In this document: piece after piece, positions 1-43,880 of the stretch
Layout: every line of letters starts with the position of its first letter
Position numbering within the stretch: the stretch's first letter is position 1
Virus record (IMG/VR): IMGVR_UViG_2877948078_000004
Length of the DNA: 43,880 nucleotides
DNA from: a virus
Taxonomy: Duplodnaviria; Heunggongvirae; Uroviricota; Caudoviricetes
Reading direction: 5' to 3' (one strand)
Made by a program: the position numbers and the translations under genes
The notes under the pieces: generated by a model
What the model was told of the DNA's origin: nothing
Database searches by the model: none
Seen by the model: the letters and a program-made list of their open reading frames with translations, nothing else

Positions 1-97
1 AAAATAATCTCGGTGTGAGATGCTTTACGTCTTCCAAGCCCCCTTCCTTGCCGTAAATGGAAAGATACATCTAATTATAGAATTTATATGTTTTACC

Positions 98-673
98 CTA
101 CGGCAGTGCTGGCCATTCAATATCCTGTGCAGTTGACGTATCAACACGGTTCAGCAACACCCGATACTTTTTCCAGGCTTCCAGCAATGAGGTTTCTTCC
201 TCCGTTGCGATTTCCAGATCTACAGCATCCTGAAGTGGCGCAATATGCTCACTGGCTACCTGCATCAGGCTGTTTTTTGTTTCTTCCGCCTCTCGGATCC
301 GGAACAGTTTTTCTGCTTCTGCATCTTTCACCCAGGCTGTGCCGTTCCACTTCTGAAACTCCCCTTCCGGCGATAACCAGGTAACATTTTCCGGTAACGG
401 ACCGAGTTCAGAAATAAATAACGCGTCCCCTGACGCTACGTCATAAACCGTTTTACCCCGATGGTCTTCAACGAGATGCCACGATGCCTTATCACTGTTG
501 AAAACAGCCACAAAGCCAGCAGGAATATCTGGTGGTGCAATATCGGTACTGTTTGCTGGCAGACCTGTATGAGGCGGAATATATGCGTCACCTTCACCAA
601 TAAATTCATTAGTTCCGGCCAGCAGATTATAAATTTTTATGGTCCGTGGTTGTTCACTCATTCTGAATGCCAT
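98..673 (-). CDS. tfa: Tail fibre assembly protein (lambda Tfa-like)
   Basis: 191 aa translation recognisably lambda Tfa-like ([21 protein letters not shown]...); immediately downstream of stf on the same strand with 1-nt overlap. Confidence 0.85.
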
Positions 674-3612
674 TATGCAAGCCTCACAATATAGTTAAAT
701 GCGATGTTTTTGACGGTGTTTTCCGCGTTACCAGCAGCGTTAACGGTGATGGTGTGTCCATGTGAACCAATCGCAACGGAGTGCGTATGAGCACCAATAC
801 CGACAGTATGCGCGTGTGCACCTGCAGATGCTGCTGTGCCGGACAGTGAATGGCTATGATTACCATCTGTACTGGTATTCGCTAACCACCCCGTAGACAT
901 ACCTACTGAGCCTTGTACACCCCAGGTATTTTGACCTGAGCTTGTATAACCATATTGATAAGTATCTTTAAAAACACTGGGGTTAAATCGACGGCCATCT
1001 CTATGGCTGTGATTACCAGCTGCATTCGTGCTGCCACTTAAACTATGGGTATGCGCACCAGTGTTATTCGTGGATTTAGTGCCGTAATCAAACGACGATG
1101 TGGTTTTCGTCCCCAAATCCGTACTGGATGCGCTGGCGCTGTGGGTATGCGATTTAATGCCGTCCTGTTCCTGAGACAATACGGCCCGACCACTGGCAGG
1201 TTTGCCCTTAATCGTCCAGCCACGCATATCAGGGATCACGCCTGACGGATAAGCGGCTGCAAGTTTCGGGTATGCAGATTTGTCAAAAGTCTGCCCCTGC
1301 ATCAGGGCATAGCCAGACGGAACGGTATCTGATGGCCACGGGATTGGTGCACCGACTGGATAAAACTCTGCAGGAGGATGAGCCGAGGTGTAAAGCTGCG
1401 CCCACGGCGACCAGTTTGCGTCGGTCGTATCCCGTCGTGAACGAATAAATGCCGGAGCATGAGCACCGCTTGTACCACTCCAGCCGATGAGTAACTCACC
1501 TTCGCCAACGGCTGACATCCCTTTCAGGTGAATGATATTTCCATACGCTGTTGGATATCCGTTGTTATACACCTCGTATAACTCAAGACCTGCTGCCCCC
1601 TGCGTATTGTCTGTCAGCGCGGCTACCCGACCTTTTGAAGCCAGATTAACTGATGATACTGCTGTTCCACCTGACGGTAACGCCCCGATCTCTGATGCCG
1701 TTGGCTTATTTCTGGAGTTATAGTCCCTTCGCCAGCCAGGTGAATAATCTGTTCCGTGATTAATATAGGTAAACTGGGCGTTGGTTGTTCCGCCACCGCT
1801 GGATGTGGTCGGAGTGGTAATGCGGATCGTCATCGCTGACTTTATCCCCATTACTTCAATGACAGCTCCGGCGAGATGAATATTACCGCAGTCAGTATCA
1901 GTAATGATTTTATTATTGCCATAAGACCAGGAACCCTTGCACATCCAGTAGGGATGGTTAAATGCTCCCTGAGAATCCAGCCACTCGATAAACTGTGCAG
2001 TCGTCCAGTTTCCTGTTGTTGTGCTTACTGACCCACCGAAGGCACGGCAGGCACCAATATTTTTCGTAAAGGTGTCTTTGCCAGGGATATCCGCACCGTT
2101 CTGATCTTTCTGCAGACGTTTCTCGGCATTGTCATAGGCTGTTTTTACTGCCTTTGGTGTCGCTGCAAGCGTTTCAGATGTGCTGTTGGTCGCACTGCTG
2201 AGCTGTACTATCCCCTTTTTCGTCGTGCTCGCATCCTCAAGCGCCACGGCGGATGCAATATCCTCTGCCCGTTTTGCCGCTGTCTCAGCGCGCGTTGCTG
2301 CAGATTCCGCCGTACTTTTGCTCTGAGCTGCTGCCGTCGCACTACCAGCTGCCTCTGTCGCCTTCGTGGATGCCGTCGTGGCGCTGCCTTTCGCTGCTGA
2401 TGCCTGTCTGGTCGCCTCATCTTTTGAAGCAGACGCAGATGATGCCGATGACGCCGCCGAACTGGCGGACGATGCAGCTGCCGTTTTTGAGGATTCTGCA
2501 CTGGTTTCCGACGCTTTCGCGTTCGTTTCGGATGTCTTCGCTGCGGATGCAGACCTCGCTGCTGCGCTGGCCTGTTCAGCGGCTTCGCCAGCCTTCGTTG
2601 TGGCTGTTGAAGCGGACAATGCAGCGCTTTCTGCCGATTTTCCGGCGGCAGTGGCACTGGCTGAGGCCTGCCCGGCACTTGTTGACGCGGCACTGGCAGA
2701 TGATGCAGCCGCTGTTTTTGAGCCTGCCGCAGCTGAGGCACTCTGTCCCGCTGCCGTTTCAGAAGACTTAACGTTCGTCTCGGACGTTTTTGCCGCCTTC
2801 GCAGAATTTGCTGCCGCCGTTGCCGAGGAAGCTGCGCTGCTGGCGCTTGATGATGCGTTCGTTTCTGATGATTTTGCCGCCTCTTTTGAAGCCGACGCAT
2901 CCCGGGCTGAGGTGGCAGCTTCTGACGCTTTCGTGGTCGCGGTGGATGCAGAAGTGGCTGCTGATTGTTGTGACGCTGCAGCATTCGTTTCAGACGTTTT
3001 CGCGGCACCGGCACTGGTGGCCGCCGCGCTTTTTGAGGACTCTGCAGCGGCAGCACTTTTTGATGCTTCAGTGGCCTTTGCTGATGCCGTTCCTGCGCTG
3101 GAAGACGCTGACTGAGCCGACGACGCGGCCTGTCCGGCTGACGTGCTGGCTGCGCGTGCTGAGCCTGCAGCATCAGTCGCATGGGTTGCCGCCTCACGGG
3201 CTGATGTGCTGGCATCGCTGGCTGACTTCTTCGCGGCTGCCGTGTTCTGTGCCACCGCGGACGCGTTACGCGCCACCTCTTCCACCATCAGCTCAAAACG
3301 GCGCAGTGCCTCCGGACGGGCATCATCCTCAGTCATGGCACCGAGAAAATCATTCAGCGTACCGGGTCGGGAATCTTCATACACGGTAATGGTCCCGGCA
3401 TGTGATGGCGGGAATCCCTCCACCAACAGAATAACGCTGTACTGACCGTACTCAACGTCCATGCTGTAACGCCCGGCTTCATCCGGATTTTCTGAGGCAA
3501 GCGTGTTCACCACCACCGTGTTGCTGTTACGTTTTGCTTTCAGCTGGATTGTGCAGTTCTGTACCGGTTTTCCTGTGCCGTCTTTCAGTACACCTGAAAT
3601 CTTTACTGCCAT
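673..3612 (-). CDS. stf: Side tail fibre protein (lambda Stf-like) with expanded Ala/Ser/Thr-rich repeat region
   Basis: N-terminus [26 protein letters not shown] and C-terminus ...[28 protein letters not shown] match lambda Stf as I recall it. Start placed at the ATG giving MAVKIS with GGGGTG RBS (track ORF begins 6 nt upstream on GTG at 3618). Confidence 0.85.
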
Positions 3613-3621
3613 ATTCACCCC

Positions 3622-3649
3622 ACAAAAAAGCCCGCCTGAACCGGCGGGC
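3622..3649 (-). terminator. Intrinsic terminator-like hairpin between lom and stf
   Basis: On - strand: GCCCGCC-GGTTCA-GGCGGGC stem-loop followed by TTTTTTGTGG. Confidence 0.5.
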
Positions 3650-3676
3650 TGTCATAACACTGTGTTACCTGGCTAA

Positions 3677-4276
3677 TCAGAATTTATAACCGACACCCAC
3701 GATGAAACCGTCAGTGCGCCAGTCACCACTGCCGGAGCCTTCATAAGCAATATCAATGGCCACGGATTCGGTCGGGTTAAACTGCACGCCAGCCCCCCAC
3801 GCCAGAGACGTGTTGCTGTGGCGACCGTCATCACTTCCGGTCAGCACATCGTGCTTTTTCCCCTTGTTGTCAGTTACGCGAAGATAATCCCCGGAGAAAG
3901 TCGACACACGGCTGTAAGCTACACCCGCCATCGCATACGCGCTGAACCATTCATTCACGGGCACAGACGGCCCCGCCATTACGCTGAACCAGCGGTTACG
4001 AACGGAATCTTCATGCCAGCGGGTATCGCTGTAACGGGTCAGCTGGCGATTCTTGTCTCCTGCATAGCTGAATGACGTCACCAGCCCCAGTGTGTCCGTA
4101 AACTCATAACGGTATTTCACGTTAATCCCGTTCAGATCATCACTGCCGGGGACGTTCGTCGAGGCATGAAGATACCCCGCGCTCAGCGTGGACTGATGTT
4201 CAGACGCCCATGCAGGCGCACCGGATACGGCCAGACAAATGGCTGCGGACAAAATTGCTGCACAAACTTTACGCAT
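3677..4276 (-). CDS. lom: Outer membrane protein Lom (Ail/Lom family), lysogen-expressed moron
   Basis: 199 aa with signal peptide (MRKVCAAILSAAICLAVSGAPAWA) and beta-barrel-like C-terminus ending GYKF; sequence recognisably lambda Lom; sits between J and stf as in lambda. Confidence 0.9.
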   Translation of the reverse strand: MRKVCAAILSAAICLAVSGAPAWASEHQSTLSAGYLHASTNVPGSDDLNGINVKYRYEFTDTLGLVTSFSYAGDKNRQLTRYSDTRWHEDSVRNRWFSVMAGPSVPVNEWFSAYAMAGVAYSRVSTFSGDYLRVTDNKGKKHDVLTGSDDGRHSNTSLAWGAGVQFNPTESVAIDIAYEGSGSGDWRTDGFIVGVGYKF

Positions 4277-4298
4277 AATTACCTCTCGCTTTTCTGCA

Positions 4299-4324
4299 AT
4301 AAAAAAGGCGTCATTCCTGACGCC
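4299..4324 (-). terminator. Intrinsic terminator-like hairpin between J and lom
   Basis: On - strand: GGCGTCA-GGAA-TGACGCC followed by TTTTTTATT. Confidence 0.5.
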
Positions 4325-4346
4325 CTTTATTGGGGTTATAAATATT

Positions 4347-7300
4347 TCAACGAATACTGATGCCGGAAGCGGCTTTTTTGGTCACAATCACCGTACAGTC
4401 GGTGATATTGCCTGCCCCCTGATTGCCTTTCTGGAAAATCTTAAACTCCAGAGTGACGCTTCCCCTGCCACTCGGCATATCAATAACTGCACTGTAACTA
4501 CCGGGAATGGCCCCTTTAGTTTCTCTGGATGCGATTAATACGCCGTTTTTGCGAACTTCAAAACCATAACCCGTGTATCGCGTGCCTCCTGGGTTATTTC
4601 CGCTCCCCGGATCGTCATACGCTATACCGTTAAAAATAATGGGCGGAATAATAATCTGGCGGTCAAAGTTATGATCATCGCTGATGGTGACTGTAACCGT
4701 ACCGTTTGGTGTTTCCGTGTTACCCCACGTACCGACTTTTTTCGGGAAGGCTTTTGATACAGCTTTAACGAAATCTCCTCTGACCTGGGTCGCCTCCAGC
4801 ATGCCCTTAATCGTACAGTTCTGGTTAATCGTGACATTGTTGAGCGTTCCTGAGTTCGCATTCACACTGCCACTGATATCCGCATTTTTCGCCGTCAGTC
4901 TCCCGTCTGATGTCAGGGAAAATGCCGGAGGATTACCGCCGCTGGTAATGGTGGGGGCCGTCAGGCGTTTCAGGAACACTTCATTCATGAATATCTGATC
5001 GCCCTGACCAACAAACATCGGCTTTGTGTTGCCATTCGCAGGATTAATCATCGCAATCCTGTCTGCTGCCAGCAGCACCTGACTCTGCATGCCGTCAGGG
5101 GTGTTCTCAATACCGGCACCGATACCCGCAATATAAAGGCGTCCGTCCTGCATCTGCTGCAGCTTCACTGCCCACATGCTGTTCAGGTTATTATTTGTAT
5201 CAACCTGAACCTTCTGTATCTGCTGGATCGCTGCACTCTGGTCTTCCAGTTTCTTATTGACGGTCTGTGTTATTTCATTGCTGACATCCGTTATGGACGT
5301 CCTGATTTCAGTCAGGTCAGGCGCAAGCTGACCGTTATCAATCTGCGTCCACAGCTCCTGAGCCAGATGGGTTTTCCCTATCTCGCCTTTGAAAAAATCC
5401 AGATAGCCTGATGCATCATCACTCGGCTGACCGACAGCCTCCACGAATGCCGATTTGCCAACGGTGTTCACACTGCGAACGTAAAAATAATAATCATGGC
5501 CCGGTTTGATATTGATACTGGCGGCTATCCAGTACAGTGCCGTACCAAGATAACGCGCGCTGGTTTCAACCTGCCTGATATCCGCAATCCGTTTTTCCGA
5601 GAACCAGAACTCAAACTGTACCGTCGGGTCATAAACCGCAAGATGCGGCGTGGCGGTTATCTGAAAATAGCCCGGCGTCAGCTCAATCCGCGACGGCGCT
5701 GCCGGTGCGGCAATCCGGAACGATACCGACGCCGGATCGCCCTGCTGCCCCCACGCATTTACTGCCCGGACTGTCAGCCTGTAGTTCCCCAGAGCCAGTT
5801 GTGTGAAGCGGTAAGTGGTTTCCGTCGTCCGGGCCGTGCTGACCAGCCGCTCACGGCCGTCATCCGCTGCCACGGTCAGGCGAAGCAGGAAGCTCACGCC
5901 CTTCACCACCTTCGGCGTGTCCCAGCGCGCCAGCACCTGGTATTCCCCGCTGTCTGCGGTGACTTCTGCGGTCAGGTGCTGCACCGCTGGCGGCGTGACA
6001 CCATTTACCGTGCCGCTCTGGTCGCCGTCAAAGTGCGCCCCGTTATCCACGATGGCCTCTTTTTCCGGTACATGCTGCACGGCGGTGATGGCATACGTGC
6101 CGTCGTCGTTCTCACGGATACTCACGCAGCGGAACAGGCGCTGGCGCAACGTCGGCAGCTTCAGCCCCCATACGCTGTATTCAGCAACGCCGTCAGGAAC
6201 ACGGCTCACTTTCACCTTCACGCCGTCGGTGACGGACTGAACCTCCACGCTGACCGGACTCCCCTGCCCGTCAACCAGGCTTATCAGCGTGGTGCCGGAA
6301 GATGGCAGCGTGATTTCACGGTCGAGCGTCAGCGTCCGGGTCTGGCTGTTTACCGCCAGCACGCGCCCGCCGGTGCTGATACCGGCATAGTCATCATCGC
6401 AGATTTCAATGACATCGCCCGGTACATGGCGAAGCCCTTCGGCACCCACGCTGAAGTCCACGGTCTGCGTTTCCAGCAGTTCTGTTTTAATCAGCCACAG
6501 CCCGGCGCGGTGTGCCTGCCCCCGGCTGGTACAGCCAAAAGCATCCATCTTCGTGACGTTACGACCGTAACGGGCAATGGCCTGCGTGTCCTCCACAAGC
6601 TCTGTCGCCGTCTCCCAGCCGTTATTCGGGTCAATCCAGTTCACCTCAACGGCATTATGGCGGTCCTTCAGGGCGCTGAAGCTGTAGCGGAACGGCGCAC
6701 CATCATCCGGCATCACCACATTACTGCGGTTATAGGTCCACACCTTATCCGACGGTCGGTCCTGCACGAACGTCAGCGTCTGCCCGTTCCATACCGGCAT
6801 ACAGCGCATCGCAGAGCAGAAATCACTGAGCACATCCCACGCCTTGCGCTGTGTGGTCAGGTACGCATTACAGGTGATGCGCGGCTCCGTGCCGCCAAAA
6901 CCGTCCGGCACCGACTGATCGCAATGCTGGCCGATGACATACAGCGCCCATTTGTCCACATCCGCCGCACCAAGACGTTTCCCCATGCCGTAGCGCGGAT
7001 GGGTCAGCATATCCCACAGACACCAGGCCATGTTGTTGCTGTATGCTGGCTTAAACGTTCCGTCCCAGATACCGCTGTATTGCCGCGTCTGCGGGTTATA
7101 GTTCGACGGCACCTGCAGAATGCGCCCGCGCAGATGATAATTACGGCTCACCTGCTGGCTGCCGAACTGCTCCGAATCCACCTGCACGCCGACCAGTGCC
7201 GTGTTCGGGTAGCACTGTTTCACATCGATGATTTCGGTGTATGACGACCAGAGCGTTTTGTTCTGCAGCTGGTCTGTGGTGCTGTCCGGCGTCATCCTGC

Positions 7301-7844
7301 GCATCCGTATATTGAACGGGCGCGGCGGCAGGTTACCCACCACCACCGAGGCCAGATACTGCGAGGTGGTTTTGCCCTTAATGGTGATGTCTTTTTCCGT
7401 CACCCAGCCACCATTACGCTGGATCTGAACCAGCAGGCGGACTTCCGACGGATTCCGGTCCCCCTTTGAGGTGGTTTCCACCAGTGCCTGCACGCCGAAG
7501 GTAAAGCGCAGACGGTCGATGTTTGCAGACGTAATGGTGCGGGTGATCGGCGTGTCATATTTCACTTCCGTACCCAGCACCGTCTCGGAGCCGGAGGATT
7601 CAAACCCCTCCGGCGGTGTCTGCTCCTGCTCACCGGCACGGAACACCACCGTGACACCGGAGATGTTGGTATTCCCCTCAGTGTCCAGCACCGGCGTACT
7701 GTTCAGCAGCACGCTTTTTAATCCATCCACCGGACCTTCAACCGGCCCTTCGCTGATGGCATCGATCACACTCAGCAGCTGCGTGGACTTCAGGTTGTCC
7801 TTCGCTTCGCGCGGGGTATGCCCCTTACTGCTGCCTTTACCCAT
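4347..7844 (-). CDS. J: Tail tip host-specificity protein J (central tail fibre)
   Basis: 1165 aa; N-terminus [41 protein letters not shown] and long internal stretches match lambda J as I recall it. Confidence 0.95.
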
Positions 7845-7904
7845 TCCTCACGCTCCATAAATGACAAAACCGCCCGCAGGCGGTTTCACATAAAACATTT
7901 TGCA

Positions 7905-8576
7905 TCAGCGACCAATCACCACAACCTGACCACCGTCCCCTTCGTCTGCCGTGCTGATCTCCTGAGAAACCACGCGAGACCCCACGCGCATTTCCCCGTA
8001 CAGAACAGGCAGAACATTGCCCTGGGCAACCATGTTATCCAGTGAGGAGAAATAGGTGTTCTGCTTACCGTTATCCGTTGTCTGTGTACGGGGAGTTCTG
8101 GCTTTCGGTGCCAGCATCTGCGCCACACCACCGAGCACCATACTGGCACCGAGAGAAAACAGGATGCCGGTCATACCACCGGTCCCAATGGCTGCCCCCC
8201 ATGCTGCAAGGGTGGCTCCGGCGGTAAAGAATGATCCGGCAATGGCGGCAGCCCCCAGGACAATCTGGAATACGCCACCTGACTTGGCCCCGGCGACTCT
8301 GGGAACAATATGAATCACAGCGCCATCAGGCAGAGTCTCATGTAACTGCGCCGTTAACCCGGACGTGCTGACGTCCCGCCCGGCAATCCGTACCTGATAC
8401 CAGCCGTCGCTCAGTTTCTGACGAAACGCCGGGAGCTGTGTGGCCAGTGCCCGGATGGCTTCAGCCCCCGTTTTCACACGAAGGTCGATGCGGCGACCAA
8501 ATCGTTGTAAATCCCCGTAAAGGCAGATGCGCGCCATGCCCGGTGACGCCAGAGGGAGTGTGTGCGTCGCTGCCAT
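7905..8576 (-). CDS. I: Tail assembly protein I
   Basis: 223 aa, lambda I-like (MAATHTLPLASPGMARICLYGDLQRFGRRIDL...); overlaps K 3' end as in lambda. Confidence 0.9.
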   Translation of the reverse strand: MAATHTLPLASPGMARICLYGDLQRFGRRIDLRVKTGAEAIRALATQLPAFRQKLSDGWYQVRIAGRDVSTSGLTAQLHETLPDGAVIHIVPRVAGAKSGGVFQIVLGAAAIAGSFFTAGATLAAWGAAIGTGGMTGILFSLGASMVLGGVAQMLAPKARTPRTQTTDNGKQNTYFSSLDNMVAQGNVLPVLYGEMRVGSRVVSQEISTADEGDGGQVVVIGR

Positions 8577-9217
8577 TTGTCGGTGTACCTCTCTCGTTTG
8601 CTCAGTTGTTCAGGAATATGGTGCAGCAGCTCGCCGTCGCCGCAGTAAATTGCGGCGTGATTCGGCACTGATGAACCAAAACAGCACAGCAGCACATCGC
8701 CCGGCTGTGCCGCTGACAACGGCACCTGATACAGCCCCGTCGCCTCCAGATTATCCAGATAGAGATTCTGGCCGTTACGCCACCAGTCATCCTCACGATA
8801 AAAGTCCGGCATCTCAATCCCCGCCAGATGATAAGCATCCCGGAACAGTGTGTAACAGTCCGTCACACCGTGCTCAAAGCGCCGCCCGGTGAGATGCGGC
8901 ACACAGCGGAACTTATGAATCGTCCCCCGGCAGACCAGCCACCACGGCAAATCACTCTGCACCTGCAGCCGCCGGTCGGCCTCACTCAGCCAGGGCAGAC
9001 CACCGGGGTGGCTGTGGACCAGCGCCACAATCTCACCCTGCATTTCTGCCTGCAGCCAGTCTTCCGGCGACATACGGAAATACGCCTCCGGCTCACCGGA
9101 GATATTCACGCAGGGAAAATATCTTTCCCCCTCCGGCGTGCTTACCACGAAGCCGCACGACTCCGCTGGCGCACATCGCCGGGCGTGCGCCAGAATCGCT
9201 GATTCTGTCTGTGTCAT
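8474..9217 (-). CDS. K: Tail assembly protein K (NlpC/P60 + JAB/MPN-type)
   Basis: Lambda K-like sequence (…HSHPGG…, C-terminal NlpC/P60-like region). ORF begins directly after L stop at 9217; the classical lambda annotation starts at the internal Met (MSPEDWLQ, coordinate 9073), so the start is ambiguous. Confidence 0.85.
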   Translation of the reverse strand: MTQTESAILAHARRCAPAESCGFVVSTPEGERYFPCVNISGEPEAYFRMSPEDWLQAEMQGEIVALVHSHPGGLPWLSEADRRLQVQSDLPWWLVCRGTIHKFRCVPHLTGRRFEHGVTDCYTLFRDAYHLAGIEMPDFYREDDWWRNGQNLYLDNLEATGLYQVPLSAAQPGDVLLCCFGSSVPNHAAIYCGDGELLHHIPEQLSKRERYTDKWQRRTHSLWRHRAWRASAFTGIYNDLVAASTFV

Positions 9218-9222
9218 GGGAT

Positions 9223-9921
9223 TTACTGCGAAAGTTTGTTAATGGAAAGGAAGCCGCCAAAGTTGCCGACGTTATTGCGGAACTTACAACCGCTCAGGCA
9301 TTTGCTGCATTTATCCTTCGTGATATCGGACGTTGGCTGGTCATATTCATCCGCGACAGCCGGACCGCTATAACCGCACTCGTCACCGCGATAGGTCCAG
9401 GTGCAGGTGTTGGCCAGCATGATACGTCCCGGAAAAACAGCGCCATCCGTTTCCGTCGGCGTGGACAGTACAAAGGAGGCACTCACCGCGCTCAGTTCGC
9501 TGCACTGCTCAATGCGCCAGCGGCTGATCACCTCCTGCTCCGGATCGGCGTAACTGTTTCCGTTGACGAAGTTCACCGCATCCAGAAAACGGGCGTAAAC
9601 CTTACGCCGGACCACCGTTCCGCCGACCAGACTCTGCATATCTTCCGCCATCCCGGTGACCATACCGTACAGGTTAGAAACCGTCAGCGTGGGGCGCGTA
9701 CTGGTGCCTTTGCCATTCAGTTCAAAACCGCTCCCCTGAATGGGATACGGCTGATACTGTCGCCCCTGCCAGGTGACCGGCTCACCTTTTTCGTTCTGCT
9801 CATTACAGAAAAAATAACGTTCTCCACCGACCTCTGTCAGGTCGATTTCCCAGAGCACCACGCTGGCCGACTGCTCCGCACGGGTGCATTCATTCAGTGT
9901 TTCCTGCCGGATATCCTGCAT
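9223..9921 (-). CDS. L: Tail tip protein L
   Basis: 232 aa, lambda L-like (MQDIRQETLNECTRAEQSASVVLWEIDLTEVGGERYFFCNEQNEKGEPVTWQGRQYQPYPIQGSGFELNGKGTS...). Confidence 0.9.
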   Translation of the reverse strand: MQDIRQETLNECTRAEQSASVVLWEIDLTEVGGERYFFCNEQNEKGEPVTWQGRQYQPYPIQGSGFELNGKGTSTRPTLTVSNLYGMVTGMAEDMQSLVGGTVVRRKVYARFLDAVNFVNGNSYADPEQEVISRWRIEQCSELSAVSASFVLSTPTETDGAVFPGRIMLANTCTWTYRGDECGYSGPAVADEYDQPTSDITKDKCSKCLSGCKFRNNVGNFGGFLSINKLSQ

Positions 9922-10250
9922 CAGTTCACCACCTGTTCAAACTCTGCGCTGAACTCAACACGCAACATACTGACCCGCGACGACCATTTTGCGCAGGTCA
10001 CCTTTATCTGCCGCCACTCATAAGGCGGCGTCCACAGAAAGGATTTCCAGCCCCCGTGCTCTTCCAGAAACGACTCCAGTACCGTGGCCTCCTCACGGGG
10101 GACAGAAAGCGTCACGCTGTACGTTTTCAGGTTGGCATTCAGCCCGGCAGGCGCTCGCTGAGAATAGCCATCACCAAAGCGCACCTTTCTTACAGAAGGG
10201 ACCGAAGCCACATCCATACCGGGTTTCACTTTCCAGCGGAAGGTCTTCAT
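9921..10250 (-). CDS. M: Tail tip protein M
   Basis: 109 aa, lambda M-like (MKTFRWKVKPGMDVASVPSVRKVRFGDGYSQRAP...). Confidence 0.9.
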   Translation of the reverse strand: MKTFRWKVKPGMDVASVPSVRKVRFGDGYSQRAPAGLNANLKTYSVTLSVPREEATVLESFLEEHGGWKSFLWTPPYEWRQIKVTCAKWSSRVSMLRVEFSAEFEQVVN

Positions 10251-12808
10251 CGTCCACCTCCGGAGAACAGGCCACCATCACGCATCTGTGTCTGAATTTC
10301 ATCACGGGCACCCTTGCGGGCCATGTCATACACCGCCTTCAGAGCAGCCGGACCTATCTGCCCGTTCGTGCCGTCGTTGTTAATCACCACATGGTTATTC
10401 TGCTCAAACGTCCCGGACGCCTGCGACCGGCTGTCTGCCATGCTGCCCGGTGTACCGACATAACCGCCGGTGGCATAGCCGCGCATCAGCCGGTAAAGAT
10501 TCCCCACGCCAATCCGGCTGGTTGCCTCCTTCGTGAAGACAAATTCACCACGGTGAACAATCCCCGCTGGCTCATATTTGCCGCCGGTTCCCGTAAATCC
10601 TCCGGTTGCAAAATGGAATTTCGCCGCAGCGGCCTGAATGGCTGTACCGCCTGACGCGGATGCGCCGCCACCAACAGCCCCGCCAATGGCGCTGCCGATA
10701 CTCCCGACAATCCCCACCATTGCCTGCTTAAGCAGAATTTCTGTCATCATGGACAGCACGGAACGGGTGAAGCTGCGCCAGTTCTGCTCACTGCCGGTCA
10801 GCATCGCCGCCATATTCTGTGCAATACCATCAAAGGTCTGCGTGGCTGCACTTTTTACCTGCGACATACTGTCCGTGGCGCTCTCTTCCCACTCACTCCA
10901 GCCGGACTTCAGGCCTGCCATCCAGCTCCCGCGAAGCTGGTCTTCAGCCGCCCAGGTCTTTTTCTGCTCTGACATGACGTTATTCAGCGCCAGCGGATTA
11001 TCGCCATACTGTTCCTTCAGGCGCTGTTCCGTGGCTTCCCGTTCTGCCTGCCGGTCAGTCAGCCCCCGGCTTTTCGCATCAATGGCGGCCCGTTTTGCCC
11101 GTTGCTGCTGTGCGAATTTATCCGCCTGCTGCGCCAGCGCGTTCAGGCGCTCCTGATACGTAACCTTGTCGCCAAGTGCAGCCAGCTGGCGTTTGTACTC
11201 CAGCGTCTCATCTTTATGCGCCAGCAGGGATTTCTCCTGTGCAGACAGCTGGCGACGTTGCGCCGCCTCCTCCAGTACCGCGAACTGACTCTCCGCCTTC
11301 CACAAATCCCGGCGCTGCTGGCTGATTTTCTCATTTGCTCCGGCATGCTTCTCCAGCGTCCGGAGTTCTGCCTGAAGCGTCAGCAGGGCAGCATGAGCAC
11401 TGTCTTCCTGACGATCGCCCGCAGACACCTTCACGCCGGACTGTTTCGGCTTTTTCAGCGTCGCTTCATAATCCTTTTTCGCCGCCGCCATCAGCGTGTT
11501 GTAATCCGCCTGCAGGATTTTCCCGTCTTTCAGTGCCTTGTTCAGTTCTTCCTGACGGGCGGTATATTTCTCCAGCGGCGTCTGCAGCCGTTCGTAAGCC
11601 TTCTGCGCCTCTTCGGTATATTTCAGCCGTGACGCTTCGGTATCGCTCTGCTGCTGCGCATTTTTGTCCTGTTGACTCTGCTGCTCAGCCTTCTTTCGGG
11701 CGGCTTCAAGCGCAAGACGGGCCTTTTCACGATCATCCCAGTAACGCGCCCGCGCTTCATCGTTAACAAAATAATCATCCTTGCGCAGATTCCAGATATC
11801 GTCCGCTTTCTTAAACGCGGCCTCTGCCTTAATCAGCATCTCCTGCGCGGTATCAGGACGACCAATATCCAGCACCGCATCCCACATGGATTTGAATGCC
11901 CGTGCTGTCCTGTCTGCCCAGGTTTCCAGCGTGCCCATGTTCTCTTTCAAGCGTCGGGTCTGGTCATCAAACCCTTTCGTTGCGGCCTCGTTCGCCGCCT
12001 GCAATGCCCCGGCTTCATCGCCGGAACGCTGCAACTGAGCAACATACGCAATCTGCTCCGCCGTCACGTTATGGAACTGGCGTGCCATCGCCGTCAGCCC
12101 CGACGTCGGGTCTGTGGTCAGCTTCCCGAAGGCTTCAGCGACCTTGTCCACCTCCACGCCGGATGCAGAGGAGAAACGCGCCACACTCTGGCTGATGGAC
12201 GCAATCTGAGCCTCACCGCTTACCCCCGCCTTAACCAGTGCGCTGAGTGACTCGCTGGTCTGGTTAAACGTCAGCCCTGCCGCCTGCCCGGCTCTGGACA
12301 GGACCAGCATACGATCTGCCGTCAGTCCCGCCTGATTGCCGGAAAGGACCAGCGTTTTGTTGAAATCGGACAGGGTTGAGTTGCCCTGATACCAGGCATA
12401 CGCCAGCGCACCGGTCGCCACCGCCAGCGAGGTGGCCCCCACCATCGGCAGGGTGATCGCACCGGCAAGCCCCCTGAACATGGGGATCATCCCGCCGAAG
12501 GAGTCCTTCACCTGCCCCCCCTGTTGCAGCAGGATCAGCCACGGACTTTGCCCGCCTGCAAGCTGCGTGGCCACGTCGGTGAACTGTGCAGGCAGCATAC
12601 GCATGGCGGCTTTATACTGCCCGACGGAAATCCCCGCTTTCTGTGCAGCCAGCGCCTGTCGGCTCAGCGACTGTTCAACGACTGCCGCTGTTTTTTTCGC
12701 ATCACTTTCCGTACCGGAAAAATGACGCCTGACTCTGGCCATCTGCTCGTCAAATCTGGCCGCATCCAGACTTAAATCAACGACCAGATCGCCTACCGGT
12801 TCAGCCAT
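10247..12808 (-). CDS. H: Tail tape measure protein H
   Basis: 853 aa (same length as lambda H), coiled-coil-rich, glycine-rich C-terminus; positioned between G-T and M. Confidence 0.9.
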   Translation of the reverse strand: MAEPVGDLVVDLSLDAARFDEQMARVRRHFSGTESDAKKTAAVVEQSLSRQALAAQKAGISVGQYKAAMRMLPAQFTDVATQLAGGQSPWLILLQQGGQVKDSFGGMIPMFRGLAGAITLPMVGATSLAVATGALAYAWYQGNSTLSDFNKTLVLSGNQAGLTADRMLVLSRAGQAAGLTFNQTSESLSALVKAGVSGEAQIASISQSVARFSSASGVEVDKVAEAFGKLTTDPTSGLTAMARQFHNVTAEQIAYVAQLQRSGDEAGALQAANEAATKGFDDQTRRLKENMGTLETWADRTARAFKSMWDAVLDIGRPDTAQEMLIKAEAAFKKADDIWNLRKDDYFVNDEARARYWDDREKARLALEAARKKAEQQSQQDKNAQQQSDTEASRLKYTEEAQKAYERLQTPLEKYTARQEELNKALKDGKILQADYNTLMAAAKKDYEATLKKPKQSGVKVSAGDRQEDSAHAALLTLQAELRTLEKHAGANEKISQQRRDLWKAESQFAVLEEAAQRRQLSAQEKSLLAHKDETLEYKRQLAALGDKVTYQERLNALAQQADKFAQQQRAKRAAIDAKSRGLTDRQAEREATEQRLKEQYGDNPLALNNVMSEQKKTWAAEDQLRGSWMAGLKSGWSEWEESATDSMSQVKSAATQTFDGIAQNMAAMLTGSEQNWRSFTRSVLSMMTEILLKQAMVGIVGSIGSAIGGAVGGGASASGGTAIQAAAAKFHFATGGFTGTGGKYEPAGIVHRGEFVFTKEATSRIGVGNLYRLMRGYATGGYVGTPGSMADSRSQASGTFEQNNHVVINNDGTNGQIGPAALKAVYDMARKGARDEIQTQMRDGGLFSGGGR

Positions 12809-13235
12809 ACCGGACTCCTCCTGCGATCCCTTCTGATACTGTCATCAGCATTACGTCATCCTCCGTCATGTCCGCCACATCCGGGGAAGCGGGGATAACT
12901 TCATTCCCGTCCGGGCCAAAGCGGACACCTCCGGCAAGCCCTGCCGCTTTCTGCATCAGCACATCATCTTCAGGCTCTTCGTCAGCCTCGCGCCGGTTCA
13001 GCAGACTGAAATCCAGCGGATGCATATCCGGATCGCTGAAAAACAGGCTGAGCACGGTGTACGTCAGCCCGGAAAAGTGCATATCCAGCAGAACATCATG
13101 AAAATAATGGGTACTGTAAAAGCGGTGCCAGTCGGCATACTCCGTGGATGACATCCCGGCAAGCATGGCACGCCAGTCGGGTCGCCCCATCTCACGCGCC
13201 AGTTTCAGGGCAAAACTCAGCTCACCGTCGAACAC
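12801..13235 (-). CDS. T: T segment of the G-T tail assembly chaperone (expressed by -1 frameshift from G)
   Basis: 144 aa ORF in the -1 frame relative to G, lambda T-like sequence (…LAREMGRPDWRAMLAGMSSTEYADWHRFY…); GGGAAAG slippery heptamer at 13234..13240 (- strand) at the end of G. Confidence 0.85.
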   Translation of the reverse strand: MFDGELSFALKLAREMGRPDWRAMLAGMSSTEYADWHRFYSTHYFHDVLLDMHFSGLTYTVLSLFFSDPDMHPLDFSLLNRREADEEPEDDVLMQKAAGLAGGVRFGPDGNEVIPASPDVADMTEDDVMLMTVSEGIAGGVRYG

Positions 13236-13639
13236 TTTCCCGCAGAAACAGGCTCTGCGGGCCCGGCGTCCTCTGTCTGTTCAGGTGCATCATTCACAAC
13301 AAACTCAGACATACCGGACAGACGCATTACCACATTTTCAGCCTGAGCAATTGCCTCTGTGGGCCAGGTGGTAAGCACTTCCTGCTCAATCTGTTTAACG
13401 GCTTCATTCATGGACGGCATCTGCGTCTTCTGCGGATGGTTATGCCACAGGGACATCGCCACCAGAAACGCGCCGGTTCTGATGGCGTCTTCCACAGTAA
13501 ACTTCCGGTTGCTGTCTGACTCCGCCTGTTCTGCCTGCCGTTTCATCAGGGCGAGATGCTCAATGCGCTGCAGGGCTGACAGTTCAGAAAGCGTGACGGT
13601 CACACCGTTATGTTCAAATGATTCGGTTTTCAGGAACAT
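13217..13639 (-). CDS. G: Tail assembly chaperone G
   Basis: 140 aa, lambda G-like (MFLKTESFEHNGVTVTLSELSALQRIEHLALMKRQAEQ...). Confidence 0.9.
   Translation of the reverse strand: MFLKTESFEHNGVTVTLSELSALQRIEHLALMKRQAEQAESDSNRKFTVEDAIRTGAFLVAMSLWHNHPQKTQMPSMNEAVKQIEQEVLTTWPTEAIAQAENVVMRLSGMSEFVVNDAPEQTEDAGPAEPVSAGKCSTVS
13234..13240 (-). other. Programmed -1 ribosomal frameshift slippery site (GGGAAAG) for G-T fusion
   Basis: Plus strand reads CTTTCCC = GGGAAAG on - strand, located in the G/T overlap exactly as in lambda. Confidence 0.8.
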
Positions 13640-13654
13640 CGCTGACTCTCCGGA

Positions 13655-14395
13655 TTAACTGGCGGTGACGGTAATTTCTGCAACCGCAGCAAACTCACCA
13701 TTACCGGATACAACCGGAATGTTGACCTTGCCTGCAGCAACGCCGTTCACGGTGATGGTCATACCACTGACCGACACGGTGGCTTTTGTTTTATCCGCAG
13801 ACACCGCACGAAAGCTCTTGTCGGTTACGCCCTCCGGCTGGAAGGCCACGGTCAGCGTGGTGCTCTGCCCTTTCACCACCGAGGTGCTGGCAGGCGTCAC
13901 GGTCATGCCGGTTGCCGCTGTTACCATGCTGCGATCTTCTGCCATCGACGGACGTCCCACATTGGTGACTTTCACCGTGCGGGTGATCACTTCCTTCGCC
14001 GTCACCGCCTTACCGATACTGCTGACCCAGCCACGGAACACATCGACCGTGCCGTTCGGGAAGCGGATTTTATAGGCACGGGTATCGCCTTCATTAAACC
14101 ACGCCAGCAGCGCCTGCTGCCCCTGCTCTCCGGGCATCCACGCCAGCGTGAAGCTGGTATCTCCGGCAGATTTCTGCCCCTGCCCGGTCGCAGTCCAGTC
14201 TGCATCTTCATCATCGAGATAGCTGTCGTCATAGGACTCAGCGGTCAGTTCGCCGGGCGTCAGGTCTTTAACTTTTGCCAGACGCGACCAGTCAACGTCT
14301 GAAAGCGGATTCGCATAAGGGTCACCGCTCCCCTTATAAACCCACAGAGTGGTCCCGGCACCTTTCACCGGCATTGTAGGATTTGGTACAGGCAT
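13655..14395 (-). CDS. V: Major tail tube protein V
   Basis: Lambda V-like ([22 protein letters not shown]…), C-terminal Ig-like domain. Start set at MPVPN (246 aa); the track ORF extends 10 codons upstream to 14425. Confidence 0.9.
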
Positions 14396-14402
14396 AGCGT
14401 CC

Positions 14403-14798
14403 TCACATTTCATAGGTAATGACATAAGTCAGATCGGCTGAACTCCACAGGCCCGCATCATCGTCGCGCCGGTAGTCATAGCCGCTGGCCACCATACTGG
14501 TGATCAAATCTGACAGTGCCGGGATATCGCTCATCACCGGATAAATCCGGGACTCCATCCACGCATCCAGCTCTGAATCCGGCACCTGAGCAGGCAGGAA
14601 AACTTCGATATGCAGCTCCGCCTGCCAGGTATCGCTGTCCAGCTCTTCGCCCGTGTATTCAGCGCCGGTGAGATAAACGGCAACTGCCGGAAAATCCGCC
14701 TCATCAAAAACAGCGGGGCGACCATCAAAAAACGTCGCCCCGGTGTCATGCTTCTCCAGTGCATCCAGTACGGCTGCACGGAGTTCAGTATGTTTCAT
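14403..14798 (-). CDS. U: Tail terminator protein U
   Basis: 131 aa, lambda U-like ([31 protein letters not shown]…). Confidence 0.9.
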
Positions 14799-15373
14799 CG
14801 CTTTATTACCATCCTCAGTTGATGCTGCAGCGCATAGCCCAGCTCTTTCGGAAGACGTTCACGCCGTATCCGCTCAATATTTTGTTTAAACGCCGTGGTC
14901 AGCGGCACCGCCATCGGGATTTTCACCACATCAATGGGGTAACGGTTTTTCCCGGCCACACGCTGCATGACATGCCACCGGCCATTTTTCAGTTGCTGAA
15001 TAAACGCGCCGGGAATACGACGGTTACCCACCACAAGCACGCTGCCGCCACCTTTCAGGGATGAACGCTGCCCCTTTTTACGACGCCTGCGGCGCGAAAG
15101 GACAACCCGCGCATTACCCAGCTTGATTACGGGCAAATCCCCCCGGTTAACCTTGATTCTGGCCTGCGGATTTTTGACCGTGGCCCTTTTCAGCCTGGCC
15201 CTTTCCTTTACCAGTTTCCGGCGTACCTTTGTCTCACGGGCAACCTGTGACACCGACTGCGATATCGCGGATGAAGCAACGCGGTTAATGGCCATTGCGG
15301 CGGCACCGGGCACCGCCGTTCTGCTGATACGGCTGAGGTTTTCAACGGCCTGCTCAAGACCTTTTATGGCCAT
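14795..15373 (-). CDS. Z: Tail completion protein Z
   Basis: 192 aa, lambda Z-like; basic RRRRRKKGQR patch. Confidence 0.9.
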   Translation of the reverse strand: MAIKGLEQAVENLSRISRTAVPGAAAMAINRVASSAISQSVSQVARETKVRRKLVKERARLKRATVKNPQARIKVNRGDLPVIKLGNARVVLSRRRRRKKGQRSSLKGGGSVLVVGNRRIPGAFIQQLKNGRWHVMQRVAGKNRYPIDVVKIPMAVPLTTAFKQNIERIRRERLPKELGYALQHQLRMVIKR

Positions 15374-15384
15374 ACATCCCCCTT

Positions 15385-15738
15385 TCAGCGGCGACGGTTA
15401 ACGGCAGGCGGTACGCCCCGCCCAAGCCAGAGATGACAGCTTCCGCCATCATCCGGCGAAATCCGGTCTATCCAGAAGTTTTCCTCACCGATGGTCAGCG
15501 TGTCGCCGCGCCGCAGCTGCCGCACATCATCAGTCCGGACAAACAGGGACGGGCTGGAGCCTTCAACGCGCACGCCCTGTCCGGCATAGCTGATATTTTC
15601 AGGGTCATCAAAAACACCACGTATCACAGCACCGGACTGCTCACCGGATGTCATGGTGGCTGACGTTCCCATGTACCCGCGTATCGTTTCATCGGCGCAG
15701 GCAATGGCAGCATCGAACAGGTTATCGAAATCAGCCAC
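15385..15738 (-). CDS. FII: Head-tail joining protein FII
   Basis: 117 aa, lambda FII-like (MADFDNLFDAAIACADETIRGYMGT…). Confidence 0.9.
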   Translation of the reverse strand: MADFDNLFDAAIACADETIRGYMGTSATMTSGEQSGAVIRGVFDDPENISYAGQGVRVEGSSPSLFVRTDDVRQLRRGDTLTIGEENFWIDRISPDDGGSCHLWLGRGVPPAVNRRR

Positions 15739-15749
15739 AGCGCCTCCCG

Positions 15750-16145
15750 TTATTGCATTCTGGCCAGGCCGCGCTCTGTCATTTCAGCTGCCACACCGGC
15801 AGAGACACGGAACGCCGTTCCCGGCAGCACAAATGCCACAGCCTCATCCCGCGTGGCGTGAAGTGCATCAGTATGCAGCGTCACCAGTGCCACAACCGTG
15901 ACCAGATCAGCCGTATCAATCACGGTATCCGGCTGCGCTGATACAACCTCATTTTCATGTCCGGTCAGCGCATTTTCCGGGCTGACAGATGTGTCCTGAC
16001 CGGCAGCGTCATCCGTGTCATCAAGCTCCTCTTCCAGCTCTGCCACACGGAGTGCCAGTTCTTCTTTCGTCCCCGTCAGGCTGACATCACGGTTCAGTTG
16101 CTCACCCAGCACCTGAAGACGGGCAATCAGTTCATCTTTCGTCAT
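15750..16145 (-). CDS. FI: DNA packaging protein FI
   Basis: Lambda FI-like (MTKDELIARLQVLGEQLNRDVSLTGTKEELALRVAELEEELDD…); start chosen at MTKDEL with GGAGGAG RBS (track ORF extends 13 codons upstream). Confidence 0.9.
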   Translation of the reverse strand: MTKDELIARLQVLGEQLNRDVSLTGTKEELALRVAELEEELDDTDDAAGQDTSVSPENALTGHENEVVSAQPDTVIDTADLVTVVALVTLHTDALHATRDEAVAFVLPGTAFRVSAGVAAEMTERGLARMQ

Positions 16146-16186
16146 GGACTCCTCCACAGAGAGAAAATGGCCCCGAAGGGCCATGA

Positions 16187-17212
16187 TTACGCCAGTTGTA
16201 CGGACACGAACGCATCAGGGTCAGCCAGCAGCATCAGCGGTGCTGACTGAATCATGGTGAACTCACGCGCCGGATCGCCGGTGGTCACCCAGTTTTTCGG
16301 GTAGCGGGCAGAGGCGTTAATACCTTCGCGCTGTGCGTCCGCATCCTGAATGCAGCCATAGGTGCGCAGACCGCGTGCCTGAGTGTTCCCCAGCACCATC
16401 GTGTTGTCCGGAAGGAAGTTCTTTTTGACGTCGTTTTCCACGTACTGTCCGGAATACACGACGATCGCCGTATCGCCATACATCCCCTTATAGGACACCG
16501 CTTCGCCCAGGTCTTTTACCGCTGTCTCCAGCTCGGAATTAGAGCCGCGACGGGTATCCAGCTTCTCCTTGACGGCTTTGAAGGAACGGAACAGCGCCCA
16601 GCCTTTCGGATCAAACACGATGATATTCACCACACCGCTGGCGTTCAGCGCGTAGGCTTCGATATCGTCGGTCGGGTCATACGTGGACTTGTCACGCTTG
16701 CTCCACTCCGTACCGCCGGACTGCGTGATGTTGTTCGCCACACTGCGGCCCATATCCACTTCAACCGGATCGAAGGCTTCACCGGTCATGGTGTATTTGC
16801 CCTTAAGCACGGCAGAAACTGCCTGCATCTCTTCGACCTGAGCAATGGCCAGCTCTTCGTCTCGCATGTTCTGCAGGATGATGCGACGGCGGCGGTAAGC
16901 CGGGTCCGCCAGATTCTGTGGATCTTCATCCGGCAGGCGACGCAGGGTCATCTGCGGATTCACCTCATGCTTGGGCTTGACATATCCCGGTGTAAATTCA
17001 GAGGTGGATCCGCCACGGGAACGGATAACCTCACCGGAAACAATCGGCGAAACGTACAGCGCCATGTTTACCAGTCCCGGAATTTGTGAGAGATAGACTT
17101 TCTCCGTGGTGAAGGGATAGCTCTCACGGAAAAAGAGACGCAGAAACAGCGGATCAAACTTAAATTTCTGCTCATTTGCCGCCAGCAGTTGGGCGGTTGT
17201 GTACATCGACAT
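16187..17212 (-). CDS. E: Major capsid protein E
   Basis: 341 aa from MSMYTTAQLLAANEQKFKFDPLFLRLFFRESYPF…, matches lambda E; track ORF has 9 extra upstream codons. Confidence 0.95.
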   Translation of the reverse strand: MSMYTTAQLLAANEQKFKFDPLFLRLFFRESYPFTTEKVYLSQIPGLVNMALYVSPIVSGEVIRSRGGSTSEFTPGYVKPKHEVNPQMTLRRLPDEDPQNLADPAYRRRRIILQNMRDEELAIAQVEEMQAVSAVLKGKYTMTGEAFDPVEVDMGRSVANNITQSGGTEWSKRDKSTYDPTDDIEAYALNASGVVNIIVFDPKGWALFRSFKAVKEKLDTRRGSNSELETAVKDLGEAVSYKGMYGDTAIVVYSGQYVENDVKKNFLPDNTMVLGNTQARGLRTYGCIQDADAQREGINASARYPKNWVTTGDPAREFTMIQSAPLMLLADPDAFVSVQLA

Positions 17213-17267
17213 AAAAAAATCCCGTAAAAAAAGCCGCACAGGCGGCCTTTAGTGATGAAGGGTCAGG

Positions 17268-17600
17268 TTAAACGATGCTGATTGCCGTTCCGGCAAACGC
17301 GGTCCGTTTTTTCGTCTCGTCGCTGGCAGCCTCCGGCCAGAGCACATCCTCATAACGGAACGTGCCGGACTTGTAGAACGTCAGTGTGGTGCTGGTCTGG
17401 TCAGCAGCAACCGCCAGAATGCCAACGGCAGCACCGTCGGTGGTGCCATCCCAAGCAACCAGCTTACGGGTGGAGGTGTCCAGCATCAGCGGGGTCATTG
17501 CAGGCGCTTTCGCACTCAATCCGCCGGGCGCGGTTGCGGTATGAGCCGGGTCACTGTTGCCCAGCGGCTGGTAATGGGTAAAGGTTTCTTTGCTCGTCAT
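17268..17600 (-). CDS. D: Capsid decoration protein D
   Basis: 110 aa from [12 protein letters not shown]…, lambda D-like. Confidence 0.9.
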
Positions 17601-17609
17601 AAACATCCC

Positions 17610-18215
17610 TTACACTGGTGTGTTCAGCAAATCGTTAACGGCATCAGATGCCGGGTTACCTGCAGCCAGCGGTGCCGGTGCCCCCTGCATCAGACGATCC
17701 AGCGCAGTGTCACTGCGCGCCTGTGCACTCTGTGGTGCAGCTGCCAGAATGCGGCGGGCCGTTTCCACGGTCATACCGGGGGTTTCTGCCAGCACGCGGG
17801 CCTGTTCTTCGCGTCCGTGAGCCTCCTCACAGTTGAGGATCCCCATAATGCGGCTGTTTTCTGCCGCAACCGCAGCGGTGATCTGCGCGTTCACGTCCGG
17901 CTGCGCCGCGCTGGCGTTTTCGCCCTCCGTCGCTGGCACCACGTCAGTAACGTCAGCCTGCGAAGCAGTGGCTGAAACAGTTGTTGATTGAGTCTCTTTG
18001 GTCATTCGCCCTCCTGAGAGACGGGATTTACGTGCATCCAGTGCATCACGCATAACGGTGATCGCATCGGTGCTGTTGACAAGTTCATCAGCCAGTCCGG
18101 CATCAATGGCCTCCTGACCGCTGTACACTGCAGCCTCGGTATCCAGCACAGCCTGCACGGACAGGCCGGTATATGCCGACACCTTCTGCGCAAACATCTG
18201 GCGGGTTGCATCCAT
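17610..18215 (-). CDS. nu3: Scaffolding protein Nu3 (in-frame internal start within C)
   Basis: 201 codons from the internal Met to the shared C stop, the same nested arrangement as lambda C/Nu3. Confidence 0.6.
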   Translation of the reverse strand: MDATRQMFAQKVSAYTGLSVQAVLDTEAAVYSGQEAIDAGLADELVNSTDAITVMRDALDARKSRLSGGRMTKETQSTTVSATASQADVTDVVPATEGENASAAQPDVNAQITAAVAAENSRIMGILNCEEAHGREEQARVLAETPGMTVETARRILAAAPQSAQARSDTALDRLMQGAPAPLAAGNPASDAVNDLLNTPV

Positions 18216-18909
18216 CCGGGACTGCAGTGTCTCCCGGACGTCATCCGGAAGATGGCTGTAGGGGTTGCCATCCACCTTATGGCTGCCGCTGTAAATCAGC
18301 GTGATTTCCACGCCCTGTTTCTCCAGCGCAGCACCGTAATTACTGTGAGCCATCATGACGCCGATGGAGCCTGTCCGGGCGGTCTGCGTGACCAGACGCC
18401 GGGAGGCGGCGCTGGCAAGCAGCTGCCCTGCACTGCAGTTCATGTCATTGGCCAGCGCCCATACCGGCTTTATGTCACGCACACGGGCGATGATGTCAGC
18501 GCAGTCAAATGCCCCTGCCACCATTCCGCCGGGCGTGTCCATATCGAGCAGAATGCCGTCCACCATCGGGTCGCTGGCAGCCTGTTGCAGACGGGCGATA
18601 ATGCCGTTGTAACCGGTCATTCCCGAATACGGCTGCAGCGCCCGCGTCCGGCTGACCAGCGTGCCGGACACCGGCAGCACGGCGATGCCGTTCATGACCT
18701 GATAACTGCGGGCCTGTCGTGGTCCGTCATCATCACCGGATAACGCCAGCGTCGCGGGTGCCTCCGGGGCAGTCAGGCTGTCACCGGACACCGCATCCGT
18801 CAGGCGGCTGATCCCAAGCTGGCCTGCAAGCGCACAAAAGAAAACCCGCGCATAGGCGGGTTCAAGCATCAGTGGCTCATTAAAGGCCATACTGGCAATA
18901 TGCGGGAGA

Positions 18910-18929
<20 letters not shown>
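17610..18929 (-). CDS. C: Capsid assembly protease C (S49/ClpP-like); 3' third also encodes scaffold Nu3 in frame
   Basis: 439 aa from GTG start (VTAELRNLPHIASMAFNEPLMLEP…) preceded by GGAGGAG RBS, overlapping B by 20 nt as in lambda. An internal in-frame Met at 18215 (MDATRQMFAQKV…) corresponds to the Nu3 start. Confidence 0.9.
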
Positions 18930-22610
<3,681 letters not shown>

Positions 22611-22636
<26 letters not shown>

Positions 22637-23156
22637 TCAGCAACCCCGGTATCAGTTCATCCAGCGCGGCTGCTTTGTTCATGGCTTTGATGATATCCCG
22701 TTTCAGGAAATCAACATGTCGGTTTTCCAGTTCCGGAAAACGCCGCTGCACCGACAGGGGGATCCCGTCGAGAATACTGGCAATTTCACCTGCGATCCGC
22801 GACAGCACGAAAGTACAGAATGCGGTTTCCACCACTTCAGCGGAGTCTCTGGCATTTTTCAGCTCCTGTGCGTCGGCCTGCGCACGCGTAAGTCGATGGC
22901 GTTCGTACTCAATAGTCCCTGGCTGGAGATCTGTCTCGCTGGCCTGTCGCAGTTCTTCAACCTCCCGGCGCAGCTTTTCGTTCTCAATTTCAGCATCCCT
23001 TTCGGCATACCATTTTATGACGGCGGCAGAGTCATAAAGCACCTCATTACCCTTCCCACCGCCTCGCAGAACGGGCATTCCCTGCTCCTGCCAGTTCTGA
23101 ATGGTACGGATACTCGCGTCGAAAATTTCAGCCAGCTGCTTTTTGTTGACTTCCAT
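22611..23156 (-). CDS. nu1: Terminase small subunit Nu1
   Basis: 181 aa MEVNKKQLAEIFDASIRTIQNWQEQGMPVLRGGGKGNEVLYDSAAVIKWYAERD…, lambda Nu1-like with N-terminal winged HTH. Confidence 0.95.
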
Positions 23157-23159
23157 TGT

Positions 23160-23360
23160 TCATTCCACGGACAAAAACAGAGAAAGGAAACGACAGTGGC
23201 CAAAAAGCCCGTTTTCAGCACCTGTCGTTTCCTTTCTTTTCAGAGGGTATTTTAAATAAAAACATTAAGTTATGACGAAGAAGAACGGAAACGCCTTAAA
23301 CCGGAAAATTTTCATAAATAGCGAAAACCCGCGAGGTCGCCGCCCCGTAACCTGTCGGAT
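23160..23360. other. cos region (cosB-cosN-cosQ); 12-nt cohesive-end sequence at 23333..23344
   Basis: Plus strand AGGTCGCCGCCC at 23333..23344 is the reverse complement of the lambda left cohesive end GGGCGGCGACCT; flanking sequence (…gaaaacccgcgAGGTCGCCGCCCcgtaacctgtcggatc…) matches the lambda cos junction as I recall it. Confidence 0.85.
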
Positions 23361-23544
23361 CGCCGGAAAGGACCCGCAAAATGATAATGATTATCATCTA
23401 CATATCACAACGTGCATCTACGCCATCAAACCACGTCAAATAATCAATTATGACGCAGGTATCGTATTAATTGATCTGCATCAACTTAACGTAAAAACAA
23501 CTTCAGACAATACAAATCAGCGACACTGAATACGGGGCAACCTC

Positions 23545-23739
23545 ATGTCAACTAAGAACAGAACCCGCAGAACAACAACCCGCAACATCCGCTTTCCTAA
23601 CCAAATGATTGAACAAATTAACATCGCTCTTGAGCAAAAAGGGTCCGGGAATTTCTCAGCCTGGGTCATTGAAGCCTGCCGTCGGAGGCTAACGTCAGAA
23701 AAGAGAGCATATACATCAATTAAAAGTGATGAAGAATGA
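23545..23739 (+). CDS. ylcI: Small basic hypothetical protein (DLP12 YlcI-like)
   Basis: 64 aa ORF MSTKNRTRRTTTRNIRFPNQMIEQINIALEQKG…; position next to cos matches small right-end ORFs of lambdoid phages. Confidence 0.5.
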   Translation: MSTKNRTRRTTTRNIRFPNQMIEQINIALEQKGSGNFSAWVIEACRRRLTSEKRAYTSIKSDEE

Positions 23740-23903
23740 ACATCCCGCGTTCTTCCCTCCGAACAGGACGATATTGTAAATTCACTTAATTACGAGGGCA
23801 TTGCAGTAATTGAGTTGCAGTTTTACCACTTTCCTGACAGTGACAGACTGCGTGTTGGCTCTGTCACAGGTTAAGTAGTTTGAATGATTAGCAGTTATGG
23901 TGA

Positions 23904-24110
23904 TCAGTCAACCACCAGGGAATAATCCTTCATATTATTATCGTGCTTCACCAACGCTGCCTCAATTGCCCTGAATGCTTCCAGAGACACCTTATGTTCT
24001 ATACATGCAATTACAACATCAGGGTAACTCATAGAAATGGTGCTATTAAGCATATTTTTTACACGAATCAGATCCACGGAGGGATCATCAGCAGATTGTT
24101 CTTTATTCAT
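23904..24110 (-). CDS. ybcW: Hypothetical protein (DLP12 YbcW-like)
   Basis: 68 aa ORF in AT-rich moron cluster between cos and bor. Confidence 0.5.
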
Positions 24111-24395
24111 TTTGTCGCTCCATGCGCTTGCTCTTCATCTAGCGGTTAAAATATTACTTCAAATCTTTCTGTATGAAGGTTTGAGCACGTTGGCCTTACA
24201 TACATCTGTCGGTTGTATTTCCCTCCAGAATGCCAGCAGGACCGCACTTTGTTACGCAACCAATACTATTAATTGAAAACATTCCTAATATTTGACATAA
24301 ATCATCAACAAAACACAAAGAGGTCAGACCAGATTGAAGCGATAAAAACGATAATGCAAACTACGCGCCCTCGTATCACATGGAAGGTTTTACCA

Positions 24396-24806
24396 ATGGC
24401 TCAGGTTGCCATTTTTAAAGAAATATTCGATCAAGTGCGAAAAGATTTAAACTGTGAATTGTTTTATTCTGAACTAAAACGTCACAATGTCTCACATTAT
24501 ATTTACTATCTAGCCACAGATAATATTCACATTGTGTTAGAAAACGATAACACCGTGTTAATAAAAGGACTTAAAAAGGTTGTAAATGTTAAATTCTCAA
24601 GAAATACGCATCTTATAGAAACGTCCTATGATAGGTTGAAATCAAGAGAAATCACATTTCAGCAATACAGGGAAAATCTTGCTAAAGCAGGAGTTTTCCG
24701 ATGGGTTACAAATATCCACGAACATAAAAGATATTACTATACCTTTGATAATTCATTACTATTTACTGAGAGCATTCAGAACACTACACAAATCTTTCCA
24801 CGCTAA
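24396..24806 (+). CDS. ybcV: Hypothetical protein (DLP12 YbcV-like, DUF1398-type)
   Basis: [41 protein letters not shown]… with GGAAGG RBS 8 nt upstream; the track ORF starts further upstream on a TTG (24273), so the start is uncertain. Confidence 0.55.
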
Positions 24807-25096
24807 ATCATAACGTCCGGTTTCTTCCGTGTCAGCACCGGGGCGTTGGCATAATACAATACATGTACGCGCTAAACCCTGTGTGCATCGTTTTTAATTA
24901 TTCCCGGACACTCCCGCAGAGAAGTTCCCCGTCAGGACTGTGGACATAGTTAATCCGGGAATACAATGACGATTCATCGCACCTGGCATACATTAATAAA
25001 TATTAACAATATGAAATTTCAACTCATTGTTTAGGGTTTGTTTAATTTTCTACACATACGATTCTGCGAACTTCAAAAAGCATCGGGAATAACACC

Positions 25097-25390
25097 ATGA
25101 AAAAAATGCTACTCGCTACTGCGCTGGCCCTGCTTATTACAGGATGTGCTCAACAGACATTTACTGTTCAAAACAAACAGACAGCAGTAGCACCAAAGGA
25201 AACCATCACCCATCATTTCTTCGTTTCTGGAATTGGGCAGAAGAAAACTGTCGATGCAGCTAAAATTTGTGGCGGCGCAGAAAATGTTGTTAAAACAGAA
25301 ACCCAGCAAACATTCGTAAATGGATTGCTCGGTTTTATTACTTTAGGCATTTATACTCCGCTGGAAGCGCGTGTGTATTGCTCAAAATAA
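25097..25390 (+). CDS. bor: Bor lipoprotein (serum-resistance moron)
   Basis: 97 aa with lipoprotein signal (MKKMLLATALALLITGC), near-identical to lambda Bor as I recall it. Confidence 0.9.
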   Translation: MKKMLLATALALLITGCAQQTFTVQNKQTAVAPKETITHHFFVSGIGQKKTVDAAKICGGAENVVKTETQQTFVNGLLGFITLGIYTPLEARVYCSK

Positions 25391-25421
25391 TTGCATGAGT
25401 TGCCCATCGATATGGTCAGCT

Positions 25422-25883
25422 CTATCTGCACTGCTCATTAATATACTTCTGGGTTCCTTCCAGTTGTTTTTGCATAGTGATCAGCCTCTCTCTGAGGGTG
25501 AAATAATCCCGTTCAGCGGTGTCTGCCAGTCGGGGGGAGGCTGCATTATCCACGCCGGAGGCCGTGGTGGCTTCACGCACTGACTGACAGACTGCTTTGA
25601 TGTGCAACCGACGACGACCAGCGGCAACATCATCACGCAGAGCATCATTTTCAGCTTTAGCATCAGCTAACTCCTTCGTGTATTTTGCATCGAGCGCAGC
25701 AACATCACGCTGACGCATCTGCATGTCAGTAATTGCCGCGTTCGCTAGCTTCAGTTCTCTGGCATTTTTGTCGCGCTGGGCTTTGTAGGCGATTGCGTTA
25801 TCACGGTAATGATTGACCGCCCATGACAGGCTGACGATGATGCAGATAATCAGAGCGGATATAATCGCGGTTACTCTGCTCAC
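25422..25883 (-). CDS. Rz: Inner-membrane spanin Rz
   Basis: 153 aa from GTG ([17 protein letters not shown]…), overlapping the R stop (GTGA); lambda Rz-like including the C-terminus …[13 protein letters not shown]. Confidence 0.85.
25481..25663 (-). CDS. Rz1: Outer-membrane lipoprotein spanin Rz1 (embedded in Rz, +1 frame)
   Basis: 60 aa [50 protein letters not shown]…, lipobox LVVVGC and proline-rich, nested inside Rz. Confidence 0.85.
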
Positions 25884-26377
25884 TGTTGCCCCCACAAACA
25901 GACTTCACGCTCAATCTCACGACGAGTCATCAGGCCTTTCCATTGCTTACCGCCAGCGTATGTCCAGCGACGCAGCTGATCACATGCGCCTTTGATATCG
26001 CCCTGGTTTATTTTGCGAAGAAGCGTCGATGTTCTAAAATTGCCAGCACCCACGTTGTAAACGAATGAGTAAAGAGCGCCGCGCGTTGTTTCCGGTATAT
26101 CGACTTTGATATACGGGTTAATTTGTCTGGCGACAGTGGCAAGGTCTTTATTCAAGAGTGCTTTGCATTCTGCTTTGGTATACGTTTTACCGAGCATGAT
26201 GTCTTTTCCGGTGTGTCCGTGACATACAGTCCATACACCAACAATATCTTTGTATGGTATGTAGCTGACACCTTCCAGACCATCGTTACCACTTGGGCCA
26301 GTGATTAACACTGATGCTATAGCAATTGCTCCGCCACCAATAGCAGCAGCAACGGCTTTTCGTAATGATGGAGGCAT
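25880..26377 (-). CDS. R: SAR endolysin (phage 21 R21-type lysozyme with N-terminal signal-anchor-release domain)
   Basis: 165 aa; N-terminal weakly hydrophobic Gly/Ala-rich SAR segment ([20 protein letters not shown]) followed by a lysozyme domain; sequence matches phage 21 R as I recall it. Confidence 0.85.
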
Positions 26378-26592
26378 TATTCACCTCTCGCAGCCTTGCG
26401 CTTATCTTCTTTAATCTTGAAATAAAGGTTTGTCAGGTACGTCAGCAGGCCAAATACCAGGCTACCCAGCACACCTATTGCTGCCCACTGTGAGGGCGTG
26501 ACTTTATCGAGCAGCTGTAAAAACCAGTAACCGGCACTACCTGCTGAGGTGCCATAGGCGACACCCGTTGTTAACTTATCCATGGATTTCAT
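26377..26592 (-). CDS. S: Pinholin (phage 21 S21-type, class II holin) with dual-start motif
   Basis: 71 aa from [28 protein letters not shown]… with GAGGTGGGG RBS; Met1/Met4 dual start (antiholin/holin) as in S21; two TMDs; overlaps R start. Confidence 0.85.
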
Positions 26593-26720
26593 AACCCCAC
26601 CTCGCAGACAAAGCGGGTGTAAATTGAGGGAATACAACGTATCGCAAAAAAGCAGAAACGTAACAGACTCGGAGTCAGTGAATAACTCAGGTATTGGGTT
26701 ATCAGCTAATATCGAGACTC

Positions 26721-26751
26721 AAAAAATGGAAAAACCCGCTCGACGGCGGGT
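26721..26751 (-). terminator. Intrinsic terminator-like hairpin upstream of S on the late strand
   Basis: On - strand: ACCCGC-CGTCGA-GCGGGT followed by TTTTCCATTTTTT. Confidence 0.45.
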
Positions 26752-27181
26752 TTAAGCTGTGTGACGAAGTAACCACTCTTAACAGCATAACCAATTTTTT
26801 ACGTACGTAAACCACAAAATGATATTTGCGAGAATGCTACCGAGTATTGAAAACACCACTACAAATACATAAGCAAATCTCAACAAATAACCAACAAATA
26901 ATTTCCAGTGTTATTTTTAGCCGATTTAAATTGAACCTTCAAATTACAGAGCACTTATAAATAACAGCCGTTAATATAAATTGGCTAATAGATTTATTTT
27001 TATTCAGCCAAGATCCATGAATAGGATTCGATAGAAAAAAGTTCAGATAAAAATAGAGATCTACTTCACAAATCAAACGAGAAACCAAAACTTACATCTT
27101 GAAATAATCACATTGATTAGATGAATATTTATCGCGCAGTGACATCATTTTTTAATAATAGTTCAAAAAAAAGGGCTCACG

Positions 27182-28264
27182 ATGAAAAAATTAACAGTGG
27201 CAATTTCTGCTGTAGCTGCATCAGTACTGATGGCGATGTCTGCTCAGGCAGCTGAAATTTATAATAAAGACAGTAACAAGCTGGATCTATATGGGAAAGT
27301 TAATGCCAAGCACTACTTCTCCTCTAATGATGCAGATGATGGTGATACTACTTATGCCCGTCTTGGCTTCAAAGGTGAAACCCAAATCAACGATCAACTG
27401 ACTGGTTTCGGTCAGTGGGAATATGAATTCAAAGGCAACCGCGCTGAATCTCAAGGCTCCTCCAAAGACAAAACCCGTCTTGCATTTGCAGGCCTGAAAT
27501 TCGGGGACTACGGCTCAATCGATTACGGCCGTAACTACGGTGTAGCATATGACATCGGTGCGTGGACTGACGTTCTGCCAGAATTCGGTGGCGATACCTG
27601 GACCCAAACAGATGTGTTCATGACTGGTCGCACCACTGGTGTTGCAACTTATCGTAACAACGACTTCTTTGGTCTGGTTGATGGTCTGAACTTTGCTGCT
27701 CAGTATCAGGGTAAAAATGACCGCACTGACGTAACTGAAGCTAATGGTGATGGTTTCGGTTTCTCCACTACTTATGAGTATGAAGGATTCGGTGTAGGTG
27801 CAACCTATGCTAAATCTGACCGCACTAATAATCAGGTTATCTACGGTAACAACAGCCTGAATGCATCTGGTCAAAATGCTGAAGTATGGGCAGCTGGTCT
27901 GAAATATGATGCGAACAACATCTATCTGGCTACCACCTATTCTGAAACCCAGAACATGACTGTTTTTGGTAATAACCATATTGCCAACAAAGCACAAAAC
28001 TTCGAAGTAGTTGCACAATATCAGTTCGACTTCGGTCTGCGTCCGTCCGTTGCTTACCTGCAATCTAAAGGAAAAGACTTGGGTGCGTGGGGTGATCAGG
28101 ACCTGGTTGAATATATTGATGTAGGTGCAACCTATTACTTCAACAAAAATATGTCCACTTTTGTTGATTACAAAATCAACCTGATTGATAAGAGCGATTT
28201 CACGAAAGCATCTGGCGTTGCTACCGATGATATCGTTGCTGTAGGTATGGTTTACCAGTTCTAA
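27182..28264 (+). CDS. nmpC: OmpC/OmpF-family general porin (phage Lc / NmpC-like lysogenic-conversion porin)
   Basis: 360 aa with signal peptide ([23 protein letters not shown]), AEIYNKD… mature N-terminus, C-terminal …VGMVYQF beta-barrel signature; sits between Q and the lysis genes, opposite strand, as in DLP12/PA-2. Confidence 0.85.
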
Positions 28265-28400
28265 TTTGATTACTAAAAGATATGTTGCGGGAGGCTTTGC
28301 CTCCCCAACATATAAGTGGCTCCCTCAAGCCACTTCCTTTAGGAGCACAACCTTGCTTCTAACTATATAAACCTTCTGTTATATATTACCCTTTATTTTT

Positions 28401-28430
28401 GGGGGCGTTGCAACGCCCCATTTTTAATAA
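28401..28430 (+). terminator. Intrinsic terminator (perfect palindrome GGGGCGTTGCAACGCCCC + T-run) downstream of porin gene
   Basis: GC-rich perfect inverted repeat followed by ATTTTTAATAATTTTT on + strand. Confidence 0.55.
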
Positions 28431-28452
28431 TTTTTAGTAAACAATTGGCATA

Positions 28453-28836
28453 TTAATTAGAGTTATTAACAACGATATCCATCTCTAACCGGATATCTAA
28501 TGCCATTAACATCCCTTCAATTATGCCCTCAGCCTTCTGTAACCTTTTCCCGATATAACCATCAGAGCAGCAATGCTTACCTGCCAGTGACATGAATGTC
28601 ATACCGACTACATAATAATCTACTAATAAATCGTGCAAATCGCTGTTGTTCTTTTTCAGACGGGCCATGCACCCGCAAATAATCATCGCGTCATCGTCAC
28701 AACATTGCGGGCGAGATTTTACTTTTGAAGTAATTAATCCCTTAAAACCGGCGGCAATGGACGACCAGGTCACATCTTCATGATTATTAGCCGCCCACGC
28801 TCCCCAACGCTCAAGAACCATCTGAATATCACGCAT
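28453..28836 (-). CDS. quuD: Late-gene antiterminator Q (QuuD / phage 82-type Q)
   Basis: 127 aa from [22 protein letters not shown]… with GGAG RBS; Cys-rich zinc-binding core ([12 protein letters not shown]…HCC); track ORF has 5 extra upstream codons from TTG. Confidence 0.8.
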
Positions 28837-28918
28837 CAACTTACTCCACAAAAATCAGACCAGAACGCCAATTACAAGCAAAAATCAACAAAACAGTATT
28901 AGTTGATTGTTATCTCTG

Positions 28919-29059
28919 ACTTCATACTCCTGCTCCTGTCAGGGTTTTGGCGTAATTCTTCAGTATTCGGTAATCGGTCAAAACAGAACCGGGGAAACGA
29001 TATAAGCGCAGATGCCCCCAGCGGTGGCGAAGAAGTTCTGCCATATAAAACTCAAACAT
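28919..29059 (-). CDS. ylcG: Small protein YlcG-like
   Basis: 46-codon [48 protein letters not shown], start overlapping rusA stop (ATGATG/TGA); below the size cutoff of the supplied ORF track. Confidence 0.55.
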
Positions 29060-29421
29060 CATTCATTCCCCATTTCGGTGATGGTCAGTTCCAGCCTCCC
29101 ACCTTTGGTAACAGGCATCTTCACAACGCGGTAATCAACGACCTGAGCATCATCCAGCCAGAAACCTGCTTTGGTGAGTGCGTCAAAAGAGGCTTTTTGT
29201 AGATTATCCAGGTCACGGCGACGGCGATCCGGCATGTGGCACTCAATGCGGATTTTCACAGGCATAGCCAGACCGATATCCAGCATTGAGCCTTTAATGA
29301 TTCGGGCGACGTTATCGCGGTATGCCTGCCCTTCTGCGCTGATGTGCGTGCGCCCTCGATTATGGCGGTAGTAGCGGTTATTGCTCGGCGGCCAGGGTAG
29401 TGTGATGTGGTAAGTATTCAC
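29059..29421 (-). CDS. rusA: Holliday junction resolvase RusA
   Basis: 120 aa [26 protein letters not shown]…DLDN…, RusA family as in DLP12. Confidence 0.9.
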
Positions 29422-29708
29422 GCCTTAATTACCCCCTCTTTCAGCCAGATAACCTGCGTTCTCGCCATACCTTCCAGCGCGCATTCTTTTGCATATCCAG
29501 CGTCAACAAAATGCGTGCGGCGGTCGATTTCGTCGTGGCAGGCAGAACATGCAATGGTGGCAATCAGGTCTGGCGGTTTCGTACCGGTGCCGCACAATCC
29601 AGTCAGCCGGATATGTGCCAGTACAGACGTTTCAGGGTTGCCATTACATACGCCAGGGATTCTTACCTGGCATTCCCGACCACGCGCTGCTTTTCTCAAA
29701 TCAGCCAT
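29418..29708 (-). CDS. ybcO: YbcO-like zinc-binding protein (DUF1364, putative nuclease)
   Basis: 96 aa from [28 protein letters not shown]… with AAGGAGG RBS; Cys/His cluster; track ORF extends 13 codons upstream. Confidence 0.75.
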
Positions 29709-29871
29709 GATTCCTCCTTGCTGCCAGTCGCAACCATTTTTTATCAACCAGGCTAGCGGTATATCCGAGCAGTGTTGGTATTTCGGATGGCTTCAGCTCA
29801 GGTTTACGCTTACGACGATTTGGTACTTTGTAGATGTGTCCGTTCATGACACGAATAAGCGGTGTAGCCAT
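29701..29871 (-). CDS. ninE: NinE-like protein
   Basis: 56 aa [56 protein letters not shown]; basic, nin-region position; track ORF extends upstream. Confidence 0.7.
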   Translation of the reverse strand: MATPLIRVMNGHIYKVPNRRKRKPELKPSEIPTLLGYTASLVDKKWLRLAARRNHG

Positions 29872-30326
29872 TACGCCTCCTGCTTGTCGCGCAGCAGCTG
29901 AAACTCGCAGCTCTGTGGAATAGTCAGGTGGCAACCAATATTCATCGCCCAGGCTTCAACCTTACACAGGAAGACATACATCTCTCCGGTATCAAGATCG
30001 GAGGTATGGCGTAACGACTGGATAGTGGTGATATCACCGGTTACGACATCAACCAGGTCTTTGGTTTCATAACCGAGATATGTGTGTTTGAGAGCATCTT
30101 TTACCCAAGCTGGAGTGGCGAACGTTTTACCCTTGCTGATGAGGTATTCACTGATTTCGCTGTACCACATGTGGCTGAGTGCATTCTGGGAAAGACTGCG
30201 TCTCTCGCGCCACGGTTTAAGCACCATGCGAAAGCATTTGCCGTCCTCCAGATAAGGCTGGATCTGCCGACCAATAGCGGTGAAGTTACCGCGATGCAGT
30301 TTGATGCCATCTTGTGGGAAGTTCAC
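29871..30326 (-). CDS. ybcN: YbcN-like nin-region protein
   Basis: 151 aa, GTG start with GGAGGTG RBS; DLP12 YbcN-like; first gene of the nin block. Confidence 0.75.
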
Positions 30327-30354
30327 GCTTCACCTCCGCAGAGATCAAACGCTG

Positions 30355-30460
30355 GATGCAAAAAAACGCAGGTGCATTTCTGCATCTGTGGCAAGGCGAG
30401 GAGTTCAACTTGTGGTCGCATATAATTTCCCAATCATATGCGCAGAAGTCACCGCAGGGT
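30355..30460. repeat. Copy A of a ~105-bp imperfect direct repeat (terminator-like hairpin on - strand)
   Basis: Shares exact 21-mer AGGTGCATTTCTGCATCTGTG (30370..30390) and 15-mer GCGCAGAAGTCACCG (30441..30455) with copy B at 31852..31872 and 31922..31936; on - strand the 21-mer forms CAGATGCA-GAAA-TGCACCTG followed by U7. Confidence 0.7.
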
Positions 30461-30496
30461 GTTCAGGCCAACGGTGACGGTATTATTGCTTATTGA

Positions 30497-30748
30497 TTAT
30501 GATTTTTCAATTTCATCAATAACCTTGTGATAGACAATACCAGAAAGGCCAACAGACAGTGGATGTTCATGAAATATTGGCTCATTTGCATAAACCCAAT
30601 GCCCGACAAATTCTTCTGGGCTTGATATGTATAACTCACGAAGAAAATGGAGATCCCTCTCTACAACTAATTTCGTATCGTCCAAGAGCGCTGCATTTAC
30701 GCTAGTTTTATGGCTGTGCATTAATTTACATTTGGTGAAGGACATCAT
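30497..30748 (-). CDS. Hypothetical protein (83 aa)
   Basis: ORF with strong AAGGAG RBS; no recognisable family. Confidence 0.5.
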   Translation of the reverse strand: MMSFTKCKLMHSHKTSVNAALLDDTKLVVERDLHFLRELYISSPEEFVGHWVYANEPIFHEHPLSVGLSGIVYHKVIDEIEKS

Positions 30749-30807
30749 GGCAAAAGCTCCTTTTTCTTATGAATCCATATGTTAGCTAAATTGGAGAGAC
30801 ACAGTAG

Positions 30808-31422
30808 CTAACGTTGTTTAATAACATTCTGACGCAAATGTGGCAATACTCGACTCCACTTATCATCCTGCCACGGCTGGAATTTTACATGTGCCGTTTC
30901 TCTGGCGAGGATTGCTCGCGCTCTGGTGAGTATCTGGGGATATTCTTGCTCGATGGAAGTGAAGCGACCAGCTTCACGATGCTCCGCAACCTGAAGAAGG
31001 GGAGTAACGTTCTGGCAGGCGGTTAACATCGCATCCCCAGCTCGCCATAACCAAGCAAGTGTGCAAAGTTCGTTATCAGTGAATTGTTTTGTGATCGGGG
31101 ATTGTTGAACTTCTCGATCGAGAATATCCAGAACCCAGCGGCGGAACTCTTTGGCTACAGGAGTTCGTGCAAACATGGCGATCAAATGGGCTCCGCGAAG
31201 GCTAAATACTCGAGACTCCTGCATTCCACGAGGGGTGGTCACTTTGACCACCCTTGTCATCATATCTGTAAATTCATCTGAGTGACGAGAGTAAATGCGC
31301 TGAACTGCTTTATCGTCCGCATATTCCAGAGCTAAACCAACTTCAGTGGCAGTAAGCCAAATTCTGTTATTGTGGCAAATTGGGGTAAACGTCGTTTTGT
31401 GGAATGCTAATTGAGTAGTCAT
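30808..31422 (-). CDS. Bro-N domain protein (putative antirepressor-like / DNA-binding)
   Basis: 204 aa; N-terminal region (…NNRIWLTATEVGLALEYADDKAVQRIYSRHSDEF…SLRGAHLIAMFARTPVAKEFRRWVLDILDREV) fits the Bro-N/KilA-N-like pattern; GAGGTGA RBS. Confidence 0.5.
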   Translation of the reverse strand: MTTQLAFHKTTFTPICHNNRIWLTATEVGLALEYADDKAVQRIYSRHSDEFTDMMTRVVKVTTPRGMQESRVFSLRGAHLIAMFARTPVAKEFRRWVLDILDREVQQSPITKQFTDNELCTLAWLWRAGDAMLTACQNVTPLLQVAEHREAGRFTSIEQEYPQILTRARAILARETAHVKFQPWQDDKWSRVLPHLRQNVIKQR

Positions 31423-31685
31423 AGTTTCACCTCATCAGGTTAACCATCACCACCAACGACGCCAATCGACTGGTGGTGAACTGTGCAAGGTTGGCGTAAC
31501 CGGCTACTCAAATCCGGCGCTCCCGAAGAAGCCCTCACACAGCCCACCATAATTTGGGCGTAGCCGTGCTTAGCGCATAAAAAAACCGCTTAACGCGGTA
31601 TGCGTTGAGTAGTATTCCGGGACGCCAATCCCGTGTGCCGATTTTGCGGCAACGCACAGAATATATCCCCAGATAAATCATGTCG

Positions 31686-31775
31686 TCAACCCCAGTAAAT
31701 GGACACCATGATGATCACAGCCATAGCTGCTACAACAGTTACAACTACCTCAGGCCAAAACATAACGATTTCCAT
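31686..31775 (-). CDS. 29-codon hydrophobic peptide (possible small membrane toxin-like ORF)
   Basis: MEIVMFWPEVVVTVVAAMAVIIMVSIYWG with AAGGTGA RBS; single predicted TM helix; sits just downstream (on - strand) of repeat copy B. Confidence 0.3.
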   Translation of the reverse strand: MEIVMFWPEVVVTVVAAMAVIIMVSIYWG

Positions 31776-31835
31776 ATCACCTTTAGCCGCCAGACGAATA
31801 GAGACTCCCAATTCTGGCTGTCGAAGTAAAACACC

Positions 31836-31943
31836 GAATGTAAAAAATCGTAGGTGCATTTCTGCATCTGTGAATGGAGAAGATAGGTTGGATTGTATGT
31901 GCGCATAAACGTCCCCGTTTAGCGCAGAAGTCACCGGAGTTGT
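31836..31943. repeat. Copy B of the ~105-bp imperfect direct repeat
   Basis: See copy A; the central ~50 bp differs between copies. Confidence 0.7.
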
Positions 31944-32033
31944 TCAGGCTCCGGCTTATTAATATTGCCTACTTACAATTAATTTTTCAACTGTTAGAAA
32001 CTTATAATTAGCTGTCTCTTTGTAACTATCAAT

Positions 32034-33930
32034 TTAATTATTTTTCTTTAACTTGAAATTTCTTCCCATTGCTAGTGTTCTTCGAAGATTCGAATCATAA
32101 GCTGGTTGATAATATCTATCATAAAAATCCTTAATTGTCTGATGGTAAGTATCCAGCATCAAACCATAAAACCCCATGACCTTAAGATAATCCACCAAGG
32201 GAAATAAATAATCATCAGTCTGAACATCAGTATCAATATTATTTTTTTGTTTTTTAACTTCAAATTTGTATAAGTTTAACTCACCCTTATCCATCGTGTA
32301 TGAAAAAAGGTCGTCAAAAATCAAATCAATTTTTGTCATAGGAACTCGTTCTTTTCCAGACATTATAGGTAGAATATCAATACCTAAGAGCGAACCTAAT
32401 ACAAAGTCGTAATGAAGCGAAATCACTGAGTCATTCGATGTCGAGTTGCCTTTGATAAATACTCTACTTAGTGCCGAGTCAAAAACATTCTCAACTCTCT
32501 CTCTCGTCATGTTTGCGACATCTACAACCCCCATATCACGAGAAGCTTTTATTGTGATTTCATCTATAAATGCTTTGGAATCTAGTGAATGTAAAAACAA
32601 CATGAAGTTATCTAACTGTTCAGAGCATTTAATAGCCACCATAAGATTTTCGTATATATCTTTTTTATACTCAATCGGTAAATTTGCTACCGCAAAAGCA
32701 GCATAAAATTCTTGCACTGATTTATGCAGAAAAACATACCTATTATTTCCCTCAGGTTGGATAAGGCAAGTTATCTCAATAAGATCATCTATAAAGTTTG
32801 ATGCATCTTCTTTAAGATAACCTTCTGTTTCAATAGCATCTTCAGCATATCTAAGCAACTCCTCTCCCCAAAACTCAAATTTCTCCTCAATCAGTGCGTT
32901 ATAGCAAATAGCTGAAAAACACAATTTAGCTTTTTCACCAATAATGTTTGATTTTTTCTCGCGCGTATATACTTTTATTTTATCATGCCTTGCATATAAG
33001 GTGTCAAAGAGGCTTCGATAAAACTCTATTATATTATTTGGAATATCATTCATATAAGGATAACAATAATACAAAAGAGTAACTAAAATTGGATTGCAAA
33101 TAGTTCCCTCAAGTTCTTCTTTATCACATAGTAAATCCGCCAAGACTTTAAACGAGGCATCACTACTTGAGAATCTGTCATTTTTCGATAAAGAATGAAG
33201 AATACAAATCTTATCAGAAATATTTAGCTTATCTATAAAAATATTATACACATCAGTAGTATAACATATATCTGTATTTGGTCTCGTTGTTGCGATAATT
33301 GGTGTGTTAAAATGATAATGAATGTTTTTTATTTCATTCATCATCATAGTTCGCTCTTCATGTTTAACCTCATCAAATCCATCCAACATTAAAACGACTC
33401 TTTGGGATTGCAGTAATATTTTCAAGCTATCCTCTGAACACCCCACACCAAATGAATTAAGAATGTCTGCCAGATAAGCAATAATATTTGCATTCTTCAC
33501 CCTTCTTAATTCAATAAAAAAAAGGCATCCGTTCTGATTTTTTTATTTCCTCGCTAAACAACTTGCGTAAAATAGTACTTTTCCCTTGCCCCGCTATACC
33601 GACTATATTTACAATACCATGAAATGGTAAAGTGACCCCATCTTTTATAACGACCTTGTCTTTATTAGATGCCACCTCAACAGTTAACGGATAATAAATA
33701 TCATCTAAAAAAATATCATAATCAGCGTTGTGCAAAGTTCTCATTTTCAGAGATGGTAGCACATGCTTTCTTAAATAATTTTCTCTTCCGAGGGGATCAT
33801 TTAATTGTTCGAGTATAACCTTGCCTTCATCTAGGTCCCTAGCCCAAGGTTTAGAGAGCAATACTTCTGTTATTTTTTCCGCAGCTTTTCCTACTGTGCT
33901 ATTAATAATAGTCGCAAGAAACTCATCCAT
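32034..33930 (-). pseudogene. NACHT/STAND-family P-loop NTPase, interrupted by a +1 frameshift at an A8/T8 homopolymer (33516..33523)
   Basis: Upstream ORF (33511..33987) ends just after Walker A (GIAGQGKST); downstream ORF (32034..33500) begins just before Walker B (VVLMLDGFDEV) and sensor-1-like IIATTRP. Removing one T from the T8 run (- strand) fuses both into a single ~630-aa reading frame. Low-GC island. Probable start at MDEFLATI (33930) with GGTGA RBS. Confidence 0.6.
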
Positions 33931-34318
33931 TTTTTCACCACATTCATTAACCAATACGTGGTGCATTCTTACAAGACTCAGTAACAATTGTCAATCATAG
34001 GTTTTCGCATGATTGCAAAACGCCATAAACAATTGTAGCACCATAATTTTAAACACTATATAATATACAACCTTCCTACAAGCATTCAGTACATCGCTTA
34101 ATCACAGGGCTTGAATATATAGTAAGGAATCGATATTAATCACCTCATCTACTTTAAACATCTTACACACCTATAATTTATAATAGTCAACACGAGGTCA
34201 TCATATTAAACATGCAATTACAAACATTCATTTTTATATAAATTTTCATGATTTAACCGTAGAGCGACGGTAATAAATTTCATATACAAGGATTTAAGCT
34301 CCCATACGTTTTCTATTA

Positions 34319-34498
34319 TTAAAAATAACATACCGTTCGCCAGACCTTACCATCAATGACCAGGATTCCTGCCCGCGCCATTTTTGCCGCAGCCTGATTT
34401 ATGCTGGTTAATGTCACACCTGTTGTCGCAGCAACGTCCGGCGCACAGAAGCTCTTGTGCGTCCCCAGGTAATGAATAATTGCTTCTTTTCCCGTCAT
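34319..34498 (-). CDS. ren: Ren-like protein, C-terminally truncated relative to lambda Ren
   Basis: 59 codons MTGKEAIIHYLGTHKSFCAPDVAATTGVTLTSINQAAAKMARAGILVIDGKVWRTV… match the N-terminal part of lambda Ren; stops where similarity to lambda ends; start overlaps P stop (ATGA). Confidence 0.6.
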   Translation of the reverse strand: MTGKEAIIHYLGTHKSFCAPDVAATTGVTLTSINQAAAKMARAGILVIDGKVWRTVCYF

Positions 34499-35196
34499 AC
34501 ACTGGCTCCTTTCAGTCCGAACTTAGCTTTGATTTCTGCAATCTTCGCCAGAGCCTGTGCACGATTTAGAGGTCTACCGCCCATGACAGGAAGTTGTTTT
34601 ACTGGTTCAGGTATAGCCTCACCACGGTTAATTCTCGCAGTCATATGGGCAAGTTCATCGGCAGCCTTGCGCCGTAATTCCGAGTCAGTCAACGCATTAG
34701 CCCGCATGTTCTGATACAGGTTGGTAACCAGCCAGTAGTGCGCGTTTGATTTCCACGGATAAGACTCTGCGTCCGGATACAGGCCACGCTTCCGGCAATA
34801 CTCGTAAACCATATCAACCAGCTCGCTGGCGTTTGGCAGTCCGGCGGTAACGGATGCTTCTTCCCGGCACCAGGCGACAAACTGCCCGGGTGATGGCAGG
34901 AATGGTCGATTCTGCCGACGGGCTACGCGCATTCCTGCGTTAACCTGTTCCATTGTGGTGATCCCGTTTTCCCGGAAAGCCAGAACCCACTGGCGGCGGA
35001 TTTCGTTCAGTTCGTTCTGGTCCCGGTTAGCCAGGCTCGCCGGGAAAGTTGCCAGTAACTGGCTGAACACACCGTTGATGATCCGCGCTACCTGCTGTAC
35101 CTGCGGCTTTTCGTCGTACTGTTCCGGCATGTTGTTGGCGATCCGGCGCATCTGCTCACGGTCAAAGTTAACCATCTGTGCGGCGATGTTTTTCAT
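34495..35196 (-). CDS. P: Replication protein P (DnaB helicase loader)
   Basis: 233 aa, near-identical to lambda P as I recall it (MKNIAAQMVNFDREQMRRIANNMPEQYDEKPQVQQVA…). Confidence 0.95.
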   Translation of the reverse strand: MKNIAAQMVNFDREQMRRIANNMPEQYDEKPQVQQVARIINGVFSQLLATFPASLANRDQNELNEIRRQWVLAFRENGITTMEQVNAGMRVARRQNRPFLPSPGQFVAWCREEASVTAGLPNASELVDMVYEYCRKRGLYPDAESYPWKSNAHYWLVTNLYQNMRANALTDSELRRKAADELAHMTARINRGEAIPEPVKQLPVMGGRPLNRAQALAKIAEIKAKFGLKGASV

Positions 35197-36122
35197 AAAT
35201 CCACCCCGTAAATCCAGTCAGTGTTCGTCAGGTCGAGTTTTGGTTTGCCGGCTGTCACGCCAGCCTGTTGCTTGTTTCGGTTGATTTCGAGCTGGGTCCA
35301 CTTGTCGCGGAGTTTGGCCGGACTTAGCACGTTACCGGACCAGAAGTTGTCCTGGCATGCCCAGCGGAACAGCACGCACATGTCGCGGTGGTTACGTCCG
35401 TCACGTTCACGCATCAGGCGGATATCGTTAGCCCACCCTGCAAAATTCGGTTTTCTGGCTGATGGCGCGATGGTCTTCACCATGTCAAACATCCACTCTG
35501 CGGCGGTCAGGTCTTCTGCTGTCCCCCACTTGCTGCCGCTCTGAATTGCAGCATCCGGTTTCACCACAGGAAGATCGTTTTCTGGTTGGTCAGAGGATTC
35601 GCCAGAATTCTCGGACGAAAAAGGTTTTATATTGTCTTTTGTTAGTTTGTCTTTTGTGTTTACCTGATTCGGGTAAACGCCTTTACCTGATTTGGGTAAA
35701 CTTTTTTTACCTGATTCAGGTAAATTTACCTCTTTCAGGTAAACTTTATTTTTCTTACCTGATTCGGGTAATGTTGACCATTCACTGACCACATTATTAA
35801 TGCCGATATTCCGCCCGCTCTGAATAAAAATCCCACGCTTTACCAGAACACTTTTTGCAGCAGAACACTTGTGCGGCAATATCCCGGTCAACTCGGAAAG
35901 TTGCTCGTTGCTCACCCAATCCAGTTTTTTATTAAAGCCATATGTTTTGCGCATGACAGCCAGGAAGACCAGAAGCTGGTGCTGTGTTAATCCGGCCAGC
36001 ATCACAGCTTCCAGCAACTCATTTGCAATGCGCGTATAACCATCATCGAGATCTGCCACGCGCGGCTCCTTTTGTGCCGCATCCGGCACTGGAAAATTGA
36101 ATATCTCAGCAGTGTTTGCCAT
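35193..36122 (-). CDS. O: Replication initiator O (origin-binding), different specificity type from lambda O
   Basis: Start chosen at MANTAEIFNFP… with GGGAGG RBS (track ORF begins 30 codons upstream); contains iteron-encoded repetitive segment and lambda O-like C-terminal P-interaction region; overlaps P start. Confidence 0.85.
   Translation of the reverse strand: MANTAEIFNFPVPDAAQKEPRVADLDDGYTRIANELLEAVMLAGLTQHQLLVFLAVMRKTYGFNKKLDWVSNEQLSELTGILPHKCSAAKSVLVKRGIFIQSGRNIGINNVVSEWSTLPESGKKNKVYLKEVNLPESGKKSLPKSGKGVYPNQVNTKDKLTKDNIKPFSSENSGESSDQPENDLPVVKPDAAIQSGSKWGTAEDLTAAEWMFDMVKTIAPSARKPNFAGWANDIRLMRERDGRNHRDMCVLFRWACQDNFWSGNVLSPAKLRDKWTQLEINRNKQQAGVTAGKPKLDLTNTDWIYGVDL
35661..35770. repeat. 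Replication origin iterons inside O (five ~19-bp repeats TTACCTGATTCGGGTAAAC-like) followed by AT-rich stretch
   Basis: Direct reading: tacctgattcgggtaaac / tacctgatttgggtaaac / tacctgattcaggtaaat / tacctctttcaggtaaac / tacctgattcgggtaat, each an imperfect palindrome. Confidence 0.85.
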
Positions 36123-36208
36123 AATTCCTCCCGCAATGAGTGTGTTACGATTTGCACCTGAAAGTCGGTTCTGTTCCAGCAGACCGGCTTTCGCCATTTC
36201 TGAACCTG

Positions 36209-36748
36209 TCATATCGCCCCCAGCATGGTAGTAACCATCGCCATCAATGGACCAGCCAGCTCTGGGTCCACACGAAACATCGACACAATACCTTCACTAA
36301 TTTCCTTCAGTTTCTGGTGGCGTGGTGCGTTGAGAATGACAGCCTGTTTTGCCTCACTGAGTTCCTTTTCCATTTCAGCCAACCTAGCCATGAAGCTATC
36401 CTGCTCAACCAGGTAACCGCGATATTCCAGCGGTAGTACCGCCAGAATTGCCGGGGTCAGTTCACGCACGTTATTTCGGTATTTTTCAGAATCGAATTTG
36501 TTATCGAGGAAGCGGAACAGCTTCTGGCGTGTACGGCTGACATCATCAGGGAAATCGATGGTGCCGCCGCCCTGCTCCCGATACTCATTCACAATGAGTG
36601 TGGCAACGACATCCTGATTATCTACAGCCGACCAGGCGCGGACGGCATCACGGATTTTTTCGTGGCCTGGCACCTGTTTTGTTTGAGAACGATTTATCAC
36701 CGCAGTCGGGCTAAATCCGCTAGTCTGTTGGTATGGAAGTGGTTGCAT
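36209..36748 (-). CDS. Hypothetical regulatory protein at the cII position (YdaT-like?)
   Basis: 179 aa with AAGGAG RBS between cro and O; too long for lambda CII; assignment to YdaT-like family is tentative. Confidence 0.4.
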   Translation of the reverse strand: MQPLPYQQTSGFSPTAVINRSQTKQVPGHEKIRDAVRAWSAVDNQDVVATLIVNEYREQGGGTIDFPDDVSRTRQKLFRFLDNKFDSEKYRNNVRELTPAILAVLPLEYRGYLVEQDSFMARLAEMEKELSEAKQAVILNAPRHQKLKEISEGIVSMFRVDPELAGPLMAMVTTMLGAI

Positions 36749-36817
36749 AATTGACTCCTTTAGTTTGAATTGACTGTTAAGTTGATTGCTTATTGTTAAA
36801 GAGCGTGAAATGGAAAT

Positions 36818-37048
36818 TTAAGCTGCGTTCTTTTCGGTGTGTGGAAACAACTTCGGAAGATCCGGGCGAATCTGGTATGCCTTCACTACTCCACCAGTAG
36901 CCGTAACAATGCTGCCGACATGTTCAGGGGATACCTTTGCTTTGTTGTGAAGCCACTTATAGACGGCCTGCTGTGAAACTTCGCAGGCAGCGCCCAGTTT
37001 CTTTTGTGAACCAACGATATTGATCGCTGTTTTGATAGCTGGGTTCAT
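36818..37048 (-). CDS. cro: Cro-like HTH repressor (YdaS/Cro family)
   Basis: 76 aa with HTH (QKKLGAACEVSQQAVYKWL), divergently transcribed from cI across the operator region. Confidence 0.75.
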   Translation of the reverse strand: MNPAIKTAINIVGSQKKLGAACEVSQQAVYKWLHNKAKVSPEHVGSIVTATGGVVKAYQIRPDLPKLFPHTEKNAA

Positions 37049-37145
37049 AACAACCTCCGTGGTTAATTTGAATCAAGATTAAAACTATGGTTGTTTTTAG
37101 TCAACAACCATTTTCGTTTGATGGAATAAAACCTTGGTTGTACAT
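37049..37145. promoter_or_regulatory. OR operator/promoter region (pR / pRM) between cro and cI
   Basis: Perfect palindrome ATGGTTGTT-N7-AACAACCAT at 37087..37111 plus additional GGTTGT/AACAACC half-sites at 37049..37055 and 37135..37140. Confidence 0.7.
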
Positions 37146-37152
37146 TTGGACT

Positions 37153-37842
37153 ATGAAAACAACACTCTCAGAAAGACTTAAAGAAGCCAGATTAGCGCGA
37201 GGCCTTACACAAAAGGCGCTTGGGGATTTGGTCGGGGTTAGCCAGGCTGCTATTCAGAAAATCGAAACAGGGAAAGCTAATCAAACAACTAAAATCGTGG
37301 AGATCGCGAACGCTTTGGGTGTGCGCGCAGAATGGTTATCTTCTGGCGTTGGAAATATGTCAGACAGTACAGTGCAACCAATACAATCAACTGTCAGCCA
37401 TTCCAAATACTTCAAGATTGACGTTCTTGATATAGAAGTCAGTGCTGGGCCGGGAGTCATCAACCGTGAGTTTGTAGAAGTTCTACGCTCGGTTGAGTAC
37501 TCGTTTGACGATGCTCGTCACATGTTCGATGGTAGGAAGGCAGAAAATATCCGCATCATTAACGTGCGTGGTGACAGCATGTCAGGAACGATCGAACCAG
37601 GTGATCTGCTGTTCGTTGATATCACGGTTAAATCTTTCGACGGTGATGGTATCTATGCATTTCTGTACGACGACACCGCCCATGTAAAGCGCCTGCAAAT
37701 GATGAAGGATAAACTGCTGGTTATCTCTGATAACAAGAGCTACTCACCGTGGGACCCTATCGAGAAAGACGAGATGAACCGGGTATTCATATTCGGTAAG
37801 GTTATTGGGAGCATGCCGCAGACGTACAGAAAACACGGATAA
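37153..37842 (+). CDS. cI: CI-like prophage repressor (HTH + S24 LexA-like autopeptidase domain)
   Basis: N-terminal HTH (LTQKALGDLVGVSQAAIQKIETGK), C-terminal S24 motifs (…VRGDSMSGTIEPGDLLFVD…KRL…). Start taken as MKTTLSERLKE (no SD, consistent with a leaderless pRM transcript); track ORF begins at 37087 inside the operator. Confidence 0.85.
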   Translation: MKTTLSERLKEARLARGLTQKALGDLVGVSQAAIQKIETGKANQTTKIVEIANALGVRAEWLSSGVGNMSDSTVQPIQSTVSHSKYFKIDVLDIEVSAGPGVINREFVEVLRSVEYSFDDARHMFDGRKAENIRIINVRGDSMSGTIEPGDLLFVDITVKSFDGDGIYAFLYDDTAHVKRLQMMKDKLLVISDNKSYSPWDPIEKDEMNRVFIFGKVIGSMPQTYRKHG

Positions 37843-37923
37843 TCAGCCGCGTGTTGATGAGGCTTTTGGGTAATACGCTGAAGAAAATACCTTATAAAAA
37901 ATAACATTACGGGAAAGGCAAAA

Positions 37924-38187
37924 ATGAGTAATAAAACACTTGTTAAAAAATCAAATAACTGTGTCGATGCATACGCCGACGCGTTTGGCTACTCTTCGTT
38001 TGGTGACGGCTCTCAGCGCCTAGGTTCAATTTCTTTTTTTCATAATGTAACTGAATGGCCTGTTGATGAAAGTGACGATGTTGAGAACATAAAGTACAAC
38101 ATTGCAACCATTAGAATGCCCGAAGAATTGATGCTTAAATTGGCTGACTTCATTCGCGACCAGCATGACAAAGCTAAAACAAACTAA
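37924..38187 (+). CDS. Hypothetical protein (87 aa) co-oriented downstream of cI (rexA position)
   Basis: ORF in AT-rich segment immediately after cI, same strand; no recognisable family. Confidence 0.5.
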   Translation: MSNKTLVKKSNNCVDAYADAFGYSSFGDGSQRLGSISFFHNVTEWPVDESDDVENIKYNIATIRMPEELMLKLADFIRDQHDKAKTN

Positions 38188-38199
38188 TCGTAATTAATT

Positions 38200-38643
38200 A
38201 TGAAACACGATTATTACGAAGCTCCAAACCTAAATGATAAAATTGCAAAGGCGGCAGAATCATTTTGTTTGCACTCCAGTGCGTCTTCCCAGCTAGCAGG
38301 TATATCTGGAAAAAGATGGGACATGCTACAATCAAGTGGTAGCAGTGGGTCTGGGAGTGATAACATGCCTGAAAAAGTTGCAAAACTGGAGTCCGATGTT
38401 GCTCATATCAAACGAGACGTTGATGAACTTAAAACAGACGTTAAAGCTATCGACAAAAATATGATAACTATTCTTGCACGTCTGGACTCTATAAAAGAAT
38501 CCTTAACAAACAAGCCATCAAGTGATGCTGTCGATAGAAAGATTTCAGACGCAAAGCTTGCGGTATTGCTTGGTGTTCCAGCAATCATCGCTGCAGGAAC
38601 AGGACTTTATAAGCTATCAATGTACTTTTTCTTTAGTGCTTAA
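38200..38643 (+). CDS. Hypothetical protein (147 aa) with coiled-coil region and C-terminal transmembrane helix (rexB position)
   Basis: Heptad-like charged region (KVAKLESDVAHIKRDVDELKTDVKAIDKNMITILARLDSIKESL) and C-terminal hydrophobic segment (LAVLLGVPAIIAAGTGLYKLSMYFFF). Confidence 0.5.
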   Translation: MKHDYYEAPNLNDKIAKAAESFCLHSSASSQLAGISGKRWDMLQSSGSSGSGSDNMPEKVAKLESDVAHIKRDVDELKTDVKAIDKNMITILARLDSIKESLTNKPSSDAVDRKISDAKLAVLLGVPAIIAAGTGLYKLSMYFFFSA

Positions 38644-38720
38644 GCAAATGCTCGCCCCCTTGCATTAGGTAAAGCGATTTTTCATTCCCCATTACCCTCG
38701 CTCTTAACCAATCATCTAAA

Positions 38721-38747
38721 CCCGGCCACCGTGCCGGGTTTTCTTTT
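38721..38747 (+). terminator. Intrinsic terminator after the cI operon (tImm-like)
   Basis: CCCGGC-CACCGT-GCCGGG followed by TTTTCTTTT on + strand. Confidence 0.6.
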
Positions 38748-38844
38748 GCCCTCCCCTCATCATACACCGTTCAAAAAAACCACCACGACCTCGCTTCAGT
38801 TATCGCTATGCGATGCAAGTCACAAAATAAATCCATCTTAAATA

Positions 38845-38910
38845 CAACCAGTTATATCTAAAACAACCAACAAAACAACTTTTGTTGTTGGCGATAAAAC
38901 AACTATAGTT
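38845..38910. promoter_or_regulatory. Candidate OL operators / pL promoter
   Basis: Repeated ACAACC/GGTTGT-type half-sites (same motif as OR), including palindrome CCAACAAAACAACTTTTGTTGTTGG; candidate -35 TTGTTG / -10 TATAGT (38904..38909) reading rightward on + strand. Confidence 0.5.
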
Positions 38911-39109
38911 TTAAATGAGTTCATCGCAACAACACAACGATACGGCAACCACCTGATTCACCGTTGCGATGACCGCTTAGATCCGCAGCTTGAATTTCAG
39001 CAGGCTTCGGGGAGTGCGAGGGATGAAACGGACGCGTGAACGTCGGTGTGACCAGCTGAAATCAACTCAACATTTCATACCTTAGTCGCTTCAACGAGGC
39101 GGCTTAGTT

Positions 39110-39400
39110 ATGACAACCGGCGGCCATCCACCGCCTGAATACGCGCAGAAGTCTTTATATGTTCAGCAGCCCAGCTTACGGGCAGGAGTTTTTATGGTTC
39201 ATCAACATTACGGAACGCAGACCGTTAATCGCGGTGCGGTCATGCCAGGAATGCTGGTCAAACGCAAAGATGGTACCTGGACTGCATCAGCTAATTTACG
39301 CGGACGACTTTATCTGCATCGCGGCATTGAGCGCACTTATACCCGTGACTTGCTCGTGGAAGTTTTTCTCGACGGACGCGGCAACGGTCTGAATCACTAA
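39110..39400 (+). CDS. Hypothetical early-left protein (kil/cIII position)
   Basis: 96 aa ORF directly upstream of and in frame with gam, separated by a TAA; no recognisable family. Confidence 0.4.
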   Translation: MTTGGHPPPEYAQKSLYVQQPSLRAGVFMVHQHYGTQTVNRGAVMPGMLVKRKDGTWTASANLRGRLYLHRGIERTYTRDLLVEVFLDGRGNGLNH

Positions 39401-39475
39401 TCCCCTTTCCTGTTTTCCGAATCAGCCTGGCATTCCGCGGGCGATTTTTTCACAGCCATTTTCAGGAGTTCAGCC

Positions 39476-39772
39476 ATGAACGCTTATTACATTCAGGATC
39501 GTCTTGAGGCTCAGAGCTGGGCGCGTCACTACCAGCAGATCGCCCGTGAAGAGAAAGAGGCAGAACTGGCAGACGACCTGGAAAAGGGTCTGCCCCAGCA
39601 TTTGTTTGAATCGCTCTGCATCGATCATTTGCAACGTCACGGGGCCAGCAAAAAAGCCATTACCCGTGCGTTTGATGACGATGTTGAGTTTCAGGAGCGC
39701 ATGGCAGAACACATCCGGTACATGGTTGAAACCATTGCTCACCACCAGGTTGATATTGATTCAGAGGTATAA
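39476..39772 (+). CDS. gam: Gam (GamS form), RecBCD inhibitor
   Basis: 98 aa [34 protein letters not shown]… matches lambda GamS; the upstream in-frame region resembles the lambda long-Gam N-terminus but is closed by a stop. Confidence 0.9.
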
Positions 39773-39777
39773 AACGG

Positions 39778-40563
39778 ATGAGTACAGCACTCGCAACGCT
39801 GGCTGGGAAGCTGGCTGAACGTGTCGGCATGGATTCTGTCGACCCACAGGAACTGATCACCACTCTTCGCCAGACAGCATTTAAAGGTGATGCCAGCGAT
39901 GCGCAGTTCATCGCATTGCTGATCGTCGCCAACCAGTACGGCCTTAATCCGTGGACGAAAGAAATTTACGCCTTCCCTGATAAGCAGAACGGCATCGTTC
40001 CGGTGGTGGGCGTTGATGGCTGGTCCCGTATCATCAATGAAAACCAGCAGTTTGATGGCATGGACTTTGAGCAGGACAATGAATCCTGCACATGCCGGAT
40101 TTACCGCAAGGACCGTAATCATCCGATCTGCGTTACCGAGTGGATGGATGAATGCCGCCGCGAACCATTCAAAACCCGCGAAGGCAGAGAAATCACGGGG
40201 CCGTGGCAGTCGCATCCCAAACGGATGTTACGTCATAAAGCCATGATTCAGTGTGCCCGTCTGGCCTTCGGATTTGCTGGTATCTATGACAAGGATGAAG
40301 CCGAGCGCATTGTCGAAAATACCGCATACACTGCAGAACGTCAGCCGGAACGCGACATCACTCCGGTTAACGATGAAACCATGCAGGAGATTAACACTCT
40401 GCTGATTGCCCTGGATAAAACATGGGATGACGACTTATTGCCGCTCTGTTCCCAGATATTTCGCCGCGACATTCGCGCATCGTCAGAACTGACACAGGTC
40501 GAAGCAGTGAAAGCTCTCGGATTCCTGAAACAGAAAGCCACTGAGCAGAAGGTGGCAGCATGA
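39778..40563 (+). CDS. bet: Bet (Red-beta single-strand annealing protein)
   Basis: 261 aa [66 protein letters not shown]… matches lambda Bet. Confidence 0.95.
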
Positions 40564-41240
40564 CACCGGACATTATCCTGCAGCGTACCGGGATCGACGT
40601 GAGAGCTGTCGAACAGGGGGATGATGCATGGCACAAATTACGGCTCGGCGTCATCACCGCTTCAGAAGTTCACAACGTGATAGCAAAGCCCCGCTCAGGA
40701 AAGAAGTGGCCTGACATGAAAATGTCCTACTTCCACACCCTGCTGGCTGAGGTTTGCACCGGTGTGGCTCCGGAAGTTAATGCTAAGGCGCTGGCCTGGG
40801 GAAAACAGTACGAGAACGACGCCAGAACCCTGTTTGAATTCACTTCCGGCGTGAATGTTACTGAATCCCCGATCATCTATCGCGACGAAAGTATGCGCAC
40901 CGCCTGCTCTCCAGATGGTTTATGCAGTGACGGCAACGGCCTTGAACTGAAATGCCCGTTTACCTCCCGGGATTTCATGAAATTCCGGCTCGGTGGTTTT
41001 GAGGCAATAAAATCGGCTTACATGGCCCAGGTGCAGTACAGCATGTGGGTGACGCGAAAAGATGCCTGGTACTTTGCCAACTATGACCCGCGCATGAAGC
41101 GTGAAGGCCTACATTATGTCGTGATTGAGCGGGATGAAAAGTACATAGCGAGTTTTGACGAGATGGTGCCGGAGTTCATCGAAAAAATGGACGAGGCACT
41201 GGCTGAAATTGGTTTTGTATTTGGGGAGCAATGGCGATGA
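40560..41240 (+). CDS. exo: Exo (Red-alpha 5'-3' exonuclease)
   Basis: 226 aa [65 protein letters not shown]… matches lambda Exo. Confidence 0.95.
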
Positions 41241-41419
41241 AGCATCCTCACGATAATATCCGGGTAGGCGCGATCACTTTCGTCTACTCCGTTACAAAGC
41301 GAGGCTGGGTATTTCCCGGCCTTTCTGTTACCCGAAATCCCCTGAAAGCACAGCGGCTGGCTGAGGAGATAAATAATAAACGGGGAGCTGTATGCACAAA
41401 GCATCTCCTGTTGAGTTAA
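41231..41419 (+). CDS. Small early-left protein (lambda orf60a-like)
   Basis: 62 aa ORF overlapping exo stop; position matches the small ORFs after exo in lambda. Confidence 0.5.
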
Positions 41420-41583
41420 GAACGAGCATTGAGATGGCACATAGCCTCGCTCAAATTGGAGTCAGGTTTGTGCCAATACCAGTAGAAACAGACGAAGAAT
41501 TTCATACGTTAGCCGCATCCCTTTCACAAAAGCTGGAGATGATGGTGGCGAAAGCAGAAGCAGATGAGAGAGACCAGGTATGA
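41392..41583 (+). CDS. Small early-left protein (lambda orf63-like)
   Basis: 63 aa ORF, translationally coupled to neighbours. Confidence 0.5.
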   Translation: MHKASPVELRTSIEMAHSLAQIGVRFVPIPVETDEEFHTLAASLSQKLEMMVAKAEADERDQV

Positions 41584-41663
41584 CAACCACTGAATGCATT
41601 TTTCTGGCAGCGGGCTTCATATTCTGTGTGCTTATGCTTGCCGACATGGGACTTGTTCAATGA
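41580..41663 (+). CDS. 27-codon hydrophobic peptide
   Basis: MTTTECIFLAAGFIFCVLMLADMGLVQ; start overlaps upstream stop (ATGA) and its stop overlaps the next start (ATGA). Confidence 0.3.
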   Translation: MTTTECIFLAAGFIFCVLMLADMGLVQ

Positions 41664-41875
41664 CACCTCAGCAAGAAAACGCCCTTCGCAGTATTGCCCG
41701 TCAGGCTAATTCTGAAATCAAAAAAGCCAGACAGCAGTTTCCGGATAAAAACGTCGATGACATTTGCCGTAGCGTACTTAAGAAGCACCGCGAAACGGTA
41801 ACGCTGATGGGATTCACACCGACTCATTTAAGCCTGGCGATCGGCATGTTAAACGGCGTCTTTAAGGAACGGTGA
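41660..41875 (+). CDS. Small early-left protein (lambda orf61-like)
   Basis: 71 aa from MTPQQENALRSIARQANSEIKKARQQF…; track ORF extends 22 codons upstream. Confidence 0.5.
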   Translation: MTPQQENALRSIARQANSEIKKARQQFPDKNVDDICRSVLKKHRETVTLMGFTPTHLSLAIGMLNGVFKER

Positions 41876-41896
41876 ACATGAAAAGCAAAATCATCA

Positions 41897-41920
41897 GGGA
41901 GCTACAGGCTCCTTTTTTAT
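41897..41920 (+). terminator. Intrinsic terminator-like hairpin
   Basis: GGGAGC-TACA-GGCTCC followed by TTTTTTATT on + strand. Confidence 0.5.
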
Positions 41921-41973
41921 TGTTCGCATTCATCCTCAAGCGTATTAACCAACAATTCAGGGATTAATGGAAG

Positions 41974-42192
41974 ATGGCAGACATCATTGATTCAGCATCA
42001 GAAATCGAAGAATTACAGCGCAATACAGCAATAAAAATGCGTCGTCAGAACTACCAGACTGTATCCGCAACTCATTGTTGTGAGTGTGGCGATCCGATAG
42101 ATGAGCGAAGACGCCTGGCTGTTCAGGGTTGTCGGACTTGTGCAAGTTGCCAGGAGGAGATCGAACTTAAGAACAAACAATGGGGACTGTGA
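41974..42192 (+). CDS. TraR/DksA-family C4 zinc-finger protein
   Basis: 72 aa with CxxC-N17-CxxC (CCECGDPIDERRRLAVQGCRTCASC), typical of phage TraR-like proteins. Confidence 0.75.
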   Translation: MADIIDSASEIEELQRNTAIKMRRQNYQTVSATHCCECGDPIDERRRLAVQGCRTCASCQEEIELKNKQWGL

Positions 42193-42239
42193 TGGCCTCA
42201 AAGCAGCAAATTTCAACATCGTCCAACTGAGGTGTAAAA

Positions 42240-42518
42240 ATGTTCAGAATCATTTTTCCTAACACCTGGTACGTCGACCACCACGGCACTCCCTGCAAAA
42301 TCCTGCGTTCTACCCACAACAAAGTTCACTACATCCGAAAAGGCAGAACATGTATCGCCAGCATGTTCCGCTTTAATCATGACTTTGAACCTGTGAATAA
42401 AGCTGATGCAGATCGGATAGCAGAAGAGATCGAAACGGCAGAACACATTAAGAAGTTACGTGACATGCGTTCAAAAAGCAGAGGTAACCATGGAATCATA
42501 CAGCCTCACACTCGATGA
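42240..42518 (+). CDS. Hypothetical protein
   Basis: 92 aa ORF upstream of xis; no recognisable family; 3' end overlaps xis start. Confidence 0.4.
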   Translation: MFRIIFPNTWYVDHHGTPCKILRSTHNKVHYIRKGRTCIASMFRFNHDFEPVNKADADRIAEEIETAEHIKKLRDMRSKSRGNHGIIQPHTR

Positions 42519-42861
42519 GGCCTGTCAGTTTCTTAAGATATCCAGACCAACCGCCACCAACTGGATACGAACAGGCCGCCTACAGGCAACACGTAAAGAT
42601 CCAACCAAGCCGAAATCTCCTTACCTCACAACACGGCAAGCCTGCATTGCGGCGCTTCAGTCTCCGCTGCATACTGTCCAGGTGAGCGCGGGTGATGGCA
42701 TAACAGAGGAAAGAAAATGTCACTCTTCCGCAGAAATGAAATATGGTATGCCTCGTATTCGCTCCCGGGCGGGAAACGAATTAAGGAATCTCTTGGCACA
42801 AAGGACAAGCGGCAAGCTCAGGAGTTGCACGACAAGCGAAAAGCAGAACTCTGGCGAGTAG
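42490..42861 (+). CDS. xis: Excisionase (AlpA/MerR-like HTH) with C-terminal extension
   Basis: ATG with GAGGT RBS; N-terminal HTH ([28 protein letters not shown]) typical of AlpA-type excisionases. Reading frame stays open 145 nt into int, so the true C-terminal extent is uncertain. Confidence 0.6.
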
Positions 42862-43880
42862 AAAAGCTAGGGGATTTACCTGATGTCACTTTTGAAGAGG
42901 CCTGCCTAAGATGGCTTGAGGAAAAAGCTGATAAAAAATCTCTCGATTCAGATAAAAGCCGGATTGAGTTCTGGCTTGAACATTTTGAGGGTATAAGGCT
43001 TAAAGATATCTCGGAGGCAAAGATTTACTCTGCTGTAAGCAGAATGCATAACAGAAAGACGAAAGAAATATGGAAACAGAAAGTTCAGGCCGCCATCAGG
43101 AAAGGTAAAGAACCGCCTGTTTATGAACCAAAGCCAGTATCAACTCAGACAAAGGCAAAGCATCTTGCCATGATAAAGGCCATTCTCCGTGCTGCAGAAC
43201 GCGACTGGAAGTGGCTGGAAAAAGCGCCTGTCATCAAGATACCAGCGGTCAGAAACAAGCGAGTCAGATGGCTGGAAAAGGAGGAAGCAAAACGCCTTAT
43301 TGATGAGTGCCCCGAACCACTGAAATCTGTCGTCAAGTTTGCGCTGGCAACTGGTCTGAGAAAGTCGAACATCATAAATCTGGAATGGCAACAAATCGAC
43401 ATGCAGCGACGAGTTGCCTGGGTGAATCCAGAAGAGAGCAAATCAAACCGCGCCATTGGTGTGGCGCTGAACGATACCGCCTGTAAAGTGTTGCGTGATC
43501 AAATAGGCAAGCATCACAAATGGGTGTTTGTACATACCAAGGCGGCTAAGCGAGCAGATGGAACATCAACGCCTGCGGTCAGGAAGATGCGCATCGACAG
43601 CAAGACATCATGGCTATCAGCTTGTCGTCGTGCAGGAATTGAAGATTTCCGTTTCCATGACCTCAGACACACCTGGGCAAGCTGGCTGATTCAGTCAGGC
43701 GTCCCATTATCAGTGCTTCAGGAAATGGGCGGATGGGAGTCCATAGAAATGGTTCGTAGGTATGCTCACCTTGCGCCTAATCATTTGACAGAGCATGCGA
43801 GGAAAATAGACGACATTTTTGGTGATAATGTCCCAAATATGTCCCACTCTGGAATTATGGAGGATATAAAGAAGGCGTAA
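42717..43880 (+). CDS. int: Tyrosine recombinase / phage integrase (P4-type family)
   Basis: 387 aa; N-terminal [35 protein letters not shown]… and C-terminal catalytic motifs (…[15 protein letters not shown]…MVRRYAHL) with the R..HxxR..Y pattern; stop is the last codon of the window, so att lies beyond it. Confidence 0.9.

Follow-up and report, generated by a model that had tools for sequence, protein, structure and literature searches.

Phage-borne porins of the NmpC/Lc type have been under study since the 1970s, and the lc porin gene of the lambdoid phage PA-2 was reportedly described by Blasband, Marcotte and Schnaitman in 1986; the reduction of OmpC and OmpF linked to ipeX is said to have been described by Castillo-Keller et al. 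in 2006. The literature reports expression in the lysogen, accompanied by such a reduction, both for PA-2 and for ipeX. In PA-2 (J02580.1), Rz, R and S lie on one strand and the porin gene on the other. In the DLP12 (qsr') prophage of K-12, the neighbouring genes are rusA, ylcG, quuD, nmpC, essD, rrrD and rzpD, and nmpC, with IS5 inserted after its codon 346, is silent as a porin. Transcription of K-12 nmpC starts at a 'G' located by 5' RACE, from an active promoter of the sigma-70 class for which CRP is listed as an activator (two sites) and OmpR, IHF and MprA as repressors (PMC11677980). The late side of 933W-type Shiga-toxin (Stx) phages has been mapped in the Sakai prophage Sp5, where the start of the late promoter PR' was determined by dRNA-seq and the 3' end of the terminator tR' by Term-seq, the two being 258 nt apart (Sy, Lan and Tree, PMC7547250).

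The stretch of DNA analysed here (43,880 nt, hereafter the window) is a complete lambda-like prophage in reverse orientation, with tail and head genes at 1..23756 and the integrase at 42717..43880, and over most of its length, but not all, it shares about 97-98% identity with Escherichia phage PhiR68_2. Its order of genes around Q and S resembles that of DLP12, and the opposition of the porin to Rz, R and S is that of PA-2; in contrast to the K-12 copy, the porin gene is uninterrupted. The original prediction of an intact, full-length porin with a signal peptide, on the opposite strand between Q and S, is borne out by gene calls and by Pfam, NCBIfam and structure matches. The element is the long-known NmpC/Lc porin module of lambda-like prophages, present here in intact form, and is as such already known. 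The gene, its boundaries and its homologies are directly observed, and together with promoter positions taken from homology to mapped relatives they make it quite probable, in our assessment, that this classical module occupies the interval from Q to PR', is not part of the Q-dependent late transcript and is expressed in the lysogen from a promoter of its own. The features of the region are collected in Table 1.

Table 1. Features of the porin and late promoter region of the prophage, in window coordinates.
Feature	Position	Strand	Basis or remark
Bor	25097..25390	+	
Rz	25422..25895		Follows S
Endolysin	25880..26377		Follows S
Holin S, phage 21 type, first late gene	26377..26592	-	Pfam and homologous-gene annotation
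Candidate tR' intrinsic terminator	26721..26753	-	Hairpin scan, AF548457 annotation, stem conservation
Conserved late-leader block (TTAAGAGTGGTTAC...), with a hairpin inside	26730..26783	-	Alignment of nine phages
PR' homologue	26784..26811	-	Aligns with Sp5 and Stx2 II promoter at the Q end
Porin promoter region	27053..27136	+	PA-2 CRP site match, K-12 nmpC promoter homology
Sigma-E-like motif GAACTA-16-TCACT, probable essDp site	27138..27164	-	Location inferred from primer
Porin coding sequence, NmpC/Lc allele	27182..28264	+	Pfam, NCBIfam, structure matches, identity to NmpC/Lc
Porin 3' UTR and intrinsic terminator	28265..28435	+	Identity to 434B/DLP12-type sequence, folding, terminator scan
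Antiterminator Q, 127 aa	28453..28836	-	Pfam PF06530 Phage_antitermQ, E 4e-53

The module is widespread. Phages PhiR68_2 and PhiR34_1 share the stretch 26300..28900 at 100% identity, the Q-porin-S arrangement occurs in 36 phage records as well as in K-12 DLP12 and in PA-2, and the module (26640..28452, at a coverage of at least 80%) is found in about 2,465 of 5,426 complete E. coli genomes, that is, in nearly half of them. The PA-2 record J02580.1 aligns over all of its 2,816 bp to 25690..28490 at 94.5% identity, and both CRP sites annotated in it recur unchanged in the window, at 26757..26777 and 27053..27073.

The porin is encoded by a single open reading frame of 360 codons and has the hallmarks of an intact general porin. 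It covers all of the Pfam profile Porin_1 (PF00267, positions 1-337 of 337, E 3e-153), scores 518 bits against a curated cut-off of 484 for the NCBIfam entry 'porin OmpC', and aligns from residue 24 through residue 360 with the solved chains of OmpC, OmpK36, OmpF and PhoE (E 1e-135 to 1e-116). The signal peptide is encoded at 27182..27250, with cleavage between AQA and AEIYNK, and the protein ends in ...VYQF, with the aromatic Phe at the C-terminus. Similarity to solved OmpC and OmpK36 (E ~1e-135) implies that the protein would form a trimeric, 16-stranded diffusion pore. In PhiR68_2 the porin is annotated as two coding sequences. Since the DNA there equals that of the window, where the frame stays open from the ATG at 27182, we attribute this split to an error of annotation. 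Compared with PA-2 Lc and with K-12 NmpC rebuilt without IS5, the protein shows 91.4% identity in either case, and it is 5 residues shorter than Lc; the differences cluster in three short stretches, taken to be surface loops. Lysogenic conversion by such a porin, as originally proposed, is established biology for the close relatives Lc and NmpC. The interval first assigned to the gene, 27182-28430, has the correct start and runs past the stop, since the coding sequence ends at 28264 and 28265..28430 belongs to the 3' UTR and terminator.

On its own strand, the porin gene is preceded and followed by signals that match those of its relatives. The CRP site at 27053..27073 is the exact match to one annotated in J02580.1, and the spacer between nmpC and essD, porin promoter included, is 98% identical between K-12 and the window. 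By homology to the K-12 promoter, we infer a -35 element TTGAAA at 27099..27104, a -10 element GAATAT at 27123..27128 and a start near G27134, which would put the centre of the CRP site ~71.5 nt upstream of the start, a standard activating position. The other PA-2 site, 'CRP site 1' (26757..26777), was considered as a control site of the porin and set aside: it coincides with +1..+21 of the inferred late transcript and lies ~360 nt from the porin start, and thus more probably belongs to the late leader. Downstream of the gene, a hairpin at 28402..28419 followed by the T run ATTTTTAATAATTTTT forms the intrinsic terminator. The 3' UTR (28265..28432) is 98% identical to 434B/DLP12-type sequence and 96.8% identical to that of PA-2, and it folds at -62.9 kcal/mol (z = -7.8 against shuffled controls). 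Judged by its sequence, it is the equivalent of the DLP12 region that holds the IpeX small RNA. An Rfam search of the whole window at gathering thresholds gave no match within 26300..28900; Rfam has no matching IpeX family, and the lack of an IpeX or StxS family match at threshold leaves the Rfam result silent on either RNA. With a putative promoter and a terminator of its own, and a position between two sites that adjoin in related phages (Q and PR' are neighbours in Sp5, PhiR5_1, PhiR49_2 and Stx2d_112808), the module has the properties of a moron.

The location of the late promoter decides how this module relates to late transcription. The Q of the window is identical to that of the 434B hybrid (quuD type), whose region here is taken to be DLP12-derived, and 79-83% identical, depending on the alignment method, to Q of 933W-type Stx phages; to Q21 it is only distantly related (E 7.6e-7). 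In Stx phages, the end of Q and the sequence immediately beyond it have their homologue on the late strand of the window at 26811..26725, on the far side of the porin gene, the Stx-phage late sequence gTTTACGatcgtaaaaatctgcaTATCATgataagAgtggttac…aacccgccgatgcgcgggttttttt having as its counterpart TTTACGtacgtaaaaaattggtTATGCTgttaagAgtggttac…aaacccgccgtcgagcgggtttttccatttttt. Within this segment, a -35 hexamer TTTACG (26811..26806), a 16-nt spacer and a -10 hexamer TATGCT (26789..26784), with a start at ~A26777, align with TTTACG-16-TATCAT at the Q end in phages Sp5 and Stx2 II. On the Sakai genome, the position 258 nt before the final T of the tR' T run is an A seven nt after TATCAT; the Sp5 promoter was placed by this distance rather than by absolute coordinates because the latter are offset by a constant 142 between genome versions. 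The annotation of AF548457 names the homologous element 'pR', putative late promoter' and places a 'possible rho-independent terminator' after it. From the kinship of the Q proteins, the mapped Sp5 start and the AF548457 annotation, we therefore place the putative PR' of the window at 26811..26784, with its start at ~A26777. The late promoter thus placed most likely lies beyond the porin gene in the direction of late transcription.

Sequence scoring alone cannot place this promoter. A consensus scan of the late strand from Q to S returned no site, the PR' homologue falling below the 9-of-12 threshold, and in a simple sigma-70 matrix scan the homologue ranked only fourth among the late-strand candidates; its -10 element TATGCT is also weaker than the TATCAT of the Stx phages. 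The transcribed segment next to it is strongly conserved. In the late-leader block, 43 columns, which is most of them, are invariant across nine phages with Q proteins that are only 45-100% identical. The first transcribed bases, though nearly invariant, contain no convincing conserved TATAAT-like hexamer of the kind expected for a sigma-dependent pause. The same placement revises the '540-bp AT-rich leader' that had been ascribed to S. The distance from the porin start to the longest S reading frame is 544 bp, of which the late leader would take up only ~185 nt (26777..26593), so that the S start codon (S has a dual start, MKSMDK) is +186 from the inferred PR' start; the other ~370 bp, 26812..27181, are the porin's own upstream control region.

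Within the leader, a stem at 26753..26732 (+25..+46) followed by a T run at 26731..26721 (TTCCATTTTTT) corresponds to +25..+57 of the putative late transcript. The late-strand hairpin of the original prediction, placed at 26721..26751 and proposed as a possible Q-modified terminator or late-operon attenuator, is thus real; the interval given for it takes in the whole T run and the greater part of the stem. In phage 75/02 the stem is kept through a change on both arms, and the K-12 leader lacks 16 nt downstream of the hairpin that are present in the window. The structure at about 26721..26753 is best read as a candidate terminator that Q would override. Its efficiency as a terminator is uncertain because in Stx phages transcripts pass the homologous first hairpin and continue to a second terminator at +258 (PMC7547250). 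In the K-12 Term-seq tables of Adams et al. (2021), essD, nmpC and quuD are not listed, and no entry falls at 57727x/57728x, the predicted site of the K-12 3' end.

A late promoter directly after Q would lead to a different picture, in which Q-modified transcripts would cover about 1.9 kb before reaching S, crossing the porin gene in antisense as well as the AT-rich region, and would thereby silence the porin on induction. This was the original prediction, which followed from the assumption that PR' directly adjoins Q, as it does in lambda, phage 21 and 933W-type phages, and Q and the porin gene are indeed convergent and only 188 bp apart. However, these 188 bp are the 3' UTR and terminator of the porin. 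The Q family is present in 401 phage records and the promoter/leader segment 26812..26730 in 363, so that this segment is about as common as the Q family itself, whereas the 188 bp next to Q occur only in the 36 records that hold that stretch, the same number as for the whole porin module; they are thus tied to the porin and not to Q. Consensus and matrix scans found no promoter-like site on their late strand, and past the porin lies the counterpart of the mapped PR', followed by leader and hairpin (26811..26721) and bearing a spacer palindrome that matches the Q allele. We consider a promoter directly after Q, and with it the antisense crossing, highly improbable. A late promoter downstream of the porin gene, which the original prediction had itself named as incompatible with antisense transcription, is what homology to mapped relatives points to, at 26811..26777.

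The lysis genes may also be read from a host promoter. The DLP12 lysis operon has been placed under both Q and RpoE (Rueggeberg et al. 2015, as cited in PMC7918800), and a sigma-E (RpoE) promoter, essDp, starting at ~27133 could be the main lysis-gene promoter and the site of Q action; on the late strand, it would stand back to back with the porin promoter, overlapping that promoter and the porin 5' UTR. The regulatory region given in PMC7918800 spans -121..+650, and its forward primer corresponds to 27235..27254, which puts +1 near 27133, next to the GAACTA-16-TCACT motif at 27164..27138; K-12 is identical around this motif save for one base in the T run upstream. The position of essDp is itself deduced from the primer and the '-121..+650' span, the reverse primer has no exact match in the window, so that the end of the amplicon is only approximate (~26469..26487), and the reporter fragment also holds the PR' homologue, at ~+323..+350, which could explain the response to Q. 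Furthermore, the genomic SELEX list for the RpoE holoenzyme contains no RpoE site in the nmpC-essD spacer, where only an RpoS peak is found, and porin-less phages of the same Q type, in which the late genes depend on the conserved PR', lack an equivalent of the motif. Taken together, a main role of essDp with Q acting there appears unlikely. The inferred essDp start lies ~355 nt further upstream than that of PR' and is still downstream of the porin coding sequence in the late direction, so that essDp does not rescue the antisense model either.

Antisense transcription of the porin on induction could have another source that does not depend on Q, namely transcripts of the early rightward operon that run past the Q stop codon. 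Q is transcribed from upstream, and the hairpin that the two strands share is followed on the late strand (28419..28402) by CAAAAATAAAGGG, with no terminator tail; because the shared hairpin lacks a T run in this direction, early transcripts would pass into the porin gene from its 3' end, and on this strand the stem at 26753..26732 is the next strong terminator that the scan returned. However, we recognised no N-type antiterminator in the window, including beside the repressor gene, and an untranslated antisense RNA would for this reason probably be stopped by Rho. In K-12, where an IS5 transposition assay reports transcription entering nmpC from the quuD side, a strong terminator inserted between quuD and nmpC left the assay unchanged (PMC11677980), although K-12 offers an uninduced and defective prophage. 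Such early transcription could give some antisense RNA on induction, which we consider less likely than not.

Returning to the promoter beyond the porin, the PR' homologue carries a feature that links it to the Q allele. A 14-bp palindrome, TTTACGTACGTAAA, extends over its -35 element and spacer at 26811..26798, and we propose it as a candidate Q-binding element. In 13 phage Q/promoter pairs, the transcribed leader is nearly invariant throughout, and the palindromes of the -35/spacer region fall into four types that correspond exactly to four clusters of Q (five types if a two-base central variant within the window's own cluster is counted). The cluster of the window, DLP12, 75-02 and 933W, in which Q is 81-100% identical, has TTTACG(TA or AT)CGTAAA, both central variants keeping the symmetry; GCGGTCCGC goes with the Q cluster of PhiR5_1, SfIV and mEp390, GCGTACGC with that of WGPS2 and EH1992, and GGAATTCC with the Q of phiP27. 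Between clusters, the identity of Q is only 44-58%. Palindrome and Q agree both in phages where Q adjoins the promoter and in those where 0.8 to 2.5 kb of unrelated cargo intervene, and linkage by itself could account for some of this agreement.

That the Q-PR' gap is a recurrent cargo slot and that the allele-matched palindromes are unrecognised Q-binding elements in phages with 933W/DLP12-type Q is, as a joint proposal, evenly poised between right and wrong in our judgement. If it is true, genes in this gap would escape Q-driven late transcription, unlike stx, which is downstream of the promoter. If the palindromes bind Q, recognition would be of an inverted repeat, compared with the direct repeat used by Q21, and the palindrome in any case offers a cheap and testable candidate recognition site for the medically relevant 933W-type Q. 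The variation of the Q-PR' gap cargo among phages and the tracking of the Q allele by the spacer palindrome are modest new by-products of the analysis.

As a plausible mechanism for the locus as a whole, the porin would form a self-contained unit of 1,641 bp (26812..28452), comprising a CRP-activated sigma-70 promoter, an AT-rich control region, the porin gene, a structured 3' UTR and a terminator, set in reverse orientation into the gap between the Q stop codon and PR' rather than between PR' and the lysis genes. With this unit between the Q stop and PR' (26811..26784, start ~26777), Q would therefore have to act on its promoter at a distance. The action of Q, the termination and the effects on the host in this scheme are inferred or taken from published work on relatives. 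Without Q, transcripts from PR' would end at the hairpin at +25..+57, and with Q they would read through into S, R and Rz; since the late transcript would start past the porin, the porin gene would be left outside it. In the lysogen, the porin would be made from its own promoter and provide a new outer-membrane pore, while its 3' UTR may lower OmpC and OmpF.

As a porin, the element brings no novelty. What the analysis contributes is a correction, namely that the late promoter is not always beside Q in these phages, so that a position 'between Q and S' is no ground for assuming that cargo is transcribed together with the late genes or antisense to them. This bears on how the response of prophage cargo to induction is predicted: stx, downstream of PR', is induced, and the porin, upstream of it, would be outside the transcript.

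The late control region of the window can be compared with those of phage 21 and of the 933W/Sp5-type Stx phages. In phage 21 (OL657228; Q21 structures 6P18 and 6JNX), Q belongs to the same Pfam family as that of the window, and the layout is similar, in that its promoter spacer holds a Q-binding element and its terminator follows closely on the start (+2..+49); the holin, endolysin and spanin genes are also of the same type. Q21, however, binds at a direct repeat (ATTGAGCA, AATGAGCA), in contrast to the palindrome that is the candidate element in the window, and phage 21 carries tRNAs and no porin. The PR'-tR' cassette of 933W and Sp5, the source of the StxS small RNA (PMC7547250), has a Q that is ~80% identical to that of the window, the same -35 hexamer, a spacer of the same 16-nt length, the same palindrome family and a leader that is homologous over its first ~50 nt, the first hairpin included. 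It differs in that the Stx-phage Q is longer (144 aa, compared with 127 aa in the window) and shares its final codons with the promoter, and in having the second terminator at +258, which the window lacks. The cargo is also on opposite sides of the promoter. The Stx phages carry tRNAs and stx downstream of PR', and this cargo is thus expressed with the late genes, whereas the 1.64 kb of cargo in the window is upstream of PR' and would thus not be.

The late promoter inferred by homology contains a short palindrome that spans its -35 element and spacer, and homologous sites were compared in phages L003, L004, L007, L008, L011, and L014-L019. The palindrome varies among phages, and its variants correspond exactly to four Q protein clusters (13 phages), while in the same 13 phages the transcribed leader, unlike the palindrome, is almost invariant. 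We consider the palindrome a candidate Q-binding element of the 933W/DLP12-type Q proteins. In the gap that separates the late promoter from the stop codon of Q, different phages carry unrelated cargo, e.g., a 197-aa ORF, a GIY-YIG nuclease, an IS element, or one to three reverse-strand ORFs to which no function is assigned; the gap is empty in 933W/Sp5, PhiR5_1, PhiR49_2, and Stx2d_112808.

An identical late promoter homologue, together with the hairpin, is present in the DLP12 spacer of E. coli K-12 (NC_000913.3, about 577,229..577,285). The K-12 late start is predicted near 577,229, 169 nt upstream of essD, this distance arising because K-12 lacks 16 nt of the leader. The published K-12 Term-seq tables that we searched do not list a 3' end in this part of DLP12.

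In the PA-2 record of 1986, the first of the annotated 'CRP binding sites' matches window positions 26757..26777 exactly, and in the window it overlies +1 to +21 of the late promoter placed by homology. The TGTGA half-site of this annotated site is found in all three porin-carrying sequences examined (the window, the 434B/DLP12 sequence, and PA-2); the other phages have TGTGG or CGTGG in its place. In the PhiR68_2 record (PV340576.1; L002 3322..4465), the porin is annotated as two 'OmpD' coding sequences, and the deposited annotation omits the true start and the signal peptide. We rejected this division into two coding sequences, the DNA being identical to the intact gene of the window.

Coordinates of features in the window and of cargo in the gap between Q and the late promoter of the compared phages (L numbers).
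Feature	Sequence	Coordinates	Strand	Source
IS009, full length, 226.7 bits	window	132..330	-	Rfam match
Late-promoter palindrome	window	26798..26811	-	sequence comparison
Antirepressor gene	window	30808..31422	-	Bro-N + P22_AR_C domains
C4 antisense RNA	window	31469..31554	-	Rfam match
isrK	window	31579..31651	-	Rfam match
Neighbouring frames, 158 aa + 488 aa	window	32034..33987	-	
Gap cargo	L004	3382..4161		
Gap cargo	L008	863..2500		
Gap cargo	L014	532..2720		
Gap cargo	L015	573..1900		
Gap cargo	L016	2450..4980		
Gap cargo	L018	540..1480		

The IS009 match falls within the side tail fibre/tail-fibre assembly region and probably reflects the conservation of coding sequence there, not an RNA gene in its own right.

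The 158-aa frame contains a P-loop and a weak NB-ARC match, the 488-aa frame contains a weak NACHT match, and the two align to successive parts of a single 672-position PHROG profile (phrog_18297). Together they look like one NACHT-like NTPase broken by a frameshift near 33500..33511. With PADLOC, the 158-aa frame gave matches that were no more than marginal (E about 0.004-0.006), and the 488-aa frame gave none that was significant.

PhiR68_2, elsewhere near-identical to the window, lacks the segment 30478..34332. The antirepressor gene has the C4 RNA and isrK immediately 5' of it, and this span (30808..31651, minus strand) appears to be a c4-ant immunity module of the P1/P7 type, located here in the nin region.

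Follow-up and report, generated by a model that had tools for sequence, protein, structure and literature searches.

A caudoviral sequence of 43,880 nucleotides (IMG/VR record IMGVR_UViG_2877948078_000004; hereafter, the window) carries two imperfect direct repeats around a short run of genes, directly before its nin genes. What are these repeats, and how did they come to bracket that segment? The original prediction read the segment as a moron inserted at a terminator, with duplication of the target, or as a cassette carrying its own insulating terminators. Our analysis points elsewhere: both repeats belong to a single conserved regulatory element of ~190 bp, the 'nin leader' as we call it, of which they are diverged copies, and their arrangement appears to derive from recombination between phages.

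The repeats and the segment between them

The two repeats share an exact 21-mer, CACAGATGCAGAAATGCACCT on the minus strand, at 30370-30390 and 31852-31872. No third site occurs in the window at up to three mismatches (0 expected, from 100 shuffles). A repeat finder returned a 44-nt pair (30347-30390 and 31829-31872, 86% identity) and an 18-nt pair (30440-30457 and 31922-31939, 94% identity), which have a common offset of 1482. The imperfect repeat pair first placed at 30355-30460 and 31836-31943 is thus real, and it is longer than that, spanning ~186 bp (30327-30512) in the copy next to the nin genes (copy A) and ~163 bp (31828-31990) in the distal copy (copy B). Similarity begins at a promoter-like sequence, TTGAAA-N17/18-AATAAT/AATATT (30510-30482 and 31990-31961), and in copy A it extends to the start of ybcN. 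The copies are 69% identical over ~186 nt and differ in their hairpin-1 and hairpin-2 alleles; a profile and a covariance model detect both of them (E ~1e-24 to 1e-43). Their features are the following.

30327-30512, minus strand: copy A, read as the intact proximal nin leader, from the promoter -35 to the base preceding the ybcN GTG (nhmmer E=6e-43; covariance model R1, 127 bits; alignment with phage 82, phi80 and HK639)
30482-30510, minus strand: promoter-like site of copy A, TTGAAA-N17-AATAAT (promoter scan, 10/12 matches)
30449-30477, minus strand: hairpin 1 of copy A, conserved loop CUGAACA, then CUUCUG (-15.2 kcal/mol)
30417-30442, minus strand: hairpin 2 of copy A, GGGA loop, with the leader Shine-Dalgarno in the loop and the leader ATG in the 3' arm (predicted folds)
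30323-30421, minus strand: ylcH/orf33-like leader ORF of 32 codons (PGAP call in an identical genome; its TGA overlaps the ybcN GTG, as GTGA)
30360-30390, minus strand: hairpin 3 of copy A, CAGAUGCA-GAAA-UGCACCUG followed by CG and U7, inside the leader ORF (terminator-like in a scan; -7.3 kcal/mol)
30325-30352, minus strand: hairpin 4 of copy A, in which the ybcN Shine-Dalgarno GGAGG is predicted to pair with AUCUC (folding with pair probabilities)
29871-30326, minus strand: ybcN, NinB family, first gene of the nin–Q operon (phrog_72, E=1e-51; PGAP annotation)
31828-31990, minus strand: copy B, read as a distal, partly decayed nin leader (nhmmer E=1e-36; covariance model, 108 bits; leader read-out)
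31842-31872, minus strand: hairpin 3 of copy B with its U6 run (-4.4 kcal/mol; closing pair gone, CUG to CUA; unflagged by the terminator scan)

The Bro-N protein, the 83-aa protein and the 29-codon hydrophobic ORF proposed for the interval are all there as described, together with two structured RNAs and a further small ORF.

31686-31775, minus strand: hydrophobic ORF of 29 codons, Shine-Dalgarno AAGGTGA, the first gene past copy B (phrog_4612, E=2e-16)
31579-31651, minus strand: isrK-type RNA (Rfam RF01394, 60.7 bits; gathering threshold, 50); scans give it a separate promoter (31689-31660) and a terminator
31469-31554, minus strand: C4 antisense RNA (Rfam RF01695, 72.4 bits; gathering threshold, 45)
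31440-31550, minus strand: 36-codon ORF over C4, in the orf45 position (ORF list)
30808-31422, minus strand: antirepressor with Bro-N and P22_AR_C domains (Pfam E=5e-10 and 6e-16; PHROG anti-repressor Ant)
30497-30748, minus strand: 83-aa ORF in a variable cargo slot, ~40% GC (phrog_9613, function unknown)

The bracketed interior is the known isrK/C4/antirepressor module. It contains isrK and C4 RNAs, a small ORF over C4 and then an antirepressor gene, in the order of the Gifsy-1 isrK–orf45–anrP module, the working of which has been described (PMC4825925), and of P1 immI (C4 RNA–icd–ant). The a1b1 target, with a score of 37.8, did not reach its gathering threshold of 46.7. The Gifsy-1 module is found past Q, on its downstream side, whereas the one here stands between the replication and nin genes; unlike in Gifsy-1, a nin leader copy and the 29-codon hydrophobic ORF precede it and a variable cargo gene follows. 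IsrJ, considered as a positional analogue, was ruled out on the location of the Gifsy-1 isrK module. The hydrophobic ORF occurs, with amino-acid changes, in most loci that have two copies of the unit, and other genes occupy the cargo slot in other phages. The proposal that the interval is a separately acquired module is supported, and no recombinase is encoded in or beside it. An AT-rich NACHT module lies upstream of the cassette.

Structure and spread of the nin leader

The unit was found in 149 retrieved loci, and about half of the complete E. coli genomes have it (2826 of 5426). Phage 82, phi80, HK639 and K-12 DLP12 carry it immediately ahead of ybcN or ninB. Most lambdoid phages have a single copy before the first nin gene; more than 100 lambdoid phage contigs show it once, directly before one of these two genes. 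Copy A shows both homology over the whole unit and this position, copy B the homology only. The core of copy B is 90-95% identical to single-copy elements of other phages (~93% in the case of phage 82). A scan of genome contigs with the 14-mer GGTGACTTCTGCGC gave only chance matches in unrelated phyla.

The nin leader contains the gene annotated ylcH in E. coli K-12, where it lies directly before ybcN, and orf33 in phage 82 (X92588). The latter record already marks a putative -35/-10, a ribosome site and the overlap of orf33 with orf151, and its inverted repeat, labelled a possible regulator-binding site, corresponds to hairpin 1. The ylcH and orf33 records hold a small hypothetical protein gene and a guessed promoter only, and our literature search found no paper on ylcH function. 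This annotation does not include the four hairpins or their covariation, nor the stop-start overlap seen throughout the family, nor the presence of two copies around a cassette.

Along the minus strand, the unit consists of a sigma-70 promoter, hairpin 1, hairpin 2, hairpin 3 within the leader ORF, hairpin 4 and an overlap of the leader stop with the ybcN start (RTGA). The promoter consensus of the family is TTGATT-N17-CATAAT; conservation starts abruptly at the -35, with none upstream. A promoter also fits K-12 Term-seq data: the RNA 3' end mapped past the hairpin-1 homologue is retained in supplementary file 3 of Adams et al., where a filter drops 3' ends with a stop codon as the nearest upstream feature unless a transcription start site lies within 200 bp. 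The Cappable-seq supplement lists no start near the predicted start of the nin leader. Gifsy-1 has a diverged copy ~1607 nt upstream of Q, and a start site for its antQ operon has been reported at 1,600 bases (PMC4825925). An FNR or CRP site was considered for the promoter palindrome and rejected on its spacing, which is N8 rather than N4 or N6.

Hairpins 1-3 covary. Hairpin 1 has compensatory changes at all nine pairs across the family, hairpin 2 exists in at least four covarying stem types (predicted stability -13 to -17 kcal/mol), and compensatory changes in hairpin 3 are seen in diverged copies. In the family alignment, both sides changed in 16-21 of 28 pairs, and paired cells amounted to 95.7-96.4%; the corresponding share was 81-85% after shuffling and 22-38% in slid controls. 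The counts come from covariance-model alignments, which lean towards the structure of the model, since MAFFT had aligned the hairpin-2 types wrongly. The family sequences are, moreover, related by descent, so that the changes counted do not represent separate events. The minimum-energy fold of most copies pairs the U-run after hairpin 3 into a longer alternative hairpin, for which there is one compensatory case; it is absent from loop-variant and Klebsiella copies, however, and we treat it as secondary. The loop of hairpin 1 superficially resembles lambda boxB, yet a boxB/nut identity was rejected, as the phage has its own nutR boxA following cro, with no similar hairpin near it. The window holds no meaningful complement of this loop elsewhere.

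The leader ORF measures 31-34 codons across the family. Among 115 unique copies, the phase from the leader start to the downstream start is 2 mod 3 in every one, and the fourth base of the overlap is A in 114, across 19 combinations of start plus second codon and three unrelated junction sequences (again, through common descent, not independent events). Since a second reading frame is likewise open in 95 of the 115, openness alone is weak proof of the leader frame. Hairpin 4 is predicted in all three junction types, with an unpaired probability near 0 for the downstream Shine-Dalgarno, which places a masked ribosome site inside the upstream ORF by predicted structure. The upstream stop overlaps the downstream start in copy A, while in copy B the overlap and hairpin 4 are gone and the leader frame extends to 53 codons. 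What copy B, which now heads the antirepressor cassette, still has is the promoter, hairpins 1-3 and the U6 run; its promoter could be retained for a use of its own, such as driving the hydrophobic ORF, instead of being a relic.

A candidate gate into the nin–Q operon

We think it probable that the unit gates entry into the nin–Q operon by attenuation and translational coupling, a mechanism that we infer, and that it doubles as a recombination linker. Transcripts from the nin leader promoter would mostly end early or stay untranslated, keeping nin–Q silent. A ribosome starting on the leader would melt hairpins 3 and 4, suppress termination at the U-run and pass to ybcN by stop-start coupling. 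Copy A would be the intact gate, and would also block transcripts born in the cassette from reaching Q.

Two known arrangements resemble this proposal. In the pyrBI (pyrL) attenuator of E. coli, a leader ORF runs through the terminator. The nin leader has, similarly, a short ORF over a hairpin and U-run, which span codons 11-21 of the 32-codon leader, and by analogy termination should fail whenever a ribosome follows the polymerase closely. Unlike pyrBI, it shows no evident sensing codons or UTP-sensitive pause logic: the leaders share no conserved run of one codon and their N-terminal third is variable. Its start, moreover, is locked in a stable hairpin, and a predicted coupling layer is added. 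In the lambda PR'–6S RNA–tR' arrangement, a constitutive promoter has a terminator close behind it. Here too, a promoter and a short terminated transcript may stand ahead of an operon that is silent in the lysogen; the nin leader differs in its leader ORF with coupling, and there is no evidence of a Q-type factor at its promoter.

The original prediction labelled the repeats terminators, and part of that label stands. As claimed, a GAAA-loop hairpin followed by a U-run is present on the minus strand at the 21-mer of both copies, with the run directly past the stem (U7 at 30366-30360, 2 nt past it, in copy A; U6 at 31847-31842, 3 nt past it, in copy B). The position proposed for copy A, that of lambda tR2 before the nin genes, was also confirmed: it occupies the ren-ninB gap. 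The label falls short in that the hairpins are weak and are one of four in a promoter-bearing unit, inside a leader ORF. Taken as terminators, the hairpin 3s are weak by predicted stability (-7.3 kcal/mol in copy A and -4.4 kcal/mol in copy B, against -15.7 for lambda tR2). Their stem carries a conserved A·C mismatch, the U-run varies across the family (UUUUCU, AAUUCUUU, AUGUCUU), and a simple terminator scan flagged hairpin 3 of copy A and not that of copy B. In lambda, the same map slot before the first nin gene also holds a hairpin and U-run on the rightward transcript. That slot is only a 74-bp gap, with a single strong hairpin and neither promoter nor leader ORF, and the covariance model found no match there; the nin leader differs from tR2 in its weak hairpins, which lie inside a leader ORF. 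At tR2, the suppression of the intrinsic terminator by a nearby translating ribosome is reported as a measured effect (PMC4824070).

Each copy might, instead, mainly stop transcription, isolating the cassette, the upstream NACHT module and nin–Q from one another in the lysogen. We regard this as a minority possibility. Besides the hairpin 3 and U-run of both copies, the scan hit in copy A and the place of the unit in the slot of tR2, it draws on an RNA 3' end mapped by Term-seq in K-12 just past the hairpin-1 homologue. No K-12 3' end was mapped at hairpin 3, where the K-12 allele has a degraded U-run, so this is not a clean test of that hairpin. A stop before Q would also be useful given that isrK-type promoters are active in lysogens, with read-through into the antirepressor gene in Gifsy-1 (PMC4825925). 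Against a mainly insulating function stand the weakness of the hairpins and the lost closing pair of copy B, the location of hairpin 3 within a conserved leader frame, and the unit's own promoter, which points in the same direction and would be superfluous. A separate strong terminator stands, furthermore, just upstream of the unit in some phages (a Klebsiella phage and, by annotation, HK639). For the proximal copy A, by itself, an insulating role is plausible.

It is unlikely that the copies are two paralogous genes for trans-acting sRNAs of ~37 nt (to hairpin 1) or ~115 nt (to hairpin 3), with the leader ORF secondary. The conserved promoter and covarying hairpins of each copy would fit such genes, as would the single-stranded C/A-rich stretch ahead of the terminal hairpin and U-run and the short RNA 3' end in K-12, and isrK, close by, offers an example of one RNA acting both as sRNA and as mRNA leader. 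However, searches of Rfam with both copies matched no family, including AgvB, AsxR, isrJ and STnc100, even at E values up to 10, and we found no evidence of Hfq binding or of targets. The presumed seed region differs greatly among hairpin-2 types, and the strict RTGA phase and the masked downstream ribosome site favour a role in cis. The two roles are not mutually exclusive. Pas sRNA was considered and set aside, the preprint concerning another locus.

That the conserved item is instead the YlcH-like peptide of 31-34 aa, with a function of its own and incidental hairpins, is highly improbable: few gene-proximal copies have a broken ORF, PGAP annotates it and its centre, QMQKCTC(D/V)FLH, is conserved, but this conservation extends to synonymous sites and the centre becomes MLNG where the hairpin loop changes, the N-terminal (RTYNPNSLLPS, RPQSELLTLS or QTTIRTPFNQS) and C-terminal thirds (FDLCGGEA, VSVKEAV or LPLGGGV, tracking the downstream Shine-Dalgarno sequence) are wholly different among types, and the peptide matches no Pfam or PHROG family.

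Origin of the two-copy layout and its meaning

The same two-copy layout was found in 10 loci and in 299 E. coli genomes (~5%). Cassette-side copies in other phages have a single shared 3' junction and one hairpin-2 type (8 of 8 unique copies). Hairpin-2 type and junction type reassort, and all four combinations were found. In phage 82, the sequence preceding the 21-mer resembles copy B, and the 140 nt that follow it are 100% A-like. From these comparisons of sequences, we conclude that the layout was made by recombination between phages and not by insertion at a terminator. The one junction shared by all cassette-side copies suggests one old rearrangement that was spread by homologous recombination. 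In the history that we propose, one ancestral non-homologous join would have linked the 3' end of copy B to the module of hydrophobic ORF, isrK, C4 and antirepressor. Copy B would be an older copy that has lost the coupling but retained the promoter and hairpins 1-3. Recombination that moves, swaps or deletes the cassette would then find its homology in the conserved core of the unit, and phage 82 has the structure that a B x A crossover in the shared 21-mer should give.

Lambdoid mosaics are known for conserved boundary 'linker' sequences and for morons between exchangeable modules. The nin leader resembles these linkers as a short conserved intergenic patch with reassorting flanking alleles and variable cargo adjacent. 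It differs from plain linkers in being a regulatory unit under structural selection, and in being present twice in one genome as diverged copies.

The 21-mer is conserved far above its flanking sequence, and with the reassortment of flanking alleles and the switch of phage 82 exactly at this point, it could be taken for the recombination site of a site-specific cassette system, similar to an integron attC or a dif-like site. We consider this very unlikely. The cassette lacks a recombinase, and its left junction lies ~25 nt past hairpin 3, while a site of this kind should contain the junction. A switch at this very point is also what ordinary homologous recombination within a conserved patch would produce, and the invariance of the 21-mer follows from overlapping constraints of pairing, GNRA loop and reading frame.

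An insertion in this genome of a moron at a terminator, of which the repeats would be the two halves of a duplicated target, has hardly any likelihood left. Direct repeats do flank a compositionally distinct module, and the single-copy relative without intervening genes, for which the original prediction proposed to look, exists as an 'empty site' in phage 82 and K-12 DLP12. A duplicated target should, however, give identical or near-identical copies. Those found here are 69% identical, have different hairpin-1 and hairpin-2 alleles and are each nearer to elements of other phages, copy B to their single-copy elements; target duplication is therefore not supported. A repeat of 160-190 bp with a promoter and a leader ORF is, moreover, unlike such a duplication, and the same junction recurs in many phages and ~300 genomes.

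Going beyond the gate itself, we tentatively suggest, as a possibility short of an expectation, that the nin leader represents a phage cis-regulatory RNA of a class not yet described, made up of a promoter, four hairpins and a coupled mini-ORF, that gates nin–Q, and hence late genes and lysis, independently of N. The CUGAACA loop and the near-invariant hairpin 3 might bind a phage or host factor. The adjacent antirepressor cassette might then belong to this switch as well, by comparison with Gifsy-1, in which antQ-operon transcripts are raised by AnrP.

Seen as genome evolution, a regulatory patch that is conserved and serves as a recombination linker is less out of the ordinary. If the proposed regulation is true, the element would explain the existence of K-12 ylcH and of a promoter before nin genes that need silence, and would offer an easily mutated, concrete target for N-independent control of Q. 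It might also explain why cargo builds up at this spot, including NACHT, PD-lambda-1, BstA-like and HEPN genes as well as antirepressor modules. An unrecognised control element would then be present in roughly half of E. coli genomes and in many prophages of Klebsiella, Enterobacter and Salmonella, guarding the entrance to an operon whose last gene, Q, switches on late genes, lysis and the release of toxin by Stx phages.

The repeated unit and its distribution

The 21-mer CACAGATGCAGAAATGCACCT was found twice on the minus strand of the window (30370-30390 and 31852-31872), with no third site at up to three mismatches; by chance, no occurrence at all is expected. A repeat finder returned a 44-nt pair and an 18-nt pair with a common offset of 1482, and the repeats are located where the original prediction had placed them. 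Their length had been underestimated. On the minus strand, the similarity starts at a promoter-like TTGAAA-N17/18-AATAAT/AATATT and, in the copy nearest ybcN, extends down to the ybcN start codon, so that the units are longer and include the promoter-like site.

About 30327-30512, minus strand: copy A, the proximal repeat, before ybcN (extent by alignment)
About 31828-31990, minus strand: copy B, the distal repeat, heading the cassette (extent by alignment)
30510-30482, minus strand: promoter-like site of copy A, a degenerate example of the family consensus

Both copies retrieve the same short list of phages, comprising phage 82, phi80, HK639, HK225, lambda-like isolates, and Enterobacter and Klebsiella phages. 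Wherever its position was checked in lambdoid phages, the match, hereafter the nin leader, lies directly upstream of the first nin gene. In DLP12, a prophage of K-12, it carries the annotation ylcH and directly precedes ybcN, and the phage 82 record (1996; X92588) lists a putative -35/-10, an inverted repeat, a ribosome site and an 'orf33' overlapping orf151. IMG/VR pattern scans and a profile search placed the nin leader in 149 fetched loci, and BLAST in 2826 out of 5426 complete E. coli genomes. E. coli 2014C-4135 carries a prophage that matches the window at 100% identity. Its genes run in the order P, a truncated ren, a split NACHT gene, copy B, the antirepressor, the 83-aa ORF, copy A and ybcN-ninE-ybcO-rusA-ylcG-quuD, and its copy A is annotated with a 32-aa 'hypothetical protein'. 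No Rfam family matched the nin leader, our literature search found no paper on the function of the ylcH element, and its existing annotation is that of a hypothetical small protein only. Sequence comparison demonstrates the homology and position of the element, its promoter motif, its covarying hairpins, its stop-start overlap and the recurrence of the two-copy architecture.

Hairpins and probable promoter of the nin leader

The element contains four hairpins, numbered 5' to 3' on the minus strand. Across the family, hairpin 1 has at least 10 different stems, all of which pair, around a conserved loop (CUGAACA), and is followed by the conserved linker GACUUCUGCGC. Hairpin 2 has at least four covarying stem types and a GGGA loop, and a C/A-rich single-stranded spacer separates it from hairpin 3 (CAGAUGCA-GAAA-UGCACCUG, with an A·C mismatch and then a U-rich run). 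Hairpin 3 is almost invariant among E. coli phages; the changes seen are G-C to G-U, A-U to C-G and loops of GAGA, GACA or six bases, with several compensatory pairs in Klebsiella phages. In the predicted hairpin 4, the Shine-Dalgarno of the following gene is paired. In two covariance-model alignments, of 85 distinct and 31 diverse sequences, 95.7% and 96.4% of the cells were paired, compared with 81-85% in shuffles and 22-38% in slid controls, and both sides had changed in 16 and 21 of 28 pairs.

Conservation across the family sets in abruptly at the -35 hexamer (consensus TTGATT-N17-CATAAT), with no conserved sequence upstream of it. A palindrome, TTGAT-N8-ATCAA, spans the -35 and spacer in 78 out of 108 unique copies and looks like an operator for a dimeric factor; its spacing does not fit an FNR or CRP site.

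Published data on two homologues bear on this promoter. Term-seq in K-12 reports an RNA 3' end at 572349/572350, right after hairpin 1 (…GGUGACUUCUG) and 19 nt before the ylcH ATG. This end appears in more than one growth-condition listing, and the table that keeps it was filtered to drop ends with a stop codon as the nearest upstream feature unless a start site lay within 200 bp. The ylcH RNA is also reported to be 2-fold up in microaerobic growth. Gifsy-1 (L008 36492-36660, minus strand) carries a diverged copy before STM2620 (covariance model, 24.8 bits), with TTGACT…CATAAT, a hairpin 1 bearing the family's loop CCUGAACAA, and a hairpin over STM2620's own start codon; the leader ORF is absent. 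This copy lies ~1607 nt upstream of Q, matching the antQ-operon start site reported 1,600 bases upstream of antQ by Hershko-Shalev et al. (PMC4825925), who found that transcripts of this operon rise on AnrP expression. Given the K-12 3' end and the match in Gifsy-1, the nin leader promoter is credible by analogy, its start site and early 3' end being supported by these data of others.

Leader ORF, stop-start overlap and proposed termination

The leader ORF is ylcH/orf33. Its start codon (ATG; GTG in one type) is part of the 3' stem arm of hairpin 2, with a purine-rich ribosome site in and beside the loop of that hairpin. Its frame crosses hairpin 3 and the U-run, and its TGA stop overlaps the RTG start of ybcN/ninB. 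In all 115 unique gene-proximal copies, the leader start and the downstream start are 2 mod 3 apart, and in 114 of them an A follows the downstream start codon. Both rules hold for 19 different start-plus-second-codon combinations and for three junction sequences that are unrelated to each other. The leader peptide is conserved only where it codes for hairpin 3, its C-terminus tracking the downstream Shine-Dalgarno. An open frame alone is weak evidence, since 95 of the 115 copies have a second one as well; the argument rests on phase and overlap. Folding places the downstream Shine-Dalgarno in a hairpin for every junction type. Together, the phase, the RTGA-type overlap and this predicted masking are a signature of translational coupling via a masked ribosome site.

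Hairpin 3 had been proposed as a terminator. Its shape, a GAAA hairpin followed by a U-rich run, bears this out, and copy A does share the map position of lambda tR2, but its strength as modelled is doubtful. Truncated before the U-run, it forms in both copies at -7.3 kcal/mol (copy A) and -4.4 kcal/mol (copy B, where the closing pair is lost), compared with -15.7 kcal/mol for tR2, and a simple terminator scan passes copy A only. When the full length is folded, the U-run is often taken up in an alternative, longer hairpin. The K-12 Term-seq list has no 3' end at hairpin 3, and the U-run of the K-12 allele is degraded. As hairpin 3 is part of a translated frame, its suppression by a ribosome that closely follows the polymerase would be expected, as was shown for tR2 when placed close behind a gene (PMC4824070). 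In Klebsiella phage ST16-OXA48phi5.2 (L272 1355-1380), a strong canonical terminator, CCCCTCTCCTGAGGGGTTTTAT, is found just upstream of the nin leader promoter; as it lies outside the element, a tR2-like stop and the nin leader are separate features in that phage.

The cassette, the two-copy state and the proposed working

The segment between the copies contains all of the predicted genes (Bro-N protein, 83-aa protein and 29-codon hydrophobic ORF) and, additionally, isrK and C4.

31686-31775, minus strand: 29-codon hydrophobic ORF, MEIVMFWPEVVVTVVAAMAVIIMVSIYWG (phrog_4612), with a good ribosome site, preceding the isrK module; probably a small membrane protein
31651-31579, minus strand: isrK (Rfam, above gathering score)
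31554-31469, minus strand: C4 antisense RNA (Rfam, above gathering score)
Interior, minus strand: 36-codon ORF over C4 (by ORF position)
Interior, minus strand: antirepressor, a Bro-N/P22_AR_C protein (domain matches)
After the isrK module, minus strand: 83-aa ORF (phrog_9613), of lower GC

The combination of isrK, C4, the 36-codon ORF and the Bro-N/P22_AR_C protein identifies the interior as the Gifsy-1 isrK–orf45–anrP module, related to P1 immI (PMC4825925); the a1b1 target matched Rfam below the gathering score. Two nin leader copies occur in ten loci, nine of which (all but L103) share the hydrophobic ORF, isrK, C4 and a near-identical antirepressor. Most two-copy loci retain the hydrophobic ORF, with changes in its amino acids; in three (L115, L264 and L266) it has a stop at codon 7. 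The cargo after the antirepressor varies: a product of 83, 169 or 118 aa, a HEPN protein and its partner, or a homologue of DNA pol III theta accompanied by two further ORFs. The layout recurs in O157:H7 prophages, and copy B, hydrophobic ORF, isrK and C4 are found together in 299 complete E. coli genomes. In the IMG/VR locus L103 (6816-11089), a distal copy with an intact leader is followed by a 5' ybcN stub, ~4 kb of large ORFs without isrK or C4, and a proximal copy that fronts a gene other than ybcN/ninB.

Copies A and B share 69% identity, or 72% if only the RNA core is compared, and differ in their hairpin-1 and hairpin-2 alleles. The core of copy B is 90-95% identical to single-copy elements of other phages. 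Cassette-side leader frames are either extended to 40-53 codons or interrupted by stops. All eight unique cassette-side copies have one hairpin-2 type and one 3' junction (…ACATTCGGTGTTTT…), which falls ~10 nt short of where the ybcN ribosome site would be. These features point to a single old non-homologous join that then spread via homologous recombination. All four combinations of hairpin-2 type and junction type occur, indicating crossovers inside the unit. Phage 82, which fits the single-copy relative without intervening genes that the original prediction proposed to look for, is B-like from hairpin 1 up to the 21-mer and 100% A-like over the next 140 nt, as would be expected if B and A had crossed over within their common 21-mer and the cassette had thereby been deleted.

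Elsewhere in the window, an IS009 RNA (132-330, minus strand) scores 226.7 bits in Rfam (gathering score 117), and a nutR-type boxA, CGCTCTTTAACAA, lies at about 36794-36806 (minus strand), just after a cro-like gene, with no obvious boxB hairpin adjoining. A NACHT-like gene (32034-33987, minus strand) is split into ORFs of 158 aa (P-loop) and 488 aa, matching consecutive parts of the 672-aa phrog_18297. Its block has 29-36% GC, compared with about 50% around, and just upstream ren (about 34300-34500) is a truncated pseudogene (PGAP). The block resembles an AT-rich moron, distinct from the cassette, that has entered ren and is possibly itself broken. Directly upstream of the nin leader in related loci (L003, L004, L270, L273, L275, L277 and hit H94), the cargo differs by phage: PD-lambda-1, a protein with a BstA C-terminal domain, NACHT or a HEPN pair, a homologue of DNA pol III theta being very frequent. 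The interval that separates the replication genes from the nin genes thus seems to be a hotspot for cargo and defence functions.

Known kinds already cover the interior module, the mosaicism of phages at conserved linkers, attenuation through a leader ORF and translational coupling. We consider the whole reading of the nin leader, comprising identity, origin and mechanism, somewhat probable, its identity and origin being far more secure than its mechanism. According to this mechanism, most nin leader transcripts would end early or stay untranslated, the leader start being locked by hairpin 2. A ribosome that does initiate would open hairpins 3 and 4, counter termination and reinitiate at ybcN. 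Copy A would also shield nin–Q from isrK-promoter transcripts, and copy B would be a remnant that could still supply the hydrophobic ORF with a promoter.

Follow-up and report, generated by a model that had tools for sequence, protein, structure and literature searches.

The window, meaning the whole 43,880-nucleotide stretch of DNA analysed here, is 100% identical to NZ_CP027310.1. On its minus strand lie two adjacent open reading frames, 32034..33500 and 33511..33930, which together form one gene, interrupted by a +1 insertion in a seven-residue T run (Table 1). Both frames were read from the sequence where the initial annotation had placed them. The upstream one had been drawn from TTG 33987, and an open frame does extend that far, but its likely start is ATG 33930, because the MDEF... 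start is the one found in RefSeq and in all homologues. A promoter-like site is located ~35 nt upstream of this ATG, and GGTGA lies 6 nt before it. The stop had been assigned to the T8 run itself; the frame is indeed broken at T8, but the TGA (33511-33513) sits 3 nt past the run. Deletion of one T restores a continuous frame of 631 aa (~630 had been estimated), and other E. coli genomes have this very protein annotated as intact, from an allele that measures 1896 nt; the repaired protein matches an intact E. coli protein exactly on 88 contigs. In this ancestral product a NACHT NTPase module is preceded by a short N-terminal extension (MDEF...) and followed by a divergent C-terminal domain of the SNaCT type. 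In the T8 allele of the window, translation ends after 139 aa, so that the nucleotide-binding domain (NBD) is interrupted between Walker A and Walker B. The 5' fragment keeps the N-terminal extension, the first NBD strands and Walker A, and the 3' fragment holds Walker B, sensor 1, the helical and winged-helix domains and the SNaCT-like sensor. In its intact T7 state the tract encodes P136-F137-F138, part of the strand coming after the P-loop helix.

Table 1. Positions of the features discussed, as coordinates of the window
Feature	Position	Strand	Basis or remark
Truncated ren, left edge of low-GC cassette	34319..34498	-	RefSeq 'incomplete; missing C-terminus'; GC step
Promoter-like site TTGACA-18 nt-(TG)AAGAAT	33965..33994	-	Consensus match only
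Whole bNACHT (clade-14-like) gene, frameshifted allele	32034..33930	-	1897 nt; Pfam NACHT match
5' fragment, 139 aa (MDEF...SERMPFFY-stop)	33511..33930	-	RefSeq WP_050866890
Walker A GIAGQGKST (K117)	33574..33600	-	Sequence and homologue alignment
Adjacent A7 run; -1 (A6) allele in other isolates (P0024)	33538..33544	-	Simulated indel
T8 homopolymer, frameshift site (plus-strand A8)	33516..33523	-	Intact state T7
3' fragment, 488 aa from GTG	32034..33500	-	RefSeq WP_050866891
Walker B VVLMLDGFDEV (aa 178-188)	33366..33398	-	Sequence and homologue alignment
Sensor-1 motif IIATTRP (aa 211-217)	33279..33299	-	Sequence and homologue alignment
Winged-helix motif FLHKSVQEF (H402)	32706..32732	-	Homologue alignment
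C-terminal SNaCT-like sensor (~aa 443-631)	32037..32603	-	hhalign vs SNaCT1-positive relatives
Distal A7 run; +1 (A8) allele	32242..32248	-	Strain 720632 and an IMG/VR contig
GC-rich hairpin, right edge of low-GC cassette	31934..31954		GC profile, sequence

The gene occupies a low-GC island, as had been noted, with a GC content of 0.29-0.36 over ~31950-34320 compared to ~0.5 in the flanks. The view that this is a cargo position also held: the ren annotation marks a truncated gene, the genes that follow P/ren in related prophages are quite different, and the homology of most P/ren relatives stops at ~34325-34332. A variable cargo site, lying between P/ren and the nin genes, is thereby documented. 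A megablast search of the phage GenBank collection with the cassette returned no match.

The NACHT module and its closest relatives

Walker A, Walker B and IIATTRP, the three motifs named in the initial annotation, are all present and in the order described; their spacing differs from the ~60 residues given there, with ~65 residues from Walker A to Walker B and IIATTRP following Walker B by ~30 residues. Across 54 aligned homologues, invariant residues were found in Walker A (G114, Q115, G116, K117, S118 and T119), Walker B (D183, G184, D186 and E187), sensor 1 (R216 and P217) and the winged-helix motif (H402, Q406 and E407). We read the last of these motifs, FLHKSVQEF, as the counterpart of the region around NLRC4 H443 and not as a residue-by-residue equivalence; a role for the equivalent winged-helix histidine is described by Kibby et al. 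(10.1101/2022.07.19.500537).

A profile search bore out the proposed NACHT/STAND identity, with Pfam NACHT (PF05729) matching aa 107-218 at 43.8 bits (gathering score, 26.7); each of the 54 aligned homologues likewise gave a NACHT match. When a profile of the family was used as the query, the NACHT module of NLRC4 was matched at E ~1e-9, whereas a PDB sequence search with the single protein gave no match. A structure model was built with AF2 on P0003, a natural intact allele that is 99% identical and whose start is called 12 aa upstream, and reached a pLDDT of 88.3 and a pTM of 0.86. Its top Foldseek matches were NLRC4, NOD2 and NLRP3 at E = 1e-12 to 1e-9, among them NLRC4 4kxf (E = 8.5e-13, TM 0.49 normalised to the query) and NOD2 5irm (E = 5e-12). 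The NCBIfam search yielded just sub-threshold ABC and P-loop noise, and the PHROGs search matched two families, both of unknown function. No match was obtained in PADLOC-DB 2.0.0, a result that is uninformative because the validated bNACHT01 and bNACHT11 are also without a family match there. An Avs-type identity was considered and rejected, with no Avs match in PADLOC and with Avs4 appearing as a distant fold match only (8dgf, E = 1.9e-5, TM 0.21). The motifs, the profile matches and the predicted fold indicate that the protein is a true NACHT NTPase, of NACHT type and not of Avs type.

Sequence comparison places the protein in the already described bNACHT01-like clade 14 of Kibby et al., and the copy in the window is a member of this clade by descent whose reading frame has been disrupted. 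The clade assignment had not been recognised in the initial annotation. BLASTP identities were 41% to bNACHT11, 37% to bNACHT02, 35% to bNACHT12 and 38% to bNACHT01 (E 1e-86 to 1e-100), in alignments that cover ~400 aa, namely the first ~400 aa of the published sequences, and that begin at residue 1 for bNACHT11, 02 and 12 and at residue 29 for bNACHT01. The resemblance to bNACHT11 (Klebsiella pneumoniae, WP_114260439.1), 01, 02 and 12 extends to size (609-639 aa), to a single-gene layout, and to a common order of a short MD... extension, a NACHT module and a short, non-repeat SNaCT C-terminus; the Walker A context IIG(I/F)AGQGKSTILRK and the PFF(I/M)ELR strand are identical. Within the clade the protein falls into its own subgroup, with relatives at 50-85% identity in Enterobacterales, and the tested proteins all lie outside this subgroup. 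Although the gene family is known, and the locus does not overturn its current understanding, it adds an uncharacterised subgroup, ~40% identical to tested members, that resides in lambdoid prophages of E. coli and of other Enterobacterales. Not every member of the clade is listed as protective: Table S2 of Kibby et al. (10.1101/2022.07.19.500537) lists no defence for the clade relatives bNACHT04 and bNACHT22.

Differences were also seen at the two ends of the protein. A consensus N-terminal motif MDPIT, of which D2 and P3 are needed in bNACHT11, is described by Robbins et al. (10.1101/2024.12.17.629029). The present N-terminus reads MDEF and not MDPIT, so that D2 is kept and E stands in place of P3; among the 54 aligned sequences, 27 have D2 and 18 have P3, and the active bNACHT01 (MDII) and bNACHT12 (MDLV) likewise lack P3 (Kibby et al., 10.1101/2022.07.19.500537). 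At the other end, neither the protein nor P0003 gave a direct Pfam SNaCT1 (PF22710) match at E <= 1, while 20 of the 54 full-length homologues did, and an hhalign comparison of the subgroup C-terminus with SNaCT1-positive relatives returned a probability of 95.9% (E = 5e-9, 173 columns). The C-terminal domain is compact, alpha/beta and without repeats in the AF2 model. It is the fastest-evolving part of the protein, containing 10 of 13 population SNPs and showing 19% identity to distant homologues compared to 44% for the NACHT module; a C-terminal domain that outpaces the NACHT module in divergence has also been described for the clade.

Recurrent inactivation among natural alleles

The proposed single-base frameshift was confirmed when homopolymer lengths were compared: the tract is T7 in 8 of 9 related complete genomes, seven of which have a fully intact 631-aa gene, and in 8/8 IMG/VR loci, and intact forms occur on at least 500 contigs. 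T7 is therefore ancestral, and T8 is a +1 slippage product. Over 2.4 kb, the indel and one upstream SNP are all that separates the window from STEC17-190, its closest intact relative.

T8 is one of several inactive forms. Simulated indels reproduced the recorded truncated proteins exactly for T8, for T6, for A6 in the proximal A7 run and for A8 in the distal A7 run, the last giving a 563-aa truncation. Two further truncated proteins end at the residue preceding a TCA and a CAA codon, either of which a single substitution would turn into a stop; these protein ends fit nonsense mutations. Another allele runs into the end of an IS1 element. T8 itself is found on two haplotype backgrounds, with marker differences on both sides of the tract. 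Allele frequencies are rough, because contig counts are skewed by outbreak sampling and 40 of the 382 cluster members were read. In the population data the gene has been inactivated repeatedly, mostly at A/T runs of at least 7 nt, and the tract is a mutational hot spot. We attribute this pattern either to mutation-prone homopolymers combined with relaxed selection, or to selection against a costly abortive-infection gene. Taken together, the intact form, T6, T8 on its two backgrounds, the indels in two further homopolymers, the pair of apparent nonsense truncations and the IS1 insertion make up a natural allelic series, which suggests that an abortive-infection gene has been lost repeatedly in the wild and which provides ready isogenic controls for studies of its cost and phage specificity.

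Proposed action of the intact protein

We consider it likely that the locus is a single-gene, prophage-borne, NLR-like anti-phage sensor of the bNACHT01-like clade, carried by E. coli 2014C-4135 as a natural loss-of-function allele. An anti-phage role for the intact allele is suggested by the validated relatives, which are just 35-41% identical to it over the ~400 aa compared. In bNACHT01, a K115 mutant loses defence (Kibby et al., 10.1101/2022.07.19.500537), and bNACHT11 binds phage proteins through its sensor domain, assembles into oligomers and causes plasmolysis by means of its N-terminal extension (Robbins et al., 10.1101/2024.12.17.629029). By analogy with these two proteins, the intact product may be expressed from its own promoter and remain idle in the lysogen until an infecting phage supplies proteins to which its C-terminal domain binds. 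Oligomerisation, dependent on NTP, would then cluster the N-terminal extensions, and the resulting membrane collapse could kill the cell while the phage cycle is still incomplete. Since bNACHT01/bNACHT11 depend on both the Walker A lysine and the N-terminus, defence should be lost in the T8 allele. Unlike the validated bNACHT01, 02, 11 and 12, the present copy is frameshifted, and it is located in the early-right operon of a lambdoid prophage, whereas bNACHT01 is found near a CBASS island.

The likeness to the animal proteins NLRC4, NOD2 and NLRP3 lies in the NBD, helical and winged-helix domains. However, sequence identity to animal NLRs is 13-17%, and the present protein has no LRRs, CARD or PYD; its sensor would be the small alpha/beta domain, and its effector the short N-terminal peptide. 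Avs/AVAST proteins such as Avs4 are also STAND NTPases encoded by single genes in mobile elements, and probably resemble the present protein in coupling the sensing of phage proteins to cell death, but it lacks their TPR-like sensor and nuclease effector.

Alternative readings of the T8 allele

Sequencing error, a decaying gene and a slipped-strand switch had all been left open in the initial annotation. Error is excluded, a dedicated ON/OFF switch is not supported, and recurrent loss of function at homopolymers fits better. The alternative with the most in its favor is that T7 is kept as a reversible slipped-strand ON/OFF switch, by which lysogens hedge abortive-infection immunity against growth. 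T6, T7 and T8 all occur among near-identical alleles, T8 on both of its backgrounds, and the neighboring A7 run has its own -1 allele; moreover, the T8 allele carries no further downstream damage, as the comparison with STEC17-190 shows. A cost of the gene is plausible because bNACHT01 is toxic when overexpressed (Kibby et al., 10.1101/2022.07.19.500537). Against this, the tract is not conserved across homologues, being interrupted (CCT TTC TTT) in one at 85% identity and T6 in another at 62%, with T7 in two others. Nor are homopolymers enriched, with 4 A/T runs of at least 7 nt in the gene compared to 2.8 +/- 1.3 in synonymous-codon shuffles (p = 0.29), and the runs that are present are accounted for by a GC content of 32% and the conserved PFF motif. 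Each slippage allele appears to be clonally inherited rather than flickering, and T8 was seen on just two backgrounds, one of which is near-identical among the window, L010 and L011. The two apparent nonsense truncations and the IS1 insertion are not readily reversible. In mismatch-repair-proficient E. coli, the mutation rate of 7-nt mononucleotide runs is far below that of classical phase-variable tracts.

Phase-variable defence genes with homopolymer or simple-sequence-repeat tracts are represented by the mod/hsd genes of Type I/III restriction-modification systems in Haemophilus, Neisseria and Helicobacter. The present gene resembles them in having a mononucleotide run within a defence ORF and in-frame and out-of-frame lengths in the population, but its tract is short (7 nt), unconserved and unenriched, and occurs beside alleles that are not readily reversible. 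We therefore regard a reversible switch as unlikely. A broader version, in which the A/T homopolymers, above all T7, act as a slow OFF (T6/T8)/ON switch, with U8 perhaps leaking some full-length protein through slippage, strikes us as quite improbable; if true, it would amount to homopolymer-tuned NLR-type immunity in E. coli.

We judge it very unlikely that the T8 allele still functions, whether by transcriptional slippage on U8, by +1 ribosomal frameshifting (a 'savior indel' that lowers expression) or by reassembly of the fragments. There are documented precedents for slippage during transcription of long A/T runs and for frameshifting that compensates indels in homopolymers, the examples being runs of 9 A/T and the G7 run of HSV thymidine kinase (PMC5009743). 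The downstream ORF is undamaged, and the 10-nt gap between the stop and the GTG could permit some reinitiation. However, the run of 8 nt is shorter than the 9-nt runs cited there for efficient slippage (PMC5009743), and stimulatory elements (a hungry codon, for example, or an upstream Shine-Dalgarno sequence at a suitable distance) are absent; AAGAAGG abuts the GTG without a spacer. Reassembly of the fragments is unlikely because, in the predicted structure, the NBD beta-sheet is broken at the point where the P-loop helix leads into the next strand. The apparent nonsense truncations and the IS1 allele also show that plain loss of the gene is tolerated.

That the extra base is a homopolymer miscall made in sequencing or assembly is extremely improbable: although single-base homopolymer errors are common in long-read-only assemblies, and T8 is found in just one of the nine complete genomes, exact copies of the 139-aa product are recorded on 29 contigs, and of the 488-aa product on 22, from NCBI and Logan assemblies, and T8 was read directly in 3/3 independent NCBI draft-assembly contigs, whose agreement excludes sequencing error, one of them on a prophage backbone that has diverged by 1.75%.

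The frameshifted allele and its relatives

The NACHT gene in the window is a real, naturally occurring frameshift allele of a bNACHT01-like (clade 14) gene, an anti-phage relative of NLRs. The finding of the initial annotation was accurate and its reading is here supported and sharpened. Two minus-strand ORFs are separated by 10 nt, the upstream frame ending in ...SERMPFFY* and the downstream frame resuming at (I)ELRRVKNAN..., with a run of eight sense-strand T residues (T8; plus-strand A8) at the break. Because removal of one T restores a 631-aa protein and eight relatives carry T7, the ORFs represent one gene split by a single base, as had been proposed. The start is the ATG at 33930 rather than the TTG at 33987 suggested earlier, and the TGA stop, previously placed inside the run, lies 3 nt past it. 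The predicted low-GC island was also recovered (GC 0.29–0.36, compared to ~0.5 on both flanks). A promoter-like site, TTGACA-18-(TG)AAGAAT, matches the consensus just 5' of the ATG, and this predicted site would suit a moron-like gene expressed independently.

The cassette has 100% identity to E. coli 2014C-4135 (NZ_CP027310.1). Among 5426 complete E. coli genomes, only 9 carry it at ≥99.5% identity; no match was found in GenBank phage records. RefSeq annotates two CDSs (139 and 488 aa) in the window strain, an intact 1896-nt CDS ('NACHT domain-containing protein') in seven other genomes, and a gene truncated at 563 aa in strain 720632, where the alignment revealed an extra A in a distal A7 run. 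Comparison of the homopolymer across relatives, as the initial annotation had recommended, showed that the window strain alone has T8; the remaining eight of nine aligned genomes and all eight near-identical IMG/VR loci have T7. Intact forms were present on 88, 309, 60 and 57 contigs, plus others, and T7 is evidently the common, ancestral state of the tract. The sequencing error once considered was rejected, since the exact 139-aa and 488-aa products occurred on 29 and 22 contigs, respectively (NCBI and Logan assemblies), and direct reading of three separate draft assemblies from NCBI showed T8 in each.

In the model of P0003, a natural intact allele, the break falls in the strand PFFIEL, right after the P-loop helix, and therefore parts the Walker motifs, leaving Walker A without Walker B in the 139-aa product and the reverse in the 488-aa ORF. 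The sequence AAGAAGG directly abuts the downstream GTG, with no spacer. By analogy with the requirements for K115 in bNACHT01 (Kibby et al., bioRxiv 10.1101/2022.07.19.500537) and for the N terminus in bNACHT11 (Robbins et al., 10.1101/2024.12.17.629029), the T8 allele would be expected to cause loss of function.

Protein identity and expected activity of the intact form

The protein is NACHT-type rather than Avs-type, because it matched Pfam NACHT (43.8 bits, cut-off 26.7), its family profile matched the NLRC4 NACHT module (E ~1e-9), and a confident AlphaFold2 model of P0003 (pLDDT 88.3, pTM 0.86) had NLRC4, NOD2 and NLRP3 as top PDB matches (E = 1e-12 to 1e-9), with Avs4 at only 2e-5. Walker A, Walker B, the sensor-1 RP and the histidine of the winged-helix FLHKSVQEF motif were invariant in 54 homologues. 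These results uphold the NACHT/STAND assignment. IIATTRP lies ~30 residues past Walker B, which corrects the spacing given in the initial annotation.

Database searches revealed a large family of 610–650 aa proteins in Enterobacterales, Vibrio, Aeromonas and Pseudoalteromonas. Identity to bNACHT01, 02, 11 and 12 was 38, 37, 41 and 35% over their first ~400 residues, with the alignments to bNACHT11, 02 and 12 beginning at residue 1. The definition of the SNaCT domain comes from bNACHT01 and the clade 14 to which it belongs; bNACHT01, in which the Walker A lysine is essential, protects E. coli against T4, T5 and T6, and four validated proteins (bNACHT01, 02, 11 and 12; their Table S2) have the same architecture (Kibby et al., 10.1101/2022.07.19.500537). 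The NACHT protein had no direct SNaCT1 match; when a profile of its C-terminal 189 residues was compared with one of SNaCT1-positive relatives, the probability was 95.9% (E = 5e-9). It is a new subgroup within a known defence family, the bNACHT01-like (clade 14) NLR relatives. The lack of a match in PADLOC carries no weight, because validated bNACHT01 and bNACHT11 likewise match no bNACHT model there.

By analogy, the intact protein would most likely follow bNACHT11, whose C-terminal domain binds several unrelated phage proteins through beta-augmentation, with binding leading to oligomerisation, a ~45-aa N-terminal extension (consensus MDPIT) being needed, and cell death via plasmolysis as the endpoint (Robbins et al., 10.1101/2024.12.17.629029). 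Compared to that consensus, D2 is retained and position 3 is E; P3 is likewise absent from bNACHT01 and bNACHT12, which are active. No other part of the protein has diverged nearly as much as the C-terminal domain (19% identity to distant homologues, versus 44% for the NACHT module), and codons 467–587 hold 10 of the 13 SNPs among nine genomes, including 6 of 7 nonsynonymous changes, which fits the sensor arms race described in clade 14 (Kibby et al., 10.1101/2022.07.19.500537).

Recurrent inactivation

The same protein cluster contained a series of further truncated forms. Indels simulated on the window DNA reproduced four truncated forms exactly: T8 (...MPFFY*; 29 contigs), T6 (...MPFLLN*; 18 contigs), loss of one base from the adjacent A7 run (...EEIKNQNGCLFLLN*; 3 contigs) and gain of one base in the distal A7 run (...KKQKK*; 2 contigs, with strain 720632 and an IMG/VR locus in addition). 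Judged from their protein ends, two others would fit nonsense mutations, because the next codons, TCA and CAA, each need a single substitution to become a stop. Another form runs past codon 176 into IS1 end sequence, and 21 contigs carry, at their ends, a 175-aa partial product with the same end point, as would be expected if that insertion had broken those assemblies. Four A/T runs of 7 nt make up 1.5% of the gene, yet over half of the distinct loss events observed fall in them. Because the two T8 haplotypes differ on both sides of the tract (three markers upstream, four downstream; prophage backbones 1.75% apart), T8 either arose at least twice or was carried across in a very short patch of recombination.

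We favour a reading in which homopolymers prone to mutation repeatedly cost the gene its function, with selection relaxed or negative, because the tract is unconserved (broken up as CCT TTC TTT in an 85%-identical homologue and T6 in a 62% homologue), A/T runs ≥7 are not enriched over synonymous shuffles (4 versus 2.8 ± 1.3, p = 0.29), lesions that are not readily reversible accompany the slippage alleles, and the latter each look clonally inherited. Of the options in the initial annotation, a decaying gene is the best fit. It is conceivable that U8 is rescued at a low level by transcriptional slippage or +1 frameshifting, for which PMC5009743 summarises precedents, although the runs cited there are 9 nt long. 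A maintained ON/OFF switch at the T tract is improbable on the same evidence that favours recurrent loss, even though T7 is kept in two other homologues. The gene type, prophage location and pseudogenisation are not surprising; the series of alleles is useful as a resource and gives a hint of a cost to carrying the gene.

Prophage setting and cargo site

The window is a lambdoid prophage, for the most part complete, in which the minus-strand order of transcription (36.7 to 28.5 kb) is YdaT, O, P, truncated ren, NACHT cassette, Bro-N/P22AR gene, ybcN, ninE, ybcO, rusA, ylcG and quuD. Downstream genes vary widely among prophages sharing the P/ren flank, from emrE-ybcK with ybcL/M or a hydrolase to the L023 and L027 genes tabulated below, and 62–66%-identical homologues also lie between replication and nin/Q genes in other lambdoid prophages, supporting the proposed cargo hotspot between ren and nin. 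One homologue has a different setting, an integrase island where its neighbours are FRG, kinase and KAP-NTPase genes; this Enterobacter cloacae locus resembles a compact defence island more than it does a lambdoid prophage.

Features of the window and of related loci
Feature	Position	Strand	Detail
Low-GC island	~31950–34320
Upstream ORF	ends 33511	minus
Downstream ORF	32034–33500	minus
T8 run (A8 on plus strand)	33516–33523	minus
Distal A7 run	32242–32248		extra A in 720632
C4 antisense RNA RF01695	31469–31554	minus	Rfam 72.4 bits (gathering score 45)
isrK Hfq-binding RNA RF01394	31579–31651	minus	Rfam 60.7 bits (gathering score 50)
c4 a1/b1 target match	31614–31666	minus	Rfam, sub-threshold
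Bro-N/P22AR_C antirepressor-like gene	30808–31422
OmpC/NmpC-like porin gene	27182–28264	plus	~2.5-kb gap between quuD and presumed lysis genes
YdaS-family regulator and 'toxin YdaT domain-containing protein'	36209–36748 and ~36818–37048	minus	cro/cII positions
E. coli L023 (NZ_AP038814.1)	1–4020		post-P/ren HD-domain and SNIPE-associated-domain proteins
Strain 4/1-1, L027 (NZ_CP023844.1)	1–4241		post-P giant inverse autotransporter
Strain 720632, L004 (NZ_CP025842.1)	1112–2268		IS600 insertion beside ybcN
AR_0369, L003 (NZ_CP027140.1)	6544–7324		P truncated, O/immunity region replaced
E. cloacae contigs L021/L022	19–6905		62% homologue by integrase, FRG-domain, Ser/Thr kinase and KAP-NTPase genes

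In L023, a different defence-type cargo is also disrupted by a mobile element, with one SNIPE-associated-domain gene broken by IS1A. The L027 autotransporter (intimin/invasin-like, >1400 aa) directly follows P, and ren is absent. The lesions listed for 720632 and AR_0369 are further decay, in sister strains, of the prophage found in the window.

The three Rfam elements lie directly upstream of the antirepressor-like gene, and together they look like a P1 immI-type c4-ant or Gifsy isrK-type regulatory module. This putative module does not belong to the NACHT cassette and is absent in strains DAM and ANT. The porin position matches the DLP12-type nmpC arrangement, and an S24-peptidase cI-like repressor adjoins the YdaS/YdaT genes on the opposite strand.

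Follow-up and report, generated by a model that had tools for sequence, protein, structure and literature searches.

A truncated ren gene at the boundary of a low-GC NACHT cassette in a lambdoid prophage of Escherichia coli

The 59-codon open reading frame (ORF) that follows replication gene P in the prophage of Escherichia coli 2014C-4135 is very probably a pseudogene remnant of the lambdoid ren gene, made by a recombination that joined a NACHT cassette to ren at codon 58. Codons 59-96 of ren are lost at a fixed breakpoint (Table 1), which was identical in every copy of the cassette that we inspected. The feature is real. As a mosaic junction in a region known to be variable it is ordinary, and the PGAP annotation already flags it. 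The additions made here are modest: the junction looks old and is constant, it falls at a domain boundary, the remnant decays, the neighbouring NACHT gene is frameshifted, and the modules of the region are bracketed by linkers.

The window, that is, the whole stretch of 43,880 nucleotides analysed, matched the E. coli 2014C-4135 chromosome (NZ_CP027310.1) with 100% identity, and there it represents a complete lambda-like (lambdoid) prophage. The genes recognized included a DLP12-type integrase (intD), the Red genes gam, bet and exo, a cI-like S24 repressor, O and P, together with the nin-region genes ybcN, ninE, ybcO and rusA, Q, the lysis genes, and head and tail genes of lambda type. The early-right operon is located on the minus strand.

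Table 1. Features around the ren remnant, in window coordinates
Feature	Position	Strand	Remarks
Linker copy 2	30347..30468		Immediately upstream of ybcN/ninB
Optional module: Bro-N/P22AR-C (Rha/Ant-like) gene and 83-aa ORF	30497..31422	-	Missing in some NACHT-island carriers
Linker copy 1 (left backbone flank)	31829..31953		Conserved, ~120 bp; 8-bp-stem hairpin 31934-31954 at its end
Cassette 3' untranslated end	31954..32033	-	Left island boundary 31953/31954
NACHT C-terminal fragment, 488-aa ORF from GTG	32034..33500	-	Walker B/NACHT signature LDGFDE and putatively repeat-free C-terminal region
NACHT N-terminal fragment, 139 aa, Walker A GIAGQGKS	33511..33930	-	Ended by frameshift
Homopolymer A8 (T8 in gene sense)	33516..33523		A7 in intact alleles; +1 frameshift
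Promoter-like region and 5' leader of NACHT gene	33931..34020	-	-35 TTGACA at 33994-33989; TG-extended -10 ending 33965
AT-rich fast-evolving cassette spacer, no convincing ORF	34021..34324	-	60% identity between two cassette alleles; GC about 0.29-0.35
ren remnant ORF, 59 codons and stop	34319..34498	-	Codons 1-58 (34325-34498) ren-homologous; codon 59 and stop belong to island
Recombination breakpoint, right end of low-GC island	34325..34326		DNA alignments and blastn
Replication gene P	34495..35196	-	Conserved right-hand backbone flank; 94-97% identical to lambda and other lambdoid P genes

Through tblastn, residues 1-58 of lambda Ren (96 aa in full) matched window positions 34498-34325 with 87.9% identity (E = 5e-32). 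The 59-aa product of the remnant ORF is MTGKEAIIHYLGTHKSFCAPDVAATTGVTLTSINQAAAKMARAGILVIDGKVWRTVCYF; it contains the N-terminal ~60-aa conserved region of Ren, a predicted winged helix, and ends with a single foreign codon (Phe59) before the stop. The original prediction had described a match to the first ~55 residues of Ren, followed by divergence and a stop after a few more codons. The N-terminal match and the quick stop were found as described, but ~58 residues are kept rather than ~55, and only one codon is foreign. No Ren model was found in Pfam or NCBIfam, and of the PHROG Ren profile (phrog_142) only positions 11-68 of 116 were covered by the remnant. The gene order agreed with an assignment to ren, the remnant being located immediately downstream of P with its start overlapping the P stop codon (ATGA). 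Neither the ORF nor any other part of the window contained the C-terminal ~36-40 residues of Ren (ATREEREGK...KECRQSAAMKRVLAVYG), and RefSeq/PGAP labels 34325-34498 as 'protein ren; incomplete; missing C-terminus', a pseudogene. Judged from the sister allele L020, which still has TAT at this codon, Cys57 of the remnant is a later point change of Tyr57.

The end of the ren homology was placed by alignment with lambda ren and with the ren genes of related prophages. In blastn, the homology to six intact ren genes ended at window position 34326; in the DNA alignments the last unambiguous ren base fell at 34331-34333 and scattered matches reached 34326. The window, lambda and four other intact ren genes had the stretch ...GGCGAACGGT / ...GGTCTGGCGAACGGT in common, after which the window continued with ATGTTATTTTTAA and the intact ren genes with GTATTACCGGTT. 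The G+C content fell from 51% to 32% at the same point, with values of 50.9% for the remnant, 51.1% for the P-O region and 32.2% for the next 2372 bp (31954-34325). The truncation therefore lies exactly at the boundary of the low-GC island, as had been claimed from the letters alone, and the AT-rich segment immediately downstream is indeed the one that carries the NACHT gene.

The island (2.37 kb) contains only this gene, which encodes a NACHT NTPase. An intact allele of 631 aa, WP_044862916.1, was found in strain STEC17-190; it scored 43.8 bits against Pfam NACHT (gathering cut-off 26.7) and showed the Walker A motif GIAGQGKS at residues 111-118 and the sequence LMLDGFDEV, with D-G-F-D-E at 183-187. 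No other Pfam domain was found in the NACHT protein, nor any sequence relative in the PDB. Since no PADLOC 2.0 model matched it either, the protein may be named a candidate anti-phage sensor only by analogy. Upstream of the ATG at 33930 there is a promoter-like site, TTGACA-18-TG-AAGAAT, with 10/12 consensus matches. The proximal 90 nt upstream of the gene were 83% conserved between the two cassette alleles, versus 60% further upstream, which suggests that the NACHT gene might be expressed from its own putative promoter, independently of pR. More distant NACHT homologues (62-67% aa identity) were also located in the post-replication/nin region of other lambdoid prophages. They had no upstream spacer in common and were alike in the coding sequence only, so the boundary of the donor was not found.

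The reading frame of the NACHT gene is not intact in the window, and Walker A and Walker B fall in separate ORFs. Because the 488-aa product was also present on eight other contigs, this frameshift is probably real and clonal; a different C-terminal NACHT lesion was found in strain 720632. We considered the homopolymer (T7 in intact alleles) as a contingency locus and rejected it: the run encodes conserved Pro-Phe-Phe-Ile and is interrupted in the sister allele, and we regard the frameshift as a plain mutation.

Relatives with 95-97% identical O, P and ren-5' DNA carried a full-length ren of 95-100 aa, and then other cargo. The cargo was PD-lambda-1/DUF4041 in phage PhiR26_1 and strain B2, an acyltransferase and a lipoprotein in PhiR30_1, a 472-aa protein (weak HEC-07 match) with an 84-aa ORF in LR-50, and an HD-domain protein with DUF4041 in 23AR0806. 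PD-lambda-1 was recognized in the slot by PADLOC with E = 2e-198, is annotated in PV340555.1 and is also present in many E. coli prophages. At least six cargo sets were found in this slot between the same flanks, P/ren and linker/ninB, which bears out the idea that the ren-nin interval is a hotspot for cargo; in lambda nothing is located between ren and ninB.

The tails of the full-length ren genes varied with the cargo after about codon 89-93 (...VYGVKR, ...VYGDMNLNLL, ...FYRGNFQ, ...LYGRE and ...VYGRLVIT, read in loci L003-L007 and L012), which places the usual right-hand limit of the cargo among the last 4-8 codons of the gene. With the NACHT cassette, ren is cut about 35 codons deeper than that. 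On the left side, the boundary 31953/31954 was common to the NACHT, acyltransferase and HEC-07-like cargos, and the PD-lambda-1 cargo ended 27 bp further in. The two linker copies of the window were 74-86% identical, 1482 bp apart, and located on both sides of the Rha/P22AR module; the linker looks like a recombination 'boundary sequence' for the stacking of modules. An empty site, with intact ren within ~650 bp of the linker, was found in 0 of 5426 E. coli genomes.

A second common short ren of 57 aa (...RTFV*) was observed in other E. coli prophages (L031-L038, positions 5001-5174; 460 contig-index blocks). It is followed by different cargo, consisting of a 164-aa protein with a weak VasI match and ORFs of 108 and 181 aa. 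The identity of this form to normal ren dropped sharply at codon 55, and a diverged ren 3' half, significant against shuffles in L031, still lies behind the stop codon, so the 57-aa form is a decayed gene.

The NACHT island was present in 9 of 5426 complete E. coli genomes with at least 99.4% identity, and the junction was identical in 24/24 inspected copies of the 2.37-kb island. A 191-nt probe spanning the junction was covered to at least 95% in all nine complete genomes, and six loci were read directly. In draft genomes the 59-aa ORF was found at seven loci; in IMG/VR eight loci contained Ren 1-58 only, the exact junction string being present in 7/8. The exact 59-aa protein sequence occurred in 591 contig-index blocks, and this short form was seen only with NACHT cargo. 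The carriers differed in their backbones: the Rha module was missing in ANT and L018, the O region was replaced in AR_0369, two ren-5' haplotypes were distinguished, and the Q genes differed. With different backbones and a fixed junction, either the block has moved or the backbone around it has been exchanged. The remnant was 87-96% identical to intact ren alleles; this range and the two haplotypes fit a remnant that may have recombined repeatedly with intact ren up to the junction. The remnant ORF was intact in 22/24 loci of the 99% allele; in ANT it contained an extra nonsense codon at codon 54, which the sister strain DAM, being near-identical to ANT, probably has as well.

A second cassette allele (L020-L022) had the same left boundary, and its NACHT gene was 85% identical to that of the window in amino acids and 81% in nucleotides. 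Its ren remnant stops at the same codon as that of the window and is frameshifted and 30% diverged. Along the locus, the identity of L020 to the window was 94% at the P 3' end (51 nt only), 70% in the frameshifted remnant, 69% in the upstream region, 85% in the NACHT coding sequence and 100% in the linker (29 nt only). Because the sister remnant ends at the same codon and has degenerated so far, the junction looks old and the remnant decays, now seen in two lineages. The simplest reading of these alignments would be a single old junction which travels with the cassette and is not recent in this strain, the remnant of the sister lineage having evolved free of constraint. Two independent junctions at the same codon stay formally admissible, and the homology between the two alleles in the first 45-58 nt after the junction was only marginal (p about 0.04). 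No relative of the 85% allele was confirmed in the contig scan.

Several other explanations of the short ORF were weighed against a recombination remnant. The short form could be the native full-length gene of this phage lineage, the same 59-aa ORF being present in all island carriers, and such a result would have overturned the claim of truncation. It is hardly credible, since the gene is long in backbones whose O, P and ren 5' part are 95-97% identical, the short form was found with one cargo only, and among the 2866 E. coli genomes that matched ren, 2474 had a copy covering at least 80% of it. The alignments with intact ren refuted it, and by the same comparison the short ren is to be read as derived, not native. 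An artefact of sequencing or assembly, to which the homopolymer frameshift in the neighbouring gene of the same assembly could point, is refuted by the identical junction in 24 loci, whose assemblies are independent and come from several countries and platforms, and we give it practically no credence. Somewhat less remote, though still very improbable, is a ren gene from which nothing was deleted, either split by the insertion of a mobile element or continued by a 3' half that is diverged and AT-enriched. MAFFT did produce scattered matches between the post-junction DNA of L020 and the 3' half of lambda ren, and the 57-aa form shows that such a diverged half can be kept elsewhere. For both the window and L020, however, local alignments of the DNA beyond the junction with ren 3' halves scored 16-18 against 15 +/- 2 for shuffles, and no displaced ren 3' half or Ren C-terminal match was found in the 43.9-kb window (best E = 0.16 for protein, 0.6 for DNA). 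The island contained no transposase, integrase or other recombinase gene; no terminal repeats or target-site duplications were found at its ends, and no repeats joined both ends. Tested in this way, a split or diverged 3' half was rejected for this window. As the 3' part of ren is nowhere in the window, it was replaced by the cargo and not split by an insertion, in agreement with the recombination junction originally proposed.

The remaining question was whether the 59-aa product might be a functional, selected short Ren, a stand-alone winged-helix protein which might retain part of the Ren activity, regulate the cassette, or make the prophage compatible with the NACHT sensor. The AlphaFold model of full-length Ren (mean pLDDT 78) showed a confident winged helix at residues 1-60 (H3-13, H19-26, H30-42, E46-52, E55-60) and a poorly predicted C-terminal part, and its Foldseek matches were winged-helix proteins of ArsR/MarR type (E about 3e-3). 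The cut is located at the end of the second wing strand, so that the remnant amounts to the whole predicted winged-helix domain, and for this reason some residual function is conceivable. PHROGs also lists a family of short Ren proteins of 57 aa (phrog_7054) and, with this N-terminal module too, a MarR-like family of 162 aa; another short form is common as well, and the ORF is intact in most carriers. Against this, the ANT remnant has a nonsense codon, and the sister-allele remnant is frameshifted and 30% diverged versus 15% in the NACHT coding sequence. An intact ORF among islands 99% identical carries no statistical weight, the 57-aa form is itself a decayed gene, and the strict co-occurrence of the remnant with the cassette needs no explanation beyond physical linkage. 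We consider a selected short Ren improbable. On these sequences the remnant is most likely non-functional for Ren activity, and the model and family data leave a small probability of some role for a product consisting of the winged helix only. We might speculate further that the cut of Ren to its winged helix was not incidental, the full-length protein being incompatible with or sensed by NACHT, or the remnant regulating the sensor; this is more doubtful still. If it were true, the cassette would persist in a lambdoid prophage only with a cut ren, and selection at the domain boundary would be the reason why identity breaks off at codons 55-58 in two cargo lineages that are unrelated.

Returning to the remnant made by recombination, we propose that a single recombination in an ancestor fused codon 58 of ren with an AT-rich cassette of foreign origin, 2.37 kb long. 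The cassette comprises a spacer, a putative promoter of its own and one gene, for a NACHT NTPase built like bNACHT01. The founding event would have deleted ren codons 59-96, and the other end of the cassette would have come to abut the conserved ~120-bp linker that normally precedes ninB/ybcN. Since the remnant directly touches the cassette, both are inherited as one block. The block has since reached several backbones of lambdoid prophages, probably through homologous recombination within its conserved flanks, with P and the 5' part of ren at one end and the linker with ninB at the other; the Red proteins of the prophage (Bet/Exo) or the host RecA could catalyse this. Without renewal by recombination with intact copies the remnant would decay, and in this strain the cargo gene is inactivated too, by the +1 homopolymer frameshift. 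Ren lets lambda escape RexAB exclusion and is dispensable in the laboratory; its loss should cost little except on Rex+ hosts. The escape from exclusion is reportedly treated by Toothman and Herskowitz (1980) and by Thomason and Court (2022).

Compared with lambda ren, the remnant has the same place directly after P with the overlapping ATGA, 88% identity over residues 1-58 and the same predicted winged helix; it differs in that residues 59-96 are missing and that it is annotated as a pseudogene. The renD gene of the K-12 prophage DLP12, whose intD type is common to the prophage of the window, is also a disrupted ren in a defective lambdoid prophage. However, renD lacks the 5' part and keeps ren positions 90-267 only (MG1655, NZ_CP025268.1 567084-567261), whereas the ren of the window lacks the 3' part. 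Variable accessory or defence slots are known from temperate phages, such as the P2/P4 hotspots (Rousset et al. 2022, PMC9122126), and lambdoid prophages carry experimentally validated defence genes such as PD-lambda-1 (Vassallo et al. 2022, PMC9519451). The slot described here resembles these in its conserved flanks, its interchangeable low-GC cargo and a cargo with its own promoter-like site. The other cargo types found here exchange just a few codons at the end of ren; the boundary of the NACHT cassette, by contrast, lies inside this backbone gene, which is destroyed.

Bacterial NLR-related antiphage proteins of the bNACHT01-like kind have a D[GAS]hDE signature after Walker B (Kibby et al., 10.1101/2022.07.19.500537). 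The cassette gene resembles bNACHT01 as a single gene of ~630 aa with a short N-terminal region and the D-G-F-D-E signature, and its Walker A lysine is at ~117, compared with K115 in bNACHT01. Its C-terminal region, in which Pfam showed no further domain, may likewise be short, repeat-free and without a fused enzymatic effector. The likeness is one of build, and in contrast to these proteins the cassette NACHT is frameshifted in the window and matched no PADLOC 2.0 model. Lambdoid phages exchange mosaic segments by relaxed homologous recombination (De Paepe et al. 2014, PMC3945230). With such mosaics the NACHT block shares conserved flanks, its occurrence in several backbones and a prophage that encodes Bet/Exo; it differs from them in that the founding junction has no detectable homology on the cargo side, and the founding junction may have arisen by illegitimate recombination.

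The locus shows at base resolution how accessory genes, probably for defence, come into lambdoid prophages and then spread as a block together with the scar of the junction. The slot between ren and ninB takes many cargo types, and the counter-defence gene ren can be lost in the exchange; current views of phage mosaicism are unchanged. For annotation, the locus provides a pseudogene of ren and a frameshifted NACHT gene whose family lies outside PADLOC 2.0.

Some further genes of the prophage were noted. An ompC-like porin gene (27182-28264) was located between Q (quuD) and the lysis genes, where the G+C content is 37-44%, and the other morons were bor (25097-25390) and a lom-like gene (3678-4277). 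Directly downstream of the cI-like repressor, where lambda has rexA/rexB, there were two hypothetical genes of 87 and 147 aa (37924-38643; ~38-40% G+C). Outside the window, residues 73-93 of lambda Ren matched the C-terminus of a DUF977 protein in a metagenomic lambdoid prophage (L025, 1610-1978) with 57% identity over 21 aa (tblastn, E = 5e-4 within a small local database), and the two proteins may have a C-terminal motif in common.

Follow-up and report, generated by a model that had tools for sequence, protein, structure and literature searches.

A repressor-linked gene pair with a variable head and a conserved membrane end, a candidate exclusion module in a lambdoid prophage

Exclusion cargo that is linked to a phage repressor gene and that combines a cytoplasmic with a membrane protein is already known, and the closest described examples are RexA/RexB of lambda, with which gp30/gp31 of Sbash are grouped. 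RexA carries a DUF4747 domain (PMC6426596), and it has been proposed to sense infection and to activate the RexB channel (PMC8585504, PMC6426596). The bstA gene of Salmonella prophage BTP1 also lies downstream of cI, in a mosaic hotspot, where it is presumably driven by the repressor promoter and is highly expressed in lysogeny (PMC8585504); the same paper reports that BstA localises to sites of phage DNA replication. Two further proteins act at the inner membrane, where they block injection. SieA of P22 has three transmembrane (TM) segments and a conserved FxRYPxEAxxFNK motif (PMC10883804), and HK97 gp15 is a YebO-related protein encoded by a moron between the tail chaperone and tape measure genes (PMC3594210).

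The window analysed here, a stretch of 43,880 nucleotides of caudoviral DNA (IMG/VR record IMGVR_UViG_2877948078_000004), contains a lambdoid prophage immunity region that is read in the lambda-leftward direction. The order on the minus strand is replication P, O, a YdaT-like gene and a YdaS/cro-like gene (36818..37048, divergent from cI), and the plus strand runs from cI through orf87, orf147, a terminator and an operator-like region to kil, gam, bet and exo. The cI-type prophage repressor, with HTH_3 and Peptidase_S24 domains (PF01381 and PF00717), occupies 37153..37842 on the plus strand; its longest ORF begins at 37087, the form called by RefSeq has 229 aa, and the annotation of locus L001 lists it as S24 family peptidase WP_000858975.1. 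After 81 nt from the cI stop (37842) comes orf87 (37924..38187, plus strand), which encodes a small soluble partner protein, and after a further 12 nt orf147 (38200..38643, plus strand). The cI-cargo unit is closed by an intrinsic terminator at 38718..38751 on the plus strand, recognised by a terminator scan, by folding and by the right-hand homology boundary of all alleles described below. Its 9-bp stem with six G-C pairs (38718-38741) is followed by a T-run, and none of 200 shuffled sequences folds as well (dG -15.1 kcal/mol, z -3.78). Operator-like repeats built of AACAAC half-sites can be read off the sequence at 38860..38940 and, given lambdoid gene order, are presumed to be the OL/PL region at the head of the next unit (kil, gam, bet, exo). 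The same half-sites also build a palindrome at 37087-37111 between cro and cI. An earlier note on this DNA had described two same-strand ORFs of 87 and 147 aa after cI, a clean intrinsic terminator at 38721..38747 and a cassette that is AT-rich relative to its flanks. The ORFs and the terminator are as it described, with the extent of the terminator now slightly wider, and the GC content of the cassette is 0.38-0.41 vs 0.46 in cI and 0.50-0.55 in gam/bet/exo. A near-identical prophage is present in E. coli 2014C-4135 at the tRNA-Arg/fimZ site, and its annotation lists both ORFs as hypothetical proteins.

A search of E. coli genomes with the 2 kb around the cassette returned many prophages with the same flanks and different middles, the matching genomes numbering 2234, and five of these prophages were compared in detail. 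The cI protein is identical (WP_000858975.1) in four of the five and a close variant in the fifth, and kil and gam follow downstream in all five. Between these flanks, one allele, that of strain R14 (L098), contains ~120 bp that are unrelated in sequence and carry no annotated gene, and the others contain a Panacea-domain protein with a hypothetical protein, a 353-aa protein with an ASCH-domain protein, a BamE-like lipoprotein, and a DUF7946 protein, all encoded on the cI strand. Some of this cargo, such as the BamE-like lipoprotein, need not be defence. By pairwise blastn against L095-L099, similarity breaks on the left at the cI stop codon (37841-37870) and on the right, in every allele, where the terminator stem begins (38718-38721), which defines a variable cargo slot within the cI transcription unit at 37843..38717 on the plus strand. 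As the contents differ between a fixed cI stop and a common terminator, the pair is exchangeable cargo in the cI unit. The placement at the rexA-rexB position that the earlier note had made is thus strongly supported, and it is sharpened to a slot bounded by the cI stop and a terminator common to all alleles. Co-transcription with cI, also part of that note, is strongly supported by the gene layout, which is the strongest argument available at the sequence level that the repressor and the pair share a transcript, and the pair is probably expressed in the lysogen.

The likeness to RexA/RexB is one of position and of composition. Both pairs lie directly downstream of cI, on the same strand and before OL/PL, and both are two-gene units of one cytoplasmic and one membrane protein; for the pair described here, the position is given by gene order and the layout points to a shared transcript. 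In contrast, RexA has 279 aa and a DUF4747 domain, whereas orf87 encodes 87 aa with no Pfam match, and RexB has four TM helices, whereas the orf147 product has a single C-terminal helix and a coiled coil. Neither blastp nor a profile search against lambda RexA matched orf87, and lambda RexB has several hydrophobic segments where orf147 has one. BstA resembles the pair in lying downstream of cI, but it is a single protein, and the PADLOC models for BstA match neither orf87 nor orf147.

That orf87 and orf147 are real genes rather than chance frames follows from their annotation in RefSeq (WP_000066829 and WP_012565042), from their presence on at least 1000 contigs each, from the occurrence of the whole cassette in 198 of 5426 complete E. 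coli genomes (3.6%; 152 of them at 99% identity or more), and from frames that stay open in the homologues. These homologues come from Escherichia, Salmonella, Klebsiella, Pantoea, Serratia, Rahnella and other genera, and they differ by synonymous changes, many of them in the conserved part. Carriers of the cassette include O26 and O103 STEC strains, among them E. coli O26:H11 11368, whose locus tag ECO26_0580 the UPF_BP1 annotation cites, and its relatives are found across the Enterobacterales. Gene callers often cut orf147 to 90-108 aa, and frameshifted copies are seen occasionally. Many of the gene calls for orf147 homologues begin at an internal Met, with the longer frame open in the DNA. 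The 90-108-aa calls were considered as the true orf147 and rejected, because in every allele the longer frame is uninterrupted and conserved, and it varies together with the partner.

The orf87 protein lacks a hydrophobic segment and matches phrog_4231 (7e-54), a family of unknown function. Its AlphaFold2 (AF2) model (pLDDT 78) has strands at residues 20-26, 33-46 and 54-66 and a helix at 67-86, so that the predicted fold is a β-sheet followed by a C-terminal helix. In an exhaustive HMMER search of 1.84 billion proteins, the orf87 profile found 8 representatives at 50% clustering, all of ~90-100 aa and none fused to an informative domain. In P0070, orf87 is naturally fused in frame to the C-terminal half of a tail-anchored protein. 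No Pfam match was obtained for orf87 at E ≤ 1, and none in PADLOC-DB v2.

The orf147 protein is arranged as a variable N-terminus, a Gly/Ser linker, a coiled coil of seven heptads, a conserved hinge and a C-terminal TM helix. All of these parts lie on the plus strand. Codons 1-41 (38200..38322) form the variable N-terminal segment, which is proposed to bind the partner on the grounds of its low identity and its co-variation with partner class. The Gly/Ser-rich linker follows at codons 42-55 (38323..38364), as delimited by the alignment and by AF2 disorder, and it is also a recombination joint, as judged from the point at which similarity to phage UPF_BP1 ends. A continuous coiled coil of ~7 heptads takes up codons 56-103 (38365..38508), where a single heptad register places hydrophobic residues at 14 of 14 a/d positions. 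Codons 104-139 (38509..38616) encode the KKPS hinge, a juxtamembrane helix and the single C-terminal TM helix; the only hydrophobic segment of the protein is at residues 118-139 (Kyte-Doolittle 1.80), with the hydropathy peak at 118-136. Among 123 distinct proteins of the family, the mean pairwise identity is 0.11 in the N-terminus, 0.35 in the linker, 0.60 in the coiled coil, 0.79 in the hinge and juxtamembrane helix, 0.73 in the TM helix and 0.28 in the last residues, and the hinge and TM helix are therefore the most conserved part. The residues K105, P106, I115, A118, K119, L120, L124, V126, P127 and T134 are invariant in the family. The AF2 model is of low confidence (pLDDT 59) and contains a short, low-confidence helix at residues 10-27, a disordered Gly/Ser stretch at 28-55, a helix at 56-103, a break at KPSSD and a helix at 109-146. 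Signal peptides are absent from both proteins. The heptads, the one hydrophobic segment and the AF2 model together agree with the earlier description of a soluble partner next to a coiled-coil protein with a C-terminal TM helix.

The search for known relatives returned little. Pfam gave only sub-threshold coiled-coil matches for orf147, NCBIfam gave nothing above cutoff for orf87 or orf147, and PADLOC-DB v2 gave for orf147 only weak matches (E 0.004-0.04, ~10-13 bits) to models of large proteins, 588-1365 positions long (PbeC, LmuB and JetC), which we read as coiled-coil noise. Both proteins fall into PHROGs of unknown function, the sequence profile search of the PDB returned generic coiled coils only, and the structure search of BFVD returned nothing for the orf87 model or the orf147 model. 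Direct comparison with lambda RexA/RexB, P22 SieA and orf59a revealed no similarity to the pair. The view of the earlier note that neither protein resembles RexA/RexB or any recognisable family was thus confirmed against Pfam, NCBIfam, PADLOC, the PHROG annotations, the PDB and BFVD, and the sensitive profile and structure searches that it had recommended found no homology of either protein to a characterised family. No description of either protein was found in the literature searched, which did not extend to one relevant screen of 2025. In the databases and papers covered, the two proteins and the arrangement of a head on a tether therefore appear to be undescribed.

The overall shape of orf147 recurs in the XhlA-like "hemolysins" of phage lysis cassettes (PF10779; phrog_1193/937), likewise short proteins in which a coiled coil at the N-terminus precedes a C-terminal TM helix. 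The orf147 protein has weak PHROG matches to these families (1.4e-4 and 1.2e-3). One UniRef entry of the orf147 family bears the name "Hemolysin XhlA". The orf147 score, however, is 12.1-13.9 bits against a Pfam gathering threshold of 34.7, and XhlA is found in lysis cassettes, whereas the orf147 family is found in immunity regions.

Homologues of orf147 fall into 65 clusters when a single query is used and into 421 clusters when a profile of the conserved core is used. Those with a named source all come from the Enterobacterales, and among the 120 clusters listed of the 421, the proteins range from 90 to 178 aa and none has a Pfam domain. Ninety-two loci from genomes and viral contigs were analysed, of which 90 were informative. 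In 86 of these 90, the orf147 homologue is preceded on the same strand by an ORF whose end lies no more than 60 nt away, mostly less than 15 nt. The loci comprise 47 distinct combinations of partner and orf147 homologue. More than half (25/47) are directly downstream of a cI-type repressor of at least three kinds, including various S24 repressors and short HTH (CI_repr-type) proteins without an S24 domain. Two follow Mnt in P22-like immI regions, in place of orf59a and sieA; six adjoin a DUF6246 gene that precedes the tape measure gene, at the tail-chaperone position; one is located beside an antirepressor gene; and 13 have no resolved site, several of them on short contigs. The family thus recurs, after cI, after Mnt and in the tail region, at three sites where those occupants that have been characterised are exclusion genes.

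The second of these sites is best illustrated by P22, in which the order is gene 16, sieA, orf59a, mnt, arc, ant and gene 9. In Salmonella phage UPF_BP1, a relative of the pair runs from the end of mnt to gene 16 and replaces orf59a and sieA. Such relatives between mnt and a gene 16 homologue are found in UPF_BP1 (L002), in L049 and in two Serratia loci (L100 and L101), the Serratia loci having an orf87-type partner with a divergent tail-anchored protein. These relatives are located in the interval between gene 16 and gene 9 that SieA occupies in P22-like phages, whereas the pair of the window is found in the lambdoid cI slot. Beyond this replacement, the orf147 protein is, like SieA, probably an inner-membrane protein of the lysogen. 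They differ in that SieA has three TM segments in a single protein, whereas orf147 has one TM helix and a partner gene, and the FxRYPxEAxxFNK motif and any sequence similarity to SieA are absent from orf147. HK97 gp15 shares its site with some family members, is a small inner-membrane protein, as orf147 is predicted to be, and, like the orf147 family, has chromosomal relatives outside prophages (YebO for gp15, the Pantoea core described below for orf147). It differs in being a single small protein, whereas the family described here consists of pairs in which one protein has a long coiled coil.

Upstream of the orf147 homologues lie partners of several classes, which have no mutual similarity by blastp and are all of unknown function. 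They include the orf87 type (phrog_4231), a 93-aa type (phrog_12039), an 88-aa type, three groups of ~140 aa that all match phrog_5893, and a Cys-rich, zinc-ribbon-like type of ~119 aa (phrog_4293). A fold common to the orf87, 93-aa and 88-aa types was suggested by hhalign (probability 30%, E 5e-4) and was not accepted. The N-terminus of the orf147 homologue is unlike between partner classes and conserved within each, such that no N-terminal type is common to two partner classes (adjusted Rand index 0.73, some classes being split further), and in every version a Gly-rich linker and the conserved core follow. The window and UPF_BP1 share 84% nucleotide similarity over orf87 and over orf147 up to codon 58, ending at 38372, where the coiled coil starts; the UPF_BP1 protein then has a different coiled-coil/TM tail, which is 33% identical in the core alignment. 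Because the similarity ends at the linker, the head, that is orf87 together with the N-terminus of orf147, has moved as one unit, with the joint at the linker. Partners of the orf87 type are also found after Mnt in Serratia and at the tail site in Raoultella, where they precede proteins that are unrelated to orf147 and have the same layout of N-terminal segment, Ser/Gly linker, coiled coil and TM helix in a different sequence. Conversely, cores in Pantoea chromosomes (L021 and L024) lack both the partner and the N-terminal segment, indicating that the core alone is tolerated and may be only an anchor. A chromosomal version of orf147 adjoins an AraC-type regulator gene in Pantoea and in Erwinia. 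By these comparisons, the pair is a member of a family of obligate pairs with a variable head, a conserved membrane end and slots that are linked to lysogeny.

Position and architecture suggest that the pair has an anti-phage role, and the earlier idea of superinfection exclusion or abortive infection gains comparative support from the three exclusion slots, the variable head and the conserved membrane part. Tentatively, and at somewhat less than an even chance, we regard the pair as prophage cargo transcribed with the repressor and acting as a two-protein exclusion module through Rex-like permeabilisation of the membrane. Such a module might function as follows. The cI promoter would drive cI, orf87 and orf147 up to the common terminator, in keeping with the observed layout. 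The C-terminal helix of orf147 would insert into the inner membrane, leaving the N-terminal ~117 residues in the cytoplasm and the coiled coil as an oligomeric stalk, since there is no signal peptide, the topology is that of a tail anchor and the heptads are perfect. The orf87 protein would bind the N-terminal segment of orf147, forming a cytoplasmic "head" that hangs on the Gly/Ser linker; this is proposed because partner class and N-terminus co-vary strictly and the head is exchanged as one unit. The head could then serve as the specificity element, recognising a component of an incoming or replicating phage, and the conserved hinge and TM helix could provide a common output, most likely an abortive permeabilisation or depolarisation of the membrane that follows the logic of Rex. 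We likewise consider it possible, with a similar reserve, that the family as a whole constitutes a modular class of exclusion systems, composed of a tail-anchored coiled coil, a linker, a docking segment and swappable heads, that is retargeted by recombination at the linker and has entered all three of the classical slots for exclusion genes in temperate phages of enterobacteria, with the pair as its representative in E. coli.

Membrane permeabilisation is ranked above the possibility that the pair excludes superinfecting phages by blocking genome entry, because the hinge and the helix are the most constrained part of the family. In the case of blocked entry, which we consider unlikely while ranking it as a close second, orf147 would only tether the head to the inner membrane on its cytoplasmic side, where the head would bind ejection proteins, the tape measure protein or the leading DNA end and stop injection, and the cell would not be killed. 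The replacement of sieA in P22-like phages and the occupation of the HK97 gp15 site would fit such a role, SieA and gp15 being injection blockers (PMC10883804, PMC3594210). So would the tolerance of partner-less cores in Pantoea chromosomes, and also the orf87-type heads on unrelated tail-anchored coiled coils, which are expected of a generic anchor; on these grounds the membrane part may be a generic tether and not the effector. A passive anchor, however, hardly needs identities of 0.79 in the hinge and 0.73 in the TM helix, together with invariant Pro, Gly and Thr residues in the helix. In addition, a head without a signal peptide would be cytoplasmic and would not meet the phage until the channel has passed through the membrane, and both the SieA motif and similarity to SieA are absent. 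A role in lysogenic conversion or prophage housekeeping, as a factor in membrane stress or physiology or by regulating the induction, antirepressor or lysis functions of the prophage itself, is also unlikely and ranks after blocked entry. It draws on the repeated proximity of the pair to immunity and antirepressor genes (mnt-arc-ant, Ant, KilA-N), on the chromosomal version beside the AraC-type regulator gene, which suggests a host origin, and on the weak XhlA-like "hemolysin" matches. Against this, any cargo expressed in the lysogen would adjoin immunity genes, the matches to XhlA and to other coiled coils are far below the family thresholds, and rapid swapping of heads would be unexpected.

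The order of the genes, with the small protein first, the membrane protein second and tiny gaps between them, also recalls toxin-antitoxin systems, and a stabilising module in which orf147 is a membrane toxin that orf87 neutralises through the N-terminal segment, to the benefit of prophage retention, would account for the strict co-variation of partner and N-terminus as cognate neutralisation. Panacea is an antitoxin domain, and a pair led by a Panacea protein occupies the same slot in another allele. We nevertheless hold this to be improbable, as the Pantoea cores persist without partner and N-terminal segment, as P0070 fuses orf87 in frame to the C-terminal half of a tail-anchored protein, as addiction in the manner of plasmids is of little use to an integrated prophage, and as the diversity of heads goes beyond what neutralisation alone needs. 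Finally, the two ORFs could be non-functional filler, either open by chance or decaying remnants, a notion that the shortened 90-108-aa calls and the occasional frameshifted copies would invite. The conservation data effectively refute it, since the frames are open across many genera with many synonymous changes in the conserved part, the profile search yielded 421 protein clusters, and the pairing is kept in 86 of the 90 loci.

The slot behind cI provides a series of alleles, empty, with the pair, or with four other cargos, that amounts to a natural experiment on the turnover of cargo in a repressor operon. Should the pair prove to be a defence module, it would be a compact (~0.7 kb) and widespread system that current defence-finding databases have missed and gene finders have mis-called. 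With recognition placed in a swappable head and the membrane part conserved, chimeras with exchanged heads could be used to probe how small prophage modules choose a target. Were the pair to have no anti-phage phenotype, it would still be a clean example of a tail-anchored protein family that is probably expressed in the lysogen.

The segment that lies between the cI stop codon and the common terminator holds different contents in the E. coli alleles of this slot (loci L095-L099): a Panacea-domain protein with a hypothetical protein, a 353-aa protein with an ASCH-domain protein, a BamE-like lipoprotein or a DUF7946 protein. One allele has an empty spacer of ~120 bp instead. The cI protein itself is identical in L095, L097, L098 and L099, and L096 encodes a close variant of it.

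Relatives of orf147, the tail-anchored member of the gene pair found in this slot, also occur on the chromosomes of Pantoea and Erwinia (L020-L025), where the conserved core of the protein is found at one conserved site adjoining an AraC-type regulator. At this site the conserved core can stand alone, lacking the N-terminal segment (L021, L024); in the other state, a second, divergent coiled-coil/transmembrane paralogue of 85-99 aa is found upstream of it. It is possible that these chromosomal versions represent the host origin of the phage module. In public annotations of orf147 homologues, gene finders often set the start at an internal methionine, resulting in gene calls of 90-108 aa. The labels “outer membrane murein-binding lipoprotein Lpp” and “Hemolysin XhlA”, which some pipelines assign to the protein, both look like coiled-coil artefacts.

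A natural in-frame fusion of an orf87-type protein with a tail-anchored protein of the type found in the Salmonella phage UPF_BP1 is present in E. coli (P0070, 134 aa). Its first ~58 residues are of the orf87 type and the remainder is the C-terminal half of the tail-anchored protein. The joint falls at a DVENIK sequence that is common to both parts, which suggests that P0070 arose by deletion between short repeats. In some Klebsiella and other loci, very small hydrophobic ORFs separate the repressor from the partner gene, the small gene just upstream of the orf147 homologue. These ORFs could be a third component of the module; they include a 39-aa hydrophobic ORF in L013-L015 (4300..4419 in these loci) and, upstream of the partner gene in L071 and L073, ORFs of 56-61 aa with two hydrophobic stretches.

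Between cro and cI in the window, a palindrome with perfect 9-bp arms (ATGGTTGTT...AACAACCAT) is located at 37087..37111, and AACAAC-type half-sites are repeated downstream of the terminator at 38860..38940; these are presumed to be the OR and OL operators, respectively. On the minus strand, a promoter-like site running from 38929 to 38902 is directed back at the orf87/orf147 cassette. The interval 38950..39193, which separates the presumed OL/PL region from kil (39194..39400), shows no evident N-like antiterminator ORF, and the sole ORF in it is a 96-aa frame that constitutes an upstream extension of kil.

Three RNA elements are matched by Rfam on the minus strand of the window: the IS009 RNA, matched over its full length, at 132..330 (227 bits) and, adjacent to each other within 31469..31651, the C4 antisense RNA (72 bits) and the Hfq-binding RNA isrK (61 bits), both above the gathering score. 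Past the replication gene P, a 488-aa ORF and an adjoining ORF of ~140-158 aa occupy 32034..33987 on the minus strand, a strongly AT-rich stretch (GC 0.29-0.37). In a matching RefSeq prophage, this pair is annotated as a NACHT domain-containing protein and a hypothetical protein, and is adjoined by a truncated ren gene. The NACHT-type pair is likely a second defence-type cargo.

Follow-up and report, generated by a model that had tools for sequence, protein, structure and literature searches.

A lambda-like Escherichia coli prophage clade with a conserved untranslated leader and kil at the start of the early-left operon and neither N, nut nor put

Two textbook routes are known for the delayed-early programme of lambdoid phages, the N protein of lambda with its nut sites and the put RNAs of HK022. 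Antitermination by Nus factors at a boxA alone, as in rrn operons, CRISPR arrays and suhB, is known to act against Rho and not against intrinsic terminators. The put RNAs act in cis on RNA polymerase via the zinc-binding domain of the beta-prime subunit and do so without protein factors (PMC9378689). Sites of this type are found in HK022, HK639, HK75, phiEt88 and CobraSix. The prophage described here, contained in a stretch of 43,880 nucleotides (the window), is likewise lambdoid and devoid of a functional N, and likewise a conserved non-coding RNA opens its pL transcript. With HK639 and CobraSix it has in common that kil, gam and recombination genes follow downstream, and with lambda and phi80 it shares the position of the early-left operon and the promoter/operator logic. 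However, unlike lambda and phi80 it has no N, no boxA or boxB on the pL transcript and no tL1, and unlike the HK022-type phages it has no RNA that matches put in sequence or structure and no counterpart of its leader after cro.

The distance from the pL start (about 38916-38922, a prediction from the sequence) to the ATG of gam (39476..39772, plus strand, 98 aa) is about 555-560 bp, and kil is the sole gene in this interval. In lambda, about 2.4 kb lie between OL1 (35591) and gam (33232), which contain N, sieB, orf28, ral, ea10, cIII and kil. The first-pass annotation of the window had called the early-left operon compact in comparison to lambda, and this was confirmed; all features that it had described are present in the sequence. 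The OL operators and the predicted pL (38872..38915, plus strand) contain AAAAC-N7-GTTTT palindromes, which are also present at pR, and a 19-nt operator (38896-38914) is 95% complementary to positions 37079-37097 at pR. The predicted -35 box is TTGTTG (38882-38887), and the -10 box is either TATAGT (38904-38909) or TTTAAA (38910-38915); in the annotated pL of phi80 the -10 box TTTAAT is followed by CCATCG. After kil, the left operon is almost pure lambda DNA, terminator-like hairpins included. Positions 39394-42169 are 96.6% identical to lambda 33193-30418, and the small ORFs of unknown function downstream of exo turned out to be the lambda genes orf60a, orf63 and orf61.

On the other side of pL, a terminator scan revealed a tImm-type intrinsic terminator (38718..38750, plus strand; CCCGGCCACCGTGCCGGG plus TTTTCTTTTG), the hairpin of which (38718-38741) is followed by a U-run and has a dG of -15.1 kcal/mol. 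It is homologous to a terminator of mEp237 and is conserved as the constant right end of a slot for variable cargo that lies downstream of cI, where at least 20 different upstream sequences adjoin it. A match to isrJ in Rfam was weak (20.8 bits, E = 1.3), comprised only this terminator hairpin, and was discarded. The match to the lambda boxA core in front of the terminator (CGCTCTTAA, 38699..38707, plus strand), which had been noticed before, is indeed present, but it is incidental and does not belong to the conserved module. It lies in the 3' end of one of the alternative cargo cassettes and was found in 6 of 73 unique relatives, namely those with the same upstream cargo gene. In addition, it is located upstream of pL and is therefore absent from the pL transcript.

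The search for N was performed in several ways. No member of the N family was found among 20 early ORFs compared with PHROGs or among seven ORFs compared with Pfam, tblastn queries with lambda N, with Nun of HK022 and with N of phi80 yielded no match better than E = 0.75, and a scan of the early-region ORFs revealed no arginine-rich N-termini. A protein-database search also did not yield any homologue of N, Nun or phi80 N, and the full annotation of IdasGreatGrand, a phage of the same clade, lists a Q-like protein, but not N. Because no N/Nun homologue is present, expression of the early-left operon must be N-independent, as had been proposed for the delayed-early genes; the divergent homologue that would have contradicted this proposal was sought in the early ORFs by profile searches and did not turn up. 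GCTCTT(T)A does not occur on the plus strand after pL and a nutL is thus missing, and neither boxA nor boxB is found on the pL transcript. At the corresponding place after pL, the loci L161 and L160 as well as phi80 have a boxA and a hairpin with an A-rich loop.

A put-like RNA had been suggested as one way to circumvent N. Nine put RNAs served as the basis of a covariance model (R1), which in put-bearing loci recovered every known putL with 61-102 bits and every recovered putR with 51-55 bits. With filters off, its best score at 36000-40000 was 3.0 bits (E = 2.5), no match was obtained in the pL leader (38917-39193), and the model was also negative in 68 related loci, including IdasGreatGrand as one whole phage genome of the clade. 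The invariant put motifs GAACG, GUCGG, GGCGGG and CAAU are absent, and the put consensus (GAACGGCGCG ... GUCGG ... GGCGGGUUCAGGAUGAACGGCAAU) was matched neither in sequence nor in its two-stem structure. A short local likeness between GGAUGAAACGG in the leader and GGAUGAACGG of put stem II had been spotted by eye and was ruled out by R1. It is the point that speaks for a divergent HK022-type put RNA in the leader; with a best score of 3 bits in the surroundings of pL and pR versus 51-102 bits for the known sites, and with the invariant motifs missing, the probability of such an RNA is close to nil. Paired put-like sites were also not found, as the pR transcript contains no second leader-like copy and only a 15-nt match, and an Rfam search of 36000-40000, evaluated by E-value, gave nothing relevant in the leader. 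Furthermore, the HK022-type phages keep genes and tL1 between put and a conserved 62-nt RNA element (see below), and this block is absent here.

The gene in front of gam is, by profile and position, Kil. The first-pass annotation had listed a 96-aa ORF of unknown function at this place. This ORF is present (39110-39400, plus strand), but it does not encode an unknown protein. The profile search returned Kil, and the 96-aa ORF is a longer reading of the kil frame, an over-extension because the conserved 68-aa form starts at 39194. The predicted cell-division inhibitor Kil (39194..39400, plus strand, 68 aa) matches phrog_294 with residues 1-68 (E = 1e-37 to 1.5e-36), and the DNA similarity to the Kil genes of mEp237 and of Klebsiella phages begins at 39194. 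The gene is annotated with 207 nt in HK225, mEp237 and RefSeq O157:H7, and in RefSeq it is called a phage-encoded cell division inhibitor. The annotation of Kil is thus corrected to 68 aa, instead of 96 or 139. Directly upstream of kil, the hairpin GCCC-AGCUUAC-GGGC occupies 39169-39183 and is followed by a Shine-Dalgarno sequence (AGGAG, 39184-39188).

The pL transcript begins with an untranslated leader of about 277 nt (about 38917-39193), to which kil is joined. The leader is composed of three parts, i.e., a 5' hairpin, about 120 nt that are found only in the clade, and the 62-nt covarying RNA element. Folding placed hairpin A (38922..38971, plus strand; CAUCGCAAC ... GUUGCGAUG, 9 bp) at the 5' end of the transcript. 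The 5' arm and the loop of this hairpin share homology with the beginning of the pL transcripts of boxA/nut-bearing relatives, and the first 35 nt of the leader match the pL transcript starts in such loci. Positions 38922-38950 match five loci (L161, L177, L119, L160, L110) at 83-93%, and in all five the match is located about 0.75-1.2 kb upstream of the post-terminator element. A similar hairpin opens the pL transcript of phi80, and prophages of other genera have GACAAC-N9-GUUGUC at the place of hairpin A. The clade-specific non-coding core (38973..39072, plus strand) contains hairpin B (38982-39011, plus strand) and hairpin C (39031-39044, plus strand; GACG-CGUGAA-CGUC), both predicted by folding. 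When relatives of this unique segment were sought in phages, E. coli genomes and 120 IMG/VR loci, none was found outside of the E. coli clade, and among the 120 IMG/VR loci only the first about 30 nt of hairpin A had relatives beyond it. A 56-nt match in locus L194 was rejected, as it is on the wrong strand and at the end of the locus.

The leader is non-coding, yet it is under purifying selection. The nucleotide diversity of 38957-39072 is 0.024, compared to 0.062 for the third positions of kil and 0.125 for the spacer upstream of pL, and with a diversity of 0.019-0.024 the leader evolves about three times slower than the third codon positions of kil. The folding z-scores are unremarkable (-0.1 for the unique segment, and -1.7). 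Within the clade, an alifold analysis revealed that substitutions in the helices are one-sided and mostly keep a G-U pair, that double-sided substitutions do not occur, and that positions 39007 and 39028 do not covary. In O157-type relatives the first 40 nt of the leader are replaced. In other immunity types the OL/pL region is swapped wholesale and the leader is retained, and the same leader is joined to three different immunity regions. The strong conservation of this untranslated leader had been overlooked in the first-pass annotation.

The 62-nt RNA element (39076..39137, plus strand) was detected as one copy in the window with a model (R2) that had been built solely from other phages (85.2 bits, E = 3e-19). 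It consists of H1 (39076-39112), a 15-bp hairpin that base pairs the AUG at 39110 and holds GAGG in its 3' arm, and of H2 (39119-39135, GGCGG-CCAUCCA-CCGCC). The base of H1 is conserved (CAUA/UAUG, including the AUG), the upper stem covaries, and H2 follows next to it. In 40 distinct sequences of the element 97.6% of the cells pair, compared to 31-51% with the partners slid, both partners are changed in six pairs, and none of 500 shuffles reached the observed score. In relatives the element adjoins the first leftward intrinsic terminator (tL1). It lies after N and tL1A in phi80 and after terminators in HK225, CobraSix, S9-5, HK639 and about 50-60 distinct IMG/VR instances, where CAUACCU directly follows the U-run of a GC-rich terminator. 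No terminator is found directly before the element here, and the preceding sequence AAUCAACUCAACAUUU contains no hairpin. It was also considered whether H1 is itself an intrinsic terminator, and this was rejected, because its 3' flank (UUAGUUAUGA or AAGUUAUGA) lacks a U-tract and the conserved AUG lies inside. The peptide MTTGGHPPP encoded by the short upstream frame was discarded as the principal constraint, because in several relatives the reading frame is shifted across H2 and the hairpin is kept.

The first-pass annotation had further drawn attention to a 20-codon arginine-rich ORF (MKRTRERRCDQLKSTQHFIP; 39023..39085, plus strand) as a possible remnant of N. Its ATG is at 39023 and its TAG at 39083-39085, and therefore the earlier coordinates were 2 nt off. 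This mini-ORF is not a gene. Its variable columns are distributed 9/5/5 over the codon positions, in contrast to the coding signature of kil (0/4/23), and the stop codon is polymorphic among the 73 unique relatives (TAG in 34, CAG in 39). The start codon is ATG in 20 of the 73, while 53 have GTG or GGG, and in four relatives a 5-nt insertion shifts the frame. In a database of 5.8 billion proteins no protein outside of the same locus shares its N-terminus, Pfam contained nothing similar, and the 68-aa upstream translation, used as a protein query, retrieved ORFs of the same locus only. With no coding selection and no homologues, the proposal of an N remnant was not supported for the ORF as such. 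A variant of it would be that the mini-ORF and hairpin C together are a decayed nutL-N remnant, which arose by a deletion from early N to the U-run of tL1 that joined the post-tL1 element to about 17 codons of N, and that the phage survived by an N-independent bypass. The sequence KRTRERR is similar to the motif TRRRERR of lambda N, the junction at 39073 (UUUCAUACCU) is located where relatives have the U-run of tL1 followed by CAUACCU, hairpin C (CGUGAACGU) agrees with the putative nutL core of phi80 (CGUAAACGU) at 8/9 positions, and a boxA has survived after cro. However, the CG-rich arms of hairpin C (CGG ACG CGT GAA CGT CGG) account for the arginine codons, no boxA precedes this hairpin, and we estimate that the likeness to the phi80 9-mer has a chance of about 2%, before multiple looks are taken into account. 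Moreover, a pseudogene should decay, yet the segment evolves slower than synonymous sites. As the N-terminus is found in no extant protein and most relatives lack the ATG, we regard this origin as very unlikely.

The comparison with the relatives points to another view of the module. In relatives with N (phi80) or put (HK639, CobraSix), the block between the 5' hairpin and the 62-nt element comprises a nut or put site, tL1, and either N or other genes, and is about 0.7-1.2 kb long. Here, about 120 nt of non-coding sequence specific to the clade stand in its place. With the nut/put-N-tL1 cassette, the antiterminator and the terminator that it would have to overcome first are both missing, and therefore kil-gam-bet-exo would be transcribed directly from pL. 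We consider it moderately probable that kil-gam-bet-exo are immediate-early genes, presumably controlled by the CI-type repressor alone, and that the leader acts in cis. Its target is most likely its own mRNA. Hairpin A would make the transcript more stable at its 5' end, and H1 would sequester the Shine-Dalgarno sequence and the AUG of the short upstream frame, which is in frame with kil here. Together, the hairpins would limit and time the output of the toxic Kil and would shield the long untranslated stretch from Rho. On the pR side, an rrn-type boxA follows cro and may serve to recruit Nus factors of the host, which would counteract termination by Rho. Several observations do not fit easily, i.e., the clade helices show no two-sided compensation, the folding z-scores are ordinary, the boxA is absent in group B, and the unique segment of about 120 nt is itself under purifying selection.

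Additional observations concern terminators further downstream. A hairpin that resembles an intrinsic terminator and is identical to lambda (41896..41924, plus strand; 8 bp plus U6, dG -10.2, z -3.1) is located in the pL operon upstream of a DksA-like gene, xis and int, and the site is also present in phage IdasGreatGrand. Another terminator-like hairpin on the pL path is at 39425 (dG -11.3), and on the pR path such hairpins are found at 31599-31585 (an IsrK-like terminator) and at 30387-30364. Thus, in this prophage as well as in IdasGreatGrand, terminator-like hairpins are present downstream in both early operons, and in the absence of an antiterminator they count against a reading that is free of antitermination. 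Because they remain in both operons, a new cis-acting antiterminator retains some probability, although it appears unlikely. It would comprise the leader part at about 38922-39072 (hairpins A, B and C) as a new class of factor-independent processive antiterminator RNA, unlike put in sequence, and RNA polymerase starting at pL would read through the lambda-type leftward terminators without N, a Nus-dependent nut site or put. Such an RNA would start at the 5' end of the transcript, like putL (PMC9378689), its non-coding sequence is under purifying selection, and the unique segment fills the exact slot of the relatives' nut or put. Phages of the clade that were deposited as isolates are N-less and still have the downstream terminator-like hairpins. 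However, the put phages that were checked carry both putL and putR, while the leader has no second copy on pR, and the gap between cro and cII comprises merely 33 nt in group B phages. The lack of double-sided covariation, the folding z-score of -0.1 and the replaced first 40 nt in O157-type relatives also speak against it, as do the unrelated and shorter leaders, down to about 80 nt, of N-less relatives from other genera.

These relatives are mEp237 and prophages of Citrobacter, Kluyvera, Enterobacter and Silvania. Like the present prophage they lack N and have pL directly upstream of kil, with a structured untranslated leader of 80-250 nt in between, and they resemble it also in the YdaS/YdaT-type analogues of Cro and CII. 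In contrast, the leader sequences are unrelated, save for the theme of a 5' hairpin, and among the N-less lambdoids with a pL-kil arrangement only the clade described here has the 62-nt post-tL1 element and the Red genes of lambda. In the window, an antirepressor gene is additionally preceded by a module that resembles IsrK and C4 and is related to the isrK locus of Gifsy-1.

The clade of lambda-like phages to which the prophage belongs lacks the entire early-antitermination cassette and is very common in E. coli. At an identity of at least 90%, the 100-nt unique core (38973-39072) was found in 2210 of 5426 complete E. coli genomes (about 41%); it is full-length in all but one of the 2210 and annotated in none. 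The stretch 38950-39085 is present in 16 deposited phage genomes, and phages deposited as isolates that contain the module include Perceval, 4A7 and IdasGreatGrand. A literature search found no paper on Perceval or on the loss of N in the clade. A module with neither N/nut nor put is therefore carried by about 40% of the complete E. coli genomes as well as by phage isolates. If no early antitermination is needed, kil and the Red genes would be immediate-early, which would change the timing of prophage induction and of Kil toxicity; alternatively, the phages of the clade may use an unrecognised mechanism of antitermination. The conserved leader, the widespread 62-nt element and the post-cro boxA are targets that can be mutated.

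The boxA of the pR transcript (CGCUCUUUAACAA, 36793..36805, minus strand) is located 13 nt after the cro stop codon. As CGCTCTTTAACAA it agrees at 12/13 positions with the rrn consensus (TGCTCTTTAACAA / UGCUCUUUAACAA), and with its one mismatch it is the only site in the window with at most two mismatches to TGCTCTTTAACAA. The gap between cro and cII in which it lies has 69 nt and is C-rich, G-poor and unstructured (C/G about 2.3, dG -4.3). A boxA follows cro in lambda as well; here no boxB hairpin comes after it. An rrn-type boxA early in a long operon and a Rho-prone untranslated gap are reminiscent of boxA-only Nus antitermination, with the difference that this boxA is confined to pR and to one immunity group. 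The site also occurs in IdasGreatGrand and in 35 related loci, all checked ones belonging to group A, and the group B loci that were checked lack it. It overlaps the direct repeat CTTTAACA / CTTAACA, which could instead be part of a pRE on the opposite strand that is activated by YdaT/CII (PMC8630535, PMC9986795). This boxA, which is better than the one at 38699, had also been overlooked before.

The sequences on both sides of the post-cro boxA recur in the pL leader. A 15-nt element (CGCAGCUUAAAUUUC, 36813..36827, minus strand) is found with 14/15 identities at 38984-38998, and a second one of 13 nt (AAUCAACUUAACA, 36775-36787) matches 39060-39072. The YdaT operator is TTGATT-N6-AATCAA (PMC9986795), and both elements hold single YdaT half-sites only. 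They might be bound by an unrecognised trans-acting antiterminator protein that is encoded elsewhere in the prophage, an explanation that we judge to be quite unlikely. The shared elements are collinear and at nutL/nutR-like positions, with the boxA between them on pR, and several small early proteins have no assigned function (phrog_4612, 9613, 1998, 292, 303, 285). There is also a precedent, as mEp021 encodes the N-like Gp17 in its rightward operon, and N-like genes occur in unusual places (PMC11893012). However, no ORF of the early region has an arginine-rich N-terminus, the 15-nt match does not reach significance when the whole window is considered (E = 2.3), and the shared elements are absent from the pR regions of group B phages with the same leader. 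The small lambda ORFs after exo are also poor candidates, as lambda still needs N. Further along the pR operon, a promoter-like site (TTGAAA-17-AATAAT, 30510-30482) is located about 1.6 kb upstream of Q, and the ninB-rusA-Q block may have its own promoter; the site is homologous to a putative promoter that is annotated upstream of the nin-Q block of phage 82.

The + strand of the early region runs in the leftward direction of lambda. It encodes a CI-type repressor with HTH and S24 peptidase domains (37153-37842) and then a pair of cargo ORFs (37924-38187 and 38200-38643). Next are a strong intrinsic terminator with a U-run (38718-38741, folding dG -15.1), an operator/promoter region and a stretch of about 277 nt devoid of any real gene, before an ORF of 96 aa (39110-39400), gam (39476), bet, exo, xis and int. 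The - strand encodes a YdaS-type Cro (36818-37048), a YdaT-type CII analogue (36209-36748) and O, and all elements listed in the first-pass annotation were found in place. The operators have the palindromic form AAAAC-N7-GTTTT. Complementarity between the copy at 38896-38914 and the one overlapping pR (37079-37097) is 95%, which places the pL -10 region at 38904-38915 and predicts that the transcript starts at about 38916-38922. Only about 555 bp therefore lie between this start and the gam ATG, while in lambda OL1 and gam are separated by about 2.4 kb containing N, sieB, orf28, ral, ea10, cIII and kil, and thus the interval is indeed as short as had been noted. A cargo hotspot (loci L013-L092) is located between cI and the constant terminator CCCGGCCACCGTGCCGGG (37843-38717). 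In the window it is occupied by an ORF of 87 aa (phrog_4231) and one for a coiled-coil protein of 147 aa whose C-terminal part includes a hydrophobic stretch (phrog_3556); in its place the O157:H7 locus L104 has a SIR2-family gene, and IdasGreatGrand and Perceval have 1-kb unknown genes.

A profile search with the 96-aa protein yielded phrog_294 (Kil, E = 1e-37), in agreement with the annotation of related phages. Similarity at the DNA level to kil of mEp237 and of Klebsiella phages starts precisely at 39194, which is an ATG six bases after AGGAG, and kil is annotated with 207 nt in HK225, mEp237 and RefSeq O157:H7. In an alignment of 73 distinct relatives, the variable columns in 39194-39400 were distributed 0/4/23 over codon positions 1/2/3, a clean coding signature. 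Coding constraint was confined to this 68-aa part; the in-frame 28-codon extension from the AUG at 39110 (MTTGGHPPP...) is near-invariant DNA, with 6 of 84 columns varying. The annotated Kil lengths are uneven: RefSeq, HK225 and mEp237 have the 68-aa form, IdasGreatGrand one of 96 aa and Perceval one of 139 aa (window 39110-39400; L002 4258-4677).

It was verified that no N gene is recognisable. A PHROG scan of 20 early ORFs revealed Q (28453-28851), NinB, RusA, an antirepressor, a Ren-like and a DksA-like protein and Xis, and no N; a Pfam scan of 7 ORFs was equally negative. When lambda N, HK022 Nun and phi80 N were used as tblastn queries the best E value was 0.75, no early ORF has an arginine-rich N-terminus, and a divergent N/Nun homologue was not found in the early ORFs. 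The full annotation of IdasGreatGrand includes a Q-like protein and lacks N. In the mEp021 group N-like genes can reside at other genome positions (PMC11893012), and the window searches yielded no such gene. A 64-aa ORF at 23545-23739 (+) has an arginine-rich N-terminus (MSTKNRTRRTTTRNIRFP...) that by eye resembles a ribbon-helix-helix (Arc/Mnt-like) DNA-binding protein. It is located between the terminase and lysis regions and is no candidate for N.

An arginine-rich mini-ORF ahead of kil had been proposed as a possible N remnant at 39021-39083. It is present on the + strand, but its true span is 39023-39085. It is not a gene, and its reading as a decaying N is not supported. Among the 73 relatives the stop is TAG in 34 and CAG in 39, GTG stands in place of the ATG in 53, four carry a frameshifting 5-nt insertion, and the variable columns are distributed 9/5/5 over the codon positions. 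The arginine codons (CGG ACG CGT GAA CGT CGG) form both arms of a CG-rich hairpin, GACG-CGUGAA-CGUC (39031-39044). The mini-ORF shares the frame of kil, and the single 139-aa "Kil" of Perceval spans it. When the 68-aa upstream translation was compared with 5.8 billion proteins, 35 matches were obtained, all of them E. coli ORFs of the same locus, and thus no outside homologue.

Lambdoid phages without N have been recognised before, and a put RNA is the usual guess (PMC12315714); it was also one of the options named in the first-pass annotation. A covariance model of put RNAs (R1) was built from putL and putR of HK022 and putL of PDP110P2, UPF_BP1, phiEt88, CobraSix, S9-5, HK639 and PdC23, in the alignment of which the put motifs are invariant and stem II covaries. 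The model recovered eight of eight putL sites at 61-102 bits and four putR sites, three of them outside the training set, at 51-55 bits. In contrast, the best score around pL and pR of the window was 3 bits with filters off. No match was found in the pL leader (38917-39193) or in 68 related loci, one of which was the complete IdasGreatGrand genome. The cro-cII gap, the expected putR position, is unstructured (folding dG -4.3), and a put-like RNA is not supported.

The boxA core reported at 38699, CGCTCTTAA, is present but incidental. It lies upstream of pL on the variable cargo side of the constant terminator, at which at least 20 different cargo cassettes end in relatives, and it occurs in only 6 of 73 unique relatives. 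A better boxA, CGCUCUUUAACAA, was found in the pR transcript (- strand, 36793-36805), 13 nt past the cro stop. It agrees with the rrn consensus at 12 of 13 positions, is the sole site in the window with at most two mismatches, and is also present in 35 related loci and IdasGreatGrand. The surrounding gap of 69 nt is C-rich, G-poor (C/G about 2.3) and unstructured, and this boxA may recruit host Nus factors against Rho. However, it overlaps a direct repeat that could instead belong to a YdaT-activated pRE on the opposite strand (PMC8630535, PMC9986795). In group B, another immunity type, the boxA after cro is absent and the gap is 33 nt. On either side of the boxA are a 15-nt and a 13-nt element shared with the pL leader; in a comparison with the entire window they do not reach significance, and they are absent from group B. 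Within the endolysin gene, a boxA-like 9-mer (YGCTCTTTA[AC]) on the strand of the late operon (26070-26078, -) is probably a chance occurrence.

The leader itself is conserved though non-coding. Nucleotide diversity is 0.024 in 38957-39072 and 0.019 in 39073-39193, compared to 0.062 at third and 0.004 at first and second codon positions of kil and 0.125 in the spacer upstream of pL. The same leader is joined to three different immunity regions, i.e., group A, the type of the window, group B including Perceval, where it is kept from about +5, and the O157:H7 type, where it is kept from 38957. The module from the terminator to kil was found with 86-100% identity in 80 IMG/VR loci and also in 16 phage records; among 5426 complete E. 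coli genomes, 2021 carry most of it. The unique 100-nt leader core was found in 2210 of the 5426 (41%), full-length in all but one and annotated in none. This is an ordinary, very common prophage module and not an oddity.

Judged from sequence comparisons, the leader is composed of three parts. Its first 35 nt or so (CAUCGCAACAACACAACGAUACGGCAACC) match pL transcript starts in loci where a boxA comes next, in some cases with a boxB-like hairpin, and then genes, a terminator and the 62-nt element. The transcripts of phi80 and HK639 open with a similar hairpin, CCAUCGAAACGAAACAUCGA, and in other genera GACAAC-N9-GUUGUC forms the 5' hairpin, indicating that these transcripts share a hairpin at their extreme 5' end; it may stabilise the mRNA. 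The middle part (about 38951-39072, about 120 nt, with the predicted hairpins B and C) has no relatives outside the clade in phage records, IMG/VR loci or complete E. coli genomes. A block comprising a nut or put site, N or different genes, and tL1 in relatives that bear N or put is replaced here by these roughly 120 nt.

The third part, the 62-nt element with hairpins H1 and H2 (39076-39137, +), was detected at 85.2 bits (E = 3e-19) by a covariance model (R2) built without the window sequence. It is present as a single copy and was not matched in lambda, mEp237 or the other-genus prophages. In phi80 it directly follows N and tL1A, and in HK225, CobraSix, S9-5 and HK639 it follows a strong terminator. 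An IMG/VR pattern scan yielded about 50-60 distinct instances, nearly all after a GC-rich terminator hairpin with a U-run. Pairing was retained in 97.6% of cells (40 distinct sequences), versus 31-51% with the partners slid, six pairs vary on both sides (77 cells), and none of 500 shuffles reached the observed score. The peptide frame across H2 is not conserved, showing that the constraint acts on the RNA. The AUG at 39110 is paired at the base of H1, which carries GAGG in its 3' arm. The strongly covarying element, with the AUG enclosed in H1 and a near-invariant H2 (GGCGG-CCAUCCA-CCGCC), was also seen in L004, L009, L010, L011, L094 and L105-L222, in many lambdoid phages after the first leftward terminator. 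It matches no Rfam family in the window and is unannotated save for a "terminator" label on H2 in HK639; in some phages a U7 tail gives H2 the look of a true terminator.

In mEp237 and prophages of Citrobacter, Kluyvera, Enterobacter and Silvania, pL is likewise directly upstream of kil, with structured leaders of 80-250 nt and without N. Taken together, N-independent early-left expression, as suggested initially, is supported, and the best-supported reading is that the entire antitermination cassette has been lost or is absent. Then kil and the Red genes would be immediate-early, and the conserved leader would act on mRNA stability and translation. As terminators remain to be passed, a new cis-acting element in the leader is retained as an unlikely alternative. 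On the pL path, terminator-like hairpins were found at 39425 (+, dG -11.3) and 41896 (+, 8 bp and U6, dG -10.2), both within a region (39394-42169) with 96.6% identity to lambda 33193-30418 (gam, bet, exo, orf60a, orf63, orf61 and beyond); the junction to non-lambda DNA lies within the last two codons of kil. On the pR path (-) they are located at 31599-31585, which is the terminator of an IsrK-like RNA, and at 30387-30364. The same sites are present in IdasGreatGrand.

About 1.6 kb before Q is a promoter-like site, TTGAAA-17-AATAAT (30510-30482, -). It is homologous to a putative promoter that has been annotated ahead of the nin-Q block of phage 82, and thus Q may not depend on read-through from pR. 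The region 30450-30510 (-) is homologous to this putative phage 82 (X92588) promoter and "possible regulator-binding site" before orf33-orf151(ninB)-rus-Q, and also to the phi80 IR4 repeats. The path from pR to Q also contains an IsrK-C4-ant module (31469-31689, -). It comprises a promoter-like site, TTGACG-18-TATATT (31689-31660), an IsrK-family sRNA with its own terminator (RF01394, 60.7 bits, 31579-31651), a C4 antisense RNA (RF01695, 72.4 bits, 31469-31554) and an Ant-type antirepressor gene (30808-31422), and it unites the Gifsy-1 (IsrK/AnrP) style of antirepressor RNA control with that of phage P1 (C4/ant). Between the Ren-like gene and this module is an AT-rich island (32034-34200, -) with dense promoter-like sites and ORFs of 158 and 488 aa (both phrog_18297, the larger also phrog_32986), which is probably moron or defence cargo. 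In the tail-fibre region, close to where the window begins on the left, Rfam gave a match to IS009 (RF02111, 226.7 bits; 132-330, -).
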